This document shows, piece by piece, positions 1-64,000 of a stretch of 64,000 nt of DNA. The position numbers and the translations under genes were made by a program. The stretch covers positions 7,119 to 71,118 of the forward strand of contig WQSK01000001.1 in assembly GCA_009787915.1 (NCBI GenBank), written 5' to 3'. Each line of letters starts with the position of its first letter. The first letter of the stretch is position 1. The notes beneath the pieces are model-generated. The model made no database searches and was not told the origin of the DNA. It saw only the letters and a program-made list of their open reading frames with translations. Source of the stretch: Bacillota bacterium (GTDB taxonomy: Bacteria; Bacillota; Clostridia; Christensenellales; UBA1242).

Positions 1-202
1 TCCCCACGATGATAAGGCTTAATTGCGTCGCCATGCTAGACGACAATCCCATGCCTACAAACATGAGTGTCCAAAAGATACCGCCGATACCATTTACCAG
101 AAGGTACTTTCTTTTATCTTTGATTTGGTACGAGGCGAACTCGAAACTCATTGCTATTACCCCAAAGATTTGGGCGATGATGAACCATGCTGAAATTTCC
201 AT
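1..202 (-). CDS. membrane protein, N-terminal part (gene runs off the left edge); YgjV-like
   Basis: Minus-strand frame stays open to the window edge from ATG at 202-200: MEISAWFIIAQIFGVIAMSFEFASYQIKDKRKYLLVNGIGGIFWTLMFVGMGL. Hydrophobic, and resembles the 53319-53897 product. Absent from the ORF track because it is truncated. Confidence 0.4.
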   Translation of the reverse strand, partial: MEISAWFIIAQIFGVIAMSFEFASYQIKDKRKYLLVNGIGGIFWTLMFVGMGLSSSMATQLSLIIVG

Positions 203-312
203 TCTCCAAAGATACGCGCTACCCCTATTAATTGGAAGTAAAATATGGTAATAAAATAATGGTAGTTGGTAAAAAAGTAATGGTATACATAATATCTGTG
301 ATATAATGGTTT

Positions 313-735
313 GTGACTTGTAATAAATGTAAAAGCGATTACACGATAAAGTACGGTTTGCGTTCGGGCAAACAGTGCTACTTGTGCAAAGGTTGTGGTT
401 TTCAGTTTTCTACTGACCATGCTTTTTCTGACCACGAAAAACGTGTGGCATTGACACTTTGCTGTTTTGGGCTATCAATGCGAAAGATTGGGAAGTTGCT
501 TGGGTACAGCCACGTAACAATACGAAACTGGATACGGTCTTTTGAAGAAAAACGTGAGGAACCAAACGAGGATTACTTTATGGACCTTGACGAGATTTGC
601 GAGTTCCTAAAAAAAAGAAACAGCGACCCGCGGTTTAGTAAACGGTTTTCGTCTATGCAAGATGCGTTTACATGGAACGTAGAAAACGAGATGTCTAAGG
701 TCATTGAAAAGGTTATGTCATCCCTCACTATATAA
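313..735 (+). CDS. Zn-ribbon plus HTH protein, IS1 InsA-like (no DDE transposase ORF follows)
   Basis: CxxC...CxxC ribbon (CNKCKS...CYLCKGCGFQF) followed by an HTH-like segment (LSMRKIGKLLGYSHVTIRNWI). GTG start lies 5 nt after TGaTATAAT (302-307). Confidence 0.6.
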   Translation: MTCNKCKSDYTIKYGLRSGKQCYLCKGCGFQFSTDHAFSDHEKRVALTLCCFGLSMRKIGKLLGYSHVTIRNWIRSFEEKREEPNEDYFMDLDEICEFLKKRNSDPRFSKRFSSMQDAFTWNVENEMSKVIEKVMSSLTI

Positions 736-760
736 ACATAAACTATTGTAGGTACATATT

Positions 761-1120
761 ATGGAAGATTTTGAACTGGAAATAGAAACTTGCTGTGTGG
801 AACTTGGGGCAGTTGCGAGCAACACTGTGGACATAGACCTTGTAGAGGTCAATATTCAAAAGAGTGCAAGTTGCGGATGGACAATGCCAGGGGGTGTTAT
901 TACATTTTGTAATTTAATCACAAATCAAAGTGAAACCGACCTAGAGCAAGTAATCTTCCGCGATAAACTGGATACAAGATTTCAATATGTGCAAGACAGT
1001 TTCACGGTTGACGGGGTTTCAAAAACGCCAACCGTCGACAACAACACAATCGTGTACTGTATAGATTTTTTGCAAGGTCAATCATGTACAAATATTTGCT
1101 TTAAAGTAAAAACACTATGA
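761..1120 (+). CDS. hypothetical small protein, DUF11/conserved-repeat-domain-like
   Basis: Pattern GVITFCNLITNQSETDLEQVIFRDKLDTRFQYVQDSFTVDG resembles the TIGR01451/DUF11 fold signature. CC pair near the N-terminus. Confidence 0.4.
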   Translation: MEDFELEIETCCVELGAVASNTVDIDLVEVNIQKSASCGWTMPGGVITFCNLITNQSETDLEQVIFRDKLDTRFQYVQDSFTVDGVSKTPTVDNNTIVYCIDFLQGQSCTNICFKVKTL

Positions 1121-1136
1121 AAAAAGGAGCGTAATA

Positions 1137-1646
1137 ATGCCAATAATTTCAAATACTTCAGAGTTGTTATGCAGACCATGTTGTGGTTGCCCGCCCGAGA
1201 GTTGTCAGTGCGATTTTTCGGAACTCGAAGAACGTCTTGATAAACTCGAGGCGCAAATAGAAATCATAGGGCGGTCCGTCGAGATTTCCGATGTCAGAAC
1301 CGTGATGAGTTCAAACCCAAATATGTCAGGGCTTGGTACTTCGGTTATCAGTATCGGACCAACATATAACTATTGGGGCGAGGGTGCACTTAGCGTAGGG
1401 CATCAATGGGCTAATGGTACGACCTATTATTTATCGACCGTTGCAGATTTCCCAGAGTTGGCGTTTTATCAAGGTCAACCAACAATAGGAACCGTTTGGT
1501 TTACAGCCAGTGGCGGGATTCAGTCTATGCCTATATATGTTGACAGTACAGGAATTTATATAAAACCAACAAATAACTTAAACGCGACATCTGGAACGAC
1601 ATTCAAGTTTACCCTGACGTTAATCTTGACAAACGCCATGTTGTAA
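1137..1646 (+). CDS. hypothetical protein with Cys-rich N-terminus and short coiled coil
   Basis: GGAG-type RBS (aaaaggagcgtaataATG). N-terminus is CRPCCGCPPESCQC, then LEERLDKLEAQIEI. No recognised family. Confidence 0.5.
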   Translation: MPIISNTSELLCRPCCGCPPESCQCDFSELEERLDKLEAQIEIIGRSVEISDVRTVMSSNPNMSGLGTSVISIGPTYNYWGEGALSVGHQWANGTTYYLSTVADFPELAFYQGQPTIGTVWFTASGGIQSMPIYVDSTGIYIKPTNNLNATSGTTFKFTLTLILTNAML

Positions 1647-1661
1647 TGTTAGTTATTCGTC

Positions 1662-2213
1662 ATGGGTGAAGATTCAGAATTGTTAGACGAACTGGACGAA
1701 AACGGCCAGTTTTTAGGACACACAGTAAAGCGTGGAGATGCGCACAAGAACGGAAACTGGCATAGGGCGGTTGTTTTATATTTGGTGAGCAGTAAAAACC
1801 AAGTCCTTTTACAACGTCGTAGTTTAAAAAAGAAAAAGTGGCCAGGCTATTGGGATTTGACAAGCGGCGGTCACGTCGATGCGGGGGAGTTGGGCTTGGG
1901 CTCGGCTATTCGCGAGTTGGAAGAAGAACTTGGTATTTCGGTCGAGGTAAAAGATGTTCGATATATCGCAGGCCGTCGTACCCAGACGGAAAAGTTCGGG
2001 ATGGTTGACAAACATCATAATGAATACTATGTTGCTTTCAAAGACGTAGACGTTAAAGATATTAAACTTAACAAAGACGAAGTCGAGGAAGCAAAATGGT
2101 TTGATTTAAGCGAATTCAAAAAAATGGTAAAGGCCAAAGACGAGAAACTTACCGCGAAATGGGCGGCGTATGAATTTTTGCTTAAATACATAGACACATA
2201 TGGCAAGAATTGA
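1662..2213 (+). CDS. Nudix hydrolase
   Basis: Nudix box GGHVDAGELGLGSAIRELEEELGI (GX5EX7REUXEEXGU). Confidence 0.85.
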   Translation: MGEDSELLDELDENGQFLGHTVKRGDAHKNGNWHRAVVLYLVSSKNQVLLQRRSLKKKKWPGYWDLTSGGHVDAGELGLGSAIRELEEELGISVEVKDVRYIAGRRTQTEKFGMVDKHHNEYYVAFKDVDVKDIKLNKDEVEEAKWFDLSEFKKMVKAKDEKLTAKWAAYEFLLKYIDTYGKN

Positions 2214-2250
2214 TTTGCCAAAAACGATATAATTGGGTGATACTTTTGTT

Positions 2251-3336
2251 ATGAGCATAACAGAAGGAGCATTGCCAACGCCTCAGGAGTTAAGGGACCA
2301 CCTTGACTCTATTGTCGTTGGTCAGGAAGATGCAAAAAAGGTTTTGTCCGTTGCGGTGTATAATCACTATAAGCGCATTCGGTTCAAAGATTCAAATGCC
2401 GAGTCGGGTATTGAAATCAAAAAAAGTAACATCATGATGATTGGTCCTACGGGTTCGGGTAAGACGTATACTTTGCAGGCGCTGTCAAAAATGTTGGGGG
2501 TTCCACTCGCGATGGGTGACGCGACGGTTATTGTTACATCAAACGATATGGGTAAAGCCATCGAGGGGCTTATGAAACTTTTGCTTGATGCCGCGGGTGG
2601 GGACGTTCAAAAAGCCGAAGCAGGTATTGTTTTCATAGACGAGGTTGATAAACTCGTTACAGGTATAAATAAGGTGAAGGGTGAGTCTATTCAACAAGCA
2701 CTTCTTAAAGTTATCGAAGGAACGATAATGCAAATCACCATGGACGACGGGAGCAAAGTCGAACTTAATACCTTCAACATTTTGTTTATCGCAGGGGGTG
2801 CGTTTGTCAACTTGGCACCTATGGTTCAGATAAGATTGGGTGATGTCAGCGCAGGTCTTTTGACCGAAGAAGAACTTGTCAAACAATCCACGACCGAGGA
2901 CTTGTCAAAATTTGGTCTTATCCCCGAGTTTGTCGGTCGTTTGCCTGTTATTGTTGTTTTGACGGCACTTAAAAAAGACGCACTTATAGAAGCCCTTGTT
3001 CGACCAAAAAACAGTATCGTAAAACAATACACCCATATGTTTCAACTCGATGGTCTGGAACTTGTGTTCTTGGAAGAAACCCTTGAGGCCGTTGCGGAAA
3101 AAGCAATAGAGATGCAAACAGGGGCAAGGGGACTTAGAACAGTTTTGGAAAATGCTATGCGTGATATCATGTACCAGATTCCAAATGAAAAAGACCTTAA
3201 ACGCGTTATCATGACACCGCAATCAATTACGGGCGAGGCTAAACCGATTTTTGAATATCAACAATCTATAAAGCAGGGGGAATTGAACCCATTACCTCCA
3301 AAAGCAACAAGGAGTACATACGCACATGCAGACTGA
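2251..3336 (+). CDS. ClpX-like AAA+ ATPase paralog lacking the Zn-binding domain, GYVG pore loop and IGF loop
   Basis: Walker A GPTGSGKT, Walker B IVFIDEVDK, sensor-2 TGARGLR, ClpX-type LIPEFVGRLPV. The segment aligned to the GYVG loop reads SNDMG. ATG at 2251 preferred over the track TTG at 2233. Confidence 0.85.
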   Translation: MSITEGALPTPQELRDHLDSIVVGQEDAKKVLSVAVYNHYKRIRFKDSNAESGIEIKKSNIMMIGPTGSGKTYTLQALSKMLGVPLAMGDATVIVTSNDMGKAIEGLMKLLLDAAGGDVQKAEAGIVFIDEVDKLVTGINKVKGESIQQALLKVIEGTIMQITMDDGSKVELNTFNILFIAGGAFVNLAPMVQIRLGDVSAGLLTEEELVKQSTTEDLSKFGLIPEFVGRLPVIVVLTALKKDALIEALVRPKNSIVKQYTHMFQLDGLELVFLEETLEAVAEKAIEMQTGARGLRTVLENAMRDIMYQIPNEKDLKRVIMTPQSITGEAKPIFEYQQSIKQGELNPLPPKATRSTYAHAD

Positions 3337-4096
3337 AACAATTAATTATAATAATGGCGACAAATATGTTGGTGACATCGTGGGCGGAAAGCGCGAGGGT
3401 TTTGGCAAGTATACCATAAAAGACGGTGGCACCTATTCGGGGCAATGGGGTGACGACCGAAAACAGGGGCGCGGAAAGTTTGATTATCCAAGTGGTGCGG
3501 TGTACGAGGGCTATTGGCACAATGACCAAAAGCAAGGACTTGGGTCTTATTATTTTTCTAACGGGGATATTTATGTTGGGAACTTTGAAAACGATATGCC
3601 GAACGGGCAAGGCACATACGCATGGCGTATAAACGGTGATAGGTACGAGGGGGACTTTGTAGACGGGGTTCCGCACGGTGAAGGCACACATATGTTTACC
3701 GACGGAAATGTTTATCAGGGTGCTTTTGAAGAAGGCTTTATGCAGGGAGAGGGTGTTTTCTATTATAAAAGCGGCGGCAGGTATACTGGGGCTTGGAAAA
3801 ACGACAAACGTCACGGGAAAGGTGTTTTGTCACTCAGTGAAAAAACAGGTTATAACGGCGACTGGGTCGATGACATGCGTCATGGAAAAGGTGTGTACCA
3901 CCTTGCAAACGGCGAGTTCTATGACGGGAGTTTCAGCCAAGGCAAGATGAATGGCACAGGCAGATACCATTATGCAAACGGAGATGTCTTGGACGGGATT
4001 TGGCACAGCGACATCAAGAACGGGAAAGGCACCTATATATACGCAGACGGTAGGCGCGAGGACCACATATATCAAGGCGACGGCCGTGTAGGTTAG
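3326..4096 (+). CDS. MORN-repeat protein
   Basis: About 10 tandem YxGxWxxxxxxGxG repeats (YEGYWHNDQKQGLG, YTGAWKNDKRHGKG and others). Overlaps the stop of the ClpX-like gene by 11 nt. Confidence 0.85.
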   Translation: MQTETINYNNGDKYVGDIVGGKREGFGKYTIKDGGTYSGQWGDDRKQGRGKFDYPSGAVYEGYWHNDQKQGLGSYYFSNGDIYVGNFENDMPNGQGTYAWRINGDRYEGDFVDGVPHGEGTHMFTDGNVYQGAFEEGFMQGEGVFYYKSGGRYTGAWKNDKRHGKGVLSLSEKTGYNGDWVDDMRHGKGVYHLANGEFYDGSFSQGKMNGTGRYHYANGDVLDGIWHSDIKNGKGTYIYADGRREDHIYQGDGRVG

Positions 4097-4097
4097 T

Positions 4098-4613
4098 ATG
4101 GAACTTATCGACACATATGACAAAGACGGTAACCATGCTGGCGTAATGGACAAGTTTGTTGCAATTGAAACTTTGCAACGGTTTAAGTGTGTTCATGTTT
4201 GGATTATAAACAGTAAGGGCGAGGTCTTGGTTCAAAAGCGTTCTGCAAACAAACGCAGTCATCCGAACGAGTGGGACGTTTCGGTCGGTGGGTTTATTCT
4301 TGCGGGTGAAGAAATTTTGGACGCGTGCGTGCGCGAAGTTTTCGAGGAGTTAGGTATCAACTTGACAAAAGAGAAGTTCGTGTTTCAATGTGCAATACAA
4401 AAGACAAAGGGTTTGATACCTTATTTGTTTCTTGTAAAGCAAGACATTGAAATCAAAGACATGAAATTACAAACCTGTGAAGTTTCGCAAGTAAAATGGC
4501 TTTCATTTAAAGATTTTGAAAAGTTTTTTGCCTCGAGAGAGTTTGTACCCCACAGCGAATATTATAGAAGCACAGTGCTTGGGTTTATCAAAAGAGGTGT
4601 TCAAGGGTTATGA
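4098..4613 (+). CDS. Nudix hydrolase
   Basis: Nudix box GGFILAGEEILDACVREVFEELGI. Same subfamily look as the 1662-2213 product. Confidence 0.8.
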   Translation: MELIDTYDKDGNHAGVMDKFVAIETLQRFKCVHVWIINSKGEVLVQKRSANKRSHPNEWDVSVGGFILAGEEILDACVREVFEELGINLTKEKFVFQCAIQKTKGLIPYLFLVKQDIEIKDMKLQTCEVSQVKWLSFKDFEKFFASREFVPHSEYYRSTVLGFIKRGVQGL

Positions 4614-6571
4614 GTTCGTTTAAAAAACTTTGGGGAAACGACATCTTTAATTTCTCGATGCTGAGGGCACTTAACCATGTCATTATGATGTTCGCCACGG
4701 TCTTTTTGAATTTGTACTTTTACGACCTAAGTGAAGGCTCGATGACACCCATCGCTATTTATAACTTGGTGTTTTTCACGGCATGCGGTCTTGTTATATT
4801 CCTTTGCCGAAACATAAACAAGGGCGGAAACAAGATGCTTCTTATTCGCGTATCGTTGGTTTTATACGCGGTGTGCTTTGTTGTGATTGCAATATTGCGC
4901 GAGGACGTCATTAACTTTGTCTGGTTGGTGGGTATATTGTTGGGCGGACAGCACGGGATGTATTTCTCGGCCAAGAACCCGCTGGAGGGCGAGATTATCT
5001 CTAACAAAATCCGTGTGCGCTATATGGGAATCATGGTTGTGGTCAATAGTGTCTTAAGTATTTTGTTTCCGCTTGTGTTTGGCGGGATTTTGACGTACCA
5101 GGCGTATTACCATGTTTCAATAGTTGTGGCTGTGTTTGTTTTGATAGCGTTATTTTTTGCGTGCCGAATCAAAAGCCCAAGTACAAACAGAGGCGAAAAA
5201 ACAAAGATGCGGGAATACCTGCGTGAACTTAAAAAACCCGAGAACAAACCCATACGGATTTTTGGCTGGGCGTACTTTTTCGGAGGCATGACCGTGTTGG
5301 GTGGTGCAATGGCATCAATATTAACTATTATAAAGTTCCAGGTCTTTGACACAAATATGGCACTAGGTGCCGCAACATCGGCGTTCACAGTCTTTTCTAT
5401 TATAAGTGGCTTCGTCATGAGCAAATTTATAAACGAACGAAACAGAAACCGATTCTTGCTATCCGTGTTTTTCTTGCAAGCAATCGCCGTGTTGATTGTG
5501 GCTTTTTACACAAACACAGGAACGATAATTGCGTTCAGTATCGTCAACGCGTTTTGCCTCGGTATGATTACGGGGCTTGTATCTGCCCAGTTTTTTAATT
5601 ATATAAATCACAAAAGCATCAAAGAAAAATATAAAATAGAATATATCGTGGTTATAGAGATGTTCATAGCCGCGGGTCGTATCTTGGGCTTTACCATTAT
5701 GGTGTTGGGCGGGGTTTTCTTTTCTTATATTTTGCTGCAAATAATCTTGGTGGTTATGGTTGTTTCATTATTTATGTTTGTTGTATTATCCTGTATTGTG
5801 AAAAACAAAATGTGCGACCAAAGAAAAGACGTCTTGGTTTTTGACTGTGACGGGACAATTACCCATGTTAAGGATAACAAGATTTCGGACTTTACATATG
5901 ACGCAATCAAAAAGGCTCAAGAAAAATACATCATCGTTTTTGCAACGGGGAGGAATCTGACCTATTTCAAACAAATGTTTGGGGACAAACCCGTAATAGG
6001 GGACTATGCGGTACTGAACGACGGGGCAAGTGTTTATGATTTGAACGGGGAAAAACTTTTGTTTGCCGACTATATCAAAAAGGACAAGTTAAAGTTGCTC
6101 CTTGAAAACCTAAACCACTGCACGCGTATTACGACCCATGATATAGAACATAAACATATTGAAACCAAAGACCTTGATATTAACGAGGTTCTAAAAGGTG
6201 ATGTTTTGCGTCTTGACCTGACACCAACAGGGCAAGACAAACCCGATGTTATTGTATCAGAACTAAACGCCCTCGGTACAAAGTTAAACATCCACAAAAT
6301 GAAAGACAGTATCCGCCCAAATTCTTGGGTAGTGGTGACTTGCGGTTTGGTGAACAAAGGAAACGGGCTTAAACGGCTGGCGAAAGTTAAAGGCTTTGAT
6401 TTGAAACGTGCAACGGCATTTGGCGATAGTTATAATGATATATCTTTCTTTGAAATATGTGGGAAAACAGTTGCCGTGGAAAACGCCGAGGCGGAACTTC
6501 TCGCTGTCGCTGGAAAAACAATCGGGACAAACGAGGATGACGCTGTGGCTAAATACATTATTGCGTTATAG
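4610..6571 (+). CDS. fusion protein: multi-pass (MFS-like) membrane domain plus C-terminal Cof-type HAD phosphatase
   Basis: About 400 aa of repeated hydrophobic helices, then HAD motif I VFDCDGTIT and motif IV FGDSYNDISFF with a Cof-like cap. Confidence 0.75.
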   Translation: MSSFKKLWGNDIFNFSMLRALNHVIMMFATVFLNLYFYDLSEGSMTPIAIYNLVFFTACGLVIFLCRNINKGGNKMLLIRVSLVLYAVCFVVIAILREDVINFVWLVGILLGGQHGMYFSAKNPLEGEIISNKIRVRYMGIMVVVNSVLSILFPLVFGGILTYQAYYHVSIVVAVFVLIALFFACRIKSPSTNRGEKTKMREYLRELKKPENKPIRIFGWAYFFGGMTVLGGAMASILTIIKFQVFDTNMALGAATSAFTVFSIISGFVMSKFINERNRNRFLLSVFFLQAIAVLIVAFYTNTGTIIAFSIVNAFCLGMITGLVSAQFFNYINHKSIKEKYKIEYIVVIEMFIAAGRILGFTIMVLGGVFFSYILLQIILVVMVVSLFMFVVLSCIVKNKMCDQRKDVLVFDCDGTITHVKDNKISDFTYDAIKKAQEKYIIVFATGRNLTYFKQMFGDKPVIGDYAVLNDGASVYDLNGEKLLFADYIKKDKLKLLLENLNHCTRITTHDIEHKHIETKDLDINEVLKGDVLRLDLTPTGQDKPDVIVSELNALGTKLNIHKMKDSIRPNSWVVVTCGLVNKGNGLKRLAKVKGFDLKRATAFGDSYNDISFFEICGKTVAVENAEAELLAVAGKTIGTNEDDAVAKYIIAL

Positions 6572-6625
6572 GCGTATTGACACGCGCATAAAATAGTATA
6601 TATTGTTTCAAGGAGTGGCTGAGGA

Positions 6626-6946
6626 ATGAAAGAAAGAAACATCTGGATTATGGTTTTGTTGACGGTCGTGACGGCAGGGTTTTATTTGCTTTTTTGGAAC
6701 GCGATGTTCCAAGGGCAACTAAAAGAACAAACTAAAAAAGGCTTTGGCCCGATAGTTCATTTGTTGATGTTGGTTTTTACATTTGGGATTTATGCGATTT
6801 ATTGGCAATATGCGGCGGGGTCACGCCTTGCTGAAATTGGGGCAAAAGACAGGTCGGTTTTGTATCTTGCGCTTTGTTTTATTTGGATGTCGTGGCTTAA
6901 CCCGTTTTTGATGCAGAACCAGGCAAACAATATCCACAAGGCATAA
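6626..6946 (+). CDS. small membrane protein, DUF4234-like
   Basis: AAGGAG RBS. Two TM segments carrying a GFYLLFW / GIYAIYW pattern. Confidence 0.5.
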   Translation: MKERNIWIMVLLTVVTAGFYLLFWNAMFQGQLKEQTKKGFGPIVHLLMLVFTFGIYAIYWQYAAGSRLAEIGAKDRSVLYLALCFIWMSWLNPFLMQNQANNIHKA

Positions 6947-6961
6947 ATTGGTAGGTGTAAA

Positions 6962-7225
6962 ATGAACGAAAGAACACTTGAACAAAGAATTGACGAAATT
7001 GAACAGCGCAACCAGCGGGTTGAAAATGATAAGGCATGGGAACGCAGTATATTCCGTATCGGGTTTATTCTGGCTTTGACCTATGGGTTTGCGGTTTTGT
7101 ATATTTGGTTGGCCGATACAACAAATCCGTTCCTTGGTGCGGTGGTTCCGACTGTTGGCTTTTTATTATCGGTTCAATCGTTAAAGTTGGTTAAGATTGT
7201 GTGGCTTAAAATTAGAAACAAATAG
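6962..7225 (+). CDS. small membrane protein
   Basis: AGGTG RBS. N-terminal charged helix followed by two hydrophobic helices. Confidence 0.45.
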   Translation: MNERTLEQRIDEIEQRNQRVENDKAWERSIFRIGFILALTYGFAVLYIWLADTTNPFLGAVVPTVGFLLSVQSLKLVKIVWLKIRNK

Positions 7226-7257
7226 ACAATGAAACATATTTACTGTACAATCTTTGT

Positions 7258-8835
7258 ATGGAAAAAAAGAAGGTACTTGTTGGTCTTTCGTGGCCGTACG
7301 CGAACAGTCGCTTGCACATTGGGAATGTTGCCTCGAGTTTACCTGCGGATGCGATTGCGCGCTATCACCGTATGATTGGGAATCGGGTGTCTTTTGTGAC
7401 GGGCTCGGATTGTTACGGTACGCCGATTACTGTGAGGGCAAGCAAAGAGGGTTTGACCCCGACCGAGATTGCGGAAAAATATCACGCACATCATGCCGCG
7501 GATTTTAAGGCTTTTGATTTTTCATTTGATAATTATGACAAGACTTTGTCGGCGCGCCACCACAAATTTGTCCGTGAGTTCCACGAACAAATGTACAAAG
7601 GCGACATGGTTTATGAAAAGGCGGCTCCACAGTTTTATTGCGACAAGTGTAAAAAGTTTTTGCCAGACAGATATGTAGAGGGGATTTGTCCGCATTGTAA
7701 AAAGGCGTCTAAAGGGGATTCATGTGATTCTTGCGGAAAGATTTTAGAACCTGAGGAATTGCTTTCACCAAAATGTATTACTTGTAACGGTACACCTGTT
7801 GCAAAAGACCAGACACAACTGTATATCAAATTTTCTTCAATGCAAAAAGCCATAGAAAAATATTATAAGGAACGCTGTGATAAATGGACGACCAATGCCG
7901 TTGGGTTGACGGGTCGGTATTTGAACGAGGGGTTACGTGACCGCGCGATTACTCGAAGCATTGAATGGGGGATTGATGTTCCGAAAAAAGGTTTTGAGGA
8001 CAAACGCATTTATATTTGGGCGGAAAACGTGTTGGGATATCTGTCTGCTTCGGAACCAGAGTTTTTTTCAAAACAGAGCAAAGACAATTTGCACTATTAT
8101 GTCCATGGCAAAGACAACATTCCGTTCCATGCGATTATTTTGCCTGGCTTGATAATGGCGCATGGCGGGGGATATCATTTGCCTGATATGATTGTTGCAA
8201 ACGAATATGTGACAATCTGCGGAGATAAGATATCCAAAAGCAAGGGAAATTTTATAAGTGCACATACGCTTCATGAAAACCTTGATGTTGATATGGTGCG
8301 ATATTTCTTTTTGCGTGTTATGAACGACAAGCGTGACACAAATTTCACAGCCGAAGATTTTGTTAATACAATAAATGGTGAGTTGGTTAATAATTTTGGT
8401 AATTTGGTTAATAGGACGCTTTCGTTTGTCGCGACGAAATTCGACCGTGTTATTCCAAAATCCACAAATGACAAAGTGGTTCTTGGAGAAATCAAGAATA
8501 TAAAAACCCAGTATAATGACTTAATGATGTTGGGGAGAACGAGTTTGGCACTTAAAGTTGTTATGGATTTGGTGAACTTTGGGAACAAGTATTTTGCGGA
8601 CAACAAACCGTGGACACTTGTTGGCGATGTACCAACCGCCGACCTTAAAAAAGCCCAAGCCGTAATCGGAAATGTCGTGTCAATAATATTAGAATGCACA
8701 GTAATGCTTTCCCCATTCATTCCGCGTGGAACCGCAAAGGTTTTGTCTTGGATAGGCGGGGACAAGTTGGGGGATATCGAGGTGTTGTATCAAAGGCTTG
8801 ATTTAAAAGATATTAAGGAGAAATTAAAGATATGA
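7258..8835 (+). CDS. metG: methionyl-tRNA synthetase (short form, no C-terminal tRNA-binding domain)
   Basis: HIGH-type LHIGN, KMSKS-type KISKSKGN, Zn knuckles CPHCKK...CDSCGK. Confidence 0.95.
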   Translation: MEKKKVLVGLSWPYANSRLHIGNVASSLPADAIARYHRMIGNRVSFVTGSDCYGTPITVRASKEGLTPTEIAEKYHAHHAADFKAFDFSFDNYDKTLSARHHKFVREFHEQMYKGDMVYEKAAPQFYCDKCKKFLPDRYVEGICPHCKKASKGDSCDSCGKILEPEELLSPKCITCNGTPVAKDQTQLYIKFSSMQKAIEKYYKERCDKWTTNAVGLTGRYLNEGLRDRAITRSIEWGIDVPKKGFEDKRIYIWAENVLGYLSASEPEFFSKQSKDNLHYYVHGKDNIPFHAIILPGLIMAHGGGYHLPDMIVANEYVTICGDKISKSKGNFISAHTLHENLDVDMVRYFFLRVMNDKRDTNFTAEDFVNTINGELVNNFGNLVNRTLSFVATKFDRVIPKSTNDKVVLGEIKNIKTQYNDLMMLGRTSLALKVVMDLVNFGNKYFADNKPWTLVGDVPTADLKKAQAVIGNVVSIILECTVMLSPFIPRGTAKVLSWIGGDKLGDIEVLYQRLDLKDIKEKLKI

Positions 8836-9977
8836 AAAAAACTTTTTTGCAAAATGTAAAAGGCACGTTTGACGCAGGGTGGGAAACACAAAGTATCCGT
8901 AACCACGTAACGGGGGTTTTAAGAAAGAACTTTGAGGCTTTTGGTTATTTGCCGTTGGAAACCGCAAAGGTTAATAACCTGTCTTTGCTTACGTACAAGT
9001 ACGACCCCGATGCCGAGATTGTTCGCGAGATTTACAAAATCCGTGACCAAGGCGATAGGGATTTGGGGCTTAGGTTTGATTTGACCGTGCCACTTTGCAA
9101 GTACATTGCGAACAACCAAAGTATCAAGTTGCCGATGAAACGATACGAGATTGGAAAAGTCTGGCGCAATGGACCTGTGAAAATGGGGCGCACGCGCGAG
9201 TTTTATCAATGCGACGTTGACGCGGTTGGGATTGACGGTCAACACATCGAGGCGGAACTTATATCTTTGGCAATCAAATGTTGTTTAGAGTTGGGAATAA
9301 AACCACTGGTTAAATACGGGAATAGAAAGTTACTCCCGTACTCGGACAAAATTATTTCTATAATCGACAAAATGGCAAAGGTTACGCATAAGGCACTTAT
9401 TGACGATTTGTCCAAGCACATGAAACCGAAAGAGGCCGAAGAACTTATCCACAACGTAAAAAACGCGCCAAAGATTCCCGAGGTTTTGGATTTGGAGTTT
9501 GCCCTTGGCGAACTTGGAGTTTTAGAATATTGCGAGTACGCCCCATATTTGGCGAGAGGGCTTAATGTTTATACGGGCACCGTTTACGAGTTGTATGACA
9601 GTTCGGGCAAAATACAAAGTTCAATCGGTGGAGGCGGTCGCTATGACAAAATCATTGGGAACTTTATTGATAATGGAAAACAATATCCCGCGGTTGGACT
9701 GTCACTTGGGCTTGAACCCCTTATGGCGGTGATAACCCAAACTCACCAGACAAAGAGTCCGATTGACCTTATGTTAATCCCGCTTGGTACAGAATCTTTT
9801 GCTCAAAAAATTGCAAATGATTTGCGGGCAAAGGGGCAAAACGTGTTGGTATATCTTGGGGCGAAAAATTTAGCAAAGGCTTTTGAATATGCGGCGGCGT
9901 ATGGTATAAAAAACTGTGCCGTAATCGGGCCAGACGAAGCAAAGGGCAAGGAACTGGTTATAAAGGTGGTGAACTAA
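8832..9977 (+). CDS. hisS: histidyl-tRNA synthetase (DLTVP-type)
   Basis: LRFDLTVPLCKY, motif 2 GRTREFYQCDVDAVG, motif 3 GGGGRYD, C-terminal anticodon-binding-like domain. Overlaps the metG stop by 4 nt. Confidence 0.85.
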   Translation: MKKTFLQNVKGTFDAGWETQSIRNHVTGVLRKNFEAFGYLPLETAKVNNLSLLTYKYDPDAEIVREIYKIRDQGDRDLGLRFDLTVPLCKYIANNQSIKLPMKRYEIGKVWRNGPVKMGRTREFYQCDVDAVGIDGQHIEAELISLAIKCCLELGIKPLVKYGNRKLLPYSDKIISIIDKMAKVTHKALIDDLSKHMKPKEAEELIHNVKNAPKIPEVLDLEFALGELGVLEYCEYAPYLARGLNVYTGTVYELYDSSGKIQSSIGGGGRYDKIIGNFIDNGKQYPAVGLSLGLEPLMAVITQTHQTKSPIDLMLIPLGTESFAQKIANDLRAKGQNVLVYLGAKNLAKAFEYAAAYGIKNCAVIGPDEAKGKELVIKVVN

Positions 9978-9978
9978 C

Positions 9979-10956
9979 ATGGTTGTTAAAAAAAATGTGA
10001 TACTTACAGGCGTTAAACCGTCGGGCACCTTACATTTAGGGAATTACCTTGGTGCCATTGCCCCTGCAATCAAGAGTGCAAACGAATCGACCGACAAAAG
10101 TTATTTTTTTATCGCAGACGCACATGCGCTTACAACGGTCAAGAATGCAAAAGAACTCTCGACCGCGATAAGGCACATTGCTTGTGTGTGGTTGGCGTGC
10201 GGACTTGATGTGAAAAAGACCGCGTTTTATCGCCAATCGGATATTCCCGAGATTTTTGAACTGGCTACAATAATAAGCAACGTTACCCCAAAGGGTTTGT
10301 TAAACCGCGCTCATGCTTATAAAACCGTTGTTCAAAATGCCGTAGATAAAAATCAAGACCCTGACAAAGATGTGAACGTAGGTTTGTTTACTTATCCTGT
10401 TTTACAGGCCGCAGATATTATGATTGTGGATACGTCAATAGTTCCTGTGGGGCAAGACCAAAAACAACACATCGAAATTGCCGCGGACATTGCAAAGTCT
10501 TTCAACGCCGTTTATGGAAACACACTTGTTGTTCCGAAAGATTTAATCAAGCCCGATGTCGGAACTATTGCAGGACTTGACGGGCGCAAGATGTCCAAGA
10601 GTTACGGGAATGTGATTCCATTGTTTTGTTCAGAGCAAGATTTGCTTAAAGCAATTAAACGAATTGAAACGGATTCGTCTTTGCCAACTGACCCAAAGCC
10701 GAAAGACCACCTTATATATGTATTGTACAAACATTTTACGGGGAAAGATTTGGACCCTTGTATTGGTTGGGGGGATGCGAAGCAAAGATTGTTCGACGCC
10801 GTAAACAAAGTCATCACCCCGATGAGAGAGCGATATAATTATCTTATGGAAAACTATGGCGAGGTTGAAAAGATTTTGGCTTTGGGCGCGGTGGAAACCC
10901 GAAAGGTCGCGCGCGAAACATTGAACCGCGTGCGAAAGGCGGTTGGGATATCATGA
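9979..10956 (+). CDS. trpS: tryptophanyl-tRNA synthetase
   Basis: GVKPSGTLHLGNYLGA and KMSKS (GRKMSKSYGN). Confidence 0.95.
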   Translation: MVVKKNVILTGVKPSGTLHLGNYLGAIAPAIKSANESTDKSYFFIADAHALTTVKNAKELSTAIRHIACVWLACGLDVKKTAFYRQSDIPEIFELATIISNVTPKGLLNRAHAYKTVVQNAVDKNQDPDKDVNVGLFTYPVLQAADIMIVDTSIVPVGQDQKQHIEIAADIAKSFNAVYGNTLVVPKDLIKPDVGTIAGLDGRKMSKSYGNVIPLFCSEQDLLKAIKRIETDSSLPTDPKPKDHLIYVLYKHFTGKDLDPCIGWGDAKQRLFDAVNKVITPMRERYNYLMENYGEVEKILALGAVETRKVARETLNRVRKAVGIS

Positions 10957-12404
10957 TTAAGTTTTATAATACGCTCTCCCGAGAGAAACAAGAGTTTGTC
11001 CCTATAGACAAAAAAAATAAAATCGTAAAGATGTATTCTTGTGGACCCACGGTTTATAATACCGCTACGATTGGGAACTTGCGTGCATATGTGATTGCGG
11101 ATATTTTGAAAAAGACCATAAACGCGTATGGATATAAAATTTATGATGTCATGAACCTGACCGATGTTGGGCATCTTGTGTCAGACGGCGATGACGGCGA
11201 GGACAAAGTTGAAAAGGCCGCACGGGCGCAAGGTATCACTGCCTCGGAGTTAGCCAAAAGATATACCGACCAATATTTTGTTGATTGTGAGAAACTTAAC
11301 ATCCGTCGCCCCCAAGTTGTTGCCCCCGCCACAGGTTTCATCAAACAAATGGTTGATATGGTAGAGCAACTTGAGAAAAAAGGTTTTGCCTACACAATAA
11401 AAGATGGTGTGTATTTTGATTCTTCAAAAGTTCCGACTTATAACAAACTAAGTCGCCAGCCGATTGAATCAAACATTGCGGGTGCAAGGATTGCTATGGG
11501 CGAAAAACGTAACCCTCATGATTTTGCCCTCTGGAAAATCGTCGACCCAAAGAGTTTACAGCAATGGGAAACCAAGTGGGGCAAACACGGTGCGCCTGCG
11601 TGGCATATTGAGTGCAGTGCTATTGCGCGCGAATTTTTGGGCGACACGTTTGATATTCACACGGGCGGGATTGACCATATACCGACACATCACACAAACG
11701 AGATTGCCCAGACCGAGAGTCTGACGGGCAAGCCAATGGCGAACTTTTGGATGCATAACGAGTTCATGACGGTGGACGGCAAAAAGATGTCAAAGTCTTT
11801 GGGAAATGGTTTTATGTTGTCTGACATAGAAAAAAAAGGAATCGACCCAATCGCGTTTAGATATATGTGTTTGTTGACGCACTATAGGTCGATTTTTAAT
11901 TTTACATGGGAAGGTCTGCAAAGTGCCCAAACCGCGCTTGACAATCTCGTAAAGCAATTGGCCAGGCATAAGGTTGCTGTCAAGGCTAATTCCCTCTCGC
12001 CTGCGGAACTCGGCTTGCGCCTCAAACAGTCCTCGGCTTCAAGTGAACAAGCCTCACCAGCAACCTTTTCACCGATGGTTGTGCTTTGGGATGATTTGAA
12101 TACCCCGAGGGCGGTTGCCTTGTTGTGGGACGCGGTTAAGGGCGCACCCTCGCGTGTGGTGTATGACATGGCGATTGCGTTGGATTCGGTTTTGTCACTT
12201 GATTTAGAAACGCGTGTTCAAAAGTTTTTGGCTTCACAAAAGAGCGCGGATGTTCCGAAAAAAGTTTTGGATTTGGCAAAGGCTCGGCATGAAAAGAAAC
12301 TTGCAAAAGATTGGGCAGGTGCCGATAAATTGCGTGATGAAGTATTGACTTTGGGGTACATTATTAAAGATACTAGGGATGGTTACGAGGTAATAAACAA
12401 ATGA
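10953..12404 (+). CDS. cysS: cysteinyl-tRNA synthetase
   Basis: YSCGPTVYNTATIGNLR, HIECS, KMSKSLGN. Overlaps the trpS stop by 4 nt. Confidence 0.95.
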   Translation: MIKFYNTLSREKQEFVPIDKKNKIVKMYSCGPTVYNTATIGNLRAYVIADILKKTINAYGYKIYDVMNLTDVGHLVSDGDDGEDKVEKAARAQGITASELAKRYTDQYFVDCEKLNIRRPQVVAPATGFIKQMVDMVEQLEKKGFAYTIKDGVYFDSSKVPTYNKLSRQPIESNIAGARIAMGEKRNPHDFALWKIVDPKSLQQWETKWGKHGAPAWHIECSAIAREFLGDTFDIHTGGIDHIPTHHTNEIAQTESLTGKPMANFWMHNEFMTVDGKKMSKSLGNGFMLSDIEKKGIDPIAFRYMCLLTHYRSIFNFTWEGLQSAQTALDNLVKQLARHKVAVKANSLSPAELGLRLKQSSASSEQASPATFSPMVVLWDDLNTPRAVALLWDAVKGAPSRVVYDMAIALDSVLSLDLETRVQKFLASQKSADVPKKVLDLAKARHEKKLAKDWAGADKLRDEVLTLGYIIKDTRDGYEVINK

Positions 12405-13135
12405 AAGTAAAACTCTACGGGACGGGAAGTTCGGCGGCAAAGAATTTCAGCGCATGTGCGTTTATTAATGACGAGGTTCTTTTTGATTGCCCAAATGGTT
12501 TGGTGCAAAAACTCCGCAATGACGACGTGGATTTTGACAAGGTTAAAGTCCTTATTTTGTCGCACTTTCACGGTGACCATGATTTTGATGTTCCGTTTTT
12601 TTTAGGGGCGATGGGTTTCAACCCAAGAGGTCGCAAATTAACAATCATCGCACCAAAGGGTTTTGCAAAGCGTCACAAGGTTTTATGCGACATGATTTGG
12701 CCAGGTATCTTTGGCTTTAAGGTGGCGAAGAAAAATATCGACCTAACGATATTGGAAGCCAAAGACAAAAGAGTTTTCAATATAGAGGGGTACGAGATTA
12801 AGGCATACTCTGTGTCACACTGTGAGGAGCAGGGTTGCGTTGCATATGGTTTTAAAATAACAAAAGACGGAAAAACGATTTCTTTCAGCGGTGACACTTC
12901 GATGACGGATAATGTTAGGGCTTTGGTTGATGGGGTGGATATGGCGTTTATCGAATGCACAGGCGCACCTTTATCAGAGCGGGTTCCCGTGCATATCGAT
13001 GTTCCAGAGTTTTTGGCGCTTAAAAAAGATTTTCCAGATGTTAAATTGGTTCCAATACACATGTCGGATAAGAGCAAAGAGGCTCTTGAAAAACTAGGTG
13101 TCAAGGTTCCAGAGGATGGGGATGAATATAATTGA
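12401..13135 (+). CDS. MBL-fold metallo-hydrolase (RNase Z/BN-like)
   Basis: HxHxDH motif LSHFHGDHDFD. Overlaps the cysS stop by 4 nt. Confidence 0.75.
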   Translation: MKVKLYGTGSSAAKNFSACAFINDEVLFDCPNGLVQKLRNDDVDFDKVKVLILSHFHGDHDFDVPFFLGAMGFNPRGRKLTIIAPKGFAKRHKVLCDMIWPGIFGFKVAKKNIDLTILEAKDKRVFNIEGYEIKAYSVSHCEEQGCVAYGFKITKDGKTISFSGDTSMTDNVRALVDGVDMAFIECTGAPLSERVPVHIDVPEFLALKKDFPDVKLVPIHMSDKSKEALEKLGVKVPEDGDEYN

Positions 13136-13583
13136 CGACAACCGCAAGGCAAGGTTTGACTATGCCATAGATGACAAATTCGAGGCGGGGTTGTCGTTGC
13201 TTGGGTGGGAAGTCAAATCCGCGCGCGCTGGAAACGTTAATCTTAAGGACAGTTTCGTTTATTTTCAGGTTGCATCAAACGGGGGAATAAGTGCTATACT
13301 TAAAAACGCGCATTTCTCTCCGTTTCAATTCGGTGATGTATCAACCCAGGAAACGCGCAGGGATAGGCAACTTTTGTTAAACATACATGAGATTAAAAAA
13401 ATCCATAACGCAGTTAAAACAAAAGGCGTGACATGTGTACCTCTTAGGCTGTATTTTAATAAAAGTGGTCGCGTGAAACTCGAGATTGCTATTGGAAAAG
13501 GGAAACATACTTATGACAAAAAACAAACACAGAAAGAACGTGATATTGCCCGCGAAACACGTCGGGCAATCGAAGGGATGTAG
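13116..13583 (+). CDS. smpB: SsrA-binding protein
   Basis: NRKARFDYAIDDKFEAGLSLLGWEVKS and a C-terminal basic tail. ATG at 13116 preferred over the track GTG at 13098. Confidence 0.9.
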   Translation: MGMNIIDDNRKARFDYAIDDKFEAGLSLLGWEVKSARAGNVNLKDSFVYFQVASNGGISAILKNAHFSPFQFGDVSTQETRRDRQLLLNIHEIKKIHNAVKTKGVTCVPLRLYFNKSGRVKLEIAIGKGKHTYDKKQTQKERDIARETRRAIEGM

Positions 13584-13586
13584 CAT

Positions 13587-14522
13587 ATGAGAAAAGAAGG
13601 ACAAAAAGTTAAAAACGTAAATGGCTTTAGCCGAGTGGCGACGTTGCTTGTAGGCACACGTAGGTGCGAGGCTACGAACTATTTTACAAAAGAAGTGTTG
13701 TGCAAAAAATTCGATGATTATATAGAGTTAAAAAAGAAAGAAGGCAAAGAATACAACTATCGCGATATTGCGCTCGCGGTTTTGGTGCGGATTTTTTATT
13801 TAAGACCCCAATTGAACCGCTTTGTTGTAAAGGGCAAAATCTATCAGCGTCATCATGTTGATGTGGCGTGCACCGTGCACAAGAATTTAAGAACAGGCGA
13901 AAAGGAAACGGCGATTAAATGCAGGTTCCACGGCAACGAAACATTGGACGAGGTCAAAGAACGTGTTGACTCGGCACTTAAAAAAGCGGTGTTCGAGGAA
14001 AACTCTACGGACAAGTTCGTTGACAGCCTTTTGGGTCGCGCACCGAACTTTTTGTTGCGCTTTATCGTTTGGACATTTAGGATTCGCGATAGGTGGGGAT
14101 TATTGTCAGACAAATTCATGTTTGAAACCAGCCCAATGCACACAAGCATTTTCTACGGCGACCTCAAAAGTATCCACCTAGGGGCAACTTGGCACCATTT
14201 GTACGAGTTCGGGAATTGTGGTTTTTTCCTAACAATGGGAAAGGAAACATGGAAACCCGTTGTATGCCAAAAGACACAAAAAATCACCGCAGAAAAAGTG
14301 GTGGAACTAGGGATTTCTATTGACGAGCGATTTATCGACGGTCTGACCTATAGCCAAATGCTTAAGACGATTGACAGGATTTTAGAGGACCTAACAGTTT
14401 TGGAAACTCCTGCACTCCCCGAGGACAGAAAATGGCCATATAACACAAGCGAGAAATTAAAACGCCTTCCGCGCCGTGCGAAAAAACAGGCAAGGCGTGC
14501 GGGCTTGACAATCGCCTCATAA
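13587..14522 (+). CDS. stand-alone 2-oxoacid dehydrogenase acyltransferase catalytic-domain-like protein
   Basis: C-terminal region resembles the E2/CAT fold. The expected DHRxxDG motif reads DERFIDG, so the catalytic His is replaced. No lipoyl domain. Confidence 0.5.
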   Translation: MRKEGQKVKNVNGFSRVATLLVGTRRCEATNYFTKEVLCKKFDDYIELKKKEGKEYNYRDIALAVLVRIFYLRPQLNRFVVKGKIYQRHHVDVACTVHKNLRTGEKETAIKCRFHGNETLDEVKERVDSALKKAVFEENSTDKFVDSLLGRAPNFLLRFIVWTFRIRDRWGLLSDKFMFETSPMHTSIFYGDLKSIHLGATWHHLYEFGNCGFFLTMGKETWKPVVCQKTQKITAEKVVELGISIDERFIDGLTYSQMLKTIDRILEDLTVLETPALPEDRKWPYNTSEKLKRLPRRAKKQARRAGLTIAS

Positions 14523-14540
14523 CGTGATATAAATTTCTCA

Positions 14541-15404
14541 ATGGTTTTAACGAAAGAATATTTACACAAAGTACATAATGTTTTCTCTGATGTAAAAACG
14601 ATTTGCAGGGAGTTGCCATGCCATGCGGACGGGACAAAAAGAGATATTCCGTACCCGAAGACAACACCGTTTTCATTGTTTGGAAGTGTGAACAGGGATA
14701 CAAGTTCTGTCGGTTTTGAAATCGGAGATATTCATACAAGGCTTGATGTATGGAAATACACTTTGCCAGCAGAGCAAGAATACCCGCACATATGGTTGCG
14801 CAAGACCGACACCAATGAGAAGATTGATGATTATGAAAAACTTTGTTTTCTAATCGATTTTTCAAGTAAAGGGATTCAAACATATGCGTCGAACTATGGA
14901 CTTTTGGAACCTTTGTCTGAGTCGAAAAAACAAAGGCTTGTTGAAATACTTGATGAAGATTGCAAACATCTTTTACACCAAACGGATGCAGAAAATATCG
15001 GAGGGATTCTTGCCAACGGGTTGCACCTCAACGGTGAAACGGGCGAGTATTCACATTTTGCTGATAAAAATTCTCGCCTTTATTATACAACTTATCCACT
15101 TGAAAAGGAGGAGGCCTCTGACCCACTTCGCTTAACGCATAGTATTTATGGGAATCAATATAACCCGCGCATGGTTTTATTGGGCTTACCAAACCAACTT
15201 GGGGATGTCGAGAACGAAAAATTCCGCGAAAGAATTGCCGTGATGTCGCCTTATGCAAAACGACATATTATCCCACCCGAGTTCGTGCGCGGGGTCGTTG
15301 ATTTTAGGGGTAACTTTGAATCAAATCCCAATTGGATTCTTTCGCGTGGCAATGCCGACGAGTTGCTTAATAAACACAGAGAACGAATGCATATAACCAC
15401 TTGA
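14541..15404 (+). CDS. hypothetical protein
   Basis: Long + strand ORF in the operon direction. The overlapping antisense ORF 14362-14883 is judged spurious. Confidence 0.5.
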   Translation: MVLTKEYLHKVHNVFSDVKTICRELPCHADGTKRDIPYPKTTPFSLFGSVNRDTSSVGFEIGDIHTRLDVWKYTLPAEQEYPHIWLRKTDTNEKIDDYEKLCFLIDFSSKGIQTYASNYGLLEPLSESKKQRLVEILDEDCKHLLHQTDAENIGGILANGLHLNGETGEYSHFADKNSRLYYTTYPLEKEEASDPLRLTHSIYGNQYNPRMVLLGLPNQLGDVENEKFRERIAVMSPYAKRHIIPPEFVRGVVDFRGNFESNPNWILSRGNADELLNKHRERMHITT

Positions 15405-16138
15405 CTTTTTGCCCGAAAGTGGAAAGGGATTTTTGGGTATTGCAATGTAACAAAATTTATGGTAGGGTTGTTTTGATGATTAAAGTTTTTATTGGACTTA
15501 GAACACTGATTGAACACGGCTATTTAAATGGTGACGTATCAAAACGTTTGCCGCGTGAGGCCTTTTATGGTGACGAATATCACAAGGTATTTATTGGGGC
15601 AAGTGAAGATGTCTTTTTTGATGTTGTGCCTGGTGACACATCTGGTCGTTCTGGCACAGGTGACACAATGCGAGTCCTTAAATCATGGGAAAATGGTGAG
15701 GTTTATAAACCGCCTTACAAAATCGATGTTTGTACTTTGCAACTTAAAAACAACCTGAACCCGCCAACCATATGTATGGCGACCGAGTTAGAAAAAAAAC
15801 TTGGCGGGATTCCGTTTACCATATTTTATAGTCGGGGCCTTAGGGGCAACAACACGGGTGCGATTGTAACTGCTGTTGATTTGCGAAAAACGAGAACTGT
15901 TATAGAGAAGATGGACCTTGGTTCCCATGGTACCGATATTCTTGATGTGCAAATCACAACAGACCCGAACGAATATTGGAGTACAACATACGTAGAGGTT
16001 GACGGCAAAAAAGACGAAGGAATAGAAAAGCGATATTACGAGAAAGAGGTAATTACCGAGCATAGAAAATCCCTCATAGAATTTGATGCGGATGGCGATA
16101 AAATTGTGCGGTCGTCTTTATTGACGTTTGGACTTTGA
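15401..16138 (+). CDS. hypothetical protein (start uncertain: TTG 15401 overlapping the upstream stop, or ATG 15476)
   Basis: ORF only. The TTGA overlap with the preceding stop suggests coupling. Confidence 0.45.
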   Translation: MTFCPKVERDFWVLQCNKIYGRVVLMIKVFIGLRTLIEHGYLNGDVSKRLPREAFYGDEYHKVFIGASEDVFFDVVPGDTSGRSGTGDTMRVLKSWENGEVYKPPYKIDVCTLQLKNNLNPPTICMATELEKKLGGIPFTIFYSRGLRGNNTGAIVTAVDLRKTRTVIEKMDLGSHGTDILDVQITTDPNEYWSTTYVEVDGKKDEGIEKRYYEKEVITEHRKSLIEFDADGDKIVRSSLLTFGL

Positions 16139-16156
16139 TAATGTTATCATATCGGC

Positions 16157-17479
16157 ATGATTGATATTAATTTGATACGGGAAGGTTCCGAGGCGGTGGC
16201 AAAAACCCTTGCAAAGCGCGGGTACGAAATTGAACAGGTTTCAAAGATGTTTGCGGAACTTTTGAAACTTGATGCAAAAAAGCGCAAGATTCAAACCGAG
16301 GGGGAGAACCTGAGAGCCGAGCGCAATCGTTTGAACGACCAAATATCGAAAGCCAAAGATGCCACAGAGCGCACAAACTTGATTGCAGGAACAAAGGTTT
16401 TGTCAGAAAAAATATCCAAAATCAATATTGACAAAATCGAGAAGAAAATTTTTGATATAATGGCGGGGATTCCGAATTTGCCAATGGAAGAAGTCCAATC
16501 AGGTGGCAAGGAAAAAAACCGTGTAGTCGAAACGATTGGTGTTAAACCGACTTTTGATTTTAAACCAAAAGACCATGTTGAACTGTGTACAAGTTTGGGT
16601 CTTATTGATTACGAGCGTGCGGCGAAAATCAGCGGGCGCGGAACCTGGGTCTACACAAACATGGGTGCGAGGTTAGAGTGGGCACTTTTGAACTACTTTG
16701 TAGATTTTCACACACGAAATGGGTACGAGTTTATAATGCCTCCGCACCTTTTGAATTACCAAAGCGGATATGCCGCGGGTCAGTTTCCAAAGTTTGCTGA
16801 AAACATTTTTTGTACAAGCGCAGGTGCAGGTATTGGAACCAAAGGTGGGAAAGCCCCAAAGTTCAGCGACCCCGATTTTAGGTTTTTGTTGCCGACATCC
16901 GAAACCGCGATTATAAACCTTCATCGCGATGAGATTATTCCACAGGACAAACTCCCGATTAAATATTTTGGGTTTTCACCATGTTACAGGCGCGAGATTG
17001 GGAACTATGGTAACTCCGAACGCGGTATGATTCGCGGTTTTCAATTCCATAAAATAGAGCAATTTATCTTTTGCAACAAAGAGGACGATGAACAATACTT
17101 TTTGGAAATCGTTTCAAATGCCGAGGAACTTGTTAGGGGGCTTGGACTCCATGCACGGACTGTTGCGCTTGCCGCTGGTGATGTTGGCGGGGCTATGGCA
17201 AAAACATATGACATCGAGGTCTATATCCCAAGCATGACCAGTATCGAGGGCGGGTTTAAGGAGGTTAGTTCTTGTTCGACCGCCCAGCAATATCAGGCGC
17301 GTCGTGCGGCGATAAGAACAAAAAGAACAACGACCGAGTTTGTTCATACGCTTAATGCAAGTGGTTTGGCGACCAGTCGTTTAATTCCTGCGATTGTTGA
17401 ACAGTTCCAGACCGCGGACGGACGTGTTCGTGTGCCAGAGGTTTTGCAAAAATATTTGGGAGGCGCAAAGTTTTTGTGA
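16157..17479 (+). CDS. serS: seryl-tRNA synthetase
   Basis: N-terminal coiled-coil arm and class II core (FRFLLPTSE, CYRREIG, TLNASGLATSR). Confidence 0.95.
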   Translation: MIDINLIREGSEAVAKTLAKRGYEIEQVSKMFAELLKLDAKKRKIQTEGENLRAERNRLNDQISKAKDATERTNLIAGTKVLSEKISKINIDKIEKKIFDIMAGIPNLPMEEVQSGGKEKNRVVETIGVKPTFDFKPKDHVELCTSLGLIDYERAAKISGRGTWVYTNMGARLEWALLNYFVDFHTRNGYEFIMPPHLLNYQSGYAAGQFPKFAENIFCTSAGAGIGTKGGKAPKFSDPDFRFLLPTSETAIINLHRDEIIPQDKLPIKYFGFSPCYRREIGNYGNSERGMIRGFQFHKIEQFIFCNKEDDEQYFLEIVSNAEELVRGLGLHARTVALAAGDVGGAMAKTYDIEVYIPSMTSIEGGFKEVSSCSTAQQYQARRAAIRTKRTTTEFVHTLNASGLATSRLIPAIVEQFQTADGRVRVPEVLQKYLGGAKFL

Positions 17480-17499
17480 CAACCACATATATATAGAAC

Positions 17500-18183
17500 A
17501 TGATGATTCGTGTCGTATGTGTTTTGTTTGCCGTAGCAATTATTACTTCTTTGTTTGTGGACTTTCGGTCACGCCCAGTTCATGCGCGGACGGCGGATTT
17601 TCATGTTGTGATTGACGCTGGTCACGGCGGGCATGACGGTGGGGCGGTAGGAAAAAACGGAACTCGCGAGGCCGATGTTGTTTTGGCTATTGCAAGGTTT
17701 TTGGAGAGCGAACTTAAAAGCATTGGTATAGGTACGACTATGACAAGGACGACCGAGGCAGATTTGGCGGCCCCTATGGCAAGAAATCGCAAGCGTAGTG
17801 ACATGGATGCGCGCCGTAGAATTATCGAGTCGGTTCAACCCGATTTGGTGGTTTCAATACACCTAAACAGTCTGCCATCGCACCCTGGGGTTCGGGGCTT
17901 TCAGGCATTTTTCAACCAAAGCGGCGAAATCAGTAGACACTTTGCCGAGTCCCTTCAGGCGCATTTTAACAATCTGCCATTGCAGGGCAATCGCCGCGCG
18001 TCCACGGGGGATTTTTATATTTTGAACTCTACGGGTTTTCCGTCGGTGCTTTTGGAGTGTGGGTTTTTGTCTAACCCAAATGACGAGGCACTTTTAAGGA
18101 CAACCGAGTATCAACAGTTTTTGGCGGCAAACATTGCGGAGGCGATAGACCAGGCGCGGAGAAATGTTCCTCCAGTCAGATAA
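17500..18183 (+). CDS. N-acetylmuramoyl-L-alanine amidase (Amidase_3, CwlD-like, N-terminal TM anchor)
   Basis: VVIDAGHGGHDGGAVG, SIHLNS, ECGFLSN. Confidence 0.85.
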   Translation: MMIRVVCVLFAVAIITSLFVDFRSRPVHARTADFHVVIDAGHGGHDGGAVGKNGTREADVVLAIARFLESELKSIGIGTTMTRTTEADLAAPMARNRKRSDMDARRRIIESVQPDLVVSIHLNSLPSHPGVRGFQAFFNQSGEISRHFAESLQAHFNNLPLQGNRRASTGDFYILNSTGFPSVLLECGFLSNPNDEALLRTTEYQQFLAANIAEAIDQARRNVPPVR

Positions 18184-18242
18184 TTTTGCACTCACTTTTG
18201 GTTGCCAAAAAAAGTTTGCGGTTATAGAATATCTATATTCAT

Positions 18243-20090
18243 ATGAAAAAGAATCGGCGCCCGTCCTACACAAAAGGTATCAAACGCTATGCGGTATATT
18301 TTTTGTTGTCCATGGCGGCGTTAGAGGCGTTGGCACTTTATTTCCCGATTTTGTTACAGCGCGTCACGATTACGGCGGAACAACAATTTATGGCGGAGTC
18401 CACAGACATAGCCCCGTTGGTGTGGCAGTCGCTTTTGGTACTTGGATTCATTGTCGTGATTTTTGCGGTGTTCTTTTTGACAGAGTGGCTTGGTGCAGTT
18501 TATACAAACAAATATTCGGCAAACATAAGGGCGGCGCTTTACCAAAAGTTCAGCAAACTGTCAGGGGAGCAAATCGACAGAATTGGTGTAGCAAAAATTT
18601 TGCCTACTATTATGAACGACACAAACTGGTTACGGACATACCACCGTCGCAAGATATCCATGCTTGTGTTTTTTCCTGTGGCTATTGTTGGGAGTATAAT
18701 CTTTTTGTTTACCCTAAGTTGGATTTACGCAGTGTTTGCGTTGGCAACAATTCCGTTTGTTGGATTGTTTTATTTTTTAAACATCAAAAGAATGGGCAGG
18801 TTCGTTCCACCAAGCGTTGAATCGTATGATGAGATGTACCTCAACATGAAAGAGGGGATAAGAGGCGCGCGTGATATTCGTATATTAGGTAAAGCAGATG
18901 AAAGGGCGCAGGATTTTGAAGGGCACGTTGCCAACAACCGCCGCCAAGCCTTGGCAACAACACGCGGTCATGCGATGAGTACAGGCTTTCATGCGATATT
19001 GTTTACGCTTGTTACGGTTCTTATCATTTTGTTTGCGTCCACTGGCCAACTGACACAGGGTGAATATAGAACCATTGTTTACCTTTCGACCGCTATACAA
19101 TATATCAACCGTATTTGGGCGGGGTCGCACCAAATCTTTGTTTGGTTCCTTGACACAATCCCTAGATGTAAATATACATACAAACGACTTGACGCTTACT
19201 ATGCTATGACCGAGGAAAAAGAACCTTGCGGGCTAAATAGTTTGCCTGTATACAAAAAAAACACGGTCAAGTTAAACAATGTTTCTTATAAGAAACAACT
19301 TTCTTGTGTGAACATTGAGATTCCAGAGGGCAAATTTGTCGGTATCGTCGGAGGTATCGGGAGTGGAAAAAGCATCCTTGGGAGTTTGCTTTTGCAACTT
19401 GACCAGCCAGAGGACGGTCTTATTACATTTAACGAAATTGATATAGCACAGATTAATCCAAGTTTTTGGAGGCGCGATTTTGTAAGTTACTGTCACAACG
19501 CACAAATTATACCTGGGACGATTCGTGATAACTTAAAGATACTTAACCCGTCGCTGACTGATGAACAAATTTTGGATGTGTTCAAAGAACTTGGGGCTAT
19601 GCGTTTTGTAAAACAGTTTGATAATTTCTTGGACTTTGAAATCAAAGACGGGTCTTTGGTTCCCGAGGGTATCAAAAACGTTATCTCTTTGGTAAGAACG
19701 GTTTTGAAACCAGCAAGCCTTTATGTGTTCAACCAATGTTTCGAACACGTTAGGGATTCTTATATACAAAAACTGATAGCGAAACTTAAACGCGAGAAAA
19801 AGACCGCGGTTTTCATGTCGCTTAATGTGACGGTATGTAAAGCGTGTCAACGTCTTTATGTTCTTAAAAATGGTGAAGTTACTGGGCAGGGTACACATGC
19901 GGGGCTTATGAGGTCAAACCCAGGGTATCGCGAGTTCCACGCATCCAACATCGGTACAATGGTTTACGAGGATGATAAAATTGCACAAGAGGTTCCGACA
20001 ACCACGGGCGAGGAGGATACAGTCCAAACGGTAAACCTAACAGAGGAAACCCACGTTCAGGTTTCTGCGGAGGCGGCGGGAAAACTATGA
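18243..20090 (+). CDS. ABC exporter half-transporter (TMD-NBD) with degenerate NBD
   Basis: Six-TM domain. Walker A GGIGSGKS is intact, but the signature position reads LVPEG, Walker B reads LYVFNQ, and the switch His is absent. Confidence 0.85.
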   Translation: MKKNRRPSYTKGIKRYAVYFLLSMAALEALALYFPILLQRVTITAEQQFMAESTDIAPLVWQSLLVLGFIVVIFAVFFLTEWLGAVYTNKYSANIRAALYQKFSKLSGEQIDRIGVAKILPTIMNDTNWLRTYHRRKISMLVFFPVAIVGSIIFLFTLSWIYAVFALATIPFVGLFYFLNIKRMGRFVPPSVESYDEMYLNMKEGIRGARDIRILGKADERAQDFEGHVANNRRQALATTRGHAMSTGFHAILFTLVTVLIILFASTGQLTQGEYRTIVYLSTAIQYINRIWAGSHQIFVWFLDTIPRCKYTYKRLDAYYAMTEEKEPCGLNSLPVYKKNTVKLNNVSYKKQLSCVNIEIPEGKFVGIVGGIGSGKSILGSLLLQLDQPEDGLITFNEIDIAQINPSFWRRDFVSYCHNAQIIPGTIRDNLKILNPSLTDEQILDVFKELGAMRFVKQFDNFLDFEIKDGSLVPEGIKNVISLVRTVLKPASLYVFNQCFEHVRDSYIQKLIAKLKREKKTAVFMSLNVTVCKACQRLYVLKNGEVTGQGTHAGLMRSNPGYREFHASNIGTMVYEDDKIAQEVPTTTGEEDTVQTVNLTEETHVQVSAEAAGKL

Positions 20091-20106
20091 CGAATGTAAT
20101 GAGGAA

Positions 20107-20137
20107 CAAGGTTCTTGAACGTAGTGAGAGGTTCTTA
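20107..20137. repeat. degenerate copy D of the hairpin family
   Basis: CAAGGTTCT TGAACGTAGTGAG AGGTTCTTA sits between the two ABC genes. Flanks are conserved but the inner stem is broken. Confidence 0.45.
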
Positions 20138-21870
20138 TGAAAAATTTATTAAGAATCTTTTCGTTTTTTAGTTTCATGAAGTGGCGCATTATTGCGGTAC
20201 TGATTGTAGGTGCAATCAGTATCATTATGTTTGCGTTCATGCCGACATTTTTGCGGGGTGCTTTTGACACCTTGCGAGGGTGGTTGGGGGATGCAGGGGT
20301 TCCGCTACCACTCCATTCAGTTGTCCAGTATCTAATTATCTTTTTGGTTCTTGCCGTGTTGAATGCGCTGTTTGATATTTTTTGTCAGTTTACGATACTT
20401 AGATGTGAAAACGACATCATGGTCAAAAAGATTACCGAAGTCAAAAGAAAACTTGACACCGTGCCTATATCGTTTTTACAAAAATTCACCGTTGGGGATT
20501 TGTCACGACGGGTTGCGACCTTGACACCTATGATTATCAATAACTTCCTTGTGACATTTTATACAATGGCGCGTGTTGCGGTGTTCTTTATAACTTCGGC
20601 GATTATGATGTTTATGATTAACTGGATACTGGCAATTGTTGTTATTCTTTCAATCCCAATTTGTGTTATTGCTGCACGTCTTATTTCCAAGAAAACCCAA
20701 AAATATTTTAACAACTTCTTTACTGTGGCAAGCACAACATTTACGCACATTGACCAAAAGTTCTCGCTTAAAGAATTTCAGACTATTCATGGTCTTGATG
20801 ACGGAACAAATAGTAAATTCAAAGAAATCAACGCCGACCACGCAAAGTCTATGACCGCCGAGGAAACCGCACTTTCTTTTAACGCCGTGTATATAAGGTT
20901 TATTCAGGATTTTATGACCTTGTTGGTTACGTTCCTGTTTGCTGTGTTGTATGTGACCCAGGCTATACCAACCGAGTTCGGGGTGTTGCCCGCATTTGTT
21001 TTATTTTCAAACAGGTTTTTGGCCAACGCCGTTATTGTTACAACTGCGACAAATCTATTGCAACATATTGTCACCAACGCGCCTAGGGTTTTCGAGATTT
21101 TGGACTTTGAAACAAGTATCACCGAAAAAGAACACATCGAGATACCGCGCATTCGTTCGGCGATTAAGTTCAACAATGTGTCGCTTATGCACGGAGAAAA
21201 AAGAAACCTTGACCGAATTTCGTTTAACATTCCGCAAGGTTCATCCGTTGCATTTGTTGGACCTGCAGGCGGGGGCAAGTCGTATGTCGTTGACCTCTTG
21301 GCCAAGTTGGAAAAACCATCAAGCGGGGCAATAACCGTGGATGGTATAAGTTTGGACGAGATTGAGAGCAGAAGTTACTATAAATGCGTGGGGATTGCTT
21401 TTGAACAGCCGTTTATTTTCCGAGGCACGGTTGCCGAAAACCTGTTGTATGGTATTCGTCGCGAACTCCCTGAAAACGTTATGTCTGTTACAGAAAAACT
21501 TGGAAGTAACGGATTTATTGAGGAACTTGAAAACGGGTATGAAACATTTTTGACAGACAGTACCTCTGTTATTGGGCATGGGCAAAAGCAGGCACTTTGT
21601 GTGGCGCGTTTGATTTTACAAAACCCAGACGTTGCGATATTTCACCAGTCTTTGTCGGCGACCGACCCTGTGACGGAAAAACAGGTCTATGAAAAAATCA
21701 TGAAGCACAAAAAAAATCAGACTACAATTTTTGTTACCCACCGTCTTGCCAGCGCGGAAAATTGTGACATGATTTATTATATGGATAATGGAAAAATCGT
21801 AGAGCACGGAACCCATGCGGAACTTATGGCAATGAAAAAGAAGTATTATAAGGCCTTTACGGGGGAGTAA
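20137..21870 (+). CDS. ABC exporter half-transporter (TMD-NBD)
   Basis: Walker A GPAGGGKS, Q-loop, signature-like IGHGQKQ, Walker B position AIFHQS (D-E replaced by H-Q), switch VTHRL. Confidence 0.85.
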   Translation: MKNLLRIFSFFSFMKWRIIAVLIVGAISIIMFAFMPTFLRGAFDTLRGWLGDAGVPLPLHSVVQYLIIFLVLAVLNALFDIFCQFTILRCENDIMVKKITEVKRKLDTVPISFLQKFTVGDLSRRVATLTPMIINNFLVTFYTMARVAVFFITSAIMMFMINWILAIVVILSIPICVIAARLISKKTQKYFNNFFTVASTTFTHIDQKFSLKEFQTIHGLDDGTNSKFKEINADHAKSMTAEETALSFNAVYIRFIQDFMTLLVTFLFAVLYVTQAIPTEFGVLPAFVLFSNRFLANAVIVTTATNLLQHIVTNAPRVFEILDFETSITEKEHIEIPRIRSAIKFNNVSLMHGEKRNLDRISFNIPQGSSVAFVGPAGGGKSYVVDLLAKLEKPSSGAITVDGISLDEIESRSYYKCVGIAFEQPFIFRGTVAENLLYGIRRELPENVMSVTEKLGSNGFIEELENGYETFLTDSTSVIGHGQKQALCVARLILQNPDVAIFHQSLSATDPVTEKQVYEKIMKHKKNQTTIFVTHRLASAENCDMIYYMDNGKIVEHGTHAELMAMKKKYYKAFTGE

Positions 21871-21974
21871 TTTGTGTCAAAATTTGCATTAATTTTTGTG
21901 CGAAAAAGTGCCAAAACCCTTGTCATTTTTACCCCTGTGTGTTATAGTCAGTAACTAACGGAGGTGCACTTTAA

Positions 21975-23885
21975 GTGGCAAAAACAAATACTGAATACAA
22001 AGCATCAGACATTCAGGTCTTGGAAGGTCTTGACCCTGTTCGCAAGCGTCCTGGTATGTATATCGGGAGCACGGACGAGCGTGGTCTTCACCACCTTATC
22101 GTAGAGTTGGTCGACAACTGTGTTGATGAAGCATTGGCGGGATATTGTGATGTTATTACTGTTTCGATTTTGAAAGATGGTTCCGTAAACGTTACCGATA
22201 ATGGTCGCGGTATTCCTGTGGGTATTCACCCGACGGAAAAAGTTTCCAGTGTCGAGGTTGTTCTTACAAAACTCCACGCAGGCGGCAAGTTCGGCGGAAG
22301 CGGTTATAAAATCTCTGGTGGTTTGCATGGTGTTGGTGTTTCTGTTGTTAATGCGCTCTCTGAATGGCTGGATGTCGAAGTTTGGCAAGACGGAAAAGCC
22401 CACAAAATGACGTTCAACCGTGGTATTCCTCAGCGTCCGTTGGCGGAAACAGGTAAAACAAGCAAGCGCGGGACAAGTGTCACCTTTATGCCTGATTCTG
22501 ATATCTTTGATACAGTTGACTTTAACTATGACCAAATGCGCGGAAGGCTCCGTGAAGTTGCGTTTCTTAATAAGGGGCTTAGGGTTATTGCTTCTGACGC
22601 ACGACCAGGACGTGAGAGAAAAGACGAGTTCTGCTTTAAAGGCGGTATCGTTGAATATGTCGAGTACCTTAACCGTAACAAAGAACTTGTTTTGGCACAG
22701 ACAATTTATATGCAGAAAAAAGGCAACGACACCGAGGTTGAAATTGCTTTTGGTTACAATGATGGATACGGTGAAAACATTCATACCTATGCAAACAATA
22801 TCAATACCGAGGAGGGCGGGGTTCACCTCATTGGTTTCCGAAACGCACTTAACAAAATTGTTAATGAGTACGGGAAAAAAGCAAACTTGTTAAAAGACAG
22901 TGATAAGTTAAGTATTGACGATACCCTTGAAGGTATTTGTGCGGTTATTTCGGTTAAACTTAGAAACCCGCAGTTCGAGGGGCAAACAAAAACAAAACTT
23001 GGAAACAGTTTCATGCGTGCAGAGGTCGAACACGCAATGCAAGAAAACTTTACAACGTTTTTGGAGGAAAATCCAAAACAAGCAAAAGAACTTATCAACA
23101 AGTTTATCGTCGCGCGTAATGCACGTGATGCCGCGCGTAATGCCAAAGACCTTATCCGCAGAAAATCGGTTTTGGAAACAACGACTTTGCCAGGCAAGTT
23201 GGCGGATTGTACAGAAAGAAAAGCAGAACTTTGCGAGATATATATTGTTGAGGGGGAGTCTGCTGGTGGTACCGCAAAACAAGGTCGTAACCGTCGCTTC
23301 CAAGCCATTCTGCCACTTAAGGGTAAAATTTTGAACGTTGAAAAAGCACGCCTTGGTCGTGTTTTGGAAAACGCCGAGATTAAAAACATGATTACGGCTT
23401 TTGGTTGTGGAATCCAAGAGGATTTTGAACTTAGCAAATTGCGTTACGGCAAAATCATATGTATGACCGATGCTGACGTTGACGGTTCACACATTCGTAT
23501 ATTGTTGCTTACGTTCTTTTATCGTTTCATGCGACCGCTTATTGAAAATGGCCATGTCTATATTGCACAACCACCATTGTTCAAAGTATCACGCGGGAAA
23601 AGTGAACAATATTTTTACTCAGACGCCGAGTTGGACAAACACTTTGCCAAGAATTCAAAAAGCGGTTGTACTATTCAACGCTATAAGGGTCTTGGTGAGA
23701 TGAATGCCGAGCAACTTTGGACAACAACAATGTCGCCTGAAAATCGTACTTTGTTACAGGTCAACATGGAAGATGCGTTTATGGCTGATGAAATATTTAC
23801 AACACTTATGGGTGAAAAGCCTGAACTTCGTCGTGACTTTATTAACGAGCACGCCGCCAAGTACACAGGCAAGGTGGATGTATAA
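21975..23885 (+). CDS. gyrB: DNA gyrase subunit B
   Basis: GGAGG RBS and GTG start. YKASDIQVLEGLDPVRKRPGMYIGS, EGESAGG, PLKGKILNVEKA. Confidence 0.97.
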   Translation: MAKTNTEYKASDIQVLEGLDPVRKRPGMYIGSTDERGLHHLIVELVDNCVDEALAGYCDVITVSILKDGSVNVTDNGRGIPVGIHPTEKVSSVEVVLTKLHAGGKFGGSGYKISGGLHGVGVSVVNALSEWLDVEVWQDGKAHKMTFNRGIPQRPLAETGKTSKRGTSVTFMPDSDIFDTVDFNYDQMRGRLREVAFLNKGLRVIASDARPGRERKDEFCFKGGIVEYVEYLNRNKELVLAQTIYMQKKGNDTEVEIAFGYNDGYGENIHTYANNINTEEGGVHLIGFRNALNKIVNEYGKKANLLKDSDKLSIDDTLEGICAVISVKLRNPQFEGQTKTKLGNSFMRAEVEHAMQENFTTFLEENPKQAKELINKFIVARNARDAARNAKDLIRRKSVLETTTLPGKLADCTERKAELCEIYIVEGESAGGTAKQGRNRRFQAILPLKGKILNVEKARLGRVLENAEIKNMITAFGCGIQEDFELSKLRYGKIICMTDADVDGSHIRILLLTFFYRFMRPLIENGHVYIAQPPLFKVSRGKSEQYFYSDAELDKHFAKNSKSGCTIQRYKGLGEMNAEQLWTTTMSPENRTLLQVNMEDAFMADEIFTTLMGEKPELRRDFINEHAAKYTGKVDV

Positions 23886-23897
23886 GGAGATAGGGAT

Positions 23898-26438
23898 ATG
23901 AGTGATATGGATAAAGAAAACGAAGAAATTAAACCTGTTAAAAACAGTAAAGAACCTGAACCCGTCGTGGACAATACTCGCATTATCAAAGTGCGGATTG
24001 AAGACGAGGTCAAGGACTCTTTCATGTTGTATGCGATGATGGTTAATATGTCGCGTGCTATTCCAGATGCGCGTGATGGTCTGAAACCTGTTCACCGTCG
24101 TATTTTGTACGCGATGCACGAACTTAATATCACCAGTGACAAGCCCCACAAAAAATCCGCCCGTATCGTTGGTGAAACAATGGGTAAATATCACCCGCAT
24201 GGTGATAGTGCGATTTATGACTCTTTGGTTCGTATGGCACAACCTTGGTCTATGTCGGAAATCCTTATTGATGGTCATGGTAACTTTGGTTCGATTGACG
24301 ATGACCCTCCTGCTGCTATGCGTTATACCGAGGCCCGCCTAAGCCAAATCTCGAACGAACTCTTGCGCGAGATTGACAAAAACACGGTTGACTTTAAACC
24401 GAACTTTGACGAGTCCGAAGAAGAGCCAACAGTTCTTCCTGCGCGTTACCCAAACCTTTTGGTCAACGGGGCAGAGGGTATCGCGGTTGGTATGGCAACA
24501 AGTATTCCTCCGCACAACATCACCGAAGTTATCAACGGTGTTATTGCTGTTATTGATGATGAGGAAGTTTCTATTGATGCACTTACAAAAATTATACCTG
24601 CACCTGATTTCCCGACTGGTGGTATTATTATGGGGCGTCAGGCAATCAAGCACGCCTATAAGACAGGTCGCGGCGGTGTGGTAATTCGTGCAAAAGCAGA
24701 TATTGAACAAGACGCAAACGGTAAACAACGTATTGTTATCACAGAGATTCCGTTCCAAGTTGTGAAAAGTACACTTATTAAAAACATCGCAGATATTGCG
24801 GTTGGTAAAGACAAAAAAATCGAGGGCGTCACAGATGTTCATGAACAATCTGACCGTGATGGCTTGCGTATCGTTATTGACCTTAAACGCGAGGCTCAGG
24901 CCGCTGTTGTTTTAAACCAACTTTACAAACACACACAAATGCAGACTTCTATTGGTATTACGTTTTTGGCGCTTGTTAATAATACTCCGAAATATTTGAA
25001 CCTTAAAGAAATGCTCGTGCATTACCTTGAACACCAAAAAGAAGTTATCATGCGACGAACAAAATTTGACCTTGATGCCGCGGAAGCGCGCGCACATATT
25101 TTGGAAGGTTTGGTTATTGCGCTTGCAAACATTGATGAGGTTATCAAAATTATCAAGTCCGCAGATGACCGTCACGATGCTCAAGAAAAATTGATGAAGA
25201 AGTTTATCTTGTCGGAAAAACAATCCAGTGCGATTTTGGATATGCGTTTGCATCGTTTGGCGAAACTCGAGGTCGACAAAATAAAAAAAGAACTTGCTGA
25301 ACTTAAACTTCTTATCGCGGATTTAAAGTCTATTCTTTCTTCGCCAAAACGTGTTCTCGAGATTATCAAAAACGAACTTATTGAAATCCGTGAAAAATAT
25401 GGACATGACCGCAGAACTGAACTTGTTCATGACTTTGGCGAAATCGAAATTGCCGACCTTATTGAAAAAGAAGACGTTGTTGTTTCAATGTCGCACTATG
25501 GTTATATCAAACGCCTTCCGTTGGCCGAGTACAAGGCTCAACGTCGCGGTGGTCGTGGTTCAAACACGCATACTACAAAAGAAGAAGACTTTGTTGAAAA
25601 CCTTTTTGTTACAAATACTCATCATGATTTGATGTTCTTTACAAACGTGGGTAAAGTTTACTGTATCAAAGCCTATGAAGTTCCAGAGGCCGCGAAAGCA
25701 ACAAAGGGCCGCGCGATTGTGAACCTTTTGCAAATTGACACAAACCCTGATGCCGAACAAAAAGAACGTGTCACCGCCGTTATCCCGATTGAGAATTTTG
25801 ATAATGGGCACCTTATGATGGCGACGGCAGACGGTCTTATCAAAAAGACAGCGATTTCTGAATTCAAAAAAATCCGCCGTGTTGGTAAAGCCGCGATTAC
25901 GCTTAAAGACGGGGATGAGTTGATTTCTGTGCAACTTACAAGCGGTCGTGATGAAATATTGATGGCTGCGTCAAGTGGTAAATGTATTCGTTTCAGTGAG
26001 GAAGATGTCCGCAACATGGGTCGTACAGCGAGTGGTGTTAAATCTATTAAACTCGATGACGACGGCAAAGACAAAGTTGTTGACATGACGGTGCTTATGC
26101 CAGGTTATGAAATTTTGACGGTTTCGCAAAACGGTTATGGCAAACGGAGTGATGTCGAGGACTATCGCCTCCAAAGCCGTGCAGGAAAAGGTGTTAAGGC
26201 GGGTATCTTTAATGAAAAAACAGGGATGCTTGTCAACCTTAAACAGGTTAAACCAGAACAGGATGTTATGCTTATCAGTGACTGTGGGACAATTATCCGT
26301 ACCCGTGCGCGTGAGATTTCAAAAATCAGCCGTGACACCCAAGGTGTTCGCATCATGAAAGTCGCAGGGGATGCAAAAGTTGTTTGCGTCGCAATCGCCC
26401 AAGCCGAACAAGAGGACGGCGAAGGCGCAACGGAATAA
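23898..26438 (+). CDS. gyrA: DNA gyrase subunit A
   Basis: [35 protein letters not shown]-terminal beta-pinwheel repeats. Confidence 0.97.
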
Positions 26439-26456
26439 AAATCTCCTTAAATTTGT

Positions 26457-27380
26457 TTGAGTTTTACCCCCCCCCATGCTATAACTGGGGCAGTGTTCTT
26501 TGTGCTCATCGCCATAATGGTTTTGGCGTTTACGGCGGAGGGCCTGCTTTGGAAATCGAACAAAAGAGATAAGTACACATCAATGCTTGGTATCTCGGTT
26601 TGGTCGTCAATCGCAGGTATTGTTTTTGGTGCAATCTGGACCGCAATTGACCCAAGCATTTGGCACGACGTCACTTGGCGTCAGGTAGGTTTGACTTTTG
26701 TTATAAGTATCTTTATGTCGGTGCGATTGTTTTCATGGCTTGGGGTTTTGAAACGCATGCACATTTCAATCGCCGAGCCATTGTCGTTATTGCCGATTGT
26801 TGTAATTGTTCCGCTCTCGTGGTGGTTGTTTGGTGGGACACTTATATGGATAGAGATAACTCTGCTGGTCGTAATATTGTTGTTTGGTTCAAAGTTTGGT
26901 TACTTTCAAACAAAACACGAGATTTCAAACTGTGAATGTGGCAAGTTCAAAAAAGGTTTGCTGTTTTTGGTGCTTTGGGCATCGGCGGCAATACCGTCAG
27001 ATTTGTTAATACAATACGTATCGGAATCGGGTCTAAGCCCAGGTGCATACCAGTTAATGCGCAGGTCAATGATTACCGCCATTGTTGGGGTTGCGCTTTT
27101 TGCATTTAACCGAAAAAAGTTTAAACCCGCGTTATTGACAGGGCTCAAGTGTCCAAACTTTGCCCTTATTGCGGTCACATCCGTAATCGGTGGGGCAACG
27201 TATTTTGCACTCGCAGGAACCATGAATGTTGGTGTTTTGAACGCAATCAATGTGGCGACCACCGTGTTAATTGTACTTGGCGGGGCGTTATTTTTCCGTG
27301 AACGCCTCAGATGGTACAACTATATTTTTGTTTCGATAATCCTAGGCAGTATTGTGGCTTTGAGCATAGTTGGGTCTTGA
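26457..27380 (+). CDS. multi-pass membrane protein (DMT/EamA-like?); start uncertain
   Basis: About 10 hydrophobic helices. The 5' end contains a C9 homopolymer (26467-26475). An alternative in-frame ATG lies about 60 nt downstream. Confidence 0.5.
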   Translation: MSFTPPHAITGAVFFVLIAIMVLAFTAEGLLWKSNKRDKYTSMLGISVWSSIAGIVFGAIWTAIDPSIWHDVTWRQVGLTFVISIFMSVRLFSWLGVLKRMHISIAEPLSLLPIVVIVPLSWWLFGGTLIWIEITLLVVILLFGSKFGYFQTKHEISNCECGKFKKGLLFLVLWASAAIPSDLLIQYVSESGLSPGAYQLMRRSMITAIVGVALFAFNRKKFKPALLTGLKCPNFALIAVTSVIGGATYFALAGTMNVGVLNAINVATTVLIVLGGALFFRERLRWYNYIFVSIILGSIVALSIVGS

Positions 27381-27413
27381 TTTTTGCCGTGACTTGTGAT
27401 ATAGTCAATCAAA

Positions 27414-28124
27414 ATGGCAACACCTAAAATGACAAAGAGGCTTCATGTATATTACCTCAAGTGGGGAACTTTTGTGGACCTTTGGGAAAAAGATTACACG
27501 CTTGCGAATTCTGCGAACGATACCGCCAAGAATCATGGACTGACATTAGAGGGATTTATAGAAAATGCGTTGCAAAAATTCGGAATCAAAGTCGGGCATA
27601 TCACAACGGGTATGGAGCGTCGGGCACGTGAGGCGCGATTGAATATGAAAGTGGATTTGATTGGAAAGGATACCACTAAGTTAAGGAGTGACAACAAAAA
27701 ACTGTATCAACGCGTTGAAAATCACCGAAAGAAAGAACGTAAGAAAACCAGCGCAAGCATTGGGATATCCGATTTTTATACCGCGCAAACAGGAAAGGTG
27801 TACAAGCCTGAACTTGCCGAGAAAAAGAAATGTAATGCAACGCATAACTCCAGTCACTGGCGACACCTCAAAGCCGAAAAAGAGTTGCGTGCCAAGTTGT
27901 TTACTTTTTTCGATAGGAACAATCAAACATTTGACGGGATGTTTGGGAAAGACAAAAATTTGTACAAAACTGTTGGTAATAGGGCGAGGTATTTTTGCGA
28001 ACCAAAAGTTTATCTGGCACAACTGGCGGAGGAGTTTAGGGCATTCAACAATGCGGTTGCGTCTATACCCACCGACATAACGTTTAGCAGGTTATTCAAG
28101 GGTTCACTTGAAATGGACAGATAA
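27414..28124 (+). CDS. hypothetical basic protein
   Basis: ORF preceded by TGaTATAGT (27400-27405) 8 nt upstream. No recognised family. Confidence 0.5.
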   Translation: MATPKMTKRLHVYYLKWGTFVDLWEKDYTLANSANDTAKNHGLTLEGFIENALQKFGIKVGHITTGMERRAREARLNMKVDLIGKDTTKLRSDNKKLYQRVENHRKKERKKTSASIGISDFYTAQTGKVYKPELAEKKKCNATHNSSHWRHLKAEKELRAKLFTFFDRNNQTFDGMFGKDKNLYKTVGNRARYFCEPKVYLAQLAEEFRAFNNAVASIPTDITFSRLFKGSLEMDR

Positions 28125-28127
28125 TAC

Positions 28128-28156
28128 TTGACTTATATATAAGAATGTGTTATATG
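28128..28156 (+). promoter_or_regulatory. rpsL promoter placed for a leaderless transcript
   Basis: TTGACT (28128-33), 17-nt spacer, TGtTATATG (-10 at 28151-56), then 7 nt to ATG 28164 with no SD. Confidence 0.6.
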
Positions 28157-28163
28157 TATCTTT

Positions 28164-28538
28164 ATGCCAACAGTAAATCAACTTGTAAAAGGTGGGCGCA
28201 AGCCAAGGACTTTTAAATCAAAGTCCCCTATTTTGGACAGCAACCCACAAAGACGTGGTGTTTGTATCCAGGTCAAAACAATGACACCGAAGAAACCGAA
28301 CTCGGCTCTTAGGAAAGTTGCCCGTGTGCGTTTGTCGAACAAACAGGAAGGTACCTGCTATATCGGCGGTATCGGACACAACCTGCAAGAGCACAGTGTT
28401 GTCCTTGTTCGTGGCGGTAGGGTTAAGGACTTGCCAGGTGTTCGTTATCACATTGTGCGTGGTACTCTTGATGCAGGTGGTGTTGCGAAACGCAAACAAG
28501 CCCGTTCAAAGTACGGCGCGAAAAGGGATAAAAAATAA
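28164..28538 (+). CDS. rpsL: 30S ribosomal protein S12
   Basis: [13 protein letters not shown]...[18 protein letters not shown]. Confidence 0.97.
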
Positions 28539-28792
28539 TGGATGCAGGCGATATTAAATTGACTCACTTTGGTGATGGTTGGGCTCAGATTCCCAAAAAG
28601 ACCACAATTACTGATAAGGAACTTGAGGAATATTTCCAGAGTTTGTCGCCAGATAAGGCTCAGCAAATGCTTGAAAAGATTACAAAAATCGTTTCAAAGA
28701 AATTTGGTCCGTCGATGGGACGTAGCCCACAAGAGGGATATGAGAAAGCACTCGGCAGAGAGCGCAAACCAGCACAAATGAGTGAGGCTTAA
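28538..28792 (+). CDS. hypothetical 84-aa protein inserted between rpsL and rpsG
   Basis: ATG overlaps the rpsL stop (TAATG). Helical, charged sequence. No recognised family. Confidence 0.45.
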   Translation: MDAGDIKLTHFGDGWAQIPKKTTITDKELEEYFQSLSPDKAQQMLEKITKIVSKKFGPSMGRSPQEGYEKALGRERKPAQMSEA

Positions 28793-28848
28793 AACAAAAT
28801 ATAGTACCCGATAGGCAGGGGAAGTAAGAAAAAAAGGAGAAATTAAAA

Positions 28849-29319
28849 ATGCCAAGAAGAAGTGGAATTGCACCAAGAGATGTGTTGCCAGACCCAAGGT
28901 TTGGGTCAAAAGTAATTACAAAAGTAATTAACCAAGTCATGCACGACGGGAAAAAAGGGATTGCACAAGGAATTGTGTACGAAGCCCTCGACCGTGCGAA
29001 CAAAAAACTTAATGTAGAGCAAATGACGATTTTCAACCAAGTTTTGGAAAACGTATCCCCGTTATTGGAAACAAAAGCGCGCCGTGTAGGTGGTTCAAAC
29101 TATCAAGTTCCTATGGAGGTTCGCCCTGTTCGCCGTCAGACACTTGCAATTCGTTGGATTGTGAAATATGCACGTGAACGTAGCGAGCGCACTATGGCAG
29201 AGCGTCTTGCGGGTGAATTTGTTGATGCTTATAACCAAACAGGTGGGGCTTTCAAGAAAAAAGAAGAAGTCCATCGTATTGCTGAATCGAACAAAGCGTT
29301 TGCGCATTATAAATGGTAA
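28849..29319 (+). CDS. rpsG: 30S ribosomal protein S7
   Basis: GGAG RBS. MPRRSGIAPRDVLPDPRFGS...KMAEANKAFAHY-type C-terminus. Confidence 0.97.
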   Translation: MPRRSGIAPRDVLPDPRFGSKVITKVINQVMHDGKKGIAQGIVYEALDRANKKLNVEQMTIFNQVLENVSPLLETKARRVGGSNYQVPMEVRPVRRQTLAIRWIVKYARERSERTMAERLAGEFVDAYNQTGGAFKKKEEVHRIAESNKAFAHYKW

Positions 29320-29336
29320 AAATATATTGTTCTAAG

Positions 29337-29364
29337 AGCGCACTCACGTATGGGTGCGTTTTTT
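29337..29364 (+). terminator. putative intrinsic terminator after rpsG
   Basis: Stem 29339-29343 / 29354-29358 (CGCAC/GTGCG) plus flanking pairs, followed by a T-run at 29359-29364. Confidence 0.5.
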
Positions 29365-29377
29365 CATATATAACGCT

Positions 29378-29902
29378 ATGGAAAAAAAGTGTTTCATGGG
29401 CGCAGTTACGGCAGATGGTTTTGTTGGTTTCTTTAAAGAAATCGTTGATATGTATGGGCTAAAAAAACTGTACATTATAAAGGGTGGCTCTGGTGTGGGT
29501 AAGAGTACTTTCATGCGGAAGTTCGCCGAGTTGTTTCCCCTAAACCCAAAGATGCTTGTTTATTGCAGCAATGACCCAAAGTCCCTAGACGGTGTTATCA
29601 TAGAGGACCTTGGAATCGGGATGATTGACGGGACGGCACCGCATATGACCGACCCAAAGTATCCAGGTCTTTGCGAAGAGATTATTGATTTGGCTGGGTT
29701 TATCGATTCCGAGAGGCTGGCGTCAACCGCGACCATTCAGGCGGTAAAGCAACGTGCTGATGAAAAAACGGTTGCTTATAACGAAGCATACACCGCATTG
29801 GCAAGGGCACGAACTGCGCACGCAAAACTTGAATCAATGTATACGGGTGCTGTGGATTTTGAATCTATAGATAAATTCTTTGACGCAAAGTTTCGGTCTT
29901 GA
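29378..29902 (+). CDS. P-loop NTPase, uncharacterised
   Basis: Walker A GGSGVGKST. ATG at 29378 preferred because a TATATA -10 lies 5 nt upstream. Confidence 0.6.
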   Translation: MEKKCFMGAVTADGFVGFFKEIVDMYGLKKLYIIKGGSGVGKSTFMRKFAELFPLNPKMLVYCSNDPKSLDGVIIEDLGIGMIDGTAPHMTDPKYPGLCEEIIDLAGFIDSERLASTATIQAVKQRADEKTVAYNEAYTALARARTAHAKLESMYTGAVDFESIDKFFDAKFRS

Positions 29903-29967
29903 AATTATTCTGAATAATTTTTGTTATTGAACACACAATATCACTACCTATATTCCAGAGAAAGGGG

Positions 29968-30207
29968 GTGATATTAATGAAAGGTTTTTCTATTGCAGCA
30001 CTTATCGTTCTTGCAGTTGGTCTTACAATGGCAATTGTCGGAGCAATCTTCAACGACATCGCATGGACAGGTAACTTCCAACCAACAAATCTTGCTGATG
30101 TTATGCAAACAATCGGTTACATAGCAGCGGCTCTTGCTGGTATCGTGCTTGTTGCTCTTGGCGTTTCTCACGCAGTACGTGACGGCGAACATCACGGCAA
30201 AAAGTAA
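29968..30207 (+). CDS. small 2-TM membrane protein
   Basis: AAGGGGG RBS and two hydrophobic helices. Confidence 0.5.
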   Translation: MILMKGFSIAALIVLAVGLTMAIVGAIFNDIAWTGNFQPTNLADVMQTIGYIAAALAGIVLVALGVSHAVRDGEHHGKK

Positions 30208-30230
30208 TCGTTTAAAAACGATAGAAAAAA

Positions 30231-30269
30231 AGCCCGACTCTTGACAGTTGGGCTTTTTTGTGATATATA
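30231..30269 (+). promoter_or_regulatory. hairpin terminator fused to a consensus promoter (module copy 1)
   Basis: Stem AGCCCGAC (30231-38) / GTTGGGCT (30247-54) followed by a T-run. The loop carries TTGACA (30241-46), then a 17-nt spacer, then TGaTATATA (-10 at 30264-69). Confidence 0.65.
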
Positions 30270-30313
30270 TTTTTTATGGATATATTAAAAAAACAAAAAA
30301 GACTATTGGCAAA

Positions 30314-30796
30314 ATGCTTACTGACCCAGAGATTACGGAAACAACACCTGAGGCGTATCATTATACTGGGCTTGGTGAATCGCTTAGGTTTGATGGTGGT
30401 TCGCTTGAGTACGCGAAATATTCAGATGGCATGTTTGGCGAATTTTGTTCGGTGTTTAAACATAAGGATGCGGACATATCGAGGTTGAATGTCGAAGTCA
30501 GCGAAATACATGATGTGGTAGGTATTGATAATAATTTCTTTCGTGTGGACGGATACCCTGTGCTTAAAGAGGAGTTTGATTTTAAAAAATCGACCGTAAA
30601 GGTTGATGTGTCTAATTTCAAAACGCCTGCACCGCTGGATGAAATTGACCAGTCTATGTACGATTTGCTGAACGAGGAATTGGAACCAAGACAAATGACA
30701 AGACCTATGACTGAGGCCGACAAAAGATATGTCGAGTTTAAACTTGATTGTGCGCTTGCCCGTGTCAAGAAAATTGAAGAAGATTTTACGTTGTAA
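30314..30796 (+). CDS. hypothetical acidic protein
   Basis: ORF. ATG at 30314 preferred, because the track start at 30248 lies inside the terminator/promoter module. Confidence 0.5.
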   Translation: MLTDPEITETTPEAYHYTGLGESLRFDGGSLEYAKYSDGMFGEFCSVFKHKDADISRLNVEVSEIHDVVGIDNNFFRVDGYPVLKEEFDFKKSTVKVDVSNFKTPAPLDEIDQSMYDLLNEELEPRQMTRPMTEADKRYVEFKLDCALARVKKIEEDFTL

Positions 30797-30824
30797 TTTA
30801 AAAAACAATGTGTTAATGTAAGAT

Positions 30825-32393
30825 ATGATTTCAGCAATTAATGTTTCTTTGCAGTACGGAAAGCGTGTGCTTTTCAAAGACGTGAACCTAAAATTCGTGG
30901 CGGGCGAATGCTATGGCATCATCGGTGCGAACGGTTCGGGCAAGTCCACCTTTTTAAAAATCCTGGGTGGCGAGATAAACCCAAACAAGGGCGAAATCGT
31001 AATTGAAAAGCGTCGCCGTATGTCGGTTTTGGCTCAGGACCAAAATGCTTTCAACGATATGACGGCCATAGAGTGCGTTATAGGCGGGCATGAAAAACTT
31101 TTTAAGTTGTTAAAAGAACAAGAAACACTTTATGCACTTGGTGAGGACATCACGGATGCGCAGGGGATTCGTTTGGCTGATATTATGAACGAGTTCACGG
31201 CACTCGACGGTTGGGAGGCAGAGGGTAATGCGGCGAGCATGCTTAACGGCATGAAAATCCCGTCCGATATTCAAACAAAACTTATGAAAGATATTGACCC
31301 TAAATTAAAGGTCAAGATTTTGTTGGCGAGGGCCCTCTTTGGTAACCCAGATATCTTGGTTATGGACGAGCCCACAAACAACCTAGACCTAGCAGGGGTT
31401 CGTTGGTTGGAGAACTTTTTGTTGGATTTCAAAAACACGGTTATTATCGTTTCGCACAACCGACATTTCTTGAACAAAGTCTGTACCCATATTTGTGACG
31501 TTGATTACTCGCAAATCAATATGTTTGTTGGGAATTATGACTTTTGGTATGAAACCAGCCAGTTGATTTTGCGCCAGCAAAAAGAGGCAAACAAGAAGGC
31601 ATCCGACCGCGCGGAAGAATTAAAAAGTTTCATCGCTCGATTTAGTGCAAACGCGTCAAAAAGCAAACAGGCTACGAGTAGAAAAAAGGAGTTGGAGAAA
31701 CTCACAATCGAGGACATCAAGCCATCAAGCCGCAAATACCCGTATGTTAATTTTGAAATGGAACGCGACTTGGGTAACGAAGTGTTGGCGGTTGAAAACC
31801 TAACACTTGATGGGTTTTTTAAAAATGTTTCTTTTAGACTAAACAAAGGTGAAAGGGTTGCGGTGCTTTCGGAAAACTCGCAAACTGCGTCAAAGTTTTT
31901 TGATTGTCTTATGGGAAAAATTAAACCGACTTCGGGAACTGTTACATTTGGTAAAACCGTAAACCCGTCGTATCTTCCGTCGAACAACGATAGTTACTTT
32001 AAGGGGAACAAGTTAAGCCTAGTGGATTGGTTAAAACAATATTCCACCGAAACGCACGAGAGTTTCATTCGTGGGTGGCTTGGGCGTATGTTGTTTAGCG
32101 GGGAAGAAGCCCTTAAGCAGGTAAACGTCCTATCGGGTGGTGAAAAGGTTAGATGTATGTTGGCAAAAACCATGTTGGAAAAAGGAAACTTTCTTATATT
32201 GGACGAACCAACAAACCACCTTGATTTGGAATCAATTACGGGACTTAACGACGGTATGAAAAAATTCAAAGGCGTCATGATGTTCGCGACCCAAGACGAA
32301 GAAATTATGGCTACAGTTGCAAACAGAATTATGGAAATAAACCCCTCTAAATTTGTTGACAAAATGTCGACTTATGGGGAATACTTAGGTTGA
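30825..32393 (+). CDS. ABC-F family ATPase (two NBDs, no TMD)
   Basis: Two Walker A motifs (GANGSGKST, and a second NBD) and two signature motifs (LSGGEKVR), separated by a linker. No membrane domain. Confidence 0.9.
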   Translation: MISAINVSLQYGKRVLFKDVNLKFVAGECYGIIGANGSGKSTFLKILGGEINPNKGEIVIEKRRRMSVLAQDQNAFNDMTAIECVIGGHEKLFKLLKEQETLYALGEDITDAQGIRLADIMNEFTALDGWEAEGNAASMLNGMKIPSDIQTKLMKDIDPKLKVKILLARALFGNPDILVMDEPTNNLDLAGVRWLENFLLDFKNTVIIVSHNRHFLNKVCTHICDVDYSQINMFVGNYDFWYETSQLILRQQKEANKKASDRAEELKSFIARFSANASKSKQATSRKKELEKLTIEDIKPSSRKYPYVNFEMERDLGNEVLAVENLTLDGFFKNVSFRLNKGERVAVLSENSQTASKFFDCLMGKIKPTSGTVTFGKTVNPSYLPSNNDSYFKGNKLSLVDWLKQYSTETHESFIRGWLGRMLFSGEEALKQVNVLSGGEKVRCMLAKTMLEKGNFLILDEPTNHLDLESITGLNDGMKKFKGVMMFATQDEEIMATVANRIMEINPSKFVDKMSTYGEYLG

Positions 32394-33004
32394 TGGCAAA
32401 AGTAAAGAGAGAAAAGAACAAAAACACCGCTGTCAAAGCGGAGGCCTCATGGGTGGAATTTTATTCCGACATTAAGGTGCCTGAACTCAAGAAATTGATG
32501 TTGGCACGCAGAAATGAAACCACTGGTAAAATCGGCAAAGACCCAGATAAGTACAAAGCATTGTGCAAAGAAGAGGACAAGTTGTTTGAGGAAATCCTTG
32601 AGGGCATTAAAAACAATGCCTCTATGACTACGCCTGAAAAGATTAAGGTTTTGGAACAAATTGATTCAAAAGACTCTCCTTTTGAATTGGAGCATACATC
32701 GGCATTGCATTTCCTTAAGAAAAAATTGTCGAATTCGACAAACCCATTGGATACCGACGGTGTTGACGAGGTCGATGATTCGGACCCTGTCGGTACAGGG
32801 CGCGAAGACTTTTTTGGGAAGTTGGGGAGTTCTATCATAAGCCTTTATAATGAAGGAAAGGCAGGTCAAGGTTTGACATTTGTCGAGTACCGAAAAAACG
32901 TTATGAACGCTCTCCACGAAAAGGGTACGCTAAGCAAGGTTGCTCATAAACAAATGATGGGTGTTCTTGGAGAAGATGAAGAAACGCTGGAGGTAGAAGT
33001 ATAA
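32390..33004 (+). CDS. hypothetical acidic protein
   Basis: ORF overlapping the upstream stop by 4 nt. Confidence 0.5.
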   Translation: MMAKVKREKNKNTAVKAEASWVEFYSDIKVPELKKLMLARRNETTGKIGKDPDKYKALCKEEDKLFEEILEGIKNNASMTTPEKIKVLEQIDSKDSPFELEHTSALHFLKKKLSNSTNPLDTDGVDEVDDSDPVGTGREDFFGKLGSSIISLYNEGKAGQGLTFVEYRKNVMNALHEKGTLSKVAHKQMMGVLGEDEETLEVEV

Positions 33005-33249
33005 TGAAGAATAGTGTTTTGGCGGTTCCAGGTGTCAACAAAGGTTTGTTAGACGGAAAAGTTTGTGAATTTTTTGCGTATGGTGTCGAGGTAAAAAAAC
33101 TTGGCAACGGTGTGACCAAGCAACTTGGTTTGTTCCACAAGTTGGGTGAACTCAACCCATTTATATATGAGATAACAGGTGAAAGTTATACACGTGTTTC
33201 GGAAGCCGATGCACAATATAAAGAACTGGCTGCTGCTTTCGGCGGTTAA
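33004..33249 (+). CDS. hypothetical small protein
   Basis: ATG overlaps the upstream stop (TAATG). Confidence 0.4.
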   Translation: MKNSVLAVPGVNKGLLDGKVCEFFAYGVEVKKLGNGVTKQLGLFHKLGELNPFIYEITGESYTRVSEADAQYKELAAAFGG

Positions 33250-33250
33250 G

Positions 33251-33445
33251 CAGGGACGGCAAAGGTTGCGTCGGGGAGCGGATTTAGTTTTTGCAGTTTG
33301 CAATCTTTTCCCGAAAATCGCTTCAAGACAATTTATTGAGATTTATAACTAAAGAGTATAAAAGCCTTGAAAGTGATTTCTCGGCAAAAGTGCAAACCTT
33401 GCAAAAACTAAATCCGCTCCCCTCGCAACCTTTTACTGCCCCCTA
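33251..33445. repeat. 195-nt near-perfect long inverted repeat / hairpin
   Basis: The 5' arm (33251-33328) pairs with the 3' arm (33366-33445). The pairing includes a 23-bp perfect block (33274-33296 with 33401-33423). AT-rich apical loop of about 37 nt. Confidence 0.8.
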
Positions 33446-33492
33446 TTTAAAAAAGAATGTATTAAATTTTTGTCTTTGCACACATTAGTTCT

Positions 33493-34200
33493 ATGTACAA
33501 AGACGATAAAACAACGGAACACAAAAGAGATACTCACGGTAACGTGGTACAAGACAAACGTGGACGCAGACGCGGTCCATCTGGGTTTTTAACAGCCCTC
33601 GGGGTAACAATGGCATTGGCCCTAACACTCACAGGGTTGCTACTTCATACGAGCATCCAACAAAACGAGGCTAACCTTGCCCGTATTCAAAACCTCCAGC
33701 AGGAAAATGCGATGATACGCAGTTCTCTTGAACATGCGAACGAGTCATTGACGCGCTCTGCGGTAACAGAGCAAACCGCCGAACCAACAACTGATGTTGT
33801 TTCAGAGCCAGTTGCAGAAGAACTTTCACTTGAGCCAGTTGCTGTTGAACAAACAGAGCAACCTGTGACAGCGCAAGAACCTGTTGTAACCCCACTTGTA
33901 GACCCAGCGGTTGAATCCGTACCTGCACCGACAGAACAAGTTGCCGAGCCTGCTGTATCTGTTTTTAAACAAACCACGCCTATTGCACCTGTGGTAAAAC
34001 CAGTTGTAGAAGTCGAAGTGGATGTGGATGCCTCGCCCGTAATCAAAGCGAGCCCAGTTGTAACCAGCAACCCTGCTATGGTGACAGAACAACCAGTTTC
34101 TCAATTCGCAAGGGCAGTACCGTTGCCAGCAGAGATTGTTTGCGAAGATGGTGTTTGCACAAAAATATTAGATGTTGACAACCGAGGCTCAGAAAGATAA
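33493..34200 (+). CDS. membrane-anchored protein with Pro/Val/Glu-rich extended region
   Basis: Basic N-terminus, one TM (FLTALGVTMALALTLTGLLL), coiled coil, then low-complexity EPV/PVV repeats. Confidence 0.55.
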   Translation: MYKDDKTTEHKRDTHGNVVQDKRGRRRGPSGFLTALGVTMALALTLTGLLLHTSIQQNEANLARIQNLQQENAMIRSSLEHANESLTRSAVTEQTAEPTTDVVSEPVAEELSLEPVAVEQTEQPVTAQEPVVTPLVDPAVESVPAPTEQVAEPAVSVFKQTTPIAPVVKPVVEVEVDVDASPVIKASPVVTSNPAMVTEQPVSQFARAVPLPAEIVCEDGVCTKILDVDNRGSER

Positions 34201-34209
34201 TATAGACCT

Positions 34210-37200
34210 ATGACTAACTTTAGAAGAAGAAGTGTTTTGCGAAAGTTTGCGGTATTGGGCATTGCATCAATATTCGTTTTGACAGGTTTCATTGGCGGGG
34301 CATTCGTGCCGTTGGTTCAACGTGCTATGGCTGCATCATTGGTTCCAAACATGAGGATTCAAAATCTCCCACGTCCAAGTGTCGAAATCGGAACACGTAT
34401 CCACGAGGCTGGTATTCCAACTGTTAGTGGTTTAGGCGGTGGCGACATTGTTTACATGGCACTTGTTCGCGGTGGAATTACAGAATTTCGTGCGCGCACA
34501 ACTGCGAACTGGAGTAACACGGGTGTCGACATGGTTGTGCCTCTGACAGCAGAATACAATCGCCGTGCAGTTTATTCATGGAGAATTTATCTTCAGCGTC
34601 CTGCAATCTCACCTGCTACTGGTTTCAGATACGACCTTCTTCATTCTCATAACATAGATGTTTACCAAGGTCAGTTCCGTTTTGAAATCCCGACCTCTGC
34701 AAGACATTACCACGATGGTAACGCTATAAGTTTCATCCCTAACGTGGCAATTCCTGGGCAACGTGTTCTTATGCCACTTCCTAACCAATTTATCGACAAT
34801 GCGGGGAATGATTTGTTTGATAACAATACCCCTGACGTTGCATTGATGCGTCGGGCAATTTTGGCGGACTGGAATCGTAACCAAATCCCAGGTGTGGCGG
34901 ATAGTGATGACCCAGCAAACGATGCGGTCAACACACAAATCGCGAACGACCCGAACCTTTTCCGCAGACTTGTTTGGGCAAACACAACAATTCAGTTCTT
35001 TGGCCCAGGTAAAGGCGCGGCTCCAAGACAAATATACACAGGTAACCAAGTAAACGACGCAACTGGTACCAATGCATCACGTGTTTTCCAAAGTTCACTC
35101 CGTGGTGAGTTCCGTGCCCAGTTTGAATTCAACCACCCACGTATTCAATCAAGAACAAGCACAGATTCTTGGCAAGTAGAAGGTGTTACAATCAACACAG
35201 GCGGTACATCTGTCACAGCCAACGAAGCAAACATCCGCGAAAACGTAGTGTTTACTATGCCACCTGCTTTTGGTGCTATGTCTGGTGCTTTTACATTGAA
35301 CCAATATTTCCAATTGCCATTGCCAACTATCAACATTGCGACACGCTCTGACACAGACGCTCTTGACCTTCCTATGGGGCACGTTTCTTTCCCAAACACA
35401 AACTCTATGGTAAGTTACACATTTATTACCGTAGAACATTTTGACCTCCAAAATAACAGAACAAATCTTTACAACAACATTCGTTTGACCGCAGAGAACG
35501 GATACCGTTTCCGTCCAACAACGTTTGGTTCTTTCCGATTTGTTTATCACACAACAACACCATTTGGTGTAGGTTTCGTAGAACAAATTGGTGCAAACGA
35601 CCCTCAATATCACAACCGTGTTGTAGTTGTACAAGATGGCGGGCAAAGTTTCATCCAATATACTCCGCACAACCTTTTCCGTATTACAAACAACGCTGTT
35701 GCACCGTCACTTAGATGGACGCTCCCGTTCAACTATCATTTGGTTTCAACATTGACAGGTGACGATGCGGCTGCGGTTACTGCGTACAACGCGGCGATGT
35801 ATAACACTGCTCTTCATATTCTTCCAACTCATACAATTGCTTTGGCCGAGGCAAACCCATTGTTCAATCTTGCGGCAAACAGCCCAGACCGTATTCTTGA
35901 ACACATTGTTCCAAGTTCAAACACGGCTATCGTTGAAAGAACACAACGCGATGGTGCTTTGTTTAACAACGCGCCTGACCTTTCACACTTTATGCCAGGT
36001 ATGGGAAGTACACCTGTAACAATCATCCCTACAAACGGACAAATTGTTATTCCTGCATTGTTGGGACTTAACAACGTTTCATCAAGCCGACAACTTACAT
36101 ACAGCATCACAATCACACGCAGACGTACCGACTCGGCAGATACCGACAGTGTTCAATTCACAACATCTCCGACTGCACAACTTGTAAATGATACAGACCG
36201 TTCTGTTTTCCGTCTTGATAACAGAAGGCCACTTATCATTGAATTCGGTCAAGGAACCGCAGAAGTACAACGCGGACGTTTCACAAACGGCACACAAAGC
36301 GAAGTACATATAAGAAGTTTCGGCAACACACAAATCCCAGTCGCGCAAACATATGAAATCGCAATTGAAATTATTGACAACGCTTCTGTTTTGGGCTCTG
36401 GCGGAAACATGATGACACCTACAATCAGACACTCTTTCAGAATCGATGACAACATTGGTAACACGGTTACCGACCACCAAGAACTCCGCCCGTCTTTCAG
36501 CGGTACCCCAAACCCAGTTCGCACAGGTCTTTATGTTCGTGACACACTTAACTTCCGTGAACTTGGTGTATGGTGTGATTCTTCAAACAATGTTGCAGTA
36601 GATTACTATATTGTTTGGAATACATCCGCTGGTGCTGCCGCCGACGGTTTCCAAACCAACGCTGTCCGTATCCAAGACAGACATATCCGTAGCAACACAA
36701 TCTTGTTCCCATTGGATGTACGTTCAAACCCTGATGCACAACCTCTTATTACTTATCTTGATGCAAACCCGTCGGCTTCGTTTACCATTGTTGCCATTGC
36801 AAGAAACAGACACGCACTTGTGAGCCAAGTTTATAATAATTTCCAACCACGTAGCGACACATACCCTGTAGACCCTACTGGTCGTAACGATGTGCTTACA
36901 TTTGACGAACTTCATACTTTCTTGACCGCAACAAATATTGTTGAAGCAAGAGATAATTTGCCTGCAGGAACAAACATTTCGTTCTCAAGGTTTACATTGA
37001 ACAACTTTGGTGGTGGGGTTGCACAAACACTTGCTCTAACACCAATAACAGGTGCCGTTCGCGACACACGTGTTAATATTACAGCAAATATCAGGAATGC
37101 GGCTGCTGGACAAATTGACACCAACATCAACGCGCAAGTTGTAACCCCGTCTGGCAGAACACTTACAGTTTCGGGTGCACCTTTTAACACATTGGTAACT

Positions 37201-39300
37201 CAAACTGGGACGGAGTTCAGAAACTTGACAAACCTATCGTTCTTGCCAACCGAAAGGGGTACGCATACGTTGATTATCACCGCAAGAAACAGGGCAAATG
37301 TTACCGTATACACACACGAGTTTGAAGTAGGCGGTACGGCGACAGTTATACCTGTGCTTGAGGGCGGGGCAACAACACTCCGTATCGGTCAAGTTGGTAA
37401 CTTGCCAAGGTTGTATGTTTTCTATAATGATATTAGACACATTGTTGGTTCTGATAACAGAAGTATTGTTCCAGAAGCAACCCCAAATGGTACACCTATC
37501 GGGACATTCAACACACGTGTTCTTGCAACCAGCGACGAAAGTTGGATTCCAAGCGTCCACTGGGATTCAGGAACAGTGTTCTTCCTAAGCGAGGATACAT
37601 ACACACTTGTATTTGAAATTTATCTAAACAGCGCTCCTGCTACTCCTATCACAGTTTATCGTCCTATCACAGTTACAGGTTTGACATCGGATGACTTTGA
37701 TGTATCGCTTGACAGTTTCAGACAAGATTATCTTGCCCTCCCAGGTCGTGGTTTCACACACGCGAGTCCAACAGGCAGCGCAGGAACTTTCCGTGACTAT
37801 AACATTTTGCCAGACTTTGTAAACCAAATCGCTGGTGACATGACACTTTCTGATTTCCAACTTGACCAAGGTATGGTGCATAACAATGTTGTTGGTGCTA
37901 CAGGGAGCCAACGTGATTCGTTCAGTTTCGGTCGTATCGTGCTTCCAAACGTTGCTCCTAATTTCAATGACCTCGTTCGTGCAGGTATGACACATCTTAG
38001 ACCTGATGACATCCGTACTCGTACAACAGTTACACACAGCCGACGTCCAGCAACACCAATTTTTGATTCTGCCACAGGTACAGAGCAACACTTGATTGTC
38101 AACGGTTCACTTGCGGAACACTATTATTTCTTCCCAAGCGGTACTGTTGAGGTTCCAGTAGACGAAAGACGCAGACCAGGTGACGTCGGTATGCCTGCAA
38201 CAATTCCAACTCCAACACCATCACTTGCAGACGCAGTTGCACAAAATTTACGCAAAGTCGTTGACTACTATGGTAATGCTTGGTTCAGGGCAACTGCTGT
38301 GGCAACAGATACAGATTGGTTCACGTTTGACGATTATATCTATAACCCAAGCCGACTTGTTGACCGTTCACAATCTCCTGATGGTATCTACACAATTGTT
38401 TACACGGTCACAATTCGCGGTATCAGCCAAACACGTGAATTCCGTATTGCGGTCGGTGACGTTGCAATTCCTATAATCACATTCTTGGCTGATGAAGATG
38501 AACTCTTTGCCGACCGTGACCCAGGTGGCATGTTCACAATTGAAACCGCACGTGACTTGGCGGTCAACCCAGCGGGCGGAAGAACAACAATCCAAGAAGA
38601 AGGTTTCTTTGCACCTTGGTGGGTTGCGCACAACATGGAAATCCGTATTACCCGACCAAACGGTGACAACGTATCTTGGACAACCGACACAACTGCACCG
38701 ATTGACGGAGCAAACCTATTCCGTACCCCTGCAGAGCAACTGATTAATTTCTATGACAGCATGGAAGCGGTTGCGGGTGCAAACCCTCCTGCCGTAGGAA
38801 CAAACCAATGGGGCTTCCCAATCACCAACGCAAATGACGAGATGAGCATGATTCGACGCGGTGCTGGTGACCGTGAGGGCAGACAATGGAGGTTTAGATT
38901 CCAAGACAGTGGGGACTATACAATCACATTTGAAATTCAAAGTGACAGTGGGCAACGTACTTCGGTTTCAAGAACAGTTCGTATCAGCACTCCTGAAACA
39001 CCGACCCGTATTGCTGCACAAACAATTTGGGGCGCCGTGTTGATTGTTATATCTTCAGGTTTGTTAATTGGTGTTATAGTTTACTTTATCCAAACTGGAC
39101 GCAAGACAAAATTCCAGGGTACAGGCGGTAAACCAACCACTCCTGGACCAAAAGGTGAAAAGAAGTTCATGGACCGCTTTAAGAAAAAAGACAAAGCGGA
39201 CGCGCCTAAGGTCGAGGCTCCGAAAAAGGTTGATGCGCCAAAAGCGGATAAGGCTCCGAAAGCCGTTGCGGCCGACGAAGTCAAACCAAGTGACGAGTAA
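34210..39300 (+). CDS. giant (1696 aa) surface protein: signal peptide, large ectodomain, C-terminal TM and Lys-rich tail
   Basis: Signal-like N-terminus ending AMA. C-terminal helix WGAVLIVISSGLLIGVIVYFI followed by a KKDKADAPK-type tail. Confidence 0.8.
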   Translation: MTNFRRRSVLRKFAVLGIASIFVLTGFIGGAFVPLVQRAMAASLVPNMRIQNLPRPSVEIGTRIHEAGIPTVSGLGGGDIVYMALVRGGITEFRARTTANWSNTGVDMVVPLTAEYNRRAVYSWRIYLQRPAISPATGFRYDLLHSHNIDVYQGQFRFEIPTSARHYHDGNAISFIPNVAIPGQRVLMPLPNQFIDNAGNDLFDNNTPDVALMRRAILADWNRNQIPGVADSDDPANDAVNTQIANDPNLFRRLVWANTTIQFFGPGKGAAPRQIYTGNQVNDATGTNASRVFQSSLRGEFRAQFEFNHPRIQSRTSTDSWQVEGVTINTGGTSVTANEANIRENVVFTMPPAFGAMSGAFTLNQYFQLPLPTINIATRSDTDALDLPMGHVSFPNTNSMVSYTFITVEHFDLQNNRTNLYNNIRLTAENGYRFRPTTFGSFRFVYHTTTPFGVGFVEQIGANDPQYHNRVVVVQDGGQSFIQYTPHNLFRITNNAVAPSLRWTLPFNYHLVSTLTGDDAAAVTAYNAAMYNTALHILPTHTIALAEANPLFNLAANSPDRILEHIVPSSNTAIVERTQRDGALFNNAPDLSHFMPGMGSTPVTIIPTNGQIVIPALLGLNNVSSSRQLTYSITITRRRTDSADTDSVQFTTSPTAQLVNDTDRSVFRLDNRRPLIIEFGQGTAEVQRGRFTNGTQSEVHIRSFGNTQIPVAQTYEIAIEIIDNASVLGSGGNMMTPTIRHSFRIDDNIGNTVTDHQELRPSFSGTPNPVRTGLYVRDTLNFRELGVWCDSSNNVAVDYYIVWNTSAGAAADGFQTNAVRIQDRHIRSNTILFPLDVRSNPDAQPLITYLDANPSASFTIVAIARNRHALVSQVYNNFQPRSDTYPVDPTGRNDVLTFDELHTFLTATNIVEARDNLPAGTNISFSRFTLNNFGGGVAQTLALTPITGAVRDTRVNITANIRNAAAGQIDTNINAQVVTPSGRTLTVSGAPFNTLVTQTGTEFRNLTNLSFLPTERGTHTLIITARNRANVTVYTHEFEVGGTATVIPVLEGGATTLRIGQVGNLPRLYVFYNDIRHIVGSDNRSIVPEATPNGTPIGTFNTRVLATSDESWIPSVHWDSGTVFFLSEDTYTLVFEIYLNSAPATPITVYRPITVTGLTSDDFDVSLDSFRQDYLALPGRGFTHASPTGSAGTFRDYNILPDFVNQIAGDMTLSDFQLDQGMVHNNVVGATGSQRDSFSFGRIVLPNVAPNFNDLVRAGMTHLRPDDIRTRTTVTHSRRPATPIFDSATGTEQHLIVNGSLAEHYYFFPSGTVEVPVDERRRPGDVGMPATIPTPTPSLADAVAQNLRKVVDYYGNAWFRATAVATDTDWFTFDDYIYNPSRLVDRSQSPDGIYTIVYTVTIRGISQTREFRIAVGDVAIPIITFLADEDELFADRDPGGMFTIETARDLAVNPAGGRTTIQEEGFFAPWWVAHNMEIRITRPNGDNVSWTTDTTAPIDGANLFRTPAEQLINFYDSMEAVAGANPPAVGTNQWGFPITNANDEMSMIRRGAGDREGRQWRFRFQDSGDYTITFEIQSDSGQRTSVSRTVRISTPETPTRIAAQTIWGAVLIVISSGLLIGVIVYFIQTGRKTKFQGTGGKPTTPGPKGEKKFMDRFKKKDKADAPKVEAPKKVDAPKADKAPKAVAADEVKPSDE

Positions 39301-39331
39301 TCTTTTTTGACCAGACAACAGAATAACAAAG

Positions 39332-39355
39332 CGGGGGTGGGAAACTCCCGTTTTT
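39332..39355 (+). terminator. intrinsic terminator of the giant gene
   Basis: Stem CGGGGG (39332-37) / CTCCCG (39345-50), 7-nt loop, T5 run at 39351-55. Confidence 0.7.
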
Positions 39356-39360
39356 GTTTA

Positions 39361-39437
39361 ATCTGGGTTTTTAACTGGGATATTTCTGGGTTTAATCCAG
39401 GTTTTTTCTGGGTTATTCTTGGGTTTAATCTGGGTTC
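39361..39437. repeat. seven phased 11-bp tandem repeats, consensus (T)TCTGGGTTTAA
   Basis: GG(G) cores end at 39367, 39379, 39390, 39401, 39412, 39423 and 39434, giving intervals of 12, 11, 11, 11, 11 and 11. Confidence 0.85.
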
Positions 39438-39507
39438 CGCGAACCCATTCCCCAGTCGCTTTGCAACACCTCTTTTGCAAAAACCCCCGCCCTAACGGGC
39501 ACCTTAG

Positions 39508-39616
39508 AAAAACCCCCGTCTGCCTTACGGCATCCACCCCCTTTACAAAGGGGGAATTTTTACCCGAGCCCATTCCCCCTTTCTTAAAGGGGGTGTCGCA
39601 GAGCGACGGGGGTTTT
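39508..39616. other. GC-rich multi-hairpin element (possible four-way junction)
   Basis: Closing helix AAAAACCCCCGTC (39508-20) / GACGGGGGTTTT (39605-16). It encloses hairpins TGCC-TTAC-GGCA (39521-32), CCCCCTTT..AAAGGGGG (39536-53) and CCCCCTTT-CTT-AAAGGGGG (39575-93). Confidence 0.5.
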
Positions 39617-39660
39617 AAAAAGCGCGCGCCCGTAAGAGGGGATGTTTACTGCCAATTCGC

Positions 39661-39752
39661 TTGACATATTATACCACACAATATATAATAATACTATACC
39701 TCGCTGCCACTTGACTTTTTACCCTAAGGGGTAAGGGGTAAGGGGTTTTTTA
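39661..39752 (+). promoter_or_regulatory. consensus promoter plus conserved 5' leader with three AAGGGGT heptads (copy 1)
   Basis: TTGACA (39661-66), 17-nt spacer, TATAAT (39684-89). The leader begins ATACCTCGCTGCCACTTG and ends TTACCCTAAGGGGTAAGGGGTAAGGGGTTTTTT. Confidence 0.7.
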
Positions 39753-39788
39753 TTGCCTAAATTTCCCCTCAATCAAAAGGAGAAATTT

Positions 39789-40682
39789 ATGACGAACGTA
39801 GATGCGGAACAAACAGGTTTCAGTAGAAAAGACATTGAAAACAAAGTAGGCACGATAAGGGCGAATGCCGAAAAACTTCTTGAGGATTATAATGCCCGCG
39901 CGGTTGTGTTCGACCCGAAAGAAATTGCCAAAGCGGAAACAGGATATGTACAGGGCGGGACCAACTGGGACGGCAGGGGTTTCATGGAGGACATCTTGAG
40001 GCCTATGACACAGGTCGAGGTGAATCGGGTCATGGTGAACTTGCAACAAAATATTTTGGAAATCCTTGATGCGGAAAAGAATCCAGAGTTAAACTCGGGG
40101 GAACTTAAAGGCAAAACCGTTATGGGAAAGTTTGGTTCCACAGTCAATGGGTTCAAGGAACATAGAAATGTGTTTTCGCACCTCTTGTATCACAATATTT
40201 TGGCGAACGATACAAAGGACTGGGGCGGGAACAATAGTTCAAAGGGCAAATTGCTCTATCATTATGCGGACCTGAGGCGGGATGATTACGAAAGCCCAAT
40301 AGAACAATCTAATTCAATGACCCGTGCATTAAAGTTTTTAAACAGTCACGAAAATGGATGTGACCATCGCATCGATGGTATAAAATCTGTTTACTGCGGT
40401 TTTGAATTTGACCGTGACGGAAATCATAGTTATGCTAACAAAAAACGCGAAAGAGAGATTGACACTATGGTCAAGAACTATGATATCAAGGGCCTGACCG
40501 AAGTCGTTGAGAATTTGCTTGTTGGGGCTTTGCCAAATACATGGGGAAATGAAACCGAGAGAAGAAATATCATCAGGCAATATGGTGACCTAACCGAGTT
40601 GGTCGAGTGCGTAAAAATGCATCAAAAAATACACGACAAAGGCTTTCAAGTTGACTTGTCTACGCCAGAGCCAGAACTTTAA
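39789..40682 (+). CDS. hypothetical protein
   Basis: Strong RBS (aaaggagaaatttATG). The alternative TTG at 39753 sits 7 nt after the last GGGG of the leader. Confidence 0.55.
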   Translation: MTNVDAEQTGFSRKDIENKVGTIRANAEKLLEDYNARAVVFDPKEIAKAETGYVQGGTNWDGRGFMEDILRPMTQVEVNRVMVNLQQNILEILDAEKNPELNSGELKGKTVMGKFGSTVNGFKEHRNVFSHLLYHNILANDTKDWGGNNSSKGKLLYHYADLRRDDYESPIEQSNSMTRALKFLNSHENGCDHRIDGIKSVYCGFEFDRDGNHSYANKKREREIDTMVKNYDIKGLTEVVENLLVGALPNTWGNETERRNIIRQYGDLTELVECVKMHQKIHDKGFQVDLSTPEPEL

Positions 40683-40730
40683 TTGTGTTTAACAATCCGC
40701 CCGCATGGACATAACTGTGTGGGAGGAACT

Positions 40731-40967
40731 ATGATTGCCGTAAAAAACTTACAGAATCTAAACGAAATCTTGTTACAGGAAGAATTGTTGCAGGCCGTTG
40801 CAACGCATTATCTTGACATGGTGTCGGACAAAAACGCCACGAAACTTTTGGAAGAAATAATTAAGACCAGCAAAAAGAACCACGCCGAGGTTATAAGTTA
40901 TCTGGAGCACGACCTTGGGAAAAAGCCGTTGTCAGGTGGGTTGGTGAATAAGGGAGGTAAAAAATGA
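40731..40967 (+). CDS. hypothetical small helical protein
   Basis: GGAGG RBS before ATG 40731. Overlaps the next gene by 4 nt. Confidence 0.45.
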   Translation: MIAVKNLQNLNEILLQEELLQAVATHYLDMVSDKNATKLLEEIIKTSKKNHAEVISYLEHDLGKKPLSGGLVNKGGKK

Positions 40968-41224
40968 AAGCCTTGAACGACAAATTTATGATGCAGGATG
41001 TTTTGGCGCACTTGCGTGACTTGATGACGCAGGGCGGTATGGCAATTCAGCATTCGAACTGTAAAAACATGCGCGCTGTGGTTGAAAACGTCACCAAGCG
41101 CACGACCGAGAACCAATTTTTGGTTTTCAAATACATGAACGAAAACAATATGTACCCAATCAAAAACGTGACCGACCAGGAACTTTGCGAGGTCATAAAT
41201 TGCCACACTAAACAGGCTAACTGA
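40964..41224 (+). CDS. Coat_F-domain (spore coat protein F-like) protein
   Basis: LNDKFMMQDVLAHLRDL...NCKNMRAVVENV...FLVFKYMNENNMYP matches my recollection of the CotF family pattern. Confidence 0.6.
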   Translation: MKALNDKFMMQDVLAHLRDLMTQGGMAIQHSNCKNMRAVVENVTKRTTENQFLVFKYMNENNMYPIKNVTDQELCEVINCHTKQAN

Positions 41225-41294
41225 TTTGTGTATATCTTTGTTTATAAAACCCTGCACGGCGCGGGGTTTTTTGTTGCTTTGGAAAAACTTTCTA

Positions 41295-41381
41295 TTGACT
41301 CGCTCTGGTTCACGTGTCATAATATACACATACCTCGTTGCTACTCGGCCTCGCAAGGGGCAAGGGGCAAGGGGCTTTTTT
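41295..41381 (+). promoter_or_regulatory. consensus promoter plus conserved 5' leader with three AAGGGGC heptads (copy 2)
   Basis: TTGACT (41295-300), 17-nt spacer, TGtCATAAT (-10 at 41318-23). The leader reads ATACCTCGTTGCTACTCGGCCTCGCAAGGGGCAAGGGGCAAGGGGCTTTTTT and is followed by ATG 41382. Confidence 0.7.
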
Positions 41382-41936
41382 ATGCAAAAAATTCTTCATT
41401 ACATACTTAGTTTCATTATTGGTGCGGGTATCGGATATTTGTTCTTTTGGCTATTCGACGGCTGGGGTTGGACGGCGACTCCGTTCGCGATAATAATCGC
41501 ATTTTTCATTATTGGGTGGCTGGACGAAAGAGGGGATTCTGTGGATTTCTATGAAGAAGATGAAGAACCAGAATCCAAAAAATTGGGAGATTGGACGTTG
41601 GGCGAATTACGTGACGAGTGTGCAGAGTTAAATATCAAAGGATATGGAACTATGACGAAAGACGAGTTGATACATGCCATATGCAAGCATGATTTTGAAA
41701 ACGAATTTACTCCTGACGAAATGCGCAAGCATTTGAAAAGTCGTGGGCTTGAAGCCGATGGGTTGACACGGAAAGAAATGATTGACTTGAACAACGCGTA
41801 TGACAACGACGAAGAAGATTACGAAAATTATACGCTCGAGTATCTAAAAGAACTATGTGATGAAAACAAAATTGGATACAAGTCTGGGAGTGGTAAAGAT
41901 GAACTCGTTAAATTACTTGAAAAACATGACCTTTAG
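41382..41936 (+). CDS. 2-TM membrane protein with three HeH/Rho_N/SAP-like motifs
   Basis: N-terminal helices, then three repeats of the L..ELR..C.ELNIKGYG.MTKDELI type. Track start 41226 rejected because it covers the promoter and leader. Confidence 0.6.
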   Translation: MQKILHYILSFIIGAGIGYLFFWLFDGWGWTATPFAIIIAFFIIGWLDERGDSVDFYEEDEEPESKKLGDWTLGELRDECAELNIKGYGTMTKDELIHAICKHDFENEFTPDEMRKHLKSRGLEADGLTRKEMIDLNNAYDNDEEDYENYTLEYLKELCDENKIGYKSGSGKDELVKLLEKHDL

Positions 41937-41951
41937 TGGTATAATAACATT

Positions 41952-42296
41952 ATGCTGGACAAACAAACATCAAAGTTTTTAAAAGTCATCGCGAAGATTT
42001 GCGAGGACGGAAGTTACAAGATTATTGAAAAGTCATTTTTGTCTGCCTACACAGCGTCGGTTGACCAAATGATTCGGTTTTTGCAAGACAATGAAATGAT
42101 TGACGTCAAGTACAGCGACGAGGGTGTTTATTGCTTATCAGTTTTACCAAAAGGTCGCGTGACAATTGAAACGGCTCGAACTGGTGGACGCAATCCAAAA
42201 ATTGGGAATAGAAATCTTTTGATTTTAATCGGCGTAGCATTTCTTGCAAGTTTCATAGGCGCCTTTTTGGGAACACTTTTAGCAGGGGTGTTTTAA
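41952..42296 (+). CDS. small protein: wHTH-like N-domain plus C-terminal TM
   Basis: ORF with C-terminal helix LLILIGVAFLASFIGAFLGTLLAGV. Paralogous architecture to the next gene. Confidence 0.5.
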   Translation: MLDKQTSKFLKVIAKICEDGSYKIIEKSFLSAYTASVDQMIRFLQDNEMIDVKYSDEGVYCLSVLPKGRVTIETARTGGRNPKIGNRNLLILIGVAFLASFIGAFLGTLLAGVF

Positions 42297-42689
42297 ATGC
42301 TTAACCGAATTGAAACGCGAATCATGGATTATATTTTTTCGCGGTGCCGTGGAAAGAGGACGGTGCTTTTGCCACCCAAAGATATTTTGGACGGTATCGC
42401 GGTCGATAGTCGGGGCAATGTAATCACAAAATTTGAAATCACAAAAAAGCAACTGGAAGTCCACATGAAAAACATCGTGTTGGACGGCTATGTGGATTTT
42501 TCAAAAACCGCAGACAAGGACGGGGCCGAGTCTTTTGTTGTGACCCTGACCACAAGGGGCGAGGCATTTCGTCGTGAACGGAGCGATATCGTCCGAACCC
42601 GTTGGAGGTCTATTGGTTGGAAGATTTTTTTGACGCTCATAGGGGCGGGCTTGTCATCTATTGTTTGGCTTATCGTTAGGGCGTTGTAA
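42297..42689 (+). CDS. small protein: wHTH-like N-domain plus C-terminal TM
   Basis: ATG directly follows the upstream stop. C-terminal helix IFLTLIGAGLSSIVWLIV. Confidence 0.5.
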   Translation: MLNRIETRIMDYIFSRCRGKRTVLLPPKDILDGIAVDSRGNVITKFEITKKQLEVHMKNIVLDGYVDFSKTADKDGAESFVVTLTTRGEAFRRERSDIVRTRWRSIGWKIFLTLIGAGLSSIVWLIVRAL

Positions 42690-42691
42690 TT

Positions 42692-44701
42692 ATGGCAAAG
42701 TTTAAACTCGTTTCTAAATACACCCCGACGGGTGACCAGCCTCAGGCAATTGCATCGCTTGTGGACGGTGTAAAAAAGGGGGCTCGCGACCAAGTTTTGC
42801 TGGGTGTTACGGGGAGCGGAAAAACCTTTACAATGGCGAATGTCATAAAACAACTGGGCAAGCCCGCACTTGTTATTGCGCATAACAAAACTTTGGCGGC
42901 CCAGTTGTGTAACGAGTTCCGCGCGTACTTTCCCGAAAACCGTGTAGAGTATTTTGTAAGTTACTATGATTACTATCAACCCGAAGCGTATTTGCCGTCG
43001 ACCGATACTTATATTGAAAAAGATATGGCTATAAATTCCGAGATTGATAAACTTCGCCACAGTGCGACGTGTTCTTTGGCGACACGAAAGGATGTTATTA
43101 TTGTGGCTTCGGTGTCGTGTATCTATGGTCTTGGCGGTCCAAAAAATTATTATGATATGGCGATATCACTAAGACCTGGTGAAAAAATGACGAGGGGGCA
43201 ACTTATCAACAATCTTGTCAAAATACAATACAAGCGTGCAGGTGATGATATTGAACGCTCGACGTTCCGTTCCAAGGGCGATGTTGTTGACATTATTCCG
43301 TCGTATACAACCCAGACGATGATACGTGTTTGCTTTATGGGGGATTTAATCGAATCCGTTACCGAAATGGATGCCCTCACGATGACAACAATTGCGGCGG
43401 TAAACCATGCTGCGATTTTTCCTGCGACTCACTATGTGGTGGGCTCGGACCAACTGGATGGTGCAATCAAACAAATTCGCACAGACCTTGATGATAGACT
43501 GGACCATTTAAAAAACAAAAACCTTATGATAGAGGAACATCGTTTGCGTCAACGCACAAACTATGACATAGAGATGATTCGCGAGATGGGGCATTGTACT
43601 GGGATAGAAAATTATAGCCGATACTTTGACGGGAGAAAACCTGGGGAGCCACCATATACTTTGGTGTCGTATTTCGGTGATGATTTTATCACGTTTATTG
43701 ACGAGAGCCATATAACCGTCCCGCAAATCCGCGGTATGTACAATGGCGATAGGGCGAGGAAAACGACACTTGTGGATTTCGGGTTTAGATTGCCATCGGC
43801 TTTTGACAACCGACCATTGAATTTTACCGAGTTCAACAAACGTATCGGTCAGACTATCTATGTTTCCGCGACACCCGCAGAATACGAAGTTGAACGCGCC
43901 GACGGTGCGGTAATTGAACAGGTTATTCGACCAACAGGTTTGGTTGACCCCGAGATTTTCATACGACCAAAGGGCAACCAAGTCACGGATTTGGTACAGG
44001 AAATCAAGACTTTGACAGAAAAACGCAGAGGCGAAGTTGAACCCACGCGAAGCGACCAGGTCCAGCGGTACGTTGGCGCCAAAGTTTTGGTTACGACGCT
44101 CACAAAAAAGATGGCCGAGGATTTGACTGCGCACATGACATCAAACGGGATTCGCGTGCGGTATTTACACAGCGACATTCATACGCTCGAACGTGTTGAC
44201 CTTATCCAGGCACTTAGAAAAGACGAGTTTGATGTTGTCGTTGGGATTAACCTCTTGCGAGAGGGTTTGGATATTCCCGAGGTCGAACTTGTGGCAATTT
44301 TGGATGCGGATAAAGAGGGTCTGTTTCGGTCGCGCAGGTCTTTGATTCAGACGATTGGGCGGGCGGCCAGAAATGCTAAGGCTCGTGTTATTTTATATGC
44401 CGACAAAATGACCGACAGTATGACCGCCGCGATTAATGAAACTGAGCGCAGGCGCAAAATTCAACAGGCTTATAACAAAAAACACGGCATAACACCAAAG
44501 ACGGTTTTTTCCGAGAGCAAAAATACTCTGTACGTTACCGACAAAGACCAAAAGGATGCGCGCAAACTTTCCCGCGAACAAATACGGGACGAAATCGAGA
44601 AGTTGACCGCCCTTATGAACATTGCGTCTAGGTCTTTGGATTTTGAAACCGCGATTAAGTTTAGGGAAGAAATCACAAGATTGAAAGGGCAAAGGGGTTG
44701 A
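42692..44701 (+). CDS. uvrB: excinuclease ABC subunit B
   Basis: GDQPQAI, GVTGSGKTFT, helicase motifs, C-terminal UVR domain (FETAIKFREEI). Confidence 0.97.
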   Translation: MAKFKLVSKYTPTGDQPQAIASLVDGVKKGARDQVLLGVTGSGKTFTMANVIKQLGKPALVIAHNKTLAAQLCNEFRAYFPENRVEYFVSYYDYYQPEAYLPSTDTYIEKDMAINSEIDKLRHSATCSLATRKDVIIVASVSCIYGLGGPKNYYDMAISLRPGEKMTRGQLINNLVKIQYKRAGDDIERSTFRSKGDVVDIIPSYTTQTMIRVCFMGDLIESVTEMDALTMTTIAAVNHAAIFPATHYVVGSDQLDGAIKQIRTDLDDRLDHLKNKNLMIEEHRLRQRTNYDIEMIREMGHCTGIENYSRYFDGRKPGEPPYTLVSYFGDDFITFIDESHITVPQIRGMYNGDRARKTTLVDFGFRLPSAFDNRPLNFTEFNKRIGQTIYVSATPAEYEVERADGAVIEQVIRPTGLVDPEIFIRPKGNQVTDLVQEIKTLTEKRRGEVEPTRSDQVQRYVGAKVLVTTLTKKMAEDLTAHMTSNGIRVRYLHSDIHTLERVDLIQALRKDEFDVVVGINLLREGLDIPEVELVAILDADKEGLFRSRRSLIQTIGRAARNAKARVILYADKMTDSMTAAINETERRRKIQQAYNKKHGITPKTVFSESKNTLYVTDKDQKDARKLSREQIRDEIEKLTALMNIASRSLDFETAIKFREEITRLKGQRG

Positions 44702-44732
44702 CTTTTCGGACAAAACATGGTATGATTAACCC

Positions 44733-45149
44733 ATGATTAACTTTATTAAAGGCCTATTTAAAAAAGATGGAGCGTCTTTTATTGAAAAATTTGCCGAGCA
44801 CGTAAACGAAGAAGAGCATTGTATAAACAAACGCGACTATGTGGCAAAGGTTGTGTCGGATATGTACCACAAAGAAAAAGTCCAGAACGCAATTGGTATG
44901 AAAGTTGTAGAGAGCGGGGAAATTGTTATCGCTAATATTAAAACCACTCGTGGTGAAAATGGCATTGTATCTGAGTTCATTGGTGACACACTTCCACCTA
45001 TAACAACGACGTCTGATGTAATAACAAAATTAAAACTCGCAACGTTTGCTTTTACGTGCGATGAATGCAAGGTCAAGACTCCTCTTGGAGAATGTAATGC
45101 AAACCGACCGCCTTTAGACAAAATTTTCCACCAAGTCGAAGAGGCTTGA
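44733..45149 (+). CDS. hypothetical protein
   Basis: ORF preceded by TTGACT, 17-nt spacer, TGgTATGAT, then a 6-nt gap to the ATG. Confidence 0.5.
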   Translation: MINFIKGLFKKDGASFIEKFAEHVNEEEHCINKRDYVAKVVSDMYHKEKVQNAIGMKVVESGEIVIANIKTTRGENGIVSEFIGDTLPPITTTSDVITKLKLATFAFTCDECKVKTPLGECNANRPPLDKIFHQVEEA

Positions 45150-45208
45150 AATTATCGGTTTTTGTTTACATGTTGTGTTTTTACAGGGCGTAGGCTATAA
45201 TCAAATAT

Positions 45209-48019
45209 ATGATTCAAAAGATTGTTGTTAAGGGTGCGCGCGAAAATAATTTGAAAAACCTTGATGTCGAGATTCCGCGCGGAAAACTGGTTGTAATGAC
45301 GGGTGTGTCAGGGAGCGGTAAATCGACCCTCGCGTTTGGTACTATTTTTGCGGAAGGGCAACGCCGTTTTATGGAAAGTTTGTCATCCTATGCGCGCCAG
45401 TTTTTGGGCAACAGCGGTAAACCCGCGGTTGATAGTATCGAGGGCTTAAGTCCGTGTATTGCGATTAACCAAAAAACCACAAGCCACAATCCGCGCTCTA
45501 CGGTTGGAACGGTTACCGAAATTTATGATTACCTAAGATTGCTGTATTCCCGTATCGGGGAGGCCTATTGCCCTGATTGTGGGAAAAAAATCTCGCGCCA
45601 AAGCATTGACCAAATTGTTACGGGGGCGTTTTCGGCTTTTAAAGAAAAGTTAGTTTTGATAGAGGCACCTGTTGCCCGTGGTCAAAAAGGTACGTTTCAA
45701 AAAGAATTCGAGAGTTACCGCCGTTCGGGCTACGCGCGCGTAAAGGTAGACGGTAATGTATATATGTTGGATGAGCCTATTGATTTGGACAAAAATATCC
45801 GCCACACTATTTCGGTTATTGTAGACCGTGTTAAAGTTATTGATGACGAACGAAGCCGTATAACCGAATCGGTCGAGTCTGCGGTTCGTTTGACCGACGG
45901 TTTGGTTGTGTTCTCGCACGAGGACGATGAAAAATTGTTTAGCAACAAACACTCTTGCGTAGATTGCGGTATCAGTATCGAGGATTTGGAACCGCGTGCT
46001 TTTAGTTTCAACAGCCCATTTGGCGCGTGCAACAATTGCACAGGGCTTGGGTTTACTTTTGAAATTGACGAGAGCATGATTATACCCGATAAGGACAAAT
46101 CTTTGGCAGATGGCGCAATTGTTGCAAGTGGCTGGAACTTTGACGGCGGTAAAGTAACAGATATGACGTTCAAAGCAATCAGCAAGCACTTTAACATTAG
46201 CATGAGCACAAAAGTAAAAGACCTCCCACCAGATGTGATGCACAAAATTCTTTATGGGTGTGACGAGAAGATAAACTATGTTTGGGATAGTCAAACCCAA
46301 CACCACGAATACATGGGCAAGTACGAGGGGATAATTCCGAACCTCAAACGTCGATTCAAGGAAACCCAAAGCGAATGGATGCGCGCCGAGATTGGGAAAC
46401 TTATGTTGAAAACAACTTGTCCAAAATGCAATGGGATGAGGCTACGTAGAGAGTCGCTTGCCGTACGTGTTGGCGGAGTAAACATTTCTGAACTTTGCCA
46501 CAAGTCAATTAAAGACACAATTCTGTTTTTTGAAAATTTGAGTTTGTCAAAAACCCACCAAACGACCGCAGAGCGTATAATCAAAGAAGTTCGCGAACGT
46601 CTTAACTTTTTGTCGAATGTCGGTTTGCATTATCTGACGCTTGCAAGGGGTTCAGATACTTTAAGCGGTGGTGAGAGTCAGCGTATTCGTTTGGCTACAC
46701 AAATCGGGAGCGGGCTTGTCGGGGTTTTGTATATTTTGGATGAACCAAGTGTTGGACTTCACCAGCACGATAATGACAAGTTGTTAAAAACCCTTAAGCG
46801 ACTTCGTGATTTGGGGAACACATTGATTGTTGTCGAACACGATGAAGACACAATTAGGGAAAGTGACTTTATCGTTGATATCGGCCCTCGCGCAGGTGTG
46901 CAAGGCGGGAAACTTGTGGCTGCGGGTACGGTTGCGGAAGTTTCCGCGTGTAAAGAAAGTTTGACAGGGCAGTATCTCTGTGGAACCAGAAAAATCGAGG
47001 TACCGAAACAATACAGACCTCTGTCAGAAAAATATATTGAAATCACAGGCGCGTCGGAGAACAACCTTAAGGGCGTTGATGTCAAGTTTCCGCTTGGTGT
47101 CTTGACCGCCGTAACGGGCGTTTCGGGGAGTGGGAAAAGTTCTTTGGTAAACAAAACTTTGTATCCTGCGCTACACAATATTTTGCATAAAGGGATTGCG
47201 AGTGTAGGCAAGCATGATATGTTGTCGGGCTTTGAGCATATTGACAAAATCATCAACATCGACCAATCCCCAATCGGGCGAACCCCGCGCAGTAACCCCG
47301 CGACATATACCGAGGTATTTGGGCCTATCCGTGATTTGTTTGCAAACACACGCGATGCGAAAGAGAGGGGTTTTGCCCCTGGGCGGTTTAGTTTCAACGT
47401 TCGCGGAGGGCGGTGCGATAATTGTGACGGTGATGGGATTAAAAAAATCGAGATGCACTTTCTCCCTGACGTTTTTGTTCCTTGCGAGGTTTGTTTAGGA
47501 AAACGATTCAACCGCGAAACCTTGGAGGTTCGTTACAAGGGCAAGACTATCCACGACGTTTTGGAAATGACGGTTGATGAAGCCGTTGTATTTTTTGAAC
47601 CGATACCGCAAATTTACAAAAAACTGAAAACCATAAAAGACGTTGGTCTTGGCTATGTTTGTTTGGGGCAGGCGGCAACGACACTTAGTGGTGGAGAGGC
47701 ACAACGGGTGAAACTTGCGAAAGAATTGTCGAAAACAAGCACGGGAAAAACCCTGTATATTTTGGACGAGCCAACAACGGGCTTGCACAGTTACGACGTG
47801 CATAAACTTATTGGGATTATTCAACGTTTGGTTGACGCAAAAAATACTGTCGTGGTAATAGAGCACAACCTTGATGTTATTAAGGTCTGTGACCACATCA
47901 TCGACCTTGGTCCAAGCGGCGGTGATGACGGCGGTACGATTATTGCAACGGGAAATCCACGCGAGATTGCCAAGGTGAAAAACAGTTTAACTGGACAACA
48001 CCTTGCAAAGATGGTGTGA
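45209..48019 (+). CDS. uvrA: excinuclease ABC subunit A
   Basis: Two ABC NBDs (GVSGSGKST/S), Zn modules (CxxC), LSGGE signatures. Confidence 0.97.
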   Translation: MIQKIVVKGARENNLKNLDVEIPRGKLVVMTGVSGSGKSTLAFGTIFAEGQRRFMESLSSYARQFLGNSGKPAVDSIEGLSPCIAINQKTTSHNPRSTVGTVTEIYDYLRLLYSRIGEAYCPDCGKKISRQSIDQIVTGAFSAFKEKLVLIEAPVARGQKGTFQKEFESYRRSGYARVKVDGNVYMLDEPIDLDKNIRHTISVIVDRVKVIDDERSRITESVESAVRLTDGLVVFSHEDDEKLFSNKHSCVDCGISIEDLEPRAFSFNSPFGACNNCTGLGFTFEIDESMIIPDKDKSLADGAIVASGWNFDGGKVTDMTFKAISKHFNISMSTKVKDLPPDVMHKILYGCDEKINYVWDSQTQHHEYMGKYEGIIPNLKRRFKETQSEWMRAEIGKLMLKTTCPKCNGMRLRRESLAVRVGGVNISELCHKSIKDTILFFENLSLSKTHQTTAERIIKEVRERLNFLSNVGLHYLTLARGSDTLSGGESQRIRLATQIGSGLVGVLYILDEPSVGLHQHDNDKLLKTLKRLRDLGNTLIVVEHDEDTIRESDFIVDIGPRAGVQGGKLVAAGTVAEVSACKESLTGQYLCGTRKIEVPKQYRPLSEKYIEITGASENNLKGVDVKFPLGVLTAVTGVSGSGKSSLVNKTLYPALHNILHKGIASVGKHDMLSGFEHIDKIINIDQSPIGRTPRSNPATYTEVFGPIRDLFANTRDAKERGFAPGRFSFNVRGGRCDNCDGDGIKKIEMHFLPDVFVPCEVCLGKRFNRETLEVRYKGKTIHDVLEMTVDEAVVFFEPIPQIYKKLKTIKDVGLGYVCLGQAATTLSGGEAQRVKLAKELSKTSTGKTLYILDEPTTGLHSYDVHKLIGIIQRLVDAKNTVVVIEHNLDVIKVCDHIIDLGPSGGDDGGTIIATGNPREIAKVKNSLTGQHLAKMV
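48000..48019 (+). repeat. 20-bp direct repeat, copy 1 (3' end of uvrA)
   Basis: ACCTTGCAAAGATGGTGTGA, identical to 48911-48930. Confidence 0.9.
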
Positions 48020-48020
48020 T

Positions 48021-48897
48021 ATGGCAATAGACTTACATGTTCATACCAACCACAGTGACGGACTTTCGTCCGTGAAGGATACACTTATTGGTTTTGAAAA
48101 CCACGCTTTTGATGTGATTTCTATTACTGACCACGACTCGATTGGTGCATATGCGGAACTGGAAAATCCCGACGTGCGAAAATTTTTTAGTGGAAAAATC
48201 TTGAATGGATGCGAAGTGACAGCGTTAGTAGGGGGGTACTGGTGCATATACTTGCATACGGTTTGATTTGAATCTGGCAAGAAAGTACTTCAAAGATATT
48301 CCACTGAGCCCAATAGTTGGACAATACGTAACAAATAAAATCAATGAAAAGTTAGATACCCTTGGAATTTCCGAACGCATGGTCTACAGCGGTGAATCTG
48401 ATTTAGGTAATGACCATGGGCTTGGAAAAGAATTTAAAAGGGTCCTCAGAAATAACAAAGATATACTGCCCCATGACTTTGATGTCGAAATGAAAGAAGC
48501 ATGGTGGTCACATTTTACAAACAAAGCAAGCATTTTCTATGTGGACTTTTCGGAAATATACCCACAATGGCGCGATGTAATTGATTCAATTCACAAATGT
48601 GGTGGAGTCGCAATCTTGGCACACCCATACGGCTATGGTCGTGAAATGAACGCCGTAATAAAAACCTTAATTGAGCACATCGATGGCATTGAATGTTACA
48701 GGTCGAAGGGTGAGTTGACCCCTGAACAAATTGATTATCTTTTGTCAATATGTAAAGGGAAAGATTTATATATCACAGGAGGCAGTGATTGGCATGGTTC
48801 AAAAAGCGGGAAAGATGCACCCCGCATCCCAAGAAGGAATAAAACAACAGTTCCAACAGAATTATTAAACAGGTTTAGCAGCAAGCATTTTTCTTAA
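48021..48897 (+). pseudogene. PHP-domain phosphoesterase, disrupted by two -1 homopolymer frameshifts
   Basis: MAIDLHVHTNHSDG...ITDHD in frame 0. The conserved GVLVHILAYG appears only in another frame after the G6 run (48231-36). A second shift at the T-run (48262-64) leads into the DLNLARKYF... ORF (48268-48897). Confidence 0.75.
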
Positions 48898-48910
48898 TTC
48901 GATTGCCCAA

Positions 48911-48930
48911 ACCTTGCAAAGATGGTGTGA
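48911..48930 (+). repeat. 20-bp direct repeat, copy 2
   Basis: ACCTTGCAAAGATGGTGTGA, identical to the uvrA 3' end. Immediately followed by TGgTATAAT (48938-43). Confidence 0.9.
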
Positions 48931-48948
48931 GAAATGGTATAATTCTGT

Positions 48949-49500
48949 ATGAATATTGGTGTAGACGTAGATGGTGTTTTGACAAGGCTTGTTGAATTTG
49001 TGCGGGCGAGGACAGGACTCGAAAAATTTGAAGATTACTATGGTTTTGTTCAATCGTTTGTTGGAAACGGGTCAAACAAAGATTTTTGGGCTGGGAGCAT
49101 TTGGGATTATACAAAGTTACCGCCGATTGATGGTGCGGTTAAAAACTTGAAGAAGTTGCGACAAGACGGGCACAAGATAATCATAAATACTAACCGTTGG
49201 TTTTACGAGAGGGAAGATGAACTGGGTAACAAAATGCGTGAGGCTGTTCACAAGTGGTTTGATAAATACGAAGTGCCTTATGACGAGTTTGTCTTTGCAA
49301 AAGGGGACAAAGCGAAAGTTGTGAAAGAATATAAACTTGATATCCATATTGATGATGCTCCGCACGAGATTCAGGTTGTTAGACCGCATATACCTGTGAT
49401 TGTTTTTGACGCGGATTATAACAAAGAGTTCGCAGGCGAAAATATTATCAGGGTCAAAAACTGGGATGAAATATACAGGGTAATAAGTTCTTGGGGTTGA
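48949..49500 (+). CDS. HAD-superfamily 5'(3')-deoxyribonucleotidase-like hydrolase
   Basis: Motif I IGVDVDGVLT. NT5C-like size and layout. Confidence 0.65.
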   Translation: MNIGVDVDGVLTRLVEFVRARTGLEKFEDYYGFVQSFVGNGSNKDFWAGSIWDYTKLPPIDGAVKNLKKLRQDGHKIIINTNRWFYEREDELGNKMREAVHKWFDKYEVPYDEFVFAKGDKAKVVKEYKLDIHIDDAPHEIQVVRPHIPVIVFDADYNKEFAGENIIRVKNWDEIYRVISSWG

Positions 49501-49515
49501 GTGGGTGATTACACA

Positions 49516-50016
49516 ATGAGTGACTTTCATACAATAGAATCCGCACGCGGTCAGTTCCCGTTGACTCTGCACCCCGACAAGCGCGAAAGTTGGGACACAG
49601 GTAAATTTCCGCGTGTAATGATAATGACACCGAGGCTGATTTTGGAAGGAACCGACGAGGGCCAGTGTGTGGAACTTGATGTTTATATGAAATCAACTTA
49701 TCACGAGGATATAGTTGAGGATTATGCTTTTGACGGGTCTTTGCGGCTGCATAAGAGCGGCGAGGTCGAATACTATATTGACAGGGGTTTTAAGGGCAAC
49801 GGGTTTGCTACTGAGGCAGTAGAGGGGGCGAAACTCTTTTTGGCGCAGAGGAAGATTTCCCCGTTTTTGCGTATCAAAGAAAGTAATCTTGACAGCCAGA
49901 AGGTTGCCCTGAAAACTGGTTTTTATCATGCGGAAACAATTAAAGCGGTAACACCCGAAGAAGATAAAAAGTTGTACAGGCTTGCGTTGGCGCAAAAAAC
50001 CGTTGACGCATTGTGA
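49516..50016 (+). CDS. GNAT family N-acetyltransferase
   Basis: RGFKGNGFATEAVEGAKLFL acetyl-CoA-binding-like motif and SQKVALKTGF. Confidence 0.65.
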   Translation: MSDFHTIESARGQFPLTLHPDKRESWDTGKFPRVMIMTPRLILEGTDEGQCVELDVYMKSTYHEDIVEDYAFDGSLRLHKSGEVEYYIDRGFKGNGFATEAVEGAKLFLAQRKISPFLRIKESNLDSQKVALKTGFYHAETIKAVTPEEDKKLYRLALAQKTVDAL

Positions 50017-51000
50017 TTAAACTTTTCGCACCCATTGCCCAAGTTCTTCGTCCTTAACGACTGGGGATTTGTTAGACGACAAAAATTTACAAATCTGATA
50101 GACATCAATCCAGATTTCGCCGTTGCCGTCTTCTTGGGATTCGTCAAGGATTATTTGCATCCCAAAGTGGAGGTGCGGTTTGGCTTCTGGCATATTTGTA
50201 TTTTCCTTGGAGGAATAACCTGTGCGCCCCAAAAAACCCACAATGTCGCCTGCATTAACTTTGGTTCCGATTTCAAAGTGCATAGGGTAGGGGTTGTCTT
50301 TTTTAAGATGGGCATAGTAGTAGTATCTTTTTGTGTCATCGGACCGAATTCCGACGCGCCAACCGCCATATCGATTCCAACCAAGTTCCGTGATTGTACC
50401 GCCTTCGACCGCGATGATTGGGGTACCGACACCGCCGAACAGGTCATGCCCTAAGTGCTTGCGTTTGAAACCATATGAACGGCCTACGCCAAAGTCATCA
50501 TACCCCGTGTGCCAAAAGTCTTTTGCTATGGGGTGGAAACCAATTGTGTTTCCTGTCAGAGGGTCAATTATTCCATCCAAAACCGCGTGGAAACTCTCGA
50601 CGTAATATTTAAAGTATTTATTATCTGCGTACTTGTCGAGGCTCGCGGTATTACCTGCTTTGATTTCACCAACAAGTTTGTCCAAAACAGGGCCGTCGGT
50701 TTTAAAGTTGAACTTGTTACCGTTTTTTGTCGCAACGAAAGCGAGCAATTCGCACGTCCCAATGTTGTCAATTTGGTTTTCTAGGAACTTCTTATGCGCG
50801 GATTGTGCTTTTTTGATAATCTTTGACGAGGCGTTAAAATCAATCCAGCGAATGTTCGACTTTTCAATTGATTCTTGTGATTCTTCGGTGGATTGGGTTT
50901 CTTCAGTTACTTCAGCGAAGTTGCAATTTCGGTCTGTAGAAAAACCGAATAAAAAGGCCGAAGATATCAACAAGCAAAAAAGGGCGGTGAATTTTCTCAT
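50017..51000 (-). CDS. M23 family metallopeptidase (secreted)
   Basis: Signal peptide. HLGHDLFGGVGTPI and PHLHFGMQI Zn-ligand motifs. Confidence 0.85.
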   Translation of the reverse strand: MRKFTALFCLLISSAFLFGFSTDRNCNFAEVTEETQSTEESQESIEKSNIRWIDFNASSKIIKKAQSAHKKFLENQIDNIGTCELLAFVATKNGNKFNFKTDGPVLDKLVGEIKAGNTASLDKYADNKYFKYYVESFHAVLDGIIDPLTGNTIGFHPIAKDFWHTGYDDFGVGRSYGFKRKHLGHDLFGGVGTPIIAVEGGTITELGWNRYGGWRVGIRSDDTKRYYYYAHLKKDNPYPMHFEIGTKVNAGDIVGFLGRTGYSSKENTNMPEAKPHLHFGMQIILDESQEDGNGEIWIDVYQICKFLSSNKSPVVKDEELGQWVRKV

Positions 51001-51048
51001 TGGATTAATATGTGCAAAAAATTGACTTTTATAACATTACCTGCAAAA

Positions 51049-51088
51049 AGCCCGACCTCTTGACAGTTGGGTTTTTTTGTGTTATAAT
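51049..51088 (+). promoter_or_regulatory. hairpin fused to a consensus promoter (module copy 2)
   Basis: Stem AGCCCGAC (51049-56) / GTTGGGTT (51066-73) followed by a T-run. TTGACA (51060-65), 17-nt spacer, TGtTATAAT (-10 at 51083-88). About 93 percent identical to 30231-30269. Confidence 0.65.
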
Positions 51089-51094
51089 CATAGC

Positions 51095-51421
51095 ATGAAT
51101 TTAGAAACTGGAATACAAGAAATTAAAGAGTTAGTTAAGAAATATCAGAACGGAGAAATCAGCCTCGAAGTATTTGGGCAGGAGCGCAAGGCAATAGAGA
51201 ATGGACATGCCCAAAATTTGTACTCCCAGTGGCGAAAAACCGCAGACGCAGTTACATCAAGAGTGCAAAGGCAAAATGATGAAGCCGAAAAAGAACTAAT
51301 GACGAAGATTAATGGTGGTGTTTGTCCGCCAGAATATTGCGGTCATCTGAATCCAAGCAGATTCAGTATTTGCAAAGCCCCAAGTTGCCTAAACCCAAAG
51401 TGTGTTGAACCCAAATTTTAG
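51095..51421 (+). CDS. hypothetical protein with Cys-rich C-terminus
   Basis: ATG lies 6 nt after the TATAAT. The track GTG at 51077 is rejected because it sits inside the promoter. Confidence 0.5.
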   Translation: MNLETGIQEIKELVKKYQNGEISLEVFGQERKAIENGHAQNLYSQWRKTADAVTSRVQRQNDEAEKELMTKINGGVCPPEYCGHLNPSRFSICKAPSCLNPKCVEPKF

Positions 51422-51434
51422 TGCTTAAATTAAG

Positions 51435-51511
51435 TGGTAGGGATGAGTGGACTCGAACCACCGACCACCGCCTTATCAGAGCGGTGCTCTAACCAACTGA
51501 GCTACATCCCT
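51435..51511 (-). tRNA. tRNA-Ile (anticodon GAU)
   Basis: Hand-folded cloverleaf: acceptor AGGGATG/CATCCCT, D-arm GCTCAGTTGGTTAGAGC, anticodon loop CTGATAA, T-arm GGTGGTTCGAGTCCACT, encoded CCA. Confidence 0.9.
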
Positions 51512-51525
51512 ACGAGTGCAACGAG

Positions 51526-51569
51526 TAGGGATGCAAGGTTCTGACGTAGTCAGGTTCTTTCAATCCCTA
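51526..51569. repeat. covarying hairpin family, copy A
   Basis: TAGGGAT G CAAGGTT CTGAC GTA GTCAG GTTCTTT CA ATCCCTA. The outer stem has the same sequence as the tRNA-Ile acceptor stem. Confidence 0.7.
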
Positions 51570-51603
51570 TGAACGAGTGCAATAAACTTTTATATCATAC
51601 TGT

Positions 51604-52161
51604 ATGCGACAAGTCAAGCCTGTTGCACTAGTTGGCTTGATGTTTTGTGAAAGGGTGTGCTATGATGGTGGCATGATTATTTGCAAAGGAATACTTGGCG
51701 AGGAGAAAACGATTGAGGCGAAGGACCTTAAATTTGCGGTATCGGTTTATGCCGTTGCGATTCGTGAAAACAAGATTTTGATTTCCCCGCAATGGTGTGA
51801 TAACGGATATGACTTCCCAGGCGGACATATCGATTTGGGCGAGGTCCACACAGACGCCCTTGTGCGCGAGGTCAAAGAAGAAACTGGTATGGATATAAAA
51901 CCTGGTAACCCGATTGCGGTGGGTACGTCTTTTTTTGTGACGCCTAGGCGTAAAGAATGTCATCAATCGGTACAAATTTATTTTGAAGCAACTGTTGTGG
52001 GCGGGGAGATTTCGACCTCTGGCTTTGACGAAGGGGAGTCGGCATATGCCAAGGAAGCAAAATTTGTTACTTTAAAAGAACTAAAAAAAATGAAGTGGAT
52101 GAATACAAACCAAAAACCTATGACCGAGATTTTGCGGTATCTTGAAGGCAAGACAAAATGA
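51604..52161 (+). CDS. Nudix hydrolase
   Basis: Nudix box GGHIDLGEVHTDALVREVKEETGM. ATG lies 5 nt after TATCAT (51593-98). Confidence 0.8.
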   Translation: MRQVKPVALVGLMFCERVCYDGGMIICKGILGEEKTIEAKDLKFAVSVYAVAIRENKILISPQWCDNGYDFPGGHIDLGEVHTDALVREVKEETGMDIKPGNPIAVGTSFFVTPRRKECHQSVQIYFEATVVGGEISTSGFDEGESAYAKEAKFVTLKELKKMKWMNTNQKPMTEILRYLEGKTK

Positions 52162-52880
52162 TTGCAAAAATTACGGATGATAAAACCATTGTTGTTTATG
52201 ACAAGAGCCAATTCGATTGGTACGCAATAAGGAACTCGGGTCAGATTTTTGTTGACCCGCCATGTGTTGTTACCGAGGAATCCAACAAAATTGTGATTAA
52301 AGCAACTGGTAAAAAAGACAGTCGGTGGCTTTTTGATTTCTTTGATTTAGGAACGGATTACAATGCGATAAAAAAAGACTTGGCGGGCTTTGGACTCTTG
52401 TGCGACGCGATGAAGTTTGGTTTCGGAATCAGGATTTTAAAACAACCCTTTGTGTCTTGCGCGATTTCGTTTATAATCTCGGCGAACAACAATATAAAAA
52501 GGTTCGCCAAAACAATCGAACAAATTGATTTTGATGATTTGGAAAAATATACGGTGGAGGACTTTGCAAGGATGGGGTGCGGATATCGTGCGCCGTATCT
52601 ATATAACGCTGTGCGCCAACTTAAAAGTATGTCGTTCGAGGAACTAAAAACTTTTGACAACGCGCGATTGAGAAAAACCCTTATGAGCATATCGGGGGTT
52701 GGGCCTAAGGTCGCGGATTGTATTATGTTGTTTGCTTTTCACAGGTTGGATGTGGCACCCGTGGATACGTGGATTGCGCGCGCGAACTTGCCCCAAACAA
52801 TCATGGGGCATAGGTACGCAGGGGTTGCGCAACAATACGTGTTTTACTATTTACAACACTTAAAAAAATCGTTAAAATAA
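52158..52880 (+). CDS. ogg: 8-oxoguanine DNA glycosylase (HhH-GPD, OGG type)
   Basis: ISGVGPKVADCIMLFAF...VAPVDTWI, giving the HhH, catalytic Lys and Asp pattern. Confidence 0.8.
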   Translation: MIAKITDDKTIVVYDKSQFDWYAIRNSGQIFVDPPCVVTEESNKIVIKATGKKDSRWLFDFFDLGTDYNAIKKDLAGFGLLCDAMKFGFGIRILKQPFVSCAISFIISANNNIKRFAKTIEQIDFDDLEKYTVEDFARMGCGYRAPYLYNAVRQLKSMSFEELKTFDNARLRKTLMSISGVGPKVADCIMLFAFHRLDVAPVDTWIARANLPQTIMGHRYAGVAQQYVFYYLQHLKKSLK

Positions 52881-52884
52881 AATC

Positions 52885-53322
52885 ATGCAAATAATAGTCA
52901 ATGTTGTTATTGAAAAAGAGGGCAAAGTCCTTATGGTTCAAGAAAACTGGGGCAAGTTCGTAGGGGTTTGGAATTTCCCAGCAGGACGCCTTGACGAAAA
53001 CGAGGGGGTCTTTGCCGCCGCAATTCGTGAGGCAAAAGAAGAAACAGGCTATGACGTTGAGTTGACAGGTGTGTTGGATATCCAGAATTGTGTCTATCCC
53101 GACAGACACGTTATCCATATTATTTTTACCGCTAAAATTATTGGAGGGGAAATTAAGTTCGACCCCAAAGAAATCATGGATGTAAAATTTATCGAGATTA
53201 AAAAACTTTTGGGTATGGGGGATAAAGAATTGCGGTCAAGCATTTGTCGAAAGGCAACGATTCAGAGGTTGGCGGACAAAAAGGTTTTTCCACTTGAAAT
53301 AGTTAGGGATTTCAAAATATGA
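52885..53322 (+). CDS. Nudix hydrolase
   Basis: Nudix box GRLDENEGVFAAAIREAKEETGY. Confidence 0.8.
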   Translation: MQIIVNVVIEKEGKVLMVQENWGKFVGVWNFPAGRLDENEGVFAAAIREAKEETGYDVELTGVLDIQNCVYPDRHVIHIIFTAKIIGGEIKFDPKEIMDVKFIEIKKLLGMGDKELRSSICRKATIQRLADKKVFPLEIVRDFKI

Positions 53323-53897
53323 TTGAATTTTTTCAAATTCATGTTCCGATGTGGGTTTGGGGGATTAGTCAGGCAGTTGGCTTTGTGGGCATGGTTATAA
53401 TTTTTATCGCGCTCCAACAAAAGTCGAAAACACGACAACTTTATTTACAGTCTTTGGCATTGGTTTTTGCCGTTATAGCAAACTCTTTGATTCTTAACAT
53501 GATACTGGTTGCGAACCTATCTGTGAATGTTATTAAAAATTTTACTTATGCCGTACTTGATTCCCGAAAGGATAAAATAAAAAATTGGACCAAACATTTC
53601 TTTTTTGCCCTGTTCACGGTTTTAAGTTTTACCGTAACATTTCTTGTGTGGTTGTTTTTTAGGGATACCTGGACTTGGTTAAACCTTATAATACTTGTCA
53701 GTGTCGTGGTGATGAATTATGCAAAAGTATACAAAAGCGTCCATTGGGTCAAGTGGGGGATGTTTGCAAATGGTTGGTTGCTTTTGATAAATGCGTTTAT
53801 GTTTGCAAATATAATGGGAGGGATTTCTTCGTTAATAATAATAGTTTCGGTCATAGTCTTTTATATAAAAAGAAAAGAAAAAGAAATTAGGAGTTGA
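53319..53897 (+). CDS. inner-membrane protein, YgjV-like
   Basis: Six hydrophobic helices. N-terminus is similar to the partial gene at 1-202. Confidence 0.5.
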   Translation: MIEFFQIHVPMWVWGISQAVGFVGMVIIFIALQQKSKTRQLYLQSLALVFAVIANSLILNMILVANLSVNVIKNFTYAVLDSRKDKIKNWTKHFFFALFTVLSFTVTFLVWLFFRDTWTWLNLIILVSVVVMNYAKVYKSVHWVKWGMFANGWLLLINAFMFANIMGGISSLIIIVSVIVFYIKRKEKEIRS

Positions 53898-53929
53898 TTT
53901 TGTAAAACATTTATACTATAAATAGTATC

Positions 53930-54142
53930 ATGACTGAACACACTGAAACGCAGAGAATGAAAGACGGAAATTATCTTATTATAAAGTGGAATGTAAGCCC
54001 CATGGGTAGTTGGGAGGTCCGTGCCGCGGAGGTAAAAGATAAAGAAGTGGTCTGGGCTAGGAATGCGCTTGCTGCGGGTGAATCAACAAAGAAAAAAGAT
54101 TTATCTATCGCCAGGGGAAAAATGTACGAAGAACTACACTAA
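53930..54142 (+). CDS. hypothetical small protein
   Basis: ORF preceded by TTGATT, 17-nt spacer, TATAAA, then a 7-nt gap to the ATG. Confidence 0.45.
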   Translation: MTEHTETQRMKDGNYLIIKWNVSPMGSWEVRAAEVKDKEVVWARNALAAGESTKKKDLSIARGKMYEELH

Positions 54143-54694
54143 CCCGACGATTGCGATTATCATTAATATGACTCCGCTGAGCCAAGATAGGTCGATTGTC
54201 GTTCGTTCTTTTACTTTGCCACCAATATATTGTCCGACGGCAAAAACCAATGGGTCGGTTATTAGGGATAGGACGATTGCCGCGATTATAAAGGGAAGTC
54301 CTAGACTGGCAATAGTCGCCCCGAACCCAACCGCGAACCCGTCGAAGGATAGGGCTATGCCGATTGCAAAGGTTTCCCTCCATGTAAATTTTGTGTTTTC
54401 GGTGTTTTGTTCTCCGCGTGAAACAAACCATTGGGTCAACTTTATTATTCCAAAACAAAAAAGTATTCCAAACGAAACCCACTTTGTAATTTCGGGGTCG
54501 ATGATTGGCCTTAATAGATAACCTGAAAAAAGTCCCGCGCCGATTACGATGGTACCCAAAAGGTTTATTACAAAGATTTTTGATGGGGGGACTTTGTTTT
54601 TGCCTGTGCCATATCCAAACCCGCATGCGAATAGGTCAACCGATATGACTAAAATAAAGCCGATTACGACCCACGCGATATGTATGGACTCCAT
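54134..54694 (-). CDS. YtaF/MntP-family membrane protein
   Basis: SVDLFACGFGYG and SFDGFAVGFG duplicated DUF204-type motifs. Confidence 0.65.
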   Translation of the reverse strand: MESIHIAWVVIGFILVISVDLFACGFGYGTGKNKVPPSKIFVINLLGTIVIGAGLFSGYLLRPIIDPEITKWVSFGILFCFGIIKLTQWFVSRGEQNTENTKFTWRETFAIGIALSFDGFAVGFGATIASLGLPFIIAAIVLSLITDPLVFAVGQYIGGKVKERTTIDLSWLSGVILMIIAIVGLV

Positions 54695-54707
54695 GCCTCA
54701 GGTTATG

Positions 54708-55415
54708 TTAAAGGCTTAGTCCTTGTGAAATATCTTTTTTCAGGTTAATAGGGAATTTGTCGTTTAATTCAAATCGTTCGTCGGTCAGGGCAAGGTTTGT
54801 GAATATACTGCCAATCAAGCCCTGCATTTTGCTATAGACATTTACATGTTTAATTGTCTTGTCGGATTTTAAAACTTTGTTATCTTTTTCCAAACTGCAA
54901 TGGCAGGGTATCGCAACCGCTGGTGTCCCTGTCTTTGTGGCAAAATCAAACTGGTCAACAAGGGCAAGGCAAACCCTTTTCGATATTAACAAATCCATGT
55001 TTTGGTTTACATGTGGCGGATAAAAATAACTTTGTGAGGAAAAACACTCTGGCAAAACTTCAGGTTTTTGGCACGTATGTTCCCAGACATACATAGATTC
55101 GAGTTGCGCCCGAAAAGCATCCCACACGCCAATTGCCTCTACCAAAGTGTCGCCTGGACCAATATGTCCAAGGCTTTTCATATTTTTGATACCAGGTAAC
55201 AGTTTAAGAATCTTGTTTATCTTTAATGCAGACTCGGCGTTATAAGCAATTGCGTTCTTGCACATATCTGCCTCCTCGTCTAACTCGCTTAAAACGAATG
55301 TCTTGAATTTATAGAATCCCAAAAAGTTCTTGAAACTCAATCTGCTTTTCAAAAATTTGTCGATAAACTCTTGTGCCAGGATAGTTTTTCTGCATAATTC
55401 GATTGTACTCATCAT
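54708..55415 (-). CDS. hypothetical protein
   Basis: ORF. ATG at 55415/55412 preferred because it lies downstream of TGtTATATT. The track start at 55517 would overlap the upstream gene by 73 nt. Confidence 0.5.
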   Translation of the reverse strand: MMSTIELCRKTILAQEFIDKFLKSRLSFKNFLGFYKFKTFVLSELDEEADMCKNAIAYNAESALKINKILKLLPGIKNMKSLGHIGPGDTLVEAIGVWDAFRAQLESMYVWEHTCQKPEVLPECFSSQSYFYPPHVNQNMDLLISKRVCLALVDQFDFATKTGTPAVAIPCHCSLEKDNKVLKSDKTIKHVNVYSKMQGLIGSIFTNLALTDERFELNDKFPINLKKDISQGLSL

Positions 55416-55444
55416 GCTTAATATAACACAAAAACCTAGAAAAA

Positions 55445-55975
55445 TCAATACTTTTTTAAAAGTACCGCGTAAGGGCTGGTTGTCTTTGCCAGAGGTTTTT
55501 CTATTTTGACATCCCAATTTTGACCGAGCGATGAAACAAATTTTTCAACCTCAACCGCTTCGCTATCACCGCCTGTGTGACCTGGGTAGACAACAATCGC
55601 GATTCTTCCGTTGGGGGAGAGTTTACCGCAAAGTTTTTTCAACGCCATGATAGTTGTATCGGGCTTTGTAATTACAGATTTGTCCGAGCGGGGCAGATAC
55701 CCCAAGTTAAAAATCGCGGCCTTGATTTCGCCGTCAATATATTTGTCAAGGTTCTCGTGCCCGTCCTTTAAAAGGGTCGCGGAAAGATTGTTTTGCGATA
55801 ACAACTTGCCCGTGTTTGTGATAGCCAAATCTTGCACGTCAAAAGCGAACACTTTTGCACCTTGTGAGGCTAAAAACACTGTGTCGTGACCATTGCCCAT
55901 TGTCGCATCTACAACTATGTCGCCTTGGTGGATGACTTGTTTCAGGAAATCGTGCGCGATTTGTATTGGATTCAT
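55445..55975 (-). CDS. mnmM: SAM-dependent methyltransferase, YtqB/MnmM-like
   Basis: GDIVVDATMGNGHDTVFLA and AAIFNLGYLPRSDKS closely match my recollection of B. subtilis YtqB. Confidence 0.75.
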   Translation of the reverse strand: MNPIQIAHDFLKQVIHQGDIVVDATMGNGHDTVFLASQGAKVFAFDVQDLAITNTGKLLSQNNLSATLLKDGHENLDKYIDGEIKAAIFNLGYLPRSDKSVITKPDTTIMALKKLCGKLSPNGRIAIVVYPGHTGGDSEAVEVEKFVSSLGQNWDVKIEKPLAKTTSPYAVLLKKY

Positions 55976-56032
55976 AAAAATTATGTTATCACGTATTGAT
56001 TATTTAAAACAAGTGTGATAAAGTGTAATGTT

Positions 56033-56045
56033 CGGAGGGTTACCG
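56033..56045 (+). repeat. fragment copy of the tRNA-Ser 5' end (13 nt)
   Basis: CGGAGGGTTACCG equals 56173-56185. Confidence 0.8.
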
Positions 56046-56088
56046 CTAGGAGCGCAAGCGACGTCGGGAACCTGAAGGAACGAAGTTA

Positions 56089-56113
56089 CGGAGGGTTACC
56101 GAAGTGGTCATAA
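56089..56113 (+). repeat. fragment copy of the tRNA-Ser 5' end (25 nt, acceptor plus D-arm)
   Basis: CGGAGGGTTACCGAAGTGGTCATAA equals 56173-56197. Confidence 0.85.
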
Positions 56114-56147
56114 GAACCTGGCTTGCGCCAGAACCTTGGACCACTCC
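56101..56147. repeat. covarying hairpin family, copy C (opposite orientation to A and B)
   Basis: GAAGTGGTC ATAAGAACC TGGC TTGC GCCA GAACCTTG GACCACTCC. Confidence 0.7.
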
Positions 56148-56173
56148 GTGGTATAATCGTTCCAAAATTGCTC

Positions 56174-56262
56174 GGAGGGTTACCGAAGTGGTCATAACGG
56201 GGCGGTCTTGAAAACCGTTAGGGTGCAAGCCCACAAGAGTTCGAATCTCTTACCCTCCTCCA
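56174..56262 (+). tRNA. tRNA-Ser (anticodon UGA), class II with long variable arm
   Basis: Hand-folded: acceptor GGAGGGT/ACCCTCC, anticodon loop CTTGAAA, variable arm GGGTGCAAGCCC, T-arm AGAGTTCGAATCTCT, discriminator T, encoded CCA. TGgTATAAT promoter at 56149-57. Confidence 0.9.
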
Positions 56263-57776
56263 AGCGATTTAATATGCGGACTGGAAAGTTCGTTGTAATC
56301 AATGCCTTGTTCGTGCAAGGTAATTTTAAGGTCGTTTAGGGTTATCGGATCGACTTTGTCAAAGTTATAAAACATAAAAATTCCGTGTTCCAAAACCCAA
56401 ATAGAATTAACAAATCCATGTATGATTTTCTTTTGGTACGTAGGGTCGTTTATATCTCCGCCAATAAATTGTTGCAGTCGTTTTCTATAATCTTCCGCAG
56501 TTCTCGGCAAGTTAGATATATGTCGGAGTTTTGACAACTCGATGTTTAAGTCACTTTTTTGTATCTCGAGGTCTTTGCTACGTTGGTTGATTTTTGAAAC
56601 TATTGTTTGACCTTGTGCCACAAGTAAAGTGTCAATCAATTTTTCAATTTCCCGGTCGATGACAGATATGCGTTTTTCGTACTCTTTAACCCGTTGCGTG
56701 GTTATATTATTGGCGTGATAATCAGAGAGCAATTTACTTGCACGTTCTATGTTCTTTGCGTTTGATATGAACTCGATAATGTCTTGGACAACCGACTTTT
56801 CTAACTCGGACTTGTTCTCGTTTGATTTATGACAATCCTTGAACTTGTGTCTGTTACTGCAAACATAGTATCTAAAATTTGTTTCGCCATTTCGGACTTT
56901 ACCGCAAACGCCATTCATAGTAGCACCACAATGTCCGCAGTATGCCTTGCCAGTCAAAAGATACTCGACCTTTGCTTTACCTTGGGCGGACAAACGCTTT
57001 TTCGTTGCACACATCTTTTGTACTTCTTCAAAAAGTTTATCGTCGATAAGCCTGGGGTATATGTTGGTGTATTCAACACCATGACGTTCAAGTATTCCGA
57101 TGTAGTTTTTGTTTTTCAAGTTGTGGTAAATGTTTGTGACACTCCAAGGCTCGCCACTTCTATTGCGTATACCTTTTTCGTTAAGTTCTTTGCAAATCTC
57201 TTTCTTAGGTTTTCCGCTTGCATAGTCTGAAAAAATCTTTTTCATAATTTCGGCTTTGGGTTTATCAATTTGAATTTTCTTGTCAACAACCTTGTACCCA
57301 TACGTCACAATTCCGCCAGTCCAGTTCCCCTTGTCAAGATTGATTTGATTGCCACGTTTAATTTTCTGAGAGAGTTCCACTGAATAGAACTGGTTGTAAC
57401 CCTCTATGACACTTTCTAACAAAATGCCCTCTGGCGAGTCCGCTATGGCTTCCGTTGCCGACACGACCTTAACGCCTGCTTCTTTAAGTTGTCGTTTATA
57501 AACCACACTTTCATATTTGTCCCTAGAAAATCGGTCAAGTTTATACACCAAAATCACGTCAAATATTTCTTGTTTGCTGTCCGAAATCATGCGTTGAAAT
57601 TCAGGACGTTTGTCATTAGTCCCCGTCATAGCACGATCAACATACTCGCCTACAATGGCGAGATTTTGTCGTTGGGCAAATTCCCCACAGACTTTAACCT
57701 GTCCTTCAATCGACTGTTCCGTTTGGTTGTTGGAACTGTACCTTGCGTAGATTACTGCTTTGTTCATTTTACACAC
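56250..57776 (-). CDS. large serine recombinase
   Basis: N-terminal resolvase domain AVIYARYSSNNQ...SIEGQ, recombinase domain, Zn-ribbon (CGHCG...C..RYYVC), coiled coil. The last codons overlap the tRNA-Ser 3' end. Confidence 0.9.
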   Translation of the reverse strand: MCKMNKAVIYARYSSNNQTEQSIEGQVKVCGEFAQRQNLAIVGEYVDRAMTGTNDKRPEFQRMISDSKQEIFDVILVYKLDRFSRDKYESVVYKRQLKEAGVKVVSATEAIADSPEGILLESVIEGYNQFYSVELSQKIKRGNQINLDKGNWTGGIVTYGYKVVDKKIQIDKPKAEIMKKIFSDYASGKPKKEICKELNEKGIRNRSGEPWSVTNIYHNLKNKNYIGILERHGVEYTNIYPRLIDDKLFEEVQKMCATKKRLSAQGKAKVEYLLTGKAYCGHCGATMNGVCGKVRNGETNFRYYVCSNRHKFKDCHKSNENKSELEKSVVQDIIEFISNAKNIERASKLLSDYHANNITTQRVKEYEKRISVIDREIEKLIDTLLVAQGQTIVSKINQRSKDLEIQKSDLNIELSKLRHISNLPRTAEDYRKRLQQFIGGDINDPTYQKKIIHGFVNSIWVLEHGIFMFYNFDKVDPITLNDLKITLHEQGIDYNELSSPHIKSLGGG

Positions 57777-57810
57777 TCCTTTTTGCCCTTAACAAGCAAC
57801 CGATCGTAGG

Positions 57811-57941
57811 GCTGCCTTTTGGGCTTAGCCGACAAACCGCACAACCGCCCAAGGCAGTCAAGGTGGAAGTTCCAAGGGAAAACTACCTTGACGGTCTTGG
57901 GCGTGTTGTGCTACCAACATCGGCTATGCCCAAAAGGGAGC
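57811..57941. other. 130-nt extended imperfect hairpin, single-strand-origin-like
   Basis: Nested helices: 57815-24/57928-37, 57826-32/57920-26, 57839-45/57905-11, 57846-53/57896-903 and 57857-64/57885-92. Confidence 0.6.
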
Positions 57942-58402
57942 ACACCAACTGTACCACAAGTGATGGGAAAAGTTAGGTTTTTGCTGTGTAAAGTATTGGT
58001 TTTGTGTAGGTAAAGTCATGGGACAAATTAAAAACGATTTTTTAAAATTCTAGTAGTCAAAATGGGTACTTCTTGCGTTCTCCATGTAGGGAAAGTTTTT
58101 TTGATTTACCCCCTCACTTTTGACCTTTGTCGTGACCTACTGTTAAGGCAAAAGAAAAACAAATGACAGCAAATCTTTAAGAGGTGGCTGTGCAAAAAAC
58201 TATTCGAGTACAAATCGGCAGTTATCGGCTTCGTGACAAAGTTACGAGGTCGCTTTTGCCATGCGTGCCGATTTATGCAGAAGTCACAACAAAGGTAGCA
58301 GTAAGTCTTGCGGAACGAGTGGCAAGCCTTCTAGTCGATTGCTATCAAATGAGCAAAGCGAATGAGCCGAGAGTGTGCAAACACACTTGCGACCGCACAG
58401 TG

Positions 58403-58488
58403 GTGGCGAGAGACGAGGCTTGCCCGTCTCCGCCACGTGCGCCGCAAGGGGTTGCTAGCGAAGCGGTTGTCATACTTGATATTGGCAA
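58403..58488 (+). other. GC-rich 12-bp hairpin plus small hairpin presenting ACTTGATATT in its loop; candidate nick/double-strand origin
   Basis: Stem 58403-15 / 58425-36. TGTCA (58469-73) / TGGCA (58484-88) flank the loop TACTTGATAT. The element lies 34 nt upstream of the rep ATG. Confidence 0.45.
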
Positions 58489-58521
58489 CACTTAAAAATT
58501 CTAAAAGAGGTGGATAATCAC

Positions 58522-59448
58522 ATGGACAAGTTCATGTCAAAACGTGTTGAGAGGGTTTTGAAACCTAACGCACATTTATTATCTAAACAAAAGAGAGAGC
58601 AAGTAAATACTCGGATAAATCGGTTTAAGTTCTTTACTGAAATCATTTACTATCACGAACCTTTTGATATCCTGACTGGTAAGAAAGATTATAACTGGGT
58701 AGATACTGAAACTGGCAAAATCATCTCAGCGAGTAAACGAAAAGAGATAACAGACCAAGAGCAAATTGACGAATACGCAAGTCGTGGCGAGATTTTGGAA
58801 ATCGACAACGGATTTGACCGCAGTCAATACGAGAGTTGTCGCAGAGCAAAAGACAATTTTTATGGATATGCTTTGTGTAATGACTGGGTTTATTTTTGTA
58901 CTTTTACGATTGCGAAAAGCGAACATGACCATGATGACAAAGCAACAAAATACTACTGGCAAATGTTCCGCCAAAAGTTACAAAAGAGATTTCCAACTGT
59001 TAAGATCCTTGCAGTTCCTGAACGCCACGCCAAAGGCAACATTCATTTTCATGCTTTACTTGGGGATTGTGACTTAGAAAATATTTTAGTCGTGGCAATC
59101 AACCCACACACAAGCGAACCTGTATTACAAAGTGGTCGACAAGTTTATAATTTGCCACTCTGGGACAAAGGTTTTTCAACTGTTGTTAAAATCGACCAAG
59201 AGAGTATTGAAAACCAGTTGAAAGCAATCAACTACATTATTGGATATGTGACCAAGCAAGAGAACAGCATTGGGCTTAATCAGAAACGCTATTATCGAAC
59301 TAGAAACTTGGATTTCAAAAACACCGAGATAAAGTTTACTGACAAAGCGAAATATGAGAGTCTGCTATTAAGTACGTTTGATATAAACGCAAAACTCGTC
59401 AAACACAAAGAGAACGACAGAATGATTGTTTTTAGGGTGTACAATTAA
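58522..59448 (+). CDS. HUH rolling-circle replication initiator (two-Tyr, phiX gpA / gokushovirus VP4-like)
   Basis: Motif 1 FCTFTIA, motif 2 HFHALLG, motif 3 [11 protein letters not shown] 58522 follows an AGAGG RBS. Confidence 0.75.
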
Positions 59449-59473
59449 GAAGGTTAATGGTACAATCACAACG

Positions 59474-60451
59474 ATGAAAATCGTTTCATTTTTTGCAGGT
59501 GCTGGGGGTCTTGACCTTGGCTTTGAAAAAGCGGGGTTTCACACTGTTTGGGCGAATGAATACGATAAAACAATTTGGGCTACTTATGAAAAAAATTTTC
59601 CTAATTCTAAACTTGATAAACGAAGCATAACAGATGTATCTCCCAAAGAAGTTCCCGATTGTGACGGAATCATTGGCGGACCGCCATGTCAAAGTTGGAG
59701 TGAAGCCGGTGCGGGGCGTGGCATTGATGACGATAGGGGTAAATTGTTTTTAGACTATATTAGGATATTAAAAGATAAAAAGCCAAAGTTTTTCTTGTGT
59801 GAAAATGTGGGCGGTATGCTTTTAGATAAACACAAAGTTAATTTCGATAAGTTTATTTCCGAGTTTGAAAGTGCAGGATATAATGTTTCTTGGCAACTTG
59901 TTGACGCTAATGATTTTGATGTCCCTCAAAATCGCAAGCGTGTCATCATCGTGGGATATAGAAAAGATTTAAATAAAAAGTTTGAATTTCCACCTGTGCA
60001 AGAATATAAACCAAATTTGAAAGACGCTATATGGGATTTGCGACAAGCCCAACCTGCTAAACAGCATAATAAGTCATGGGGGCTTGAATTACCAATTCCG
60101 AATCACGAATATATGAATGGCGGATTCTCTACAATCTTTATGTCACGTAATCGTGTACGTTCTTGGGACGAACCTTCTTTCACTATCCAAGCAGGTGGCA
60201 GACACGCCCCTATCCACCCACAAGCCCCTAAAATGCTTTTTGTCGAACAAAACAAAAGAATATTCGTTCCCGGTAAAGAAGATGATTATAGGCGGTTGTC
60301 CGTGCGTGAGTGTGCAAGAATACAAACATTCCCCGATAGTTTTATTTTTATTTATAATGACATTGCCGACGGTTACAAAATGGTGGGTAATGCCGTGCCA
60401 GTAAACCTAGCGTATGCGATTGCAAAAAAGATAAAGGAAGATTTGAAATGA
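59474..60451 (+). CDS. DNA (cytosine-5) methyltransferase, M.HaeIII-like
   Basis: Motif [46 protein letters not shown]. The TRD segment [33 protein letters not shown] resembles M.HaeIII as I recall it. Confidence 0.9.
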
Positions 60452-61404
60452 GAACAACAATAAACTCAACAATTAAAGGCAAGGCATATGAATACGCTTG
60501 CGTGTTGGCGATAAAGGAACTTGTCACGCCTATTCGTCCAGTTGAAATCATAGCGAATTCAAGTCTTGAAATAGCAGAACAAAGATATAACGAAATCACG
60601 CAAGACGAGCAAGCCGAAATGTTGAGATCCGCAAAAGCGGGCATGAGCAAAATTATTGAAATGGAACCCAAAGTAACCGACGACGGAGATGATAAATTGA
60701 CCATATCGCTACAACCCGATAATTTGGCGAAAGGTGGGGATATTCGTGATGTCCTGATTATCCGACGTTCAATCAAGTGGGAAATCGGAGTTTCGGTTAA
60801 ACATAACCACGAGGCGTTAAAACACTCACGGCTTTCGATGAGTATTGATTTTGGCAAACTTTGGCTTGGTGCAAATTGTTCCAAAGATTACTTCACTGAA
60901 ATAAAACCTTTGTTTGACATGTTGTCAAAAGAAAAGTCTTGCGGGAAATTGTGGTCGCAGTTGCCAAGCAAGGAGAATGCCGTATATGTTCCGTTATTAA
61001 CTGCTTTCAAAAATGAGTTTATTAAACTTAATTCTCAAAACGAAGACGTAACCGAAAATCTAATTCGCTATCTGCTTGGAAGCAACGGGAAAGACTATTA
61101 CAAACTTATCCACCGCAATAATAACATTGCTACGATTATTCCATTTAACTTGTTCGGCACATTAAACACAAGCGGTAAAAACAAGCCAACTATAACTATC
61201 CCAAATATCGAATTACCTACGCGAATTATTGAGTTTGATTTCAAAGAAAAATCACAAACCACGTTGATATTAACAATGAATAATGGTTGGTCAATTTCTT
61301 TCCGAATTCACAATGCAAGTTCCAAAGTTGAAACAAGTTTGAAATTCGATATTAATTTACAAAGCAAGCCCGAAAAAATGTTTTATATAGATGTTAAGTG
61401 GTAA
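60448..61404 (+). CDS. putative cognate type II restriction endonuclease
   Basis: ATGA overlap with the MTase stop. 318 aa. No independent motif recognised, so the call rests on position and size. Confidence 0.5.
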
Positions 61405-61485
61405 GTACCTAAATAGTTCCAAACTTGAAGATAATTTTATATTGTCTTTGAGTAGAATTCGTGGTAGTATCTGGGTGGAGGCATT

Positions 61486-62553
61486 TTGAGAAAGAAAAAT
61501 CCTAGATACAAAGAATATTTGAGACGCAAAAGTAGGAAGAAAGGAGTGCGTAAAGCTGAACGCCGTTACCATAAACCATGCACTAGTAGGAAGAAAGAAG
61601 CTATCAAAATAAAAAAATATAAAAAAACTGATAGATGCCACTTACAAAAGATTAAAGAAAAGAGTTTTAGTCTTCCAGAGGATTTTAGCTTGCTTAGTAA
61701 TCCAGAAGACGTGAAGAGCACTTTTCACTGTATTCGTGAATTCATGATTGCGAATAGAGGTCTGCGCATGAAGATAAAAATCGATGCTAGAAATATTAAA
61801 AATGCAACAGCAGATGCAGTAATGTACCTACTCGCGATGCTTAGAGACAAGCGGAATCAAAATGAAGGTATTAGGTGGTCTGGAGACCTCCCGCTAGTAG
61901 ATGGAGCAAGACGTGTATTTATGGAGTCAGGATTTCTTAGCTACGTTAATAGCTTAAATAATATTATCAAAAACGCCGATAAGGTTGCGATTAAAAATGG
62001 AAAAGAGGTTAAATCAGATCTTGCAAAAGCCATATGCGATTGGGTTATAGACAAAATTGGGTGTACTAGAAATGAAACGAAATTTTTGCAGAAGACTATT
62101 GTAGAGCTTATGGAAAACACGAAAGCACATGCTTACACTGATGACACAGATCTTTTAAAAGATTGGTATTTGTTTGTCGAAAAGCGCAGCTCGAAATTTG
62201 AGTTTGTATTTCTTGACACAGGTGGCAGTATACCTTCGACCATTAAAAAGAGATTTGGAGAAAAGGTTTTTGGTGCTAGGCAAGTAGATTTGATTGAGTC
62301 TGCTTTGGAGGGCGGAGAATTTCGTTCAACTACAAAACTTAAGCATCGAAACAAAGGCTTGCCAAATATTAAACAAAAAATTGAATATGGACATATTAAA
62401 AGTATGGTGATATTATCTAATAGGGCGAAGTGTGAACTGTATAAAGAAAATAATAATCTAGTTATAAAAAAAGATGAGCAAAAAAATAAATTATATGGTA
62501 CGCTATACTACTGGGAAGTAGACACTGTGAAATTGAAAGGAGAAGCATGTTAA
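61486..62553 (+). CDS. GHKL (anti-sigma-kinase-like) ATPase with an extremely basic ~60-aa N-terminus
   Basis: GGAGG RBS and TTG start. N-box IVELMENTKAHAY, G1-like FLDTGGSIP, G2-like NKGLPNI. The first 60 aa are about half Lys/Arg. Confidence 0.6.
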   Translation: MRKKNPRYKEYLRRKSRKKGVRKAERRYHKPCTSRKKEAIKIKKYKKTDRCHLQKIKEKSFSLPEDFSLLSNPEDVKSTFHCIREFMIANRGLRMKIKIDARNIKNATADAVMYLLAMLRDKRNQNEGIRWSGDLPLVDGARRVFMESGFLSYVNSLNNIIKNADKVAIKNGKEVKSDLAKAICDWVIDKIGCTRNETKFLQKTIVELMENTKAHAYTDDTDLLKDWYLFVEKRSSKFEFVFLDTGGSIPSTIKKRFGEKVFGARQVDLIESALEGGEFRSTTKLKHRNKGLPNIKQKIEYGHIKSMVILSNRAKCELYKENNNLVIKKDEQKNKLYGTLYYWEVDTVKLKGEAC

Positions 62554-62885
62554 TGGAAAAGATTAAGATAAATGTCGCACATGACTTTACTGAGATACCG
62601 GGTCCACGCTATAAAAAGGATGGTAAATTTTCTGGCGAGGAATTTAGGGATAAACACCTAATCCCTAACTACGATAAGGCAAAGGCTAATGGTGTAAAGA
62701 TAATGGTCAATCTTGACGGTGGGTATGGCTATCCAGTTTCTTTTCTCGAGGAATCTTTTGGTGGACTCGCAAGGATTTATAGAGACGATAATGTTGTGGG
62801 TATGTTTGATTTTGTTTCAAAAGAGGAGCCATCTTTGATAGATGATATCAGAAAATATATATTGGATGCGAATAAGAGGGTTTGA
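62547..62885 (+). CDS. STAS-like DUF4325 protein
   Basis: KIMVNLDGGYGYPVSFLEESFGGL fits the DUF4325 pattern. The start overlaps the upstream stop (ATG 62547, or TAATG at 62553). Confidence 0.6.
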   Translation: MLMEKIKINVAHDFTEIPGPRYKKDGKFSGEEFRDKHLIPNYDKAKANGVKIMVNLDGGYGYPVSFLEESFGGLARIYRDDNVVGMFDFVSKEEPSLIDDIRKYILDANKRV

Positions 62886-62886
62886 A

Positions 62887-63480
62887 ATGTCAACAAGAAT
62901 AATACAGAGGATATTTTTAATAATAGGTATATTTATCATTATTTCTCTAATTGTTTGGCTAGTACTTGCTTCGAGACTTGACATAAACAAAGAGTCTTTT
63001 TATCATATTTCTTTGTCGGAAGGTATACCAATTATTCTAATTGCCGTGGCAACGATGTTTCTGTCTTTTTGGTTTTCTAATAAAATCTCCGATGAGAAAA
63101 AGCAAAAAGAAACTATATATGAGTATCTTAAAAAGATTATAACCATGTTTGAGAAGATAGATTCTATTGTCGAGGCTTATGATTTAACATCGGCTGCTAA
63201 AATAAGAAATTTCACATGTTGCATGCAAGTTGTTAGTGCGTTTAGAAAGTTAAGCAATACAGTAGATACACTCAAAAAAATGGATGCGGAGCGCTTTTGT
63301 AAAGATGATTTATGTGCGTTAGAGTCACATATTAAGGAATTTAATGACTACATCACTGGGTTCAAGTTTGAAAATGATGTATCGGCCAAGTCGAGGAACG
63401 CTTTGATAATTAAAGTCGGAAAATTTACAAGTGACGCTGGTAATATAATTTTCATATTCGGAGTAAACCTATTTAGATAA
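62887..63480 (+). CDS. 2-TM membrane protein with ~110-aa cytoplasmic helical domain
   Basis: ATG lies 1 nt after the upstream stop. TM1 IFLIIGIFIIISLIVWLVLA, TM2 IPIILIAVATMFLSFWF. Confidence 0.6.
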   Translation: MSTRIIQRIFLIIGIFIIISLIVWLVLASRLDINKESFYHISLSEGIPIILIAVATMFLSFWFSNKISDEKKQKETIYEYLKKIITMFEKIDSIVEAYDLTSAAKIRNFTCCMQVVSAFRKLSNTVDTLKKMDAERFCKDDLCALESHIKEFNDYITGFKFENDVSAKSRNALIIKVGKFTSDAGNIIFIFGVNLFR

Positions 63481-63562
63481 TGAACCTCCCAACAACGCCA
63501 CGGCAGATAAACAACCTTGACAGTTCGTTTATTACGTCGTATGCTCCTCCAAGCGAAGCGCA

Positions 63563-63606
63563 GGAGAGGACAAGGTTCTCGCAGAAGCGAGGTTCTTACC
63601 CTCCTC
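63563..63606. repeat. covarying hairpin family, copy B (at the right junction of the element)
   Basis: GGAGAGGA CAAGGTT CTCGC AGAA GCGAG GTTCTTA CCCTCCTCC. The 3' strand is the duplicated tRNA-Ser 3' end. Confidence 0.7.
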
Positions 63607-63666
63607 CAAAATATGCTCGAAATTTGTGCCGAAAGTTCAGCAGAACCCAACCACGATGATTGATAT

Positions 63667-64000
63667 TTACAAAAAATATTCTTCTGCGTTTGACAATTGT
63701 TCTTTGAGTTCATCATAGTCATGCACTATACCGCCTCTGCGCAGGTGTGAATTCAAGTCACTTCTTACATTTCGTTTTGCATAGTCCAAAAACTCTGGTG
63801 TGGCAGAAACAGTTTTGTCCATTCCAAATTTTTCAGATATTAAAAAGTCGTTCGTCGCAAACTCAAGATATTCCCACAAATCTTTTTCCGAAAGATGTTT
63901 TAGGTCGATTCTTTGACTCTCACGTTTGATTTTATAATCTTGCAGTTTTTTGTATTCATGTAGCGCAGTTCTGTACTTTTCTATTAGTTGATATTTTTTA
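63667..64000 (-). CDS. hypothetical protein, C-terminal part (gene runs off the right edge)
   Basis: The minus-strand frame of the 63667-63879 ORF stays open to position 64000 (KYQLIEKYRTALHEYKKLQDYKIKRESQRIDLKHLSEKDLWEY...). It contains an RSDLNSH (Rx5H) segment. Confidence 0.5.
   Translation of the reverse strand, partial: KKYQLIEKYRTALHEYKKLQDYKIKRESQRIDLKHLSEKDLWEYLEFATNDFLISEKFGMDKTVSATPEFLDYAKRNVRSDLNSHLRRGGIVHDYDELKEQLSNAEEYFL

Follow-up and report, generated by a model that had tools for sequence, protein, structure and literature searches.

Results

We found that the four hairpins of the form CAAGGTTCT–stem/loop–AGGTTCTT in a 64,000-nt stretch of DNA from a Clostridia bacterium (the window) belong to a large and apparently undescribed hairpin family, which is probably a small non-autonomous palindromic repeat element of the general REP/MITE/BOX/Correia class. 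On this reading it is a new REP/MITE-like repeat family. It is patchily distributed over two distant phyla, enters chromosomal DNA usually right before A(T), and builds up within a genome both in tandem arrays and as scattered copies.

Copies in the window

The first-pass annotation had listed three hairpins, A (51526..51569, + strand), B (63563..63606, +) and C (56101..56147, −), and a degenerate fourth at about 20107-37. All four were found at these positions: the pattern AAGGTTC..GGTTCTT matched four times in the window (0.01 expected from 100 shuffles), and a covariance model derived from 140 copies of the family scored B, C, A, and D at 41.3, 39.3, 37.8, and 31.6 bits, respectively. No fifth copy was detected by the model in the window, where the next match reached only 15.2 bits. 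The core hairpin (H) occupies 51534-51559 in A, 63571-63597 in B, 56112-56138 in C, and 20108-20136 in D (20091..20136, +), a 46-nt insertion consisting of CGAATGTAATGAGGAA plus H. The inner stems of the three full copies, namely GAC/GTC, CGC/GCG, and GGC/GCC, are paired, as had been stated. Copy D is not degenerate; its inner stem shares a tandem G.A design with other family members.

Structure of the element

The conserved strand AAGGTTC pairs with the conserved strand GGTTCTT (A-T, A-T, G-C, G.T, T.T, T.G, and C-G), so that the whole element, of about 45–65 nt, is one long hairpin. H consists of this mid-stem and an inner stem that is variable and rich in G+C, with a C-GNA-G triloop as its usual cap. 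The mid-stem CAAGGTTCT/AGGTTCTT is near-invariant, with G.T, T.T, and T.G always at the same three positions, although the 17 core bases were imposed by the search pattern and the invariance rests on only about 10 extra copies. Among the copies found by the model, arm variants keep pairing (G-C to A-T at L177, T-A to C-G at L176, and wobble to Watson-Crick at L160, L212, and L193), which shows that the two arms pair. The block 5' of H is lineage-specific. Its commonest form is a mini-hairpin, GAGC-GAA-GCGA (h1); several Patescibacteria instead carry a sigma70-like promoter, on the opposite strand, in which TTGATT..TATAAT is conserved and real start codons lie 11–25 nt past the −10 box.

In the inner stem, 98.4% of the cells are paired over 139 distinct copies, and double-sided changes number 185, compared with 62.5 in shuffles (0 of 500 shuffles were as high). 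Outer stems of at least 7 bp occur in 11.8% of the family and in 3.5% of permuted controls. The earlier proposal of compensatory changes in two stems is thus borne out for the inner stem but not for the outer one, which barely exceeds the permuted controls. Among inner-stem mismatches, G.U is not enriched over A.C (8 and 6).

The loop is C[GAA]G in 59 of 140 copies and a C-G-closed GNA triloop in 74 of 140. GCGNAGC forms an extraordinarily stable DNA mini-hairpin, and a CCGAAGG mini-hairpin is found in the ssiA priming signal of the plasmid RSF1010 (PMC13037366). The predominance of C-GNA-G loops of this type favors a single-stranded DNA hairpin. DNA folding parameters gave no strand preference. 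As RNA, the GGUU strand folds 0.7–5 kcal/mol better than its complement, because the G.U pairs close the internal loop.

Insertions at tRNA genes and at a gene overlap

In A, B, and C the outer stems do not reflect covariation; they are copies, inverted and direct, of the sequence at the insertion site. Copy A is located between tRNA-Ile(GAT) (51435..51511, −) and a candidate promoter, TTGACT-17-TATAAA (51589-51617, −; read from the sequence, not flagged by the scan), and thus would fall in the tRNA leader. Its resemblance to the tRNA-Ile acceptor stem is genuine: TAGGGAT (51526-32) is an inverted copy of tRNA-Ile positions −1 to +6, and pairs with ATCCCTA in the outer stem. The same segment closes the upstream h1 (51506..51532, +; ATCCCTA-CGAGTGCAACGAG-TAGGGAT), whose 5' arm is complementary to the tRNA-Ile 5' end and whose loop is homologous to the GAGCGAAGCGA mini-hairpin of the family, with C-G replaced by T-A. 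Positions 51506-51521 recur as a direct duplicate at 51563..51582 (+; ATCCCTA..CGAGTGCAA, with a 4-nt indel), giving a 16-nt target duplication that flanks copy A.

Copy C adjoins, as the first-pass annotation recognized, a 25-nt duplicate of the 5' end of the intact tRNA-Ser(TGA) gene (56174..56262, +). This direct target duplication (56089..56113, +; positions −1 to 24) stops in the D-loop, at the start of copy C. The outer stem, GGAGTGGTC/GACCACTTC with one G.T pair, derives from the tRNA-Ser D-arm region and is formed by an inverted, partly deleted copy of 56077-56109 at 56139..56163 (+). Within the latter, TGGTATAAT (56149-57) is likely to serve as an extended −10 box for tRNA-Ser. A third partial tRNA-Ser 5' fragment of 13 nt, followed by a mini-hairpin and degenerate sequence, occupies 56033..56088 (+), and the solitary h1-like mini-hairpin therein is GAGCGCAAGCGA.

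Copy B carries a duplicated tRNA-Ser 3' end and lies downstream of a consensus promoter, TTGACA-17-TATGCT (63517-45), both as previously noted. The 15-nt CTTACCCTCCTCCAA at 63595..63609 (+) repeats 56249-63 and is the target duplication of this copy. The outer stem is GGAGAGG/CCCTCCTCC with a bulge, and h1 (63544..63570, +; CTCCTCC-AAGCGAAGCGCA-GGAGAGG) includes GCGAAGC. The first 13 nt of this h1 double as the right-hand direct repeat of a 7.3-kb island (56268..63543), which lies outside the element, encodes a large serine recombinase, Rep, and a HaeIII-type restriction-modification pair, and is flanked by the 13-bp direct repeat CTCCTCCAAGCGA at 56255-67 and 63544-56. The island sits integrated inside h1 of copy B, and the reconstructed pre-island sequence includes a complete copy B.

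Copy D, which contains no tRNA sequence, lies inside the overlap between the stop codon of one ABC-transporter gene and the start codon of the next, and is accompanied by a (T)ATGA duplication (20087-90 and 20137-40). In three syntenic relatives the two genes overlap by ATGA and the site is empty, whereas in the window they are separated by 46 nt and a second (T)ATGA.

Family size and genomic setting

A scan of species-representative genomes yielded at least 119 loci with at least 149 exact-core copies, so the hairpins and their covariation extend well beyond the window. Among the matches listed, almost all hosts are Patescibacteria and Clostridia MAGs. The copies are dispersed over chromosomes of candidate-phyla-radiation bacteria and of gut or rumen Clostridia. 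A viral collection contained one copy only, no Rfam family matches the hairpin, and eight loci on seven related contigs, together 126 kb, had no copy. Proximity to tRNA genes, suggested by the copies in the window, is not a property of the family: 12 of the 149 listed copies (8%) have a tRNA no more than 300 nt away, in both orientations. Copies lie at a median of 31 nt past the upstream stop codon and about 100 nt before the next start codon, most often antisense to both flanking genes. With respect to both genes and GC skew, orientation is biased by only about 2:1, and the GGTT strand tends toward the C-rich strand. A bias of this size is weaker than that of IS200/IS605 elements.

Evidence for insertion and multiplication

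A 50-nt unit of h1 plus H interrupts a second tRNA-Arg copy at GGATAT^AATAA without duplication, and L234 has the same insertion point. Direct repeats of at least 9 nt flank 18 of 107 copies, compared with 3.4 in permutations; the length of the target duplication varies from none to about 38 nt. Tandem arrays with periods of 37–46 nt occur, and on contigs covered in full 9 of 39 copies are no more than 150 nt from a contig end (about 7% expected). Identical inner stems are shared by 20% of within-genome pairs and 1.9% of between-genome pairs, and differing yet fully paired inner stems coexist within single genomes. Neither a transposase nor a nuclease was found consistently adjacent to the copies, and the mobilizing enzyme was not located; the six RAYT-like genes near copies are each flanked by their own, different hairpin.

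Discussion

Some observations sit uneasily with a mobile repeat. No single known transposase yields duplications ranging from none to 38 nt. The 17-nt core is kept across phyla, which is unusual for REP-like repeats, normally species-specific. Differing paired inner stems in one genome also fit a selected cellular function. No mobilizing enzyme is adjacent, the orientation bias is weak, and DNA folding is strand-neutral.

The hairpins may instead be a DNA or transcription punctuation module useful to the host, kept by selection and spread by horizontal transfer rather than by its own transposition; its role could be that of a hairpin terminator or insulator with a promoter after it, or of a signal for single-strand priming or protein loading. 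The location between stop and start codons, the Patescibacteria promoter with its downstream start codons, the flagging of A and C as terminator-like in the GGTT orientation, the ssiA mini-hairpin, and the paired stems of divergent copies in one genome would all suit such a role. However, terminators and promoters need no 17-nt cross-phylum core, relative to the upstream gene most copies do not have the terminator-like orientation, and canonical terminators adjoin several copies (L143, L203, and L124). Moreover, the distribution is patchy, including the 126 kb of relatives devoid of copies, the insertions into tRNA genes and the ATGA overlap look accidental, and the GGTT strand, with its tendency toward the C-rich strand, is on the wrong side for lagging-strand priming. 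We give this explanation a minor chance.

A structured RNA, either cis-regulatory or small, whose G.U/U.U/U.G mid-stem would bind a protein in the GGUU orientation, seems quite doubtful. The better RNA folding of the GGUU strand and the strong inner-stem covariation speak for it, as does copy D, which is transcribed in this orientation within an operon and provides the Shine-Dalgarno sequence. Copy B, with its upstream promoter and the 3' end ACCCTCCTCCA, could be read as a tRNA-Ser-like minihelix with a CCA end. This minihelix interpretation, put forward in the first-pass annotation, is not supported: an acceptor-like stem exists in B only, the stem of C derives from the D-arm region, and the duplicated segment of A runs on into the tRNA leader, not CCA. 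Against an RNA in general, the hairpin is antisense to both neighbors in the commonest arrangement, tRNA-proximal copies occur in both orientations, the C-GNA-G triloops are typical of DNA rather than GNRA or UNCG tetraloops, G.U mismatches do not exceed A.C, and Rfam holds no counterpart. Duplication-flanked insertions, tandem arrays, and contig-end enrichment are features of repeated DNA.

It is very improbable that the hairpins are attachment or recombination sites of integrative elements, with B and C as the ends of a unit carrying tRNA-Ser. The two copies are indeed inverted around tRNA-Ser plus the island, the island is integrated inside h1 of copy B, and in L157 and L158 a recombinase-like ORF is preceded by a conserved 174-nt block with a hairpin. 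Nevertheless, the ends of the island are set by a 13-bp repeat of its own and not by B and C, whose inner stems are each self-complementary, so that they are not hybrid attL/attR of one event. The hairpins appear intact without the island, as in the pre-island reconstruction, most copies neighbor ordinary housekeeping genes and have no recombinase close by, and the L157 and L158 ORFs have just 18 residues in common. Decayed duplicates of tRNA halves, an idea prompted by the tRNA-Ser fragments in B and C and the tRNA-Ile fragment in A, are refuted by the family census and have virtually no likelihood, as at least 149 copies in other genomes, like copy D, carry the core without tRNA sequence and the core matches no part of tRNA-Ile or tRNA-Ser.

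Among known systems, REP/BIME sequences with RAYT (Enterobacteria, Pseudomonas, and Stenotrophomonas) are likewise short imperfect extragenic palindromes, often after stop codons, with conserved stem mismatches, clusters or arrays, compensatory changes among copies, and presumed single-stranded DNA hairpins. In contrast, the present family lacks the GT(A/G)G head and a rayt gene flanked by its hairpins, its arrays are head-to-tail rather than alternating, its conserved mid-stem is common to phyla, and its target duplications vary. In the IS200/IS605-derived palindrome-associated elements (PATEs), left-end and right-end hairpins are placed like h1 and H, in-hairpin mismatches could be recognition features here as well, and L143 is one clean duplication-free insertion; but no TnpA or TnpB was found near copies, many copies have flanking duplications, the replication strand bias is weak, and the 5' boundary varies. 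Correia elements (Neisseria) and BOX and RUP (pneumococci) are also small non-autonomous intergenic repeats; like BOX, our family is modular with a middle unit repeated in tandem, and like Correia it can provide outward promoters and terminator-like hairpins. It differs in having no terminal inverted repeats, no fixed TA duplication, unrelated sequence, and different hosts. Rickettsia palindromic elements are host-tolerated palindromic insertions into genes; here the insertions affect tRNA genes and the point where two coding genes meet, and the element is much shorter, has no sequence similarity, and is tolerated through target duplication, not in-frame insertion. Integron attC sites resemble the family as structure-recognized single-strand DNA hairpins with conserved unpaired stem positions and a variable terminal stem-loop, but RYYYAAC/GTTRRRY boxes, a conserved outermost stem, an integrase, and cassette organization are all absent here. 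Finally, h1 and most H loops (C-GAA-G) are exactly the d(GCGNAGC) mini-hairpin motif (PMC13037366); in the phage G4 and RSF1010 ssiA origins and the N4 hairpin promoters it forms single functional sites, unlike these dispersed chromosomal repeats.

For the mobile repeat element, we propose that the active form is a single-stranded DNA hairpin of the GGTT strand and that a structure-specific nuclease or transposase acting in trans, perhaps of the HUH/Y1 type, would recognize its invariant mismatched mid-stem. The strong palindrome may then trigger local template switching, which would generate the inverted and direct target copies. On this view, copy D split the ATGA overlap of the ABC operon, copy A inserted at the 5' end of tRNA-Ile, within its leader, copy C in the tRNA-Ser D-loop, and copy B at the tRNA-Ser 3' end. 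Only versions in which duplication preserved an intact tRNA, stop codon, and start codon would have survived, which may be why the stems look borrowed from tRNAs.

Structure and distribution of the hairpin family

The hairpins in the window are real, and the finding is larger than the first-pass annotation supposed. All four sites that it had claimed were present as described on inspection of the sequence (A, 51526-51569, + strand; B, 63563-63606, +; C, 56101-56147, -; and D, 20091-20136, +), and the arm pair AAGGTTC...GGTTCTT matches four times in the window compared to 0.01 expected from shuffles. The host is an uncultured Bacillota (Firmicutes) MAG (locus tag FWC00). The two conserved strands had been treated as single-stranded, but they are paired to one another (A-T, A-T, G-C, G.T, T.T, T.G, C-G, T-A), and each copy is therefore one long hairpin, in which a variable inner stem stands on a conserved mid-stem (the core hairpin, hereafter H).

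Species-representative genomes were scanned with the pattern CAAGGTTCTNNSN{3,7}SNNAGGTTCTTW. The scan found at least 119 stretches with at least 149 exact-core copies; in nearly all of these, the inner stem is complementary. Among the matches listed, the hosts were overwhelmingly of two kinds, Patescibacteria MAGs (Nealsonbacteria, Saccharibacteria, Shapirobacteria, Daviesbacteria, Paceibacteria, Blackburnbacteria, and Gribaldobacteria) and Clostridia MAGs (Acutalibacteraceae, Ruminococcaceae, and Fimenecus). The viral collection yielded one copy with the specific pattern (L081). A looser pattern gave about 120 viral matches, of which L081 is the sole true copy; most of the others are coding repeats or a phage protein gene coding K-V-L...E-V-L. 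This conserved gene, present in L027, L037, L046, and about 15 other viral loci, encodes ...DKVLFVKEVLGFG..., an in-frame chance match to both conserved arms and a trap for motif pattern searches. A BLAST search of plasmids and phages with the consensus unit gave chance or coding matches only. In the Rfam (15) gathering search of the window, the threshold was reached by two tRNAs only, and Rfam E-value searches with copy A and a tandem pair of L213 returned chance microRNA-type matches of 15-18 bits. No description was found in a literature search for the hairpin sequence and for REP/MITE elements in Patescibacteria/Saccharibacteria.

The proposal that the inner stem covaries was borne out. 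Across 139 distinct copies, 98.4% of the inner-stem cells were paired, and double-sided changes numbered 185 compared to 62.5 under column shuffling, with none of 500 shuffles reaching that number, a signal that collapsed once the partner columns were slid. The search pattern set 17 core bases, and thus the invariance of the core in the pattern-found set carries no information. The informative copies with respect to the arms are about ten more, retrieved beyond that set by the covariance-model search that had been suggested. Among them, G-C is replaced by A-T in L177, T-A by C-G in L176, and a wobble by a Watson-Crick pair in L160, L212, and L193. These variants led us to conclude that the arms pair and that, as a rule, the three positions without Watson-Crick pairs are retained.

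As RNA, the GGUU strand forms a continuous helix that is 0.7-5 kcal/mol more stable than the complement. With DNA folding parameters, an identical 3x3 internal loop forms on both strands, and the energies are thus uninformative for the choice of strand. The loop is C[GAA]G in 59 of 140 copies, and C-G-closed GNA triloops occur in 74 of 140. The sequence GCGNAGC is an extraordinarily stable DNA mini-hairpin (PMC13037366). The loops of H carry the signature of this mini-hairpin, unlike stable RNA tetraloops. In addition, the inner-stem mismatches show no preference for G.T (8) over A.C (6). Because of the GNA triloops and the lack of such a preference, we favour the view that H acts as a DNA hairpin on the GGTT strand, that is, the strand reading AAGGTTC...GGTTCTT.

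Preceding blocks and gene context

In the GGTT orientation, H is preceded by a lineage-specific block of three types. Type 1, in Clostridia and some Patescibacteria, is (T)TATTAYGAGCGAAGCGARTAA, which forms another small hairpin (h1) with GCGAAGC at its centre. Of the 39 occurrences of the strict h1 motif, 28 are immediately 5' of H, and h1 is also present in copy A (CGAGTGCAACGAG) and copy B (GCGAAGCG). In type 2 (Ruminococcaceae), the GAGC...GCGA base is kept and its extension covaries. In type 3 (several Patescibacteria), the other strand reads CCTTGATTCGCTAAGGTAAAACATATAATCTTGAA, a -35/-10 pair, and the start codons of unrelated genes follow the -10 box after 11-25 nt.

A promoter block of 35 nt, TTGATTCGCTAAGGTAAAACATATAATCTTGAA, recurs in almost identical form before unrelated genes in different Patescibacteria species (L171, L187, L193, L200, L201, L230, and L235); with the start codon so close to the -10 box, mRNAs from this block would have very short or no leaders. 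Two species share a 174-nt block with 85% identity (L157, 1960-2133; L158, 6938-7107), which contains the hairpin, direct repeats of about 28 nt, a ribosome-binding site, and 18 codons of coding sequence. Beyond these 18 residues the two ORFs are unrelated, and the block looks like a transferable 5' module. Mini-hairpins of the GAGCGAAGCGA type are also present in Acinetobacter plasmids, where H is absent: in L241 (Acinetobacter baumannii plasmid pA85-2, 8205-8731), two h1-type GAGCG(A/T)AGCGA mini-hairpins lie, with no H after them, at positions 280-325, where the plasmid has no annotation; it belongs to a family of small plasmids found in 186 Acinetobacter records.

An intrinsic terminator has a G+C-rich hairpin with a T-run after it, and lies downstream of a gene that it shares a strand with. 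In the GGTT orientation, copies A and C are flagged as terminator-like and copy B is not, and canonical terminators adjoin several copies. Across the family, the terminator-like orientation relative to the upstream gene is the minority: on its 5' side, the hairpin more often adjoins the start of the neighbouring gene (64) than its stop (41). In the commonest arrangement, the hairpin is antisense to both neighbouring genes, at a median of 31 nt past the stop of one and about 100 nt ahead of the start of the next. The GGTT strand coincides with the C-rich strand at about 2:1 (34 versus 17 where the skew is strong, p = 0.02).

Insertion and multiplication

The empty site of copy D was found in three syntenic relatives, in which two ABC-transporter genes share an ATGA overlap. 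The window has ATGA twice at this junction: the first gene ends in the left one (20087-90) and the second begins in the right one (20137-40). The 46 nt between them consist of CGAATGTAATGAGGAA and H, and the GAGAGG of the 3' arm occupies the position of the GGAGG ribosome-binding site of the relatives. In L143, a 50-nt unit of h1 and H splits a second, partial tRNA-Arg copy at GGATAT^AATAA without duplication, and L234 has the identical insertion point in a diverged pseudo-copy. These two loci (L143, 5563-5790; L234, 1350-1600) are tandem tRNA-Arg genes of two Clostridia MAGs, with one gene intact and the other, interrupted in the D-loop by the unit, truncated or diverged. The homologues of the OGG-like gene were used in the search for empty sites of A and C, and synteny was not conserved in five relatives.

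Tandem arrays are frequent, with a period of 37-46 nt, and identical inner stems are ten times commoner within genomes than between genomes. For contigs covered over their full length, nine of 39 copies are no more than 150 nt from an end, compared to about 7% expected. The window's roughly 68 kb holds four copies, and related contigs (8 loci from 7 contigs, 126 kb in total) hold none. Among the matches listed, 121 of 149 copies are outside long ORFs; type-1 copies have T before and AT after.

Flanking direct repeats of at least 9 nt are enriched (18 of 107 copies versus 3.4; for example, 10 nt in L229 and 21-38 nt in L134). The duplications measure 4-25 nt among copies D, L229, A, B, and C, and are absent in L143. 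The overall range is thus 0 to about 38 nt, which to our knowledge no transposase matches.

Origin of the outer stems and tRNA fragments

Copies A, B, and C share a common plan: target, loop, inverted target, H, and target again. Copy A lies beside tRNA-Ile(GAT) (51435-51511, -; ARAGORN and Rfam) and reads ATCCCTA+CGAGTGCAA (51506-21), TAGGGAT, H, and ATCCCTA..CGAGTGCAA (51563-82). Copies B and C carry target segments of tRNA-Ser(TGA) (56174-56262, +; identified likewise). Copy B comprises the tRNA-Ser 3' end CTTACCCTCCTCCAA (56249-63), GCGAAGCGCA, GGAGAGG, H, and CTTACCCTCCTCCAA again (63595-609). Copy C comprises the intact 5' 25 nt of tRNA-Ser (56173-97), an inverted, partly deleted copy of 56077-56109 (at 56139-63), H, and the 25-nt duplicate (56089-113). 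Because of this plan, the outer stems are insertion-site sequence and not independent compensation, which contradicts their reading as compensatory evolution. Over the family as a whole, outer stems hardly exceed the permutation control, both in mean length (3.7 versus 3.2 bp) and in the share of at least 7 bp (11.8% versus 3.5%). A solitary GAGCGCAAGCGA mini-hairpin between the first and second tRNA-Ser 5' fragments (56046-56088, +) may be what is left of an older, oppositely oriented unit.

The first-pass annotation had also linked the hairpins to tRNA genes and suggested a minihelix-like RNA. In a tRNA-like minihelix, the 5' and 3' strands of the tRNA pair as in the acceptor stem and are followed by the discriminator base and CCA. 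Only copy B ends in this way (ACCCTCC-T-CCA); the stem of copy C derives from the D-arm region, and the 3' flank of copy A runs on into the tRNA leader, not CCA. Among the matches listed, 12 of 149 copies (5 sense and 7 antisense) lie within 300 nt of a tRNA and the other 137 do not, so that tRNA association is not a property of the family. The association and the minihelix idea are by-products of the landing sites of three copies. If the present reading is true, hairpin insertion explains the odd tRNA fragments of the window and makes a tRNA-linked RNA gene unnecessary there.

Copies B and C had been noted to bracket tRNA-Ser plus a 7.3-kb island (56250-63556). The island carries genes for a large serine recombinase (56250-57776, -), for a Rep of the ORF2/G2P type, and for a methylase and endonuclease of the HaeIII type. 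The island is bounded by its own 13-bp direct repeat, CTCCTCCAAGCGA, at 56255-67 and 63544-56, and its removal in silico leaves tRNA-Ser directly followed by a complete copy B. This restoration shows that B and C are not the island ends and that the island entered the h1 of an element already in place. The island, copy B, and the same right junction were also assembled from a second sample (L247, SRR9983922). The island's own repeat, together with the unrelated ORFs of L157 and L158, led us to reject the hairpin as an att site of the serine recombinase.

Comparison with known systems and possible mobilising enzymes

The best classification of the hairpins is a new family of REP/MITE-like palindromic repeats, which is unusual in its mid-stem core conserved in different phyla, DNA-type triloops, promoter-bearing subtype, and variable target duplications. 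REP sequences are short imperfect palindromes, mostly extragenic and in many copies. Here, most of the listed copies lie outside long ORFs, the arrays and the enrichment at contig ends are an indication of multi-copy status, and the window holds only four copies. In REP/RAYT systems, a conserved GT(A/G)G head lies 5' of the palindrome (PMC2817692). No GTAG or GTGG was found next to the hairpin on either side in alignments A1 and A2; the family differs from REP/RAYT in lacking this head, and nearby RAYT-like genes are flanked by other hairpins. PATEs derived from IS200/IS605 insert 3' of a fixed tetra- or pentanucleotide without target duplication; the L143 insertion is without duplication and type-1 copies are framed as T...AT; D, L229, A, B, and C have duplications. 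MITEs have terminal inverted repeats and a target-site duplication of fixed length, whereas the present family has no terminal repeats besides the hairpin itself and its duplications vary from 0 to about 38 nt. In integron attC sites, R''/R' boxes (RYYYAAC...GTTRRRY) form the outer stem and an integron integrase is nearby; the core of H reads CAAGGTTCT...AGGTTCTTA, its outer stem is not conserved, and the neighbouring ORFs of the loci contained no integrase cluster.

HUH/Y1-type enzymes recognise mismatched DNA hairpins, and for this reason our best guess is that the mobiliser may be such an enzyme acting in trans. When the neighbouring ORFs were clustered all against all, a single family of mobile-element proteins emerged, RAYT-like Y1 transposases (Y1_Tnp), at six Patescibacteria loci (L150, L214, L215, L228, L230, and L236; for example, L215 875-1606) of the 119 listed. 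A RAYT looked promising as the cognate mobiliser at these loci, but was rejected because each gene has a distinct hairpin of its own on either side (e.g., GGAAGGAGCGAAGCTCCTTCC in L215, or TACTACGAGAACAGTTCTCGTAGTA) and not H. The genomes carrying RAYT seem to hold several independent REP-like systems. In the 772 kb of loci, neither an autonomous element (h1...gene...H) nor a Y1 TnpA gene between the same two hairpins was found, and inverted pairs such as those of L135 simply flank an MFS transporter gene.

Insertion into an essential sequence would survive only where a duplication rebuilds what was broken, be it the tRNA or the stop and start codons. As a strong palindrome, the hairpin may then promote intrastrand template switching, by which the flank would be copied in inverted form. 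It is also conceivable, if unlikely, that H is a new self-spreading single-stranded DNA element without an adjacent dedicated transposase, served by a conserved host or trans-acting enzyme and by template switching. The enzyme would recognise the invariant G.T/T.T/T.G mid-stem, and template switching during replication would propagate the hairpin and reshape its insertion sites. If true, template switching would produce the target-derived stems, target segments in three copies (direct, inverted, direct), and, in the tiny Patescibacteria genomes, new promoters before genes.

Implications

If the present reading is true, one repeat family is common to two very distant groups, Patescibacteria and Oscillospirales-type Clostridia, and is absent from the descriptions in Rfam and the searched literature. 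Since copies sit at contig ends, the repeat breaks MAG assemblies. The invariant mismatched mid-stem between two variable stems, together with the GNA triloops, would be a defined substrate for finding the recognising enzyme, and the target-derived inverted and direct duplications may represent a small-scale bacterial case of palindrome-driven template switching. The repeat inserts into tRNA genes and operon junctions, and at least one subtype carries a ready-made promoter, which may rewire gene expression in genomes where mobile elements are known in very small numbers.

Follow-up and report, generated by a model that had tools for sequence, protein, structure and literature searches.

At the 3' end of a chromosomal tRNA-Ser(UGA) gene of an uncultured Firmicute from the gut lies a mobile element of ~7.3 kb, extending from ~56264 to 63556 or 63609 of the window (the whole 64-kb stretch of DNA analysed). 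On balance, it is probably a capsid-less integrative rolling-circle element with inovirus-type replication, defence cargo and helper-dependent spread. This integrative rolling-circle "hitcher" would most likely be a filamentous-phage satellite, or otherwise an integrative mobilizable element (IME). A sequence-only reading had proposed a satellite-like or plasmid-like element uniting a serine integrase, an HUH Rep and defence cargo, with no structural genes. All of these components were recovered between the terminal repeats, and the label is a fair description. The following features were identified:

56033-56045 and 56089-56113, + strand: incomplete tRNA 5'-end copies, with a left inverted-repeat arm (56111-38); membership in the element is uncertain
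56174-56262, + strand: tRNA-Ser(UGA), the integration target (ARAGORN; Rfam tRNA, 54.1 bits)
56248-56263, + strand: left 16-nt direct repeat, TCTTACCCTCCTCCAA, containing the stop codon of the large serine recombinase (LSR)
56257-56258: candidate crossover CC, within the left 16-nt repeat
56250-57767, − strand: LSR, 505 aa from ATG, with Resolvase, Recombinase and Zn_ribbon domains
57809-57942, + strand: imperfect hairpin of 134 nt adjoining the LSR start (ΔG −51.5 kcal/mol as ssDNA)
58190-58495, + strand: small ORF of 101 aa, the first ~57 conserved; ribosome-binding site AGAGGTGG, the same as that of rep
58386-58448, + strand: GC-rich hairpin directly upstream of the origin
58466-58495, + strand: candidate double-strand origin; stem GTTGTCA/TGGCAAC, loop TACTTGATAT, then ACACTTAA
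58522-59448, + strand: rolling-circle replication (RCR) initiator Rep, 308 aa (PF23343, 7e-13; phrog_3419)
59474-60451, + strand: C5-cytosine DNA methyltransferase (PF00145, 2e-101; PADLOC MTase_II, 5e-113)
60448-61404, + strand: HaeIII-family type II restriction endonuclease (entire PF09556 profile, 1.8e-111; PADLOC REase_II, 1.6e-103)
61486-62553, + strand: SpoIIAB/RsbW-like GHKL kinase/ATPase protein, 355 aa
62553-62885, + strand: STAS-like DUF4325 protein (PF14213, 8e-7; phrog_5816)
62887-63480, + strand: protein of 197 aa with two transmembrane segments near the N-terminus (hydropathy scan; gene call in L002)
63544-63556, + strand: 13-nt copy of the left junction, CTCCTCCAAGCGA, equal to 56255-67
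63557-63593, + strand: spacer with a hairpin, separating the 13-nt and 16-nt repeat copies on the right
63594-63609, + strand: right 16-nt direct repeat (tRNA 3' end, displaced), which forms the outer limit of the element

The left junction (attL) includes the 3' end of the tRNA, which recurs at the far end of the element: the perfect 16-nt repeat reported for 56248-63 and 63594-609 is indeed present. TCTTACCCTCCTCCAA has exactly two copies in the window, a number reached in none of 100 shuffled sequences. No third copy appeared in these 64 kb even when two mismatches were allowed. The composition of the element also shifts as predicted: its GC content (38.4%, vs. 43.2% for the host) is lower than that of all 49 host chunks, and its tetranucleotide distance (0.231) lies ~2.9 standard deviations above that of the host chunks (0.136 ± 0.033). 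GGCC sites number one, with 9.8 expected. These shifts support a foreign origin and, together with the tRNA-end repeat at both ends, bear out the idea of an integrated element; elsewhere the window consists of core chromosome (gyrBA, uvrAB, metG).

The LSR matches PF00239 (6e-27), PF07508 (9e-19), PF13408 (8e-12) and the phrog_95 integrase (1e-105). Its nearest PDB match is the TP901-1 integrase; NCBIfam CcrB/CcrA matches fell below threshold (127 bits vs. a cut-off of 900). The reading frame, with an N-terminal YARYSSNNQ motif, stays open back to a GTG at 57776, and an identical 505-aa product is already on record. As had been noticed, the C-terminal codons run into the tRNA: the final four and the TAA stop fall within its 3' end. 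The stop is so placed in all three loci in which that end is visible (tRNA-Ser, -Pro and -Arg). Exact copies of the element on record share one chromosomal context. No empty attB or circular junction was found in the databases searched, where the best homologue of a flanking gene, sought as a guide to an empty site, was only 59% identical and not syntenic. In one sample the assembly breaks at the tRNA, which was rejected as evidence of excision because related tRNA-Ser genes share the same 30-mer.

The Rep belongs to the HUH superfamily and has two catalytic-type tyrosines, as claimed; FxTxT, ExH, HFH and YxxxY..K are invariant among 26 homologues, HFH being its HUH motif. Its description as Microviridae-type (phiX/gokushovirus-like) was not sustained. 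Bajarodino or Dulem viruses account for 25 of the 26 phage records matching the Rep, and the three that were opened were all complete circular Inoviridae genomes with Zot beside rep; the sole Microviridae match (VP4) had an E-value of 9e-4. Closer relatives (33–54% identity, near full length) reside in the prophage-like loci L006, L010, L011 and L049. L006 encodes an LSR and a Rep that are 62% and 54% identical, respectively, along with the same origin and a Zot-like ATPase. In L010, L011 and L049 the Rep is accompanied by morphogenesis-type genes, namely a Pfam Zot in the first two and, in L049, genes for a large membrane protein and a coat-like protein of 33 aa; each of these loci also has a tyrosine integrase. 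Adsorption-protein-like genes also occur among the relatives sharing the LSR, Rep and origin. In L006, a right-end motif common with L005 directly adjoins the LSR stop, as expected for the circular (attP) form.

The origin hairpin carries a motif (loop ACTTGATA, then ACACTTAA) of which all close loci, and L010 as well, have a single copy directly 5' of rep. Twenty-seven of its nucleotides are 100% identical in L007, vs. 70% identity for the Rep and ~69% for the surrounding DNA. Variants with compensatory stem changes were found in L049, L012, L013, L031 and the Inoviridae genomes L050-L052. We conclude that the Rep and origin hairpin belong to Zot-encoding inoviruses and inovirus-like prophages. 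The putative nick lies within ACTTG^ATA (58474-81); the sequence of the proposed Rep nick target is TACTTGATATT.

A 745-bp region had been described as structured and non-coding. Its structure was upheld (z = −8.6 and −8.8); its non-coding status was not, as it contains the conserved small ORF at 58190-58495. The 134-nt hairpin (z = −8.6) was equalled in stability in none of 200 shuffles. Equivalent hairpins, with the core GCAGTCAAGG...CCTTKACGG, were found in L005 and L007 only; the L006 contig stops before the region. Our guess is that this hairpin is a candidate single-strand (minus-strand) origin and/or packaging signal. The small ORF is called as a gene in L002 and has homologues upstream of the origin in L005 (40% identity, E = 9e-18) and L042 (38%). 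Its 3' part overlaps the origin hairpins, and it matched no family among the Pfam, PADLOC, phrog and NCBIfam profiles. At the position of the GC-rich hairpin, relatives carry one of differing sequence.

Downstream of rep, the m5C methyltransferase and putative restriction enzyme of the earlier reading were both verified, the latter as a HaeIII-family enzyme whose target, judging from family membership, would be GGCC. The methyltransferase ORF, a called gene in L002, is open from 59426. The three co-oriented genes that follow were likewise present. The 355-aa protein comprises a basic N-terminal helix, an alpha/beta domain and a SpoIIAB/RsbW-like domain, with the invariant motifs E..N..HA, DxGxG and GKGLP. 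Its AF2 model (pLDDT 88.8) resembles SpoIIAB in Foldseek (TM(target) 0.64–0.74, E = 4e-5), and its profile matches only RsbW/SpoIIAB in the PDB, weakly. It belongs to phrog_3364, has ~1500 cluster representatives and found no match in PADLOC. Presumably its partner is the STAS-like protein, which corresponds to the C-terminal portion of the 441-position phrog_5816 profile. The 197-aa membrane protein, whose ORF is open from 62842, matched no family in Pfam, PADLOC or NCBIfam searches. This three-gene module possibly has a defensive role.

Searches of the element with Pfam, PADLOC and phrog profiles and by hydropathy revealed no capsid, Zot or transfer genes; the earlier statement on capsid and transfer genes thus holds and extends to Zot. 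Nor is a helper phage, a conjugative system or a Zot homologue visible in the 64-kb window. Because it has no Zot/pI, coat or adsorption proteins, the element cannot be an autonomous inovirus; it can neither assemble particles nor form a mating pore, so its spread must depend on a helper.

The alternative that survives best, albeit an unlikely one, is a strict IME, excised by the LSR and transferred by a host conjugative element with no phage involved. Its Rep would be a non-canonical relaxase acting at the hairpin, with the ori serving as oriT. Streptococcal IMEs do pair an integrase with RCR-initiator-type "relaxases," including the phage-type PHA00330, and a coupling protein is absent from 35 of 118 (PMC5357655, PMC5704250); the content here is exactly integrase, Rep and cargo, without a T4SS. 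Firmicutes IMEs (Coluzzi 2017, PMC5357655; Guedon 2017, PMC5704250) are also alike in their outward-facing integrase at one end, phage/plasmid-type Rep-like protein, cargo, flanking direct repeats and lack of a T4SS. However, the Rep and ori are common to Inoviridae genomes and Zot-positive prophages, not to known relaxases, and neither element nor window holds a coupling-protein or T4SS gene. Moreover, described serine-integrase IMEs disrupt genes and do not target tRNA ends. Firmicutes IMEs mostly have tyrosine integrases, many with a TcpA coupling protein (PMC5357655, PMC5704250), and, unlike the element, they have no conserved sso-like hairpin or inovirus-type ori.

We consider it more doubtful that this is a decaying filamentous prophage that lost its morphogenesis genes, gained restriction genes and is now an immobile islet. 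The Zot-like and adsorption-protein-like genes of relatives with the same LSR, Rep and ori would fit such a history, as would the single known site and the relic-like partial repeats around the element. Yet none of the eight ORFs is disrupted, and conservation extends to the LSR, Rep, origin and long hairpin. The Zot-less backbone of LSR, hairpin, ori and Rep was found again in other metagenomic loci, in at least four further lineages (Rep 52–70% identical); the defence cargo differed each time, as did the tRNA where it could be seen. The cargo comprises two N6/N4 methyltransferases in L005, Mrr/NA-iREase in L007, type I R-M with Fic and HicAB in L040, a YhcG-like nuclease in L042 and an Ltp-like exclusion lipoprotein in L013 (Saccharibacteria); across relatives, it spans type I, II and IV restriction, plus Ltp. 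This recurrence with varied cargo and tRNA therefore indicates a maintained lifestyle, not independent decay.

At the right junction, three repeat structures compete, and its position is ambiguous. The reported second copy at 63544-56 matches 56255-67 as stated and is an alternative, perhaps the true, right junction: when attP is reconstructed with this copy, the dyad symmetry centred on CC 56257-58 is 13/22 (null probability of ≥13, 0.0017 per position). The repeats already reported were all found, but the inventory was incomplete, lacking the two upstream tRNA 5' fragments and a 26–28-nt inverted repeat (arms 56111-38 and 63571-98). The spacer at 63557-63593 holds most of the right arm (63571-63598) and could be either a remnant left by an earlier, related element or a portion of attP. 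The TTGACA-17-TATGCT site reported as an outward promoter exists at 63517-45, but promoter-like sequences are about as frequent in this region as expected by chance (22 vs. 21.9).

These arms admit different boundaries, a reading that we find slightly less likely than decay: a unit at 56113-63596 with its own complete tRNA-Ser, the arms being a split palindromic attP. The arms would then stand at the inner edges, with LSR integration at TA. LSR attP sites are typically palindromic, and the joined arms would form a ~54-bp palindrome of that look. The arms occur nowhere else (0/100 shuffles). Their complementarity is 86%, and an internal stem shows compensatory changes; both arms end on TA, and each adjoins a tRNA fragment. 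Against this, L027, a locus without an LSR element, has the same 5'-fragment array with an identical breakpoint beside tRNA-Ser; the implied attB is a truncated tRNA; and the LSR stop of relatives directly overlaps the tRNA end, fitting 3'-end integration.

Very improbable is a Microviridae (phiX/gokushovirus) satellite or derivative packaged in a microvirus capsid, to which the two-tyrosine HUH layout, ACTTGATATT (common to the origin loop and the phiX174 origin region) and the VP4 match might point, but against which stand the phage matches described above, closest loci with Zot-like genes and in no case a microvirus capsid, and a size of 7.3 kb, above the usual microvirus genome (4.3–6.3 kb; PMC9865509). 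Like phiX174 gene A protein, the Rep is an HUH protein with YxxxY; unlike phiX174, whose origin is inside gene A, the element has its origin hairpin outside rep, and no capsid genes.

The combination had been called unusual, which was an overstatement: recombinases of the serine or tyrosine type accompany RCR Reps in inoviruses (PMC6813254), and in IMEs an integrase occurs together with a phage-type RCR initiator (PMC5357655, PMC5704250). Like integrating inoviruses, among them inovirus-like prophages of Gram-positives/Clostridia (Tubulavirales; Roux et al. 2019, PMC6813254; Enterocloster inoviruses, PMC10061712), the element has a PF23343-family Rep, a tRNA target, an LSR with 62% identity to the one in a Zot-positive relative and the origin hairpin type of complete Inoviridae genomes (loop ACTTGAyA, then ACACTTAA); unlike them, it has restriction and other cargo where Zot/pI, coat and adsorption proteins would be.

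A precedent exists in pDolos, a non-integrated RCR plasmid that the Shewanella inovirus Dolos packages as its satellite (bioRxiv 10.1101/2023.11.28.569023). With the filamentous-phage satellites pDolos, RS1 and TLC, the element shares small size, its own RCR Rep and the lack of morphogenesis genes; the helper particle, on which the element is proposed to depend, has no fixed size limit, and cargo can be added. RS1 and TLC of Vibrio cholerae integrate via host XerCD at dif, whereas the element has its own LSR and targets a tRNA. None of these three is known to carry defence cassettes. In SCC-type cassettes (SCCmec), CcrAB LSRs insert at the rlmH 3' end with ~15–18-bp direct repeats; likenesses are LSR insertion at a conserved gene's 3' end, small size and variable cargo including restriction, and differences are rlmH and helicase-type replication proteins there vs. 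a tRNA and an HUH Rep here. AICEs such as pSAM2 also join an RCR Rep to tRNA integration; they have tyrosine integrases and an FtsK-like transfer protein. Defence-carrying satellites (P4-like, PICI; de Sousa 2023, PMC10085698) are alike in tRNA integration, an own replication initiator and a defence hotspot, but they have tyrosine integrases, tailed-phage capsids and different replication proteins.

For the helper-dependent rolling-circle element that we favor, we infer excision, nicking, replication and helper-dependent transfer. The LSR would insert the element into the tRNA-Ser(UGA) 3' end, the tRNA-end copy that it bears keeping the tRNA intact and supplying the last LSR codons. Once excised, the circle would replicate by the filamentous-phage rolling-circle route: Rep would nick the origin hairpin loop (ACTTG^ATA) directly upstream of rep and single strands would be spun off, with the 134-nt hairpin by the LSR gene as complementary-strand origin and/or packaging signal. 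Most likely, a filamentous phage that resides in the same cell and has the same type of replication would package the single strand; conjugative mobilisation with Rep as relaxase would be the second most likely route. The region 3' of rep would be an exchangeable cargo slot, occupied in inovirus-like relatives by Zot, coat and adsorption genes, and the HaeIII-type R-M system there would act as both defence and addiction module. The element would thus be an example of a "hitch-hiking" defence carrier.

Composition profiling, suggested by a sequence-only reading of this DNA, sets the ~7.3-kb block at the tRNA-Ser(UGA) gene apart from the surrounding chromosome in both GC content and tetranucleotide usage. 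The GC content of the element is 38.4% vs. 43.2% for the host, below that of all 49 host chunks of equal length, and in tetranucleotide usage it lies at a distance of 0.231 from the host (0.136 ± 0.033 for host chunks). Only two host chunks had a higher distance, and both cover a 1696-aa ORF. This ORF (34210-39300) has no Pfam match, and its 7.3-kb chunks are the only ones in the host to match the element's atypical tetranucleotides. Outside the element, the window is normal chromosomal DNA with gyrB, gyrA, uvrA, uvrB, metG and ABC transporters. The element is flanked on the left by an rRNA/tRNA methyltransferase gene and on the right by a 182-aa gene without family (no match in Pfam, PHROGs, PADLOC or NCBIfam), followed by ispG. 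The 182-aa gene may belong to the host or may be a leftover of an older insertion. An Rfam scan of 50-64 kb returned tRNAs only. The features needed here are:

56174-56262, plus strand: tRNA-Ser(UGA) (ARAGORN, Rfam)
61486-63480: three-gene module (355-aa GHKL protein, STAS-like DUF4325 protein, two-TM protein)
63667-64000, minus strand: 182-aa gene between the element and ispG, continuing at 6646-7194 of L002, a locus with the same element context

Pfam domains and gene calls confirmed the gene list drawn up for this block: a large serine recombinase (LSR), a Rep, an m5C methyltransferase (MTase), a restriction endonuclease and three co-oriented genes. The LSR is an intact protein of 505 aa, encoded on the minus strand, with Resolvase, Recombinase and Zn_ribbon domains. 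Its catalytic domain (PF00239, 6.3e-27, residues 7-150) contains the R-x-S nucleophile motif, seen as YARYSSNNQ in the translation; the C-terminal domains match PF07508 (9e-19) and PF13408 (8e-12), and the protein matches the integrase family phrog_95 (1e-105). The domain set and a length within the range of about 450-700 aa are those of the LSR class. An IMG/VR search with the protein had no matches, and the small 'Bacteriophage sp.' scaffolds with LSR matches were unannotated fragments. The TAA stop codon (56250-52) lies inside the tRNA acceptor end. In L007, a related locus, the stop codon of the LSR falls 22 nt within tRNA-Pro(GGG), and in L013, a locus from a Saccharibacteria MAG, the LSR end overlaps tRNA-Arg(TCT) by 15 nt. 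Thus, the integrase ORF stops inside a convergent tRNA 3' end in all three visible cases.

The left junction is the end of the tRNA; the right junction is ambiguous among three repeat structures. The first is the 16-nt direct repeat that had been claimed for the element ends, TCTTACCCTCCTCCAA. It indeed occurs exactly twice in the window (56248-63 and 63594-609), even with two mismatches allowed, and two copies were reached in 0 of 100 shuffles. Use of this repeat puts the end of the element at 63609, and the attP rebuilt in this way (predicted junction GCGAGGTTCTTACCCTCCTCCAAGCGATTTAATATG) has no dyad symmetry around the core. The second structure is the partial copy also reported earlier, which was found as the 13-mer CTCCTCCAAGCGA at 63544-56; it repeats 56255-67 and therefore spans the left junction. 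With this copy the element ends at 63556, and the rebuilt attP (predicted junction GTCGTATGCTCCTCCAAGCGATTTAATATGCGG) is symmetric at 13 of 22 positions around the CC at 56257-58 (null P = 0.0017 per position); the virgin attB has 10 of 22 symmetric positions around the same CC. In that case, an earlier insertion of a related kind would have left the 53 nt between the two right-hand copies as its relic. The predicted attB is GAATCTCTTACCCTCCTCCAAAATATGCTCG, or ...CCAAGCGAAGCGCAGG.

The third structure is an inverted repeat of 26-28 nt, with arms at 56111-56138 and 63571-63598 and no further copy in the window. Both arms adjoin a tRNA fragment and have TA at their end, and an internal 3-bp stem shows compensatory changes; the left arm comes directly after an exact 25-nt repeat of the tRNA 5' end. 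A join at the TA ends would give a 54-bp palindrome resembling an LSR attP (predicted junction GCGAGGTTCTTAAGAACCTGGC), and the element would therefore carry the tRNA itself. Upstream of the real tRNA-Ser, partial copies of its 5' end follow one another at 56033-56045 (13 nt) and 56089-56113 (exact, 25 nt). We rate the palindrome lower because such an array of 5' fragments, broken at the identical point, is also present in L027, a related tRNA-Ser locus without an LSR element: the two ~98-nt tandem units of L027 (2385-2623) share the same starting 24 nt and break at the same base as the copies in the window, after GGTCATAA. These arrays look like scars of another site-specific process, acting at the D-loop.

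A scan of JGI metagenomes for an empty site, using the tRNA-Ser 3' end, gave five loci, none of which showed synteny with the flanks of the window. The flanking methyltransferase had homologues of no more than 59% identity, and the nearest (59%), the one examined, was not syntenic with the window. An inovirus-like prophage follows this closest homologue (L044, 10600-20540; ENA ERZ27257297 k141_253059; also L043 and L045). The contig of L001 stops exactly 30 nt short of the first base specific to the element; a reading of this end as an attL/attB branch was rejected, because other tRNA-Ser genes in such samples (L027, L028) share the same 30-mer. No circular-junction pattern was matched in IMG/VR. 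The promoter proposed to fire outward across the right junction is present as a site, but its occurrence is not above chance (22 promoter-like matches vs. 21.9 expected in the region).

Related loci gave further views of the ends. A long direct repeat was sought and not found in the L007 element; the only match, of 8 nt, lies inside a 46-nt imperfect palindrome (13625-13670) that has GGTCGACC at its centre and includes the final bases of tRNA-Pro, TCGACCAT. This intergenic palindrome, ~6.2 kb from the tRNA, is likely the right junction of that element. L005 (7475-7530) and L006 (5900-5980) have in common a ~40-nt motif, GGGTGGGTyGGGTGGG..AGTAnAAGCCG, which is at the far end of the cargo in L005 and adjoins the LSR stop in L006, with no tRNA there. 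The L006 arrangement is consistent with a circular attP-type junction or a tandem copy.

The Rep protein (308 aa; PF23343, 49 bits vs. a cut-off of 27.8) has the hallmarks of a two-tyrosine HUH initiator: motif I (FxTxT), HUH, YxxxY and a hairpin close to the gene that would serve as origin (ori). The motifs FxTxT, ExH, HFH and YxxxY..K are invariant in 26 homologues, with residues F125/T127/T129, H175-F-H177 and Y238/Y242 among them. Weak matches to tiny cryptic staphylococcal rolling-circle (RCR) plasmids were also found. Upstream of rep, a 27-nt stretch (58473-99) is 100% identical in L007; Rep is 70% identical there and the surrounding DNA about 69%. The hairpin has the stem GTTGyCA/TGGCAAC and the loop TACTTGATA(W), followed by ACACTTAA. 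It is present in a single copy, always directly upstream of rep, in all close loci and in L010, from a Clostridia MAG. In distant relatives the loop is kept and the stem is changed in a compensatory way:

GTTCCC/GGGAAC: L049
GTGTCCCTA/TAGGGACAC: L012 and L031
TCCTGTA/TACAGGA: L013

The candidate nick site of Rep lies in GTTGTCATACTTGATATTGGCAAC. The loop shares ACTTGATATT with the origin region of phiX174 (4295-4332, inside gene A), in which the nick falls at G^A.

The 745-bp gap in front of rep had been described as structured and non-coding. It is structured (z = -8.8 for the whole gap), but it contains a small ORF (58190-58495; 101 aa) that shares its RBS with rep and has homologues in the corresponding place of two relatives; its product is a candidate directionality factor for the LSR. 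Beside the LSR start lies a 134-nt hairpin (57809-57942; dG -51.5, z -8.6) with counterparts in L005 and L007 and the common core GCAGTCAAGG...CCTTKACGG. The GCAGTCAAGG motif is absent from loci that encode Zot, the filamentous-phage morphogenesis ATPase (pI/Zot), wherever sequence exists; the relevant region of L006 is missing from its contig. An IMG/VR search with the origin pattern gave one chance match, without a Rep. Several metagenomic contigs with Rep homologues, such as L040 (1-118), L041 (1-27) and L042 (1-682), start a few tens of bases before rep, close to the ori hairpin or at it. The shared 27-30-mer at the ori probably breaks assemblies in which several related elements are present together, and surveys would then overlook them.

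The sequence-only reading had called this Rep "Microviridae-type", a label that the database matches contradict. Of 26 phage records matched, 17 are bajarodino and 8 Dulem viruses; the single Microviridae match (VP4) is weak (E = 9e-4). Names and sizes had suggested that the bajarodino and Dulem viruses were microviruses. This was ruled out, since the three records opened are all complete circular Inoviridae genomes with Zot directly upstream of rep; all three also have a hairpin of the element's ori type before rep. The phiX174-like loop and the two tyrosines were probably behind the label. Judged by sequence, the module for replication comes from the filamentous-phage side, with an inovirus-type Rep and ori. 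Closer relatives agree with this. In L010 and L011 (Clostridia MAGs), a Rep 33-34% identical over almost its full length occurs with a Pfam Zot and a tyrosine integrase, and a tRNA is also present; L049 has a 48% identical Rep and a tyrosine integrase, together with a large membrane protein and a coat-like protein of 33 aa. L006 combines a 54% identical Rep, a 62% identical LSR and the same ori with a P-loop protein that is homologous to the L010 Zot (E 2e-15) and 77% identical to a protein of L044. L044, an integrated element of prophage type, also encodes an LSR, a 463-aa protein resembling adsorption proteins and a Rep of another family (PF02407 Viral_Rep plus helicase); Rep modules therefore appear to be swapped among these phages.

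The earlier statement that the element has no capsid or transfer genes stood up in Pfam, PHROGs and PADLOC, and the absence extends to Zot and small hydrophobic ORFs. No ORF of the element matched a capsid family (Pfam, PHROGs), and none matched Zot by Pfam or PHROG; tblastn with three Zot-like queries found nothing in the window, L005, L007, L040 or L042. A scan for small hydrophobic ORFs found no small TM (coat-type) ORF on the element's coding strand. Microvirus genomes usually measure about 4.3-6.3 kb (PMC9865509); the element measures 7.3 kb. It has the Rep and origin type of an inovirus without the pI/Zot ATPase or coat proteins. On the count of virion genes, then, it falls outside both the Microviridae and the autonomous inoviruses.

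Elements of this Zot-less kind recur with the order LSR (minus), long hairpin, small ORF, ori, Rep (plus) and cargo, and both cargo and tRNA target change:

L005: LSR 77% identical to that of the window; cargo of two N6/N4 MTases and unknowns
L007-9: LSR 37-42%, Rep 70%; cargo Mrr_cat/NA-iREase
L040 (5' part cut): Rep 62%; cargo hsdRSM, Fic, HicAB
L042 (5' part cut): Rep 52-54%; cargo YhcG-like nuclease

L013 (8800-12620 of the Saccharibacteria MAG contig CAYNKQ010000006.1) is a compact block of an Ltp-like lipoprotein of the superinfection-exclusion type (TM2 plus Lipoprotein_Ltp), a Rep of the window family with the ACTTGATA hairpin, and a 484-aa LSR, then tRNA-Arg(TCT). The architecture thus reaches the candidate phyla radiation (CPR). 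No close relative of the element was found in IMG/VR.

In the window, the cargo begins with a C5-MTase (PF00145, 2e-101) and a HaeIII-family endonuclease (PF09556, 1.8e-111), the genes of which overlap by 4 nt. By its domains, this R-M pair is a standard HaeIII-family type II system, presumably specific for GGCC. The element contains 1 GGCC vs. 9.8 expected, and the host (window 1-56173) 61 vs. 119 expected; the shortage in the host would be in keeping with a GGCC-specific restriction system acting over a long time. In the three-gene module that follows, the 355-aa protein shows the boxes typical of GHKL ATPases (N, G1 and G2). Its AF2 model (pLDDT 88.8 with 52 sequences vs. 61 with 4) superposes best on SpoIIAB, with a TM(target) of 0.64-0.74 for the predicted structure, and its sequence profile matches only RsbW and SpoIIAB in the PDB, weakly. 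With the STAS-like DUF4325 and two-TM genes next in line, the layout resembles a partner-switching pair plus a membrane component. In PHROGs the module falls into unknown families, fused in phrog_5816, and the family of the 355-aa protein has about 1500 cluster representatives. The 355-aa, DUF4325, 212-aa, 101-aa and 182-aa proteins had no matches in PADLOC, NCBIfam or PDB sequence searches. The module is a candidate for an uncharacterised defence or regulatory system, its context hinting at defence.

How might such an element live? The LSR would excise it as a circle, Rep would nick the ACTTG^ATA loop and start rolling-circle synthesis, and the long hairpin may prime the complementary strand or serve in packaging recognition. 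The R-M pair would provide defence and addiction, and spread would occur with a helper. Like a phage satellite, the element is integrated and has its own replication and integration functions without virion genes. Filamentous capsids tolerate any length, and RS1 and TLC are satellites of filamentous phages. As helper we favour a filamentous phage, tentatively, because of the inovirus-type replication module and origin, the length tolerance of the capsid, and the precedent of pDolos, an RCR plasmid packaged preferentially by an inovirus (bioRxiv 10.1101/2023.11.28.569023). No helper phage was found in the 64-kb window. Zot-positive relatives do occur in one and the same run of ENA assemblies (ERZ272573xx), the Zot-positive L006 and the Zot-less L042 both in ERZ27257345; as a pointer to a helper, such co-occurrence is only suggestive.

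The main alternative, conjugative mobilisation with Rep as relaxase, appears unlikely. It would agree with the element's own integrase, flanking repeats and lack of mating-pore genes, which are traits of an IME, and a relaxase role could be argued by analogy with IMEs (PMC5704250), but the window encodes neither a coupling protein nor a T4SS. The recurrence of the Zot-less layout with its genes intact makes an immobile remnant less likely. Returning to the filamentous helper, a broader and more doubtful proposal is that the element and its Zot-less relatives form a distinct satellite family of Gram-positive (possibly Saccharibacteria-infecting) filamentous phages. Members would retain only the inovirus serine integrase, strand-origin hairpins and Rep, reside in tRNA 3' ends with the integrase ORF ending inside the tRNA, and ferry an exchangeable anti-phage cassette, including the possibly new defence module of three genes, from cell to cell in the length-tolerant capsid of the helper.

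Every ingredient has a described precedent, and no concept is overturned. SCC cassettes resemble the element in that an LSR inserts them at the 3' end of a gene. Among inoviruses, RCR Reps are known together with serine or tyrosine recombinases and tRNA sites (PMC6813254), and IMEs are known that pair an integrase with a phage-type RCR initiator (PMC5357655, PMC5704250); phage satellites that carry defence systems have also been described (PMC10085698). Our literature search found no description of a Zot-less, LSR-integrating, tRNA-targeting element with an inovirus-type ori and Rep and a swappable defence slot. The natural LSR/att pairs targeting tRNA ends are of interest for genome engineering. 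The compact, conserved ori (a hairpin with the loop ACTTGATA) could be used to find such elements in metagenomes, where they now probably break assemblies at the ori and escape virus finders, and the widespread, unannotated SpoIIAB-like/STAS-like module is flagged as a candidate defence system. If the satellite proposal is true, filamentous-phage replication modules would have found a new use in uncultured gut Firmicutes, apparently also in Saccharibacteria, as minimal integrative vehicles with the defence cassette as their sole variable part. The "hitcher" elements by which immunity genes are moved would thereby gain a branch derived from filamentous phages.

Follow-up and report, generated by a model that had tools for sequence, protein, structure and literature searches.

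The window, by which we mean the whole stretch of 64,000 nucleotides analysed, contains an integrated element of about 7.35 kb between two att repeats (Table 1). At the left end of the element the gene of a large serine recombinase (LSR) overlaps with its 3' end the tRNA-Ser(tga) gene at 56174-56262; it starts with the ATG at 57767, preceded by a ribosome-binding site (RBS), AGGAG, at about 57777-81. The + strand of the element encodes a small ORF, a rolling-circle Rep protein of the HUH type, a HaeIII-type restriction-modification pair and three further genes. The extended hairpin that is the subject of this analysis lies between the LSR and Rep genes and begins 43 nt upstream of the LSR start codon.

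Table 1. Positions in the window of the hairpin, its promoter-like parts and the surrounding element.
Feature	Position	Strand	Remarks
Extended imperfect hairpin	57811..57941	+	fold z, covariation in 8 homologues, covariance-model match
GTCAAGG, 5' (template) arm, pairs with the -35 box	57857..57863	+	alignment columns 44-50, nearly invariant
Template-arm side of the -10 bubble, CAAACC	57833..57838	+	columns 17-22, A in 17-31 of 37; unpaired in the fold
-35 hexamer TTGACG, 3' (non-template) arm	57888..57893	+	alignment columns 216-221
Extended -10: TG 57909-10, C, TACCAA 57912-17	57909..57917	+	spacer from -35 of 18 nt
Large serine recombinase (LSR) gene	56250..57767	-	Pfam Resolvase, Recombinase and Zn_ribbon_recom
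HUH rolling-circle Rep gene	58510..59448	+	PF23343 at 7.1e-13; PHROG 3419 (rolling circle replication initiation)
Candidate double-strand origin (dso): small hairpin with ACTTGATATT (58474-58483) in the loop	58465..58491	+	only exact copy in the 64-kb window; fold
att repeat TCTTACCCTCCTCCAA, 16 nt	56248..56263	.	direct-repeat family D1; at the 3' ends of tRNA-Ser and the LSR gene
Second att repeat TCTTACCCTCCTCCAA	63594..63609	.	direct-repeat family D1; other element end

The Rep protein carries an HUH motif (NIHFHALL) and a tyrosine motif (YIIGYVTK). Of its two possible starts, 58510 and 58522, the ATG at 58522 is likely; in the identical contig L001 a 308-aa product is called. The earlier note had placed an HUH Rep gene 580 bp downstream of the hairpin, which agrees with the distance of about 570-580 bp to these starts. 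The remaining cargo comprises the methylase and endonuclease of the HaeIII-type pair (59426-61404) and, at 61486-63480, a 355-aa protein (PHROG 3364, unknown function), a DUF4325 STAS-like protein and a 212-aa protein, which may form a second defence module. A third, degenerate att repeat is found at 63537-63556, 57 nt before the right-hand att. The overlap of the LSR stop end with a tRNA 3' end, with att inside both, recurs in two related loci (L003 6524-6596 and L007 6551-6624), and a tmRNA gene is nearby in L186; it appears that these serine recombinases use tRNA 3' ends as targets, which is more familiar from tyrosine integrases.

An imperfect inverted repeat adjoining a recombinase gene could be the core of attP, as the earlier note had allowed, or some other recombinase substrate. 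The att repeats, however, lie elsewhere, at the two element ends and in the 3' end of the LSR gene, and the hairpin stands intact inside the integrated element, not split by integration; the attP reading was therefore rejected. Moreover, the hairpin spans 130 bp with a centre that varies among copies, compared with the 40-50 bp of LSR att sites (PMC12286644). A recombination site of any kind is thus hardly credible here.

The motif ACTTGATATT of the candidate dso stands 27-39 nt before rep, and we take it to be akin to the nick regions of phiX174 (AACTTG^ATATT) and of the pC194-family plasmids (CTTG^ATA). Since this nick-type motif is on the + strand, the + strand is likely the one displaced during replication, and since the extended hairpin lies on the same strand about 540 nt upstream of the candidate nick, it would be exposed last, in the usual place of a single-strand origin (sso). 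In related loci matches to the nick motif occur at chance level only. Three further structures may be mentioned in this connection. A weak alignment to the Rfam family 'DUF2693 RNA' at 58465-58540 shares CAUACUUGAUA with the consensus of that family, which hints that the Rfam motif may itself be an origin of rolling-circle replication (RCR). A second GC-rich hairpin at 58386-58449 (+; z -3.9 for 58330-58510) falls within ORF 58184-58495, in its 3' part; the stretch is probably non-coding, since homologues of this ORF stop after about 66 aa, and it may be part of the origin region. Finally, the LSR locus L145, which lacks a copy of the extended hairpin, has on its - strand, at about 3910-3960, a small hairpin with perfect pairing, GTGTAGCCAT-TACTTGATA-ATGGCTACAC, and a nick-type motif CTTGATA in the loop; it looks like another RCR origin.

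Fold and conservation of the hairpin

In the minimum-free-energy DNA fold, positions 57801-57951 of the + strand form a single extended hairpin of -51.5 kcal/mol. The mean of 200 dinucleotide shuffles was -21.2 +/- 2.7 kcal/mol (z -11.3), and none of them folded as well; the - strand, the folding of which had been suggested as well, reached -45.3 kcal/mol (z -8.5). The + strand helices (57815-24/57928-37, 57826-32/57920-26, 57839-55/57894-911 and 57857-66/57883-92) contain all five that had been listed from inspection of the sequence, the third being two of these joined over a 1-nt bulge. With the closing pairs at 57809-13/57939-43 there are about 55 bp in all, so that the extensive pairing described in the earlier note was found again, while its figure of about 40 bp was too low. 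The apex of the hairpin is GGAAGTTCC (57865-57873).

The GC content is 0.54 over 57775-57924 vs 0.35-0.44 on the flanks, and the region is indeed richer in GC than its surroundings. It is also non-coding, as had been assumed: the ORFs 57743-57976 and 57819-58013, which overlap each other across the hairpin, have no Pfam matches, and the homologues of the hairpin differ by paired, compensatory substitutions and not codon by codon. Rfam contains no family matching the hairpin on either strand at the gathering threshold or at E <= 10, and none was matched in 12 related loci. BLASTN of 57780-58520 against phages and plasmids yielded no match, and no PLSDB plasmid showed detectable DNA similarity to the hairpin.

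LSR proteins at 54-61% identity were sought in metagenomes and their contigs retrieved, and seven more distinct hairpins were found directly upstream of these LSR genes. For the resulting alignment of eight sequences RNAalifold predicts 42 pairs, 30 of which show compensatory changes. The proportion of paired cells in the alignment is 91%, vs 71% in shuffles and 32-50% in slid controls, and none of 500 shuffles matched any of the measures of pairing or covariation. In the outer stem, beyond a T-run described below, 12 of 16 pairs covary. The compensatory changes and the shuffles demonstrate that the pairing is under selection. A lack of such changes in homologues, which the earlier note had named as grounds for refutation, is not what was observed.

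Seventy nine additional loci with LSRs at 37-51% identity were taken from species-representative genomes, mostly metagenome-assembled genomes labelled Clostridia or Christensenellaceae/Christensenella. Folding of the regions upstream of these LSR genes revealed related hairpins sharing GTCAAGG...CCTTGAC. A simple regular expression missed distant copies, and heuristics based on boxes and duplexes were noisy and mis-registered; a covariance model (R1) was used instead, whose 23 seeds were arm sequences, 20 of them shortened by trimming of a long apex. In this 23-sequence set 14 of 18 core pairs covary, so that the conservation of pairing by compensatory change, which the earlier note had proposed to examine, extends to the distant homologues.

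With the covariance model 38 matches at E < 1e-5 were obtained in 968 kb of related loci, 29 of them in the 79 genome loci; they represent 37 distinct copies with a median ssDNA-fold energy of -29 kcal/mol. The window contains one copy only, matched at 57819-57931 with 59.2 bits on the + strand vs 20.9 bits on the - strand. The metagenome scan gave one new locus. No relatives were identified when IMG/VR was scanned with the Rep or the LSR protein alone, and the pattern AGCACA..GTCAAGGKTA, which missed the window's own variant, gave 120 chance matches in IMG/VR, none with a second arm. Two dsDNA phages (LSR identity 36-37%) and three short virome contigs (36-38%), with an overall LSR range of 35-38%, had no copy of the hairpin.

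The hairpin and its neighbouring genes

Each of the 38 matches is on the strand antisense to an LSR gene, at a distance of 20-600 nt (median 160) upstream of the start of this gene; a second LSR gene in locus L133 is also preceded by a match. Only some tens of nucleotides separate the hairpin from an RBS, that of the LSR gene or that of a short leader ORF, which is an ordinary arrangement of promoter and gene. Such a short ORF in the LSR sense, with a strong AAGGAG RBS 5-15 nt after the hairpin, precedes the LSR gene in L153, L156, L161-L163, L166, L173, L175, L197 and other loci, and in L170 and L184 a further serine-recombinase-like gene stands between the short ORF and the LSR gene.

The situation is different for Rep. 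Only in the window's element does a Rep gene lie beside the hairpin; neither Rep nor relaxase genes were seen near the other 37 copies, over as much as about 6 kb of their cargo side. Homologues of Rep were found in two loci only (L149 and L206), both without the hairpin and with an LSR gene that follows a co-oriented gene. The earlier note had suggested looking for homologous hairpins next to related Rep genes, and here the link to Rep fails. As all 38 copies are upstream of an LSR gene and the Rep-bearing relatives have no hairpin, the hairpin belongs with the recombinase gene and not with Rep.

The other neighbours are variable. Beside the hairpin we found LexA-like repressors, sigma-70 region 4 proteins, restriction-modification systems, GmrSD and a Schlafen-like helicase, and the gene on the cargo side varies in identity, distance and even orientation, while the LSR gene is constant. 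A LexA-like gene faces away from the hairpin in about ten distant loci (L147, L151, L152, L156, L170, L175, L180, L182 and others), about 400 nt off and on the opposite strand; in L182 it matches NCBIfam TIGR00498 with 150 bits vs a cut-off of 111 bits. Behind the LexA-like gene comes a conserved series of ORFs of about 100, 85, 90, 115, 430 and 171 aa without family matches. In the close clade, a small conserved ORF is divergent from the LSR gene (window, about 58184-58380 (+); L003 4414-4575; L005 4548-4706; L007 4446-4637; L207 77-238; L212 128-295). Its product has the pattern ..IQIGSYRLRDK.TR..LPC...KVA..L.ERVA.LLVDCYQ and no Pfam or PHROG match; it is possibly a regulator or a recombination directionality factor.

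Loci L003 and L004, which come from two samples, encode the same LSR protein and have the same chromosomal neighbours, the genes of IMPDH and GMP synthase. Their first approximately 2.2 kb next to the LSR gene are colinear; the genes called on the cargo side are those of a type I restriction-modification system in L003 and short unknown ORFs in L004. This points to a swap or a deletion of cargo behind a constant module of LSR gene and hairpin.

Promoter elements in the stem

On the strand antisense to the LSR gene, which in the window is the + strand, the 3' arm of the stem carries a -35 box and an extended -10 box. Among the 37 distinct copies, the -35 hexamer has T in 37, T in 36, G in 34, A in 32 and C in 35 at consecutive positions (86-100% per position), followed by A in 16 or G in 17. 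Positions -15 and -14 are T in 29 and G in 36 copies (78% and 97%); there is T at -12 in 31 (84%), A at -11 in 34 (92%) and T at -7 in 18 (49%). The consensus spacer is 17 nt, that of the window 18 nt, and the -10 box of the window, TACCAA, matches the consensus at three of six positions and has no T at -7. With -35 and -10 boxes at 17 +/- 1 nt on one arm within a stem, the hairpin has the layout of an RNA-polymerase-type ssDNA promoter or sso.

The opposite arm is complementary through the -35 box and the spacer; at the -10 box it has a run of A (the T-run in the LSR sense) and never a -10 box of its own. The median pairing probability in the ssDNA fold is 0.88 for the -35 box, 0.76 for the spacer and 0.82 at -12, vs 0.10 at -11 to -8 and 0.09 at -7. 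In the open complex of sigma-70 promoters, and on fork-junction templates, the DNA is duplex up to -12 and the strands separate at -12/-11. With -35 to -12 paired and -11 to -7 open, the predicted fold resembles a pre-melted promoter aimed at the LSR gene. In all 38 matches the folded strand is the template strand of the LSR gene, and the promoter points out of the hairpin base into this gene. In the window, there is no room for a promoter between the hairpin and the LSR RBS.

A different origin of the LSR transcript would be a start farther upstream, with the hairpin being a 5' untranslated leader through which the stability, the processing (by RNase III, for instance) or the translation of the recombinase message is controlled, and with the boxes kept because the 5' arm overlaps a divergent promoter. 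Such a leader would fit the position of the hairpin, always immediately 5' of the RBS of the LSR gene or of a short leader ORF; covariation is the same for RNA and ssDNA and cannot tell them apart, and G.U pairs are possible between the U-rich 3' side of the RNA and its purine-rich 5' side. Over the whole hairpin there are 132 wobble pairs in the LSR sense vs 99 on the antisense strand, a difference that decides for neither strand. The comparison of RNA fold energies is likewise mixed, one strand being lower in 24 and the other in 13 copies. In the core pairs, on the other hand, there are 20 G.T wobbles on the strand that corresponds to the + strand of the window vs four positions that would be G.U in the LSR-sense RNA, and core helices formed by this RNA would contain 20 A.C mismatches vs four G.U pairs. 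Within 200 nt upstream of the hairpin there is no excess of conventional promoters in the LSR sense (seven sites in 33 loci vs 15 expected), no Rfam family matches, and a leader leaves unexplained why the pairing ends at the promoter positions -12/-11 and why its 3' arm copies the -35 box and the spacer but never the -10 box. We consider the leader unlikely.

The boxes could also act in ordinary double-stranded DNA, serving the divergent genes (the small ORF or the LexA-like regulator), while the complementary arm with its T-run would be an intrinsic terminator that shields the LSR gene from read-through. In duplex DNA this is a good promoter facing the neighbours, which would alone explain its conservation, and among these neighbours are the LexA-like gene in ten loci and the conserved small ORF in the close clade. 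Furthermore, read in the LSR sense, the sequence shows a GC-rich stem followed by five or six T, which looks like an intrinsic terminator, and in L002, L184 and L007 there are LSR-sense genes ahead of the hairpin. The structure, however, departs from the usual intrinsic terminator, a short GC-rich stem with a loop of 3-8 nt directly before a U-run: the T-run follows the inner stem, but pairing continues beyond it, in an outer stem whose covariation a terminator would not need; the stems are longer (45-55 bp, or 30-55 bp over the full range) and the loops large (apices of 20-110 nt); and the hairpin was not among the terminators called by a scan. Were it a terminator, the LSR gene would go unexpressed, since no promoter intervenes before the RBS. 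The small ORF has a nearer promoter-like site (TTGACC, 58121-58126), and it is the LSR gene and not the facing neighbour that is constant. A duplex promoter with an insulator thus seems improbable.

The third possibility is that the palindrome is recognized as duplex DNA, either as an operator for a protein (the LSR, the LexA-like repressor or the small regulator) or after the excised circle, being supercoiled, has extruded it as a cruciform; such a cruciform could expose the same snap-back promoter without a single-stranded stage. GTCAAGG/CCTTGAC and GCACAAC/GTTGTGC are conserved in sequence inside the stems, regulator genes adjoin, and the apices of the distant copies are AT-rich, a property that favours cruciform extrusion. 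Yet the half-sites are from 20 to 110 bp apart among copies, which leaves no fixed geometry for a dimer, and the stems between the boxes vary freely while remaining complementary, which argues for base pairing and not for protein contacts. No LexA box of the form GAAC-N4-GTTC was found between the hairpin and the LSR start in the 19 loci in which this stretch is at least 120 nt long. We regard recognition of the duplex palindrome as quite unlikely.

A proposed promoter on single-stranded DNA and known systems

The explanation that we prefer, and to which we give an even chance, is that the hairpin is a promoter of the RNA-polymerase type and a priming signal at the same time, working only on ssDNA and tied to the recombinase gene. 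We infer three things: RNA polymerase uses the hairpin, the + strand is the one displaced, and the transcript acts in priming and as mRNA. In this model Rep would nick at ACTTGATATT, rolling-circle synthesis would displace the + strand and the arms of the hairpin would snap back; in the related elements snap-back could follow any transfer that delivers the antisense strand. The 3' arm (TTGACG, 18-nt spacer, TG-C, TACCAA) would be the non-template strand and the 5' arm the template. Host RNA polymerase would meet a duplex from -35 to -12, with -11 to -7 open opposite the A-rich run, as a mimic of a fork junction, and would transcribe along the 5' arm and past the hairpin base, toward lower coordinates, into the recombinase gene. 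The start is predicted opposite approximately 57827, and the leader would be about 60 nt long. The transcript might be the recombinase mRNA, the primer of the complementary strand (the function of an sso) or both.

Once the DNA is double-stranded, the hairpin would be lost and the same -35 and -10 boxes would face the cargo genes; recombinase transcription from this site would stop in the duplex, because the arm facing the LSR gene has no -10 box. The orientation of the genes fits this choice of strand: of 167 cargo-side ORFs in the loci with a hairpin, 138 are encoded by the strand that does not encode the LSR. When that strand is single, it is the genes in the LSR sense that could be transcribed from it. 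A stage of ssDNA is indicated only for the window's element, where Rep is present. It is possible, though we hold this tentatively, that the direction of the promoter is set by the state of the DNA: ssDNA would give a burst of integrase ('zygotic' expression) and priming of the second strand, and the duplex would give expression of regulatory and cargo genes with the integrase silent.

The sso's recognized by RNA polymerase are about 130-200 nt long, act on the displaced strand only and in one orientation, and are read by the host RNA polymerase as a promoter. The hallmark of one type, ssoA, is the CS-6 hexamer TAGCG(T/A) in the terminal loop. Neither strand of the window hairpin contains CS-6, nor does either strand of any of the 37 distinct copies; the hairpin is therefore not an ssoA, and this assignment was rejected. 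The sso's of Gram-positive RCR plasmids (ssoA of pLS1/pE194; ssoU, ssoT and ssoW) are like the window hairpin in being long imperfect hairpins near the dso on its upstream side (PMC4595007). Unlike them, the hairpin goes with a recombinase gene and not with Rep and has no detectable similarity to the DNA of PLSDB plasmids, and its transcript would enter an ORF, whereas theirs stops after about 20 nt. What the earlier note had called an sso-like hairpin thus finds partial support, in its RNA-polymerase-type anatomy, in the strand of the putative nick motif and in its place upstream of the candidate dso, but not in the link to Rep or in membership of ssoA. As the promoter points into the recombinase gene, a single-strand promoter of the LSR gene that can also prime fits better than a lagging-strand origin of Rep.

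Hairpins in ssDNA that RNA polymerase recognizes as both promoter and primer site have been described, namely Frpo of the F plasmid and the sso's of Gram-positive RCR plasmids (PMC4595007, PMC11541004, PMC12672017, bioRxiv 10.64898/2026.01.09.698686). The Frpo, ssi and ssp sequences found in F and IncI1 plasmid leading regions resemble the hairpin as snap-back structures with -35 and -10 boxes; they are active on ssDNA and silent in the duplex, drive early genes and can prime the complementary strand (PMC11541004, PMC12672017, bioRxiv 10.64898/2026.01.09.698686). These, however, are carried by conjugative plasmids of Proteobacteria, where they drive ssb, psiB and anti-defence genes, while the hairpin belongs to small integrative elements of Clostridia and faces an integrase gene; the two show no sequence similarity, and the hexamers of the hairpin would also fire outward in the duplex. 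An sso borne by an integrating element, sso1, is comparable in being required for the second strand to be made efficiently after rolling-circle replication or transfer (PMC4595007), but it is related to the sso of pBAA1/pTA1060 with three stem-loops and follows the relaxase gene nicK, and is not an integrase promoter.

Two other systems share part of the design. In the minus-strand origin of f1/M13, hairpins of the viral strand mimic a promoter from which RNA polymerase makes a primer, and the Rep of the window falls into a Pfam family named for the gene II protein (PF23343). The f1/M13 origin consists of two adjacent hairpins with no downstream gene to express, and it is part of a phage and not of an integrative element. 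In Tn4451/Tn4453, as Lyras and Rood are said to have described in 2000, the large resolvase TnpX is transcribed from a joint promoter. The logic is the same, an LSR gene transcribed only from the transfer intermediate, but there the promoter is built by joining the element ends in a duplex circle and not by folding one strand.

The hairpins are best read as a new family that differs from known ssDNA promoters and sso's in its dedication to a recombinase gene. To our knowledge, ssDNA promoters have so far been described in the leading regions of proteobacterial conjugative plasmids, and RNA-polymerase-type sso's in a few plasmid families. The design would be compact: a mimic of a fork junction with one arm devoid of a -10 box, which would explain the off state in the duplex. 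LSRs are tools of genome engineering, and elements of their native control are of practical interest. If our reading is correct, it provides a sequence signature for spotting integrative elements that replicate or travel as ssDNA, and it extends ssDNA promoters from the leading regions of proteobacterial plasmids to the control of integrases in Firmicutes. It would also mean that the single-stranded state of an element can be coupled to its integration enzyme, and that in gut Clostridia a whole clade of small integrative elements with defence cargo passes through a stage of ssDNA.
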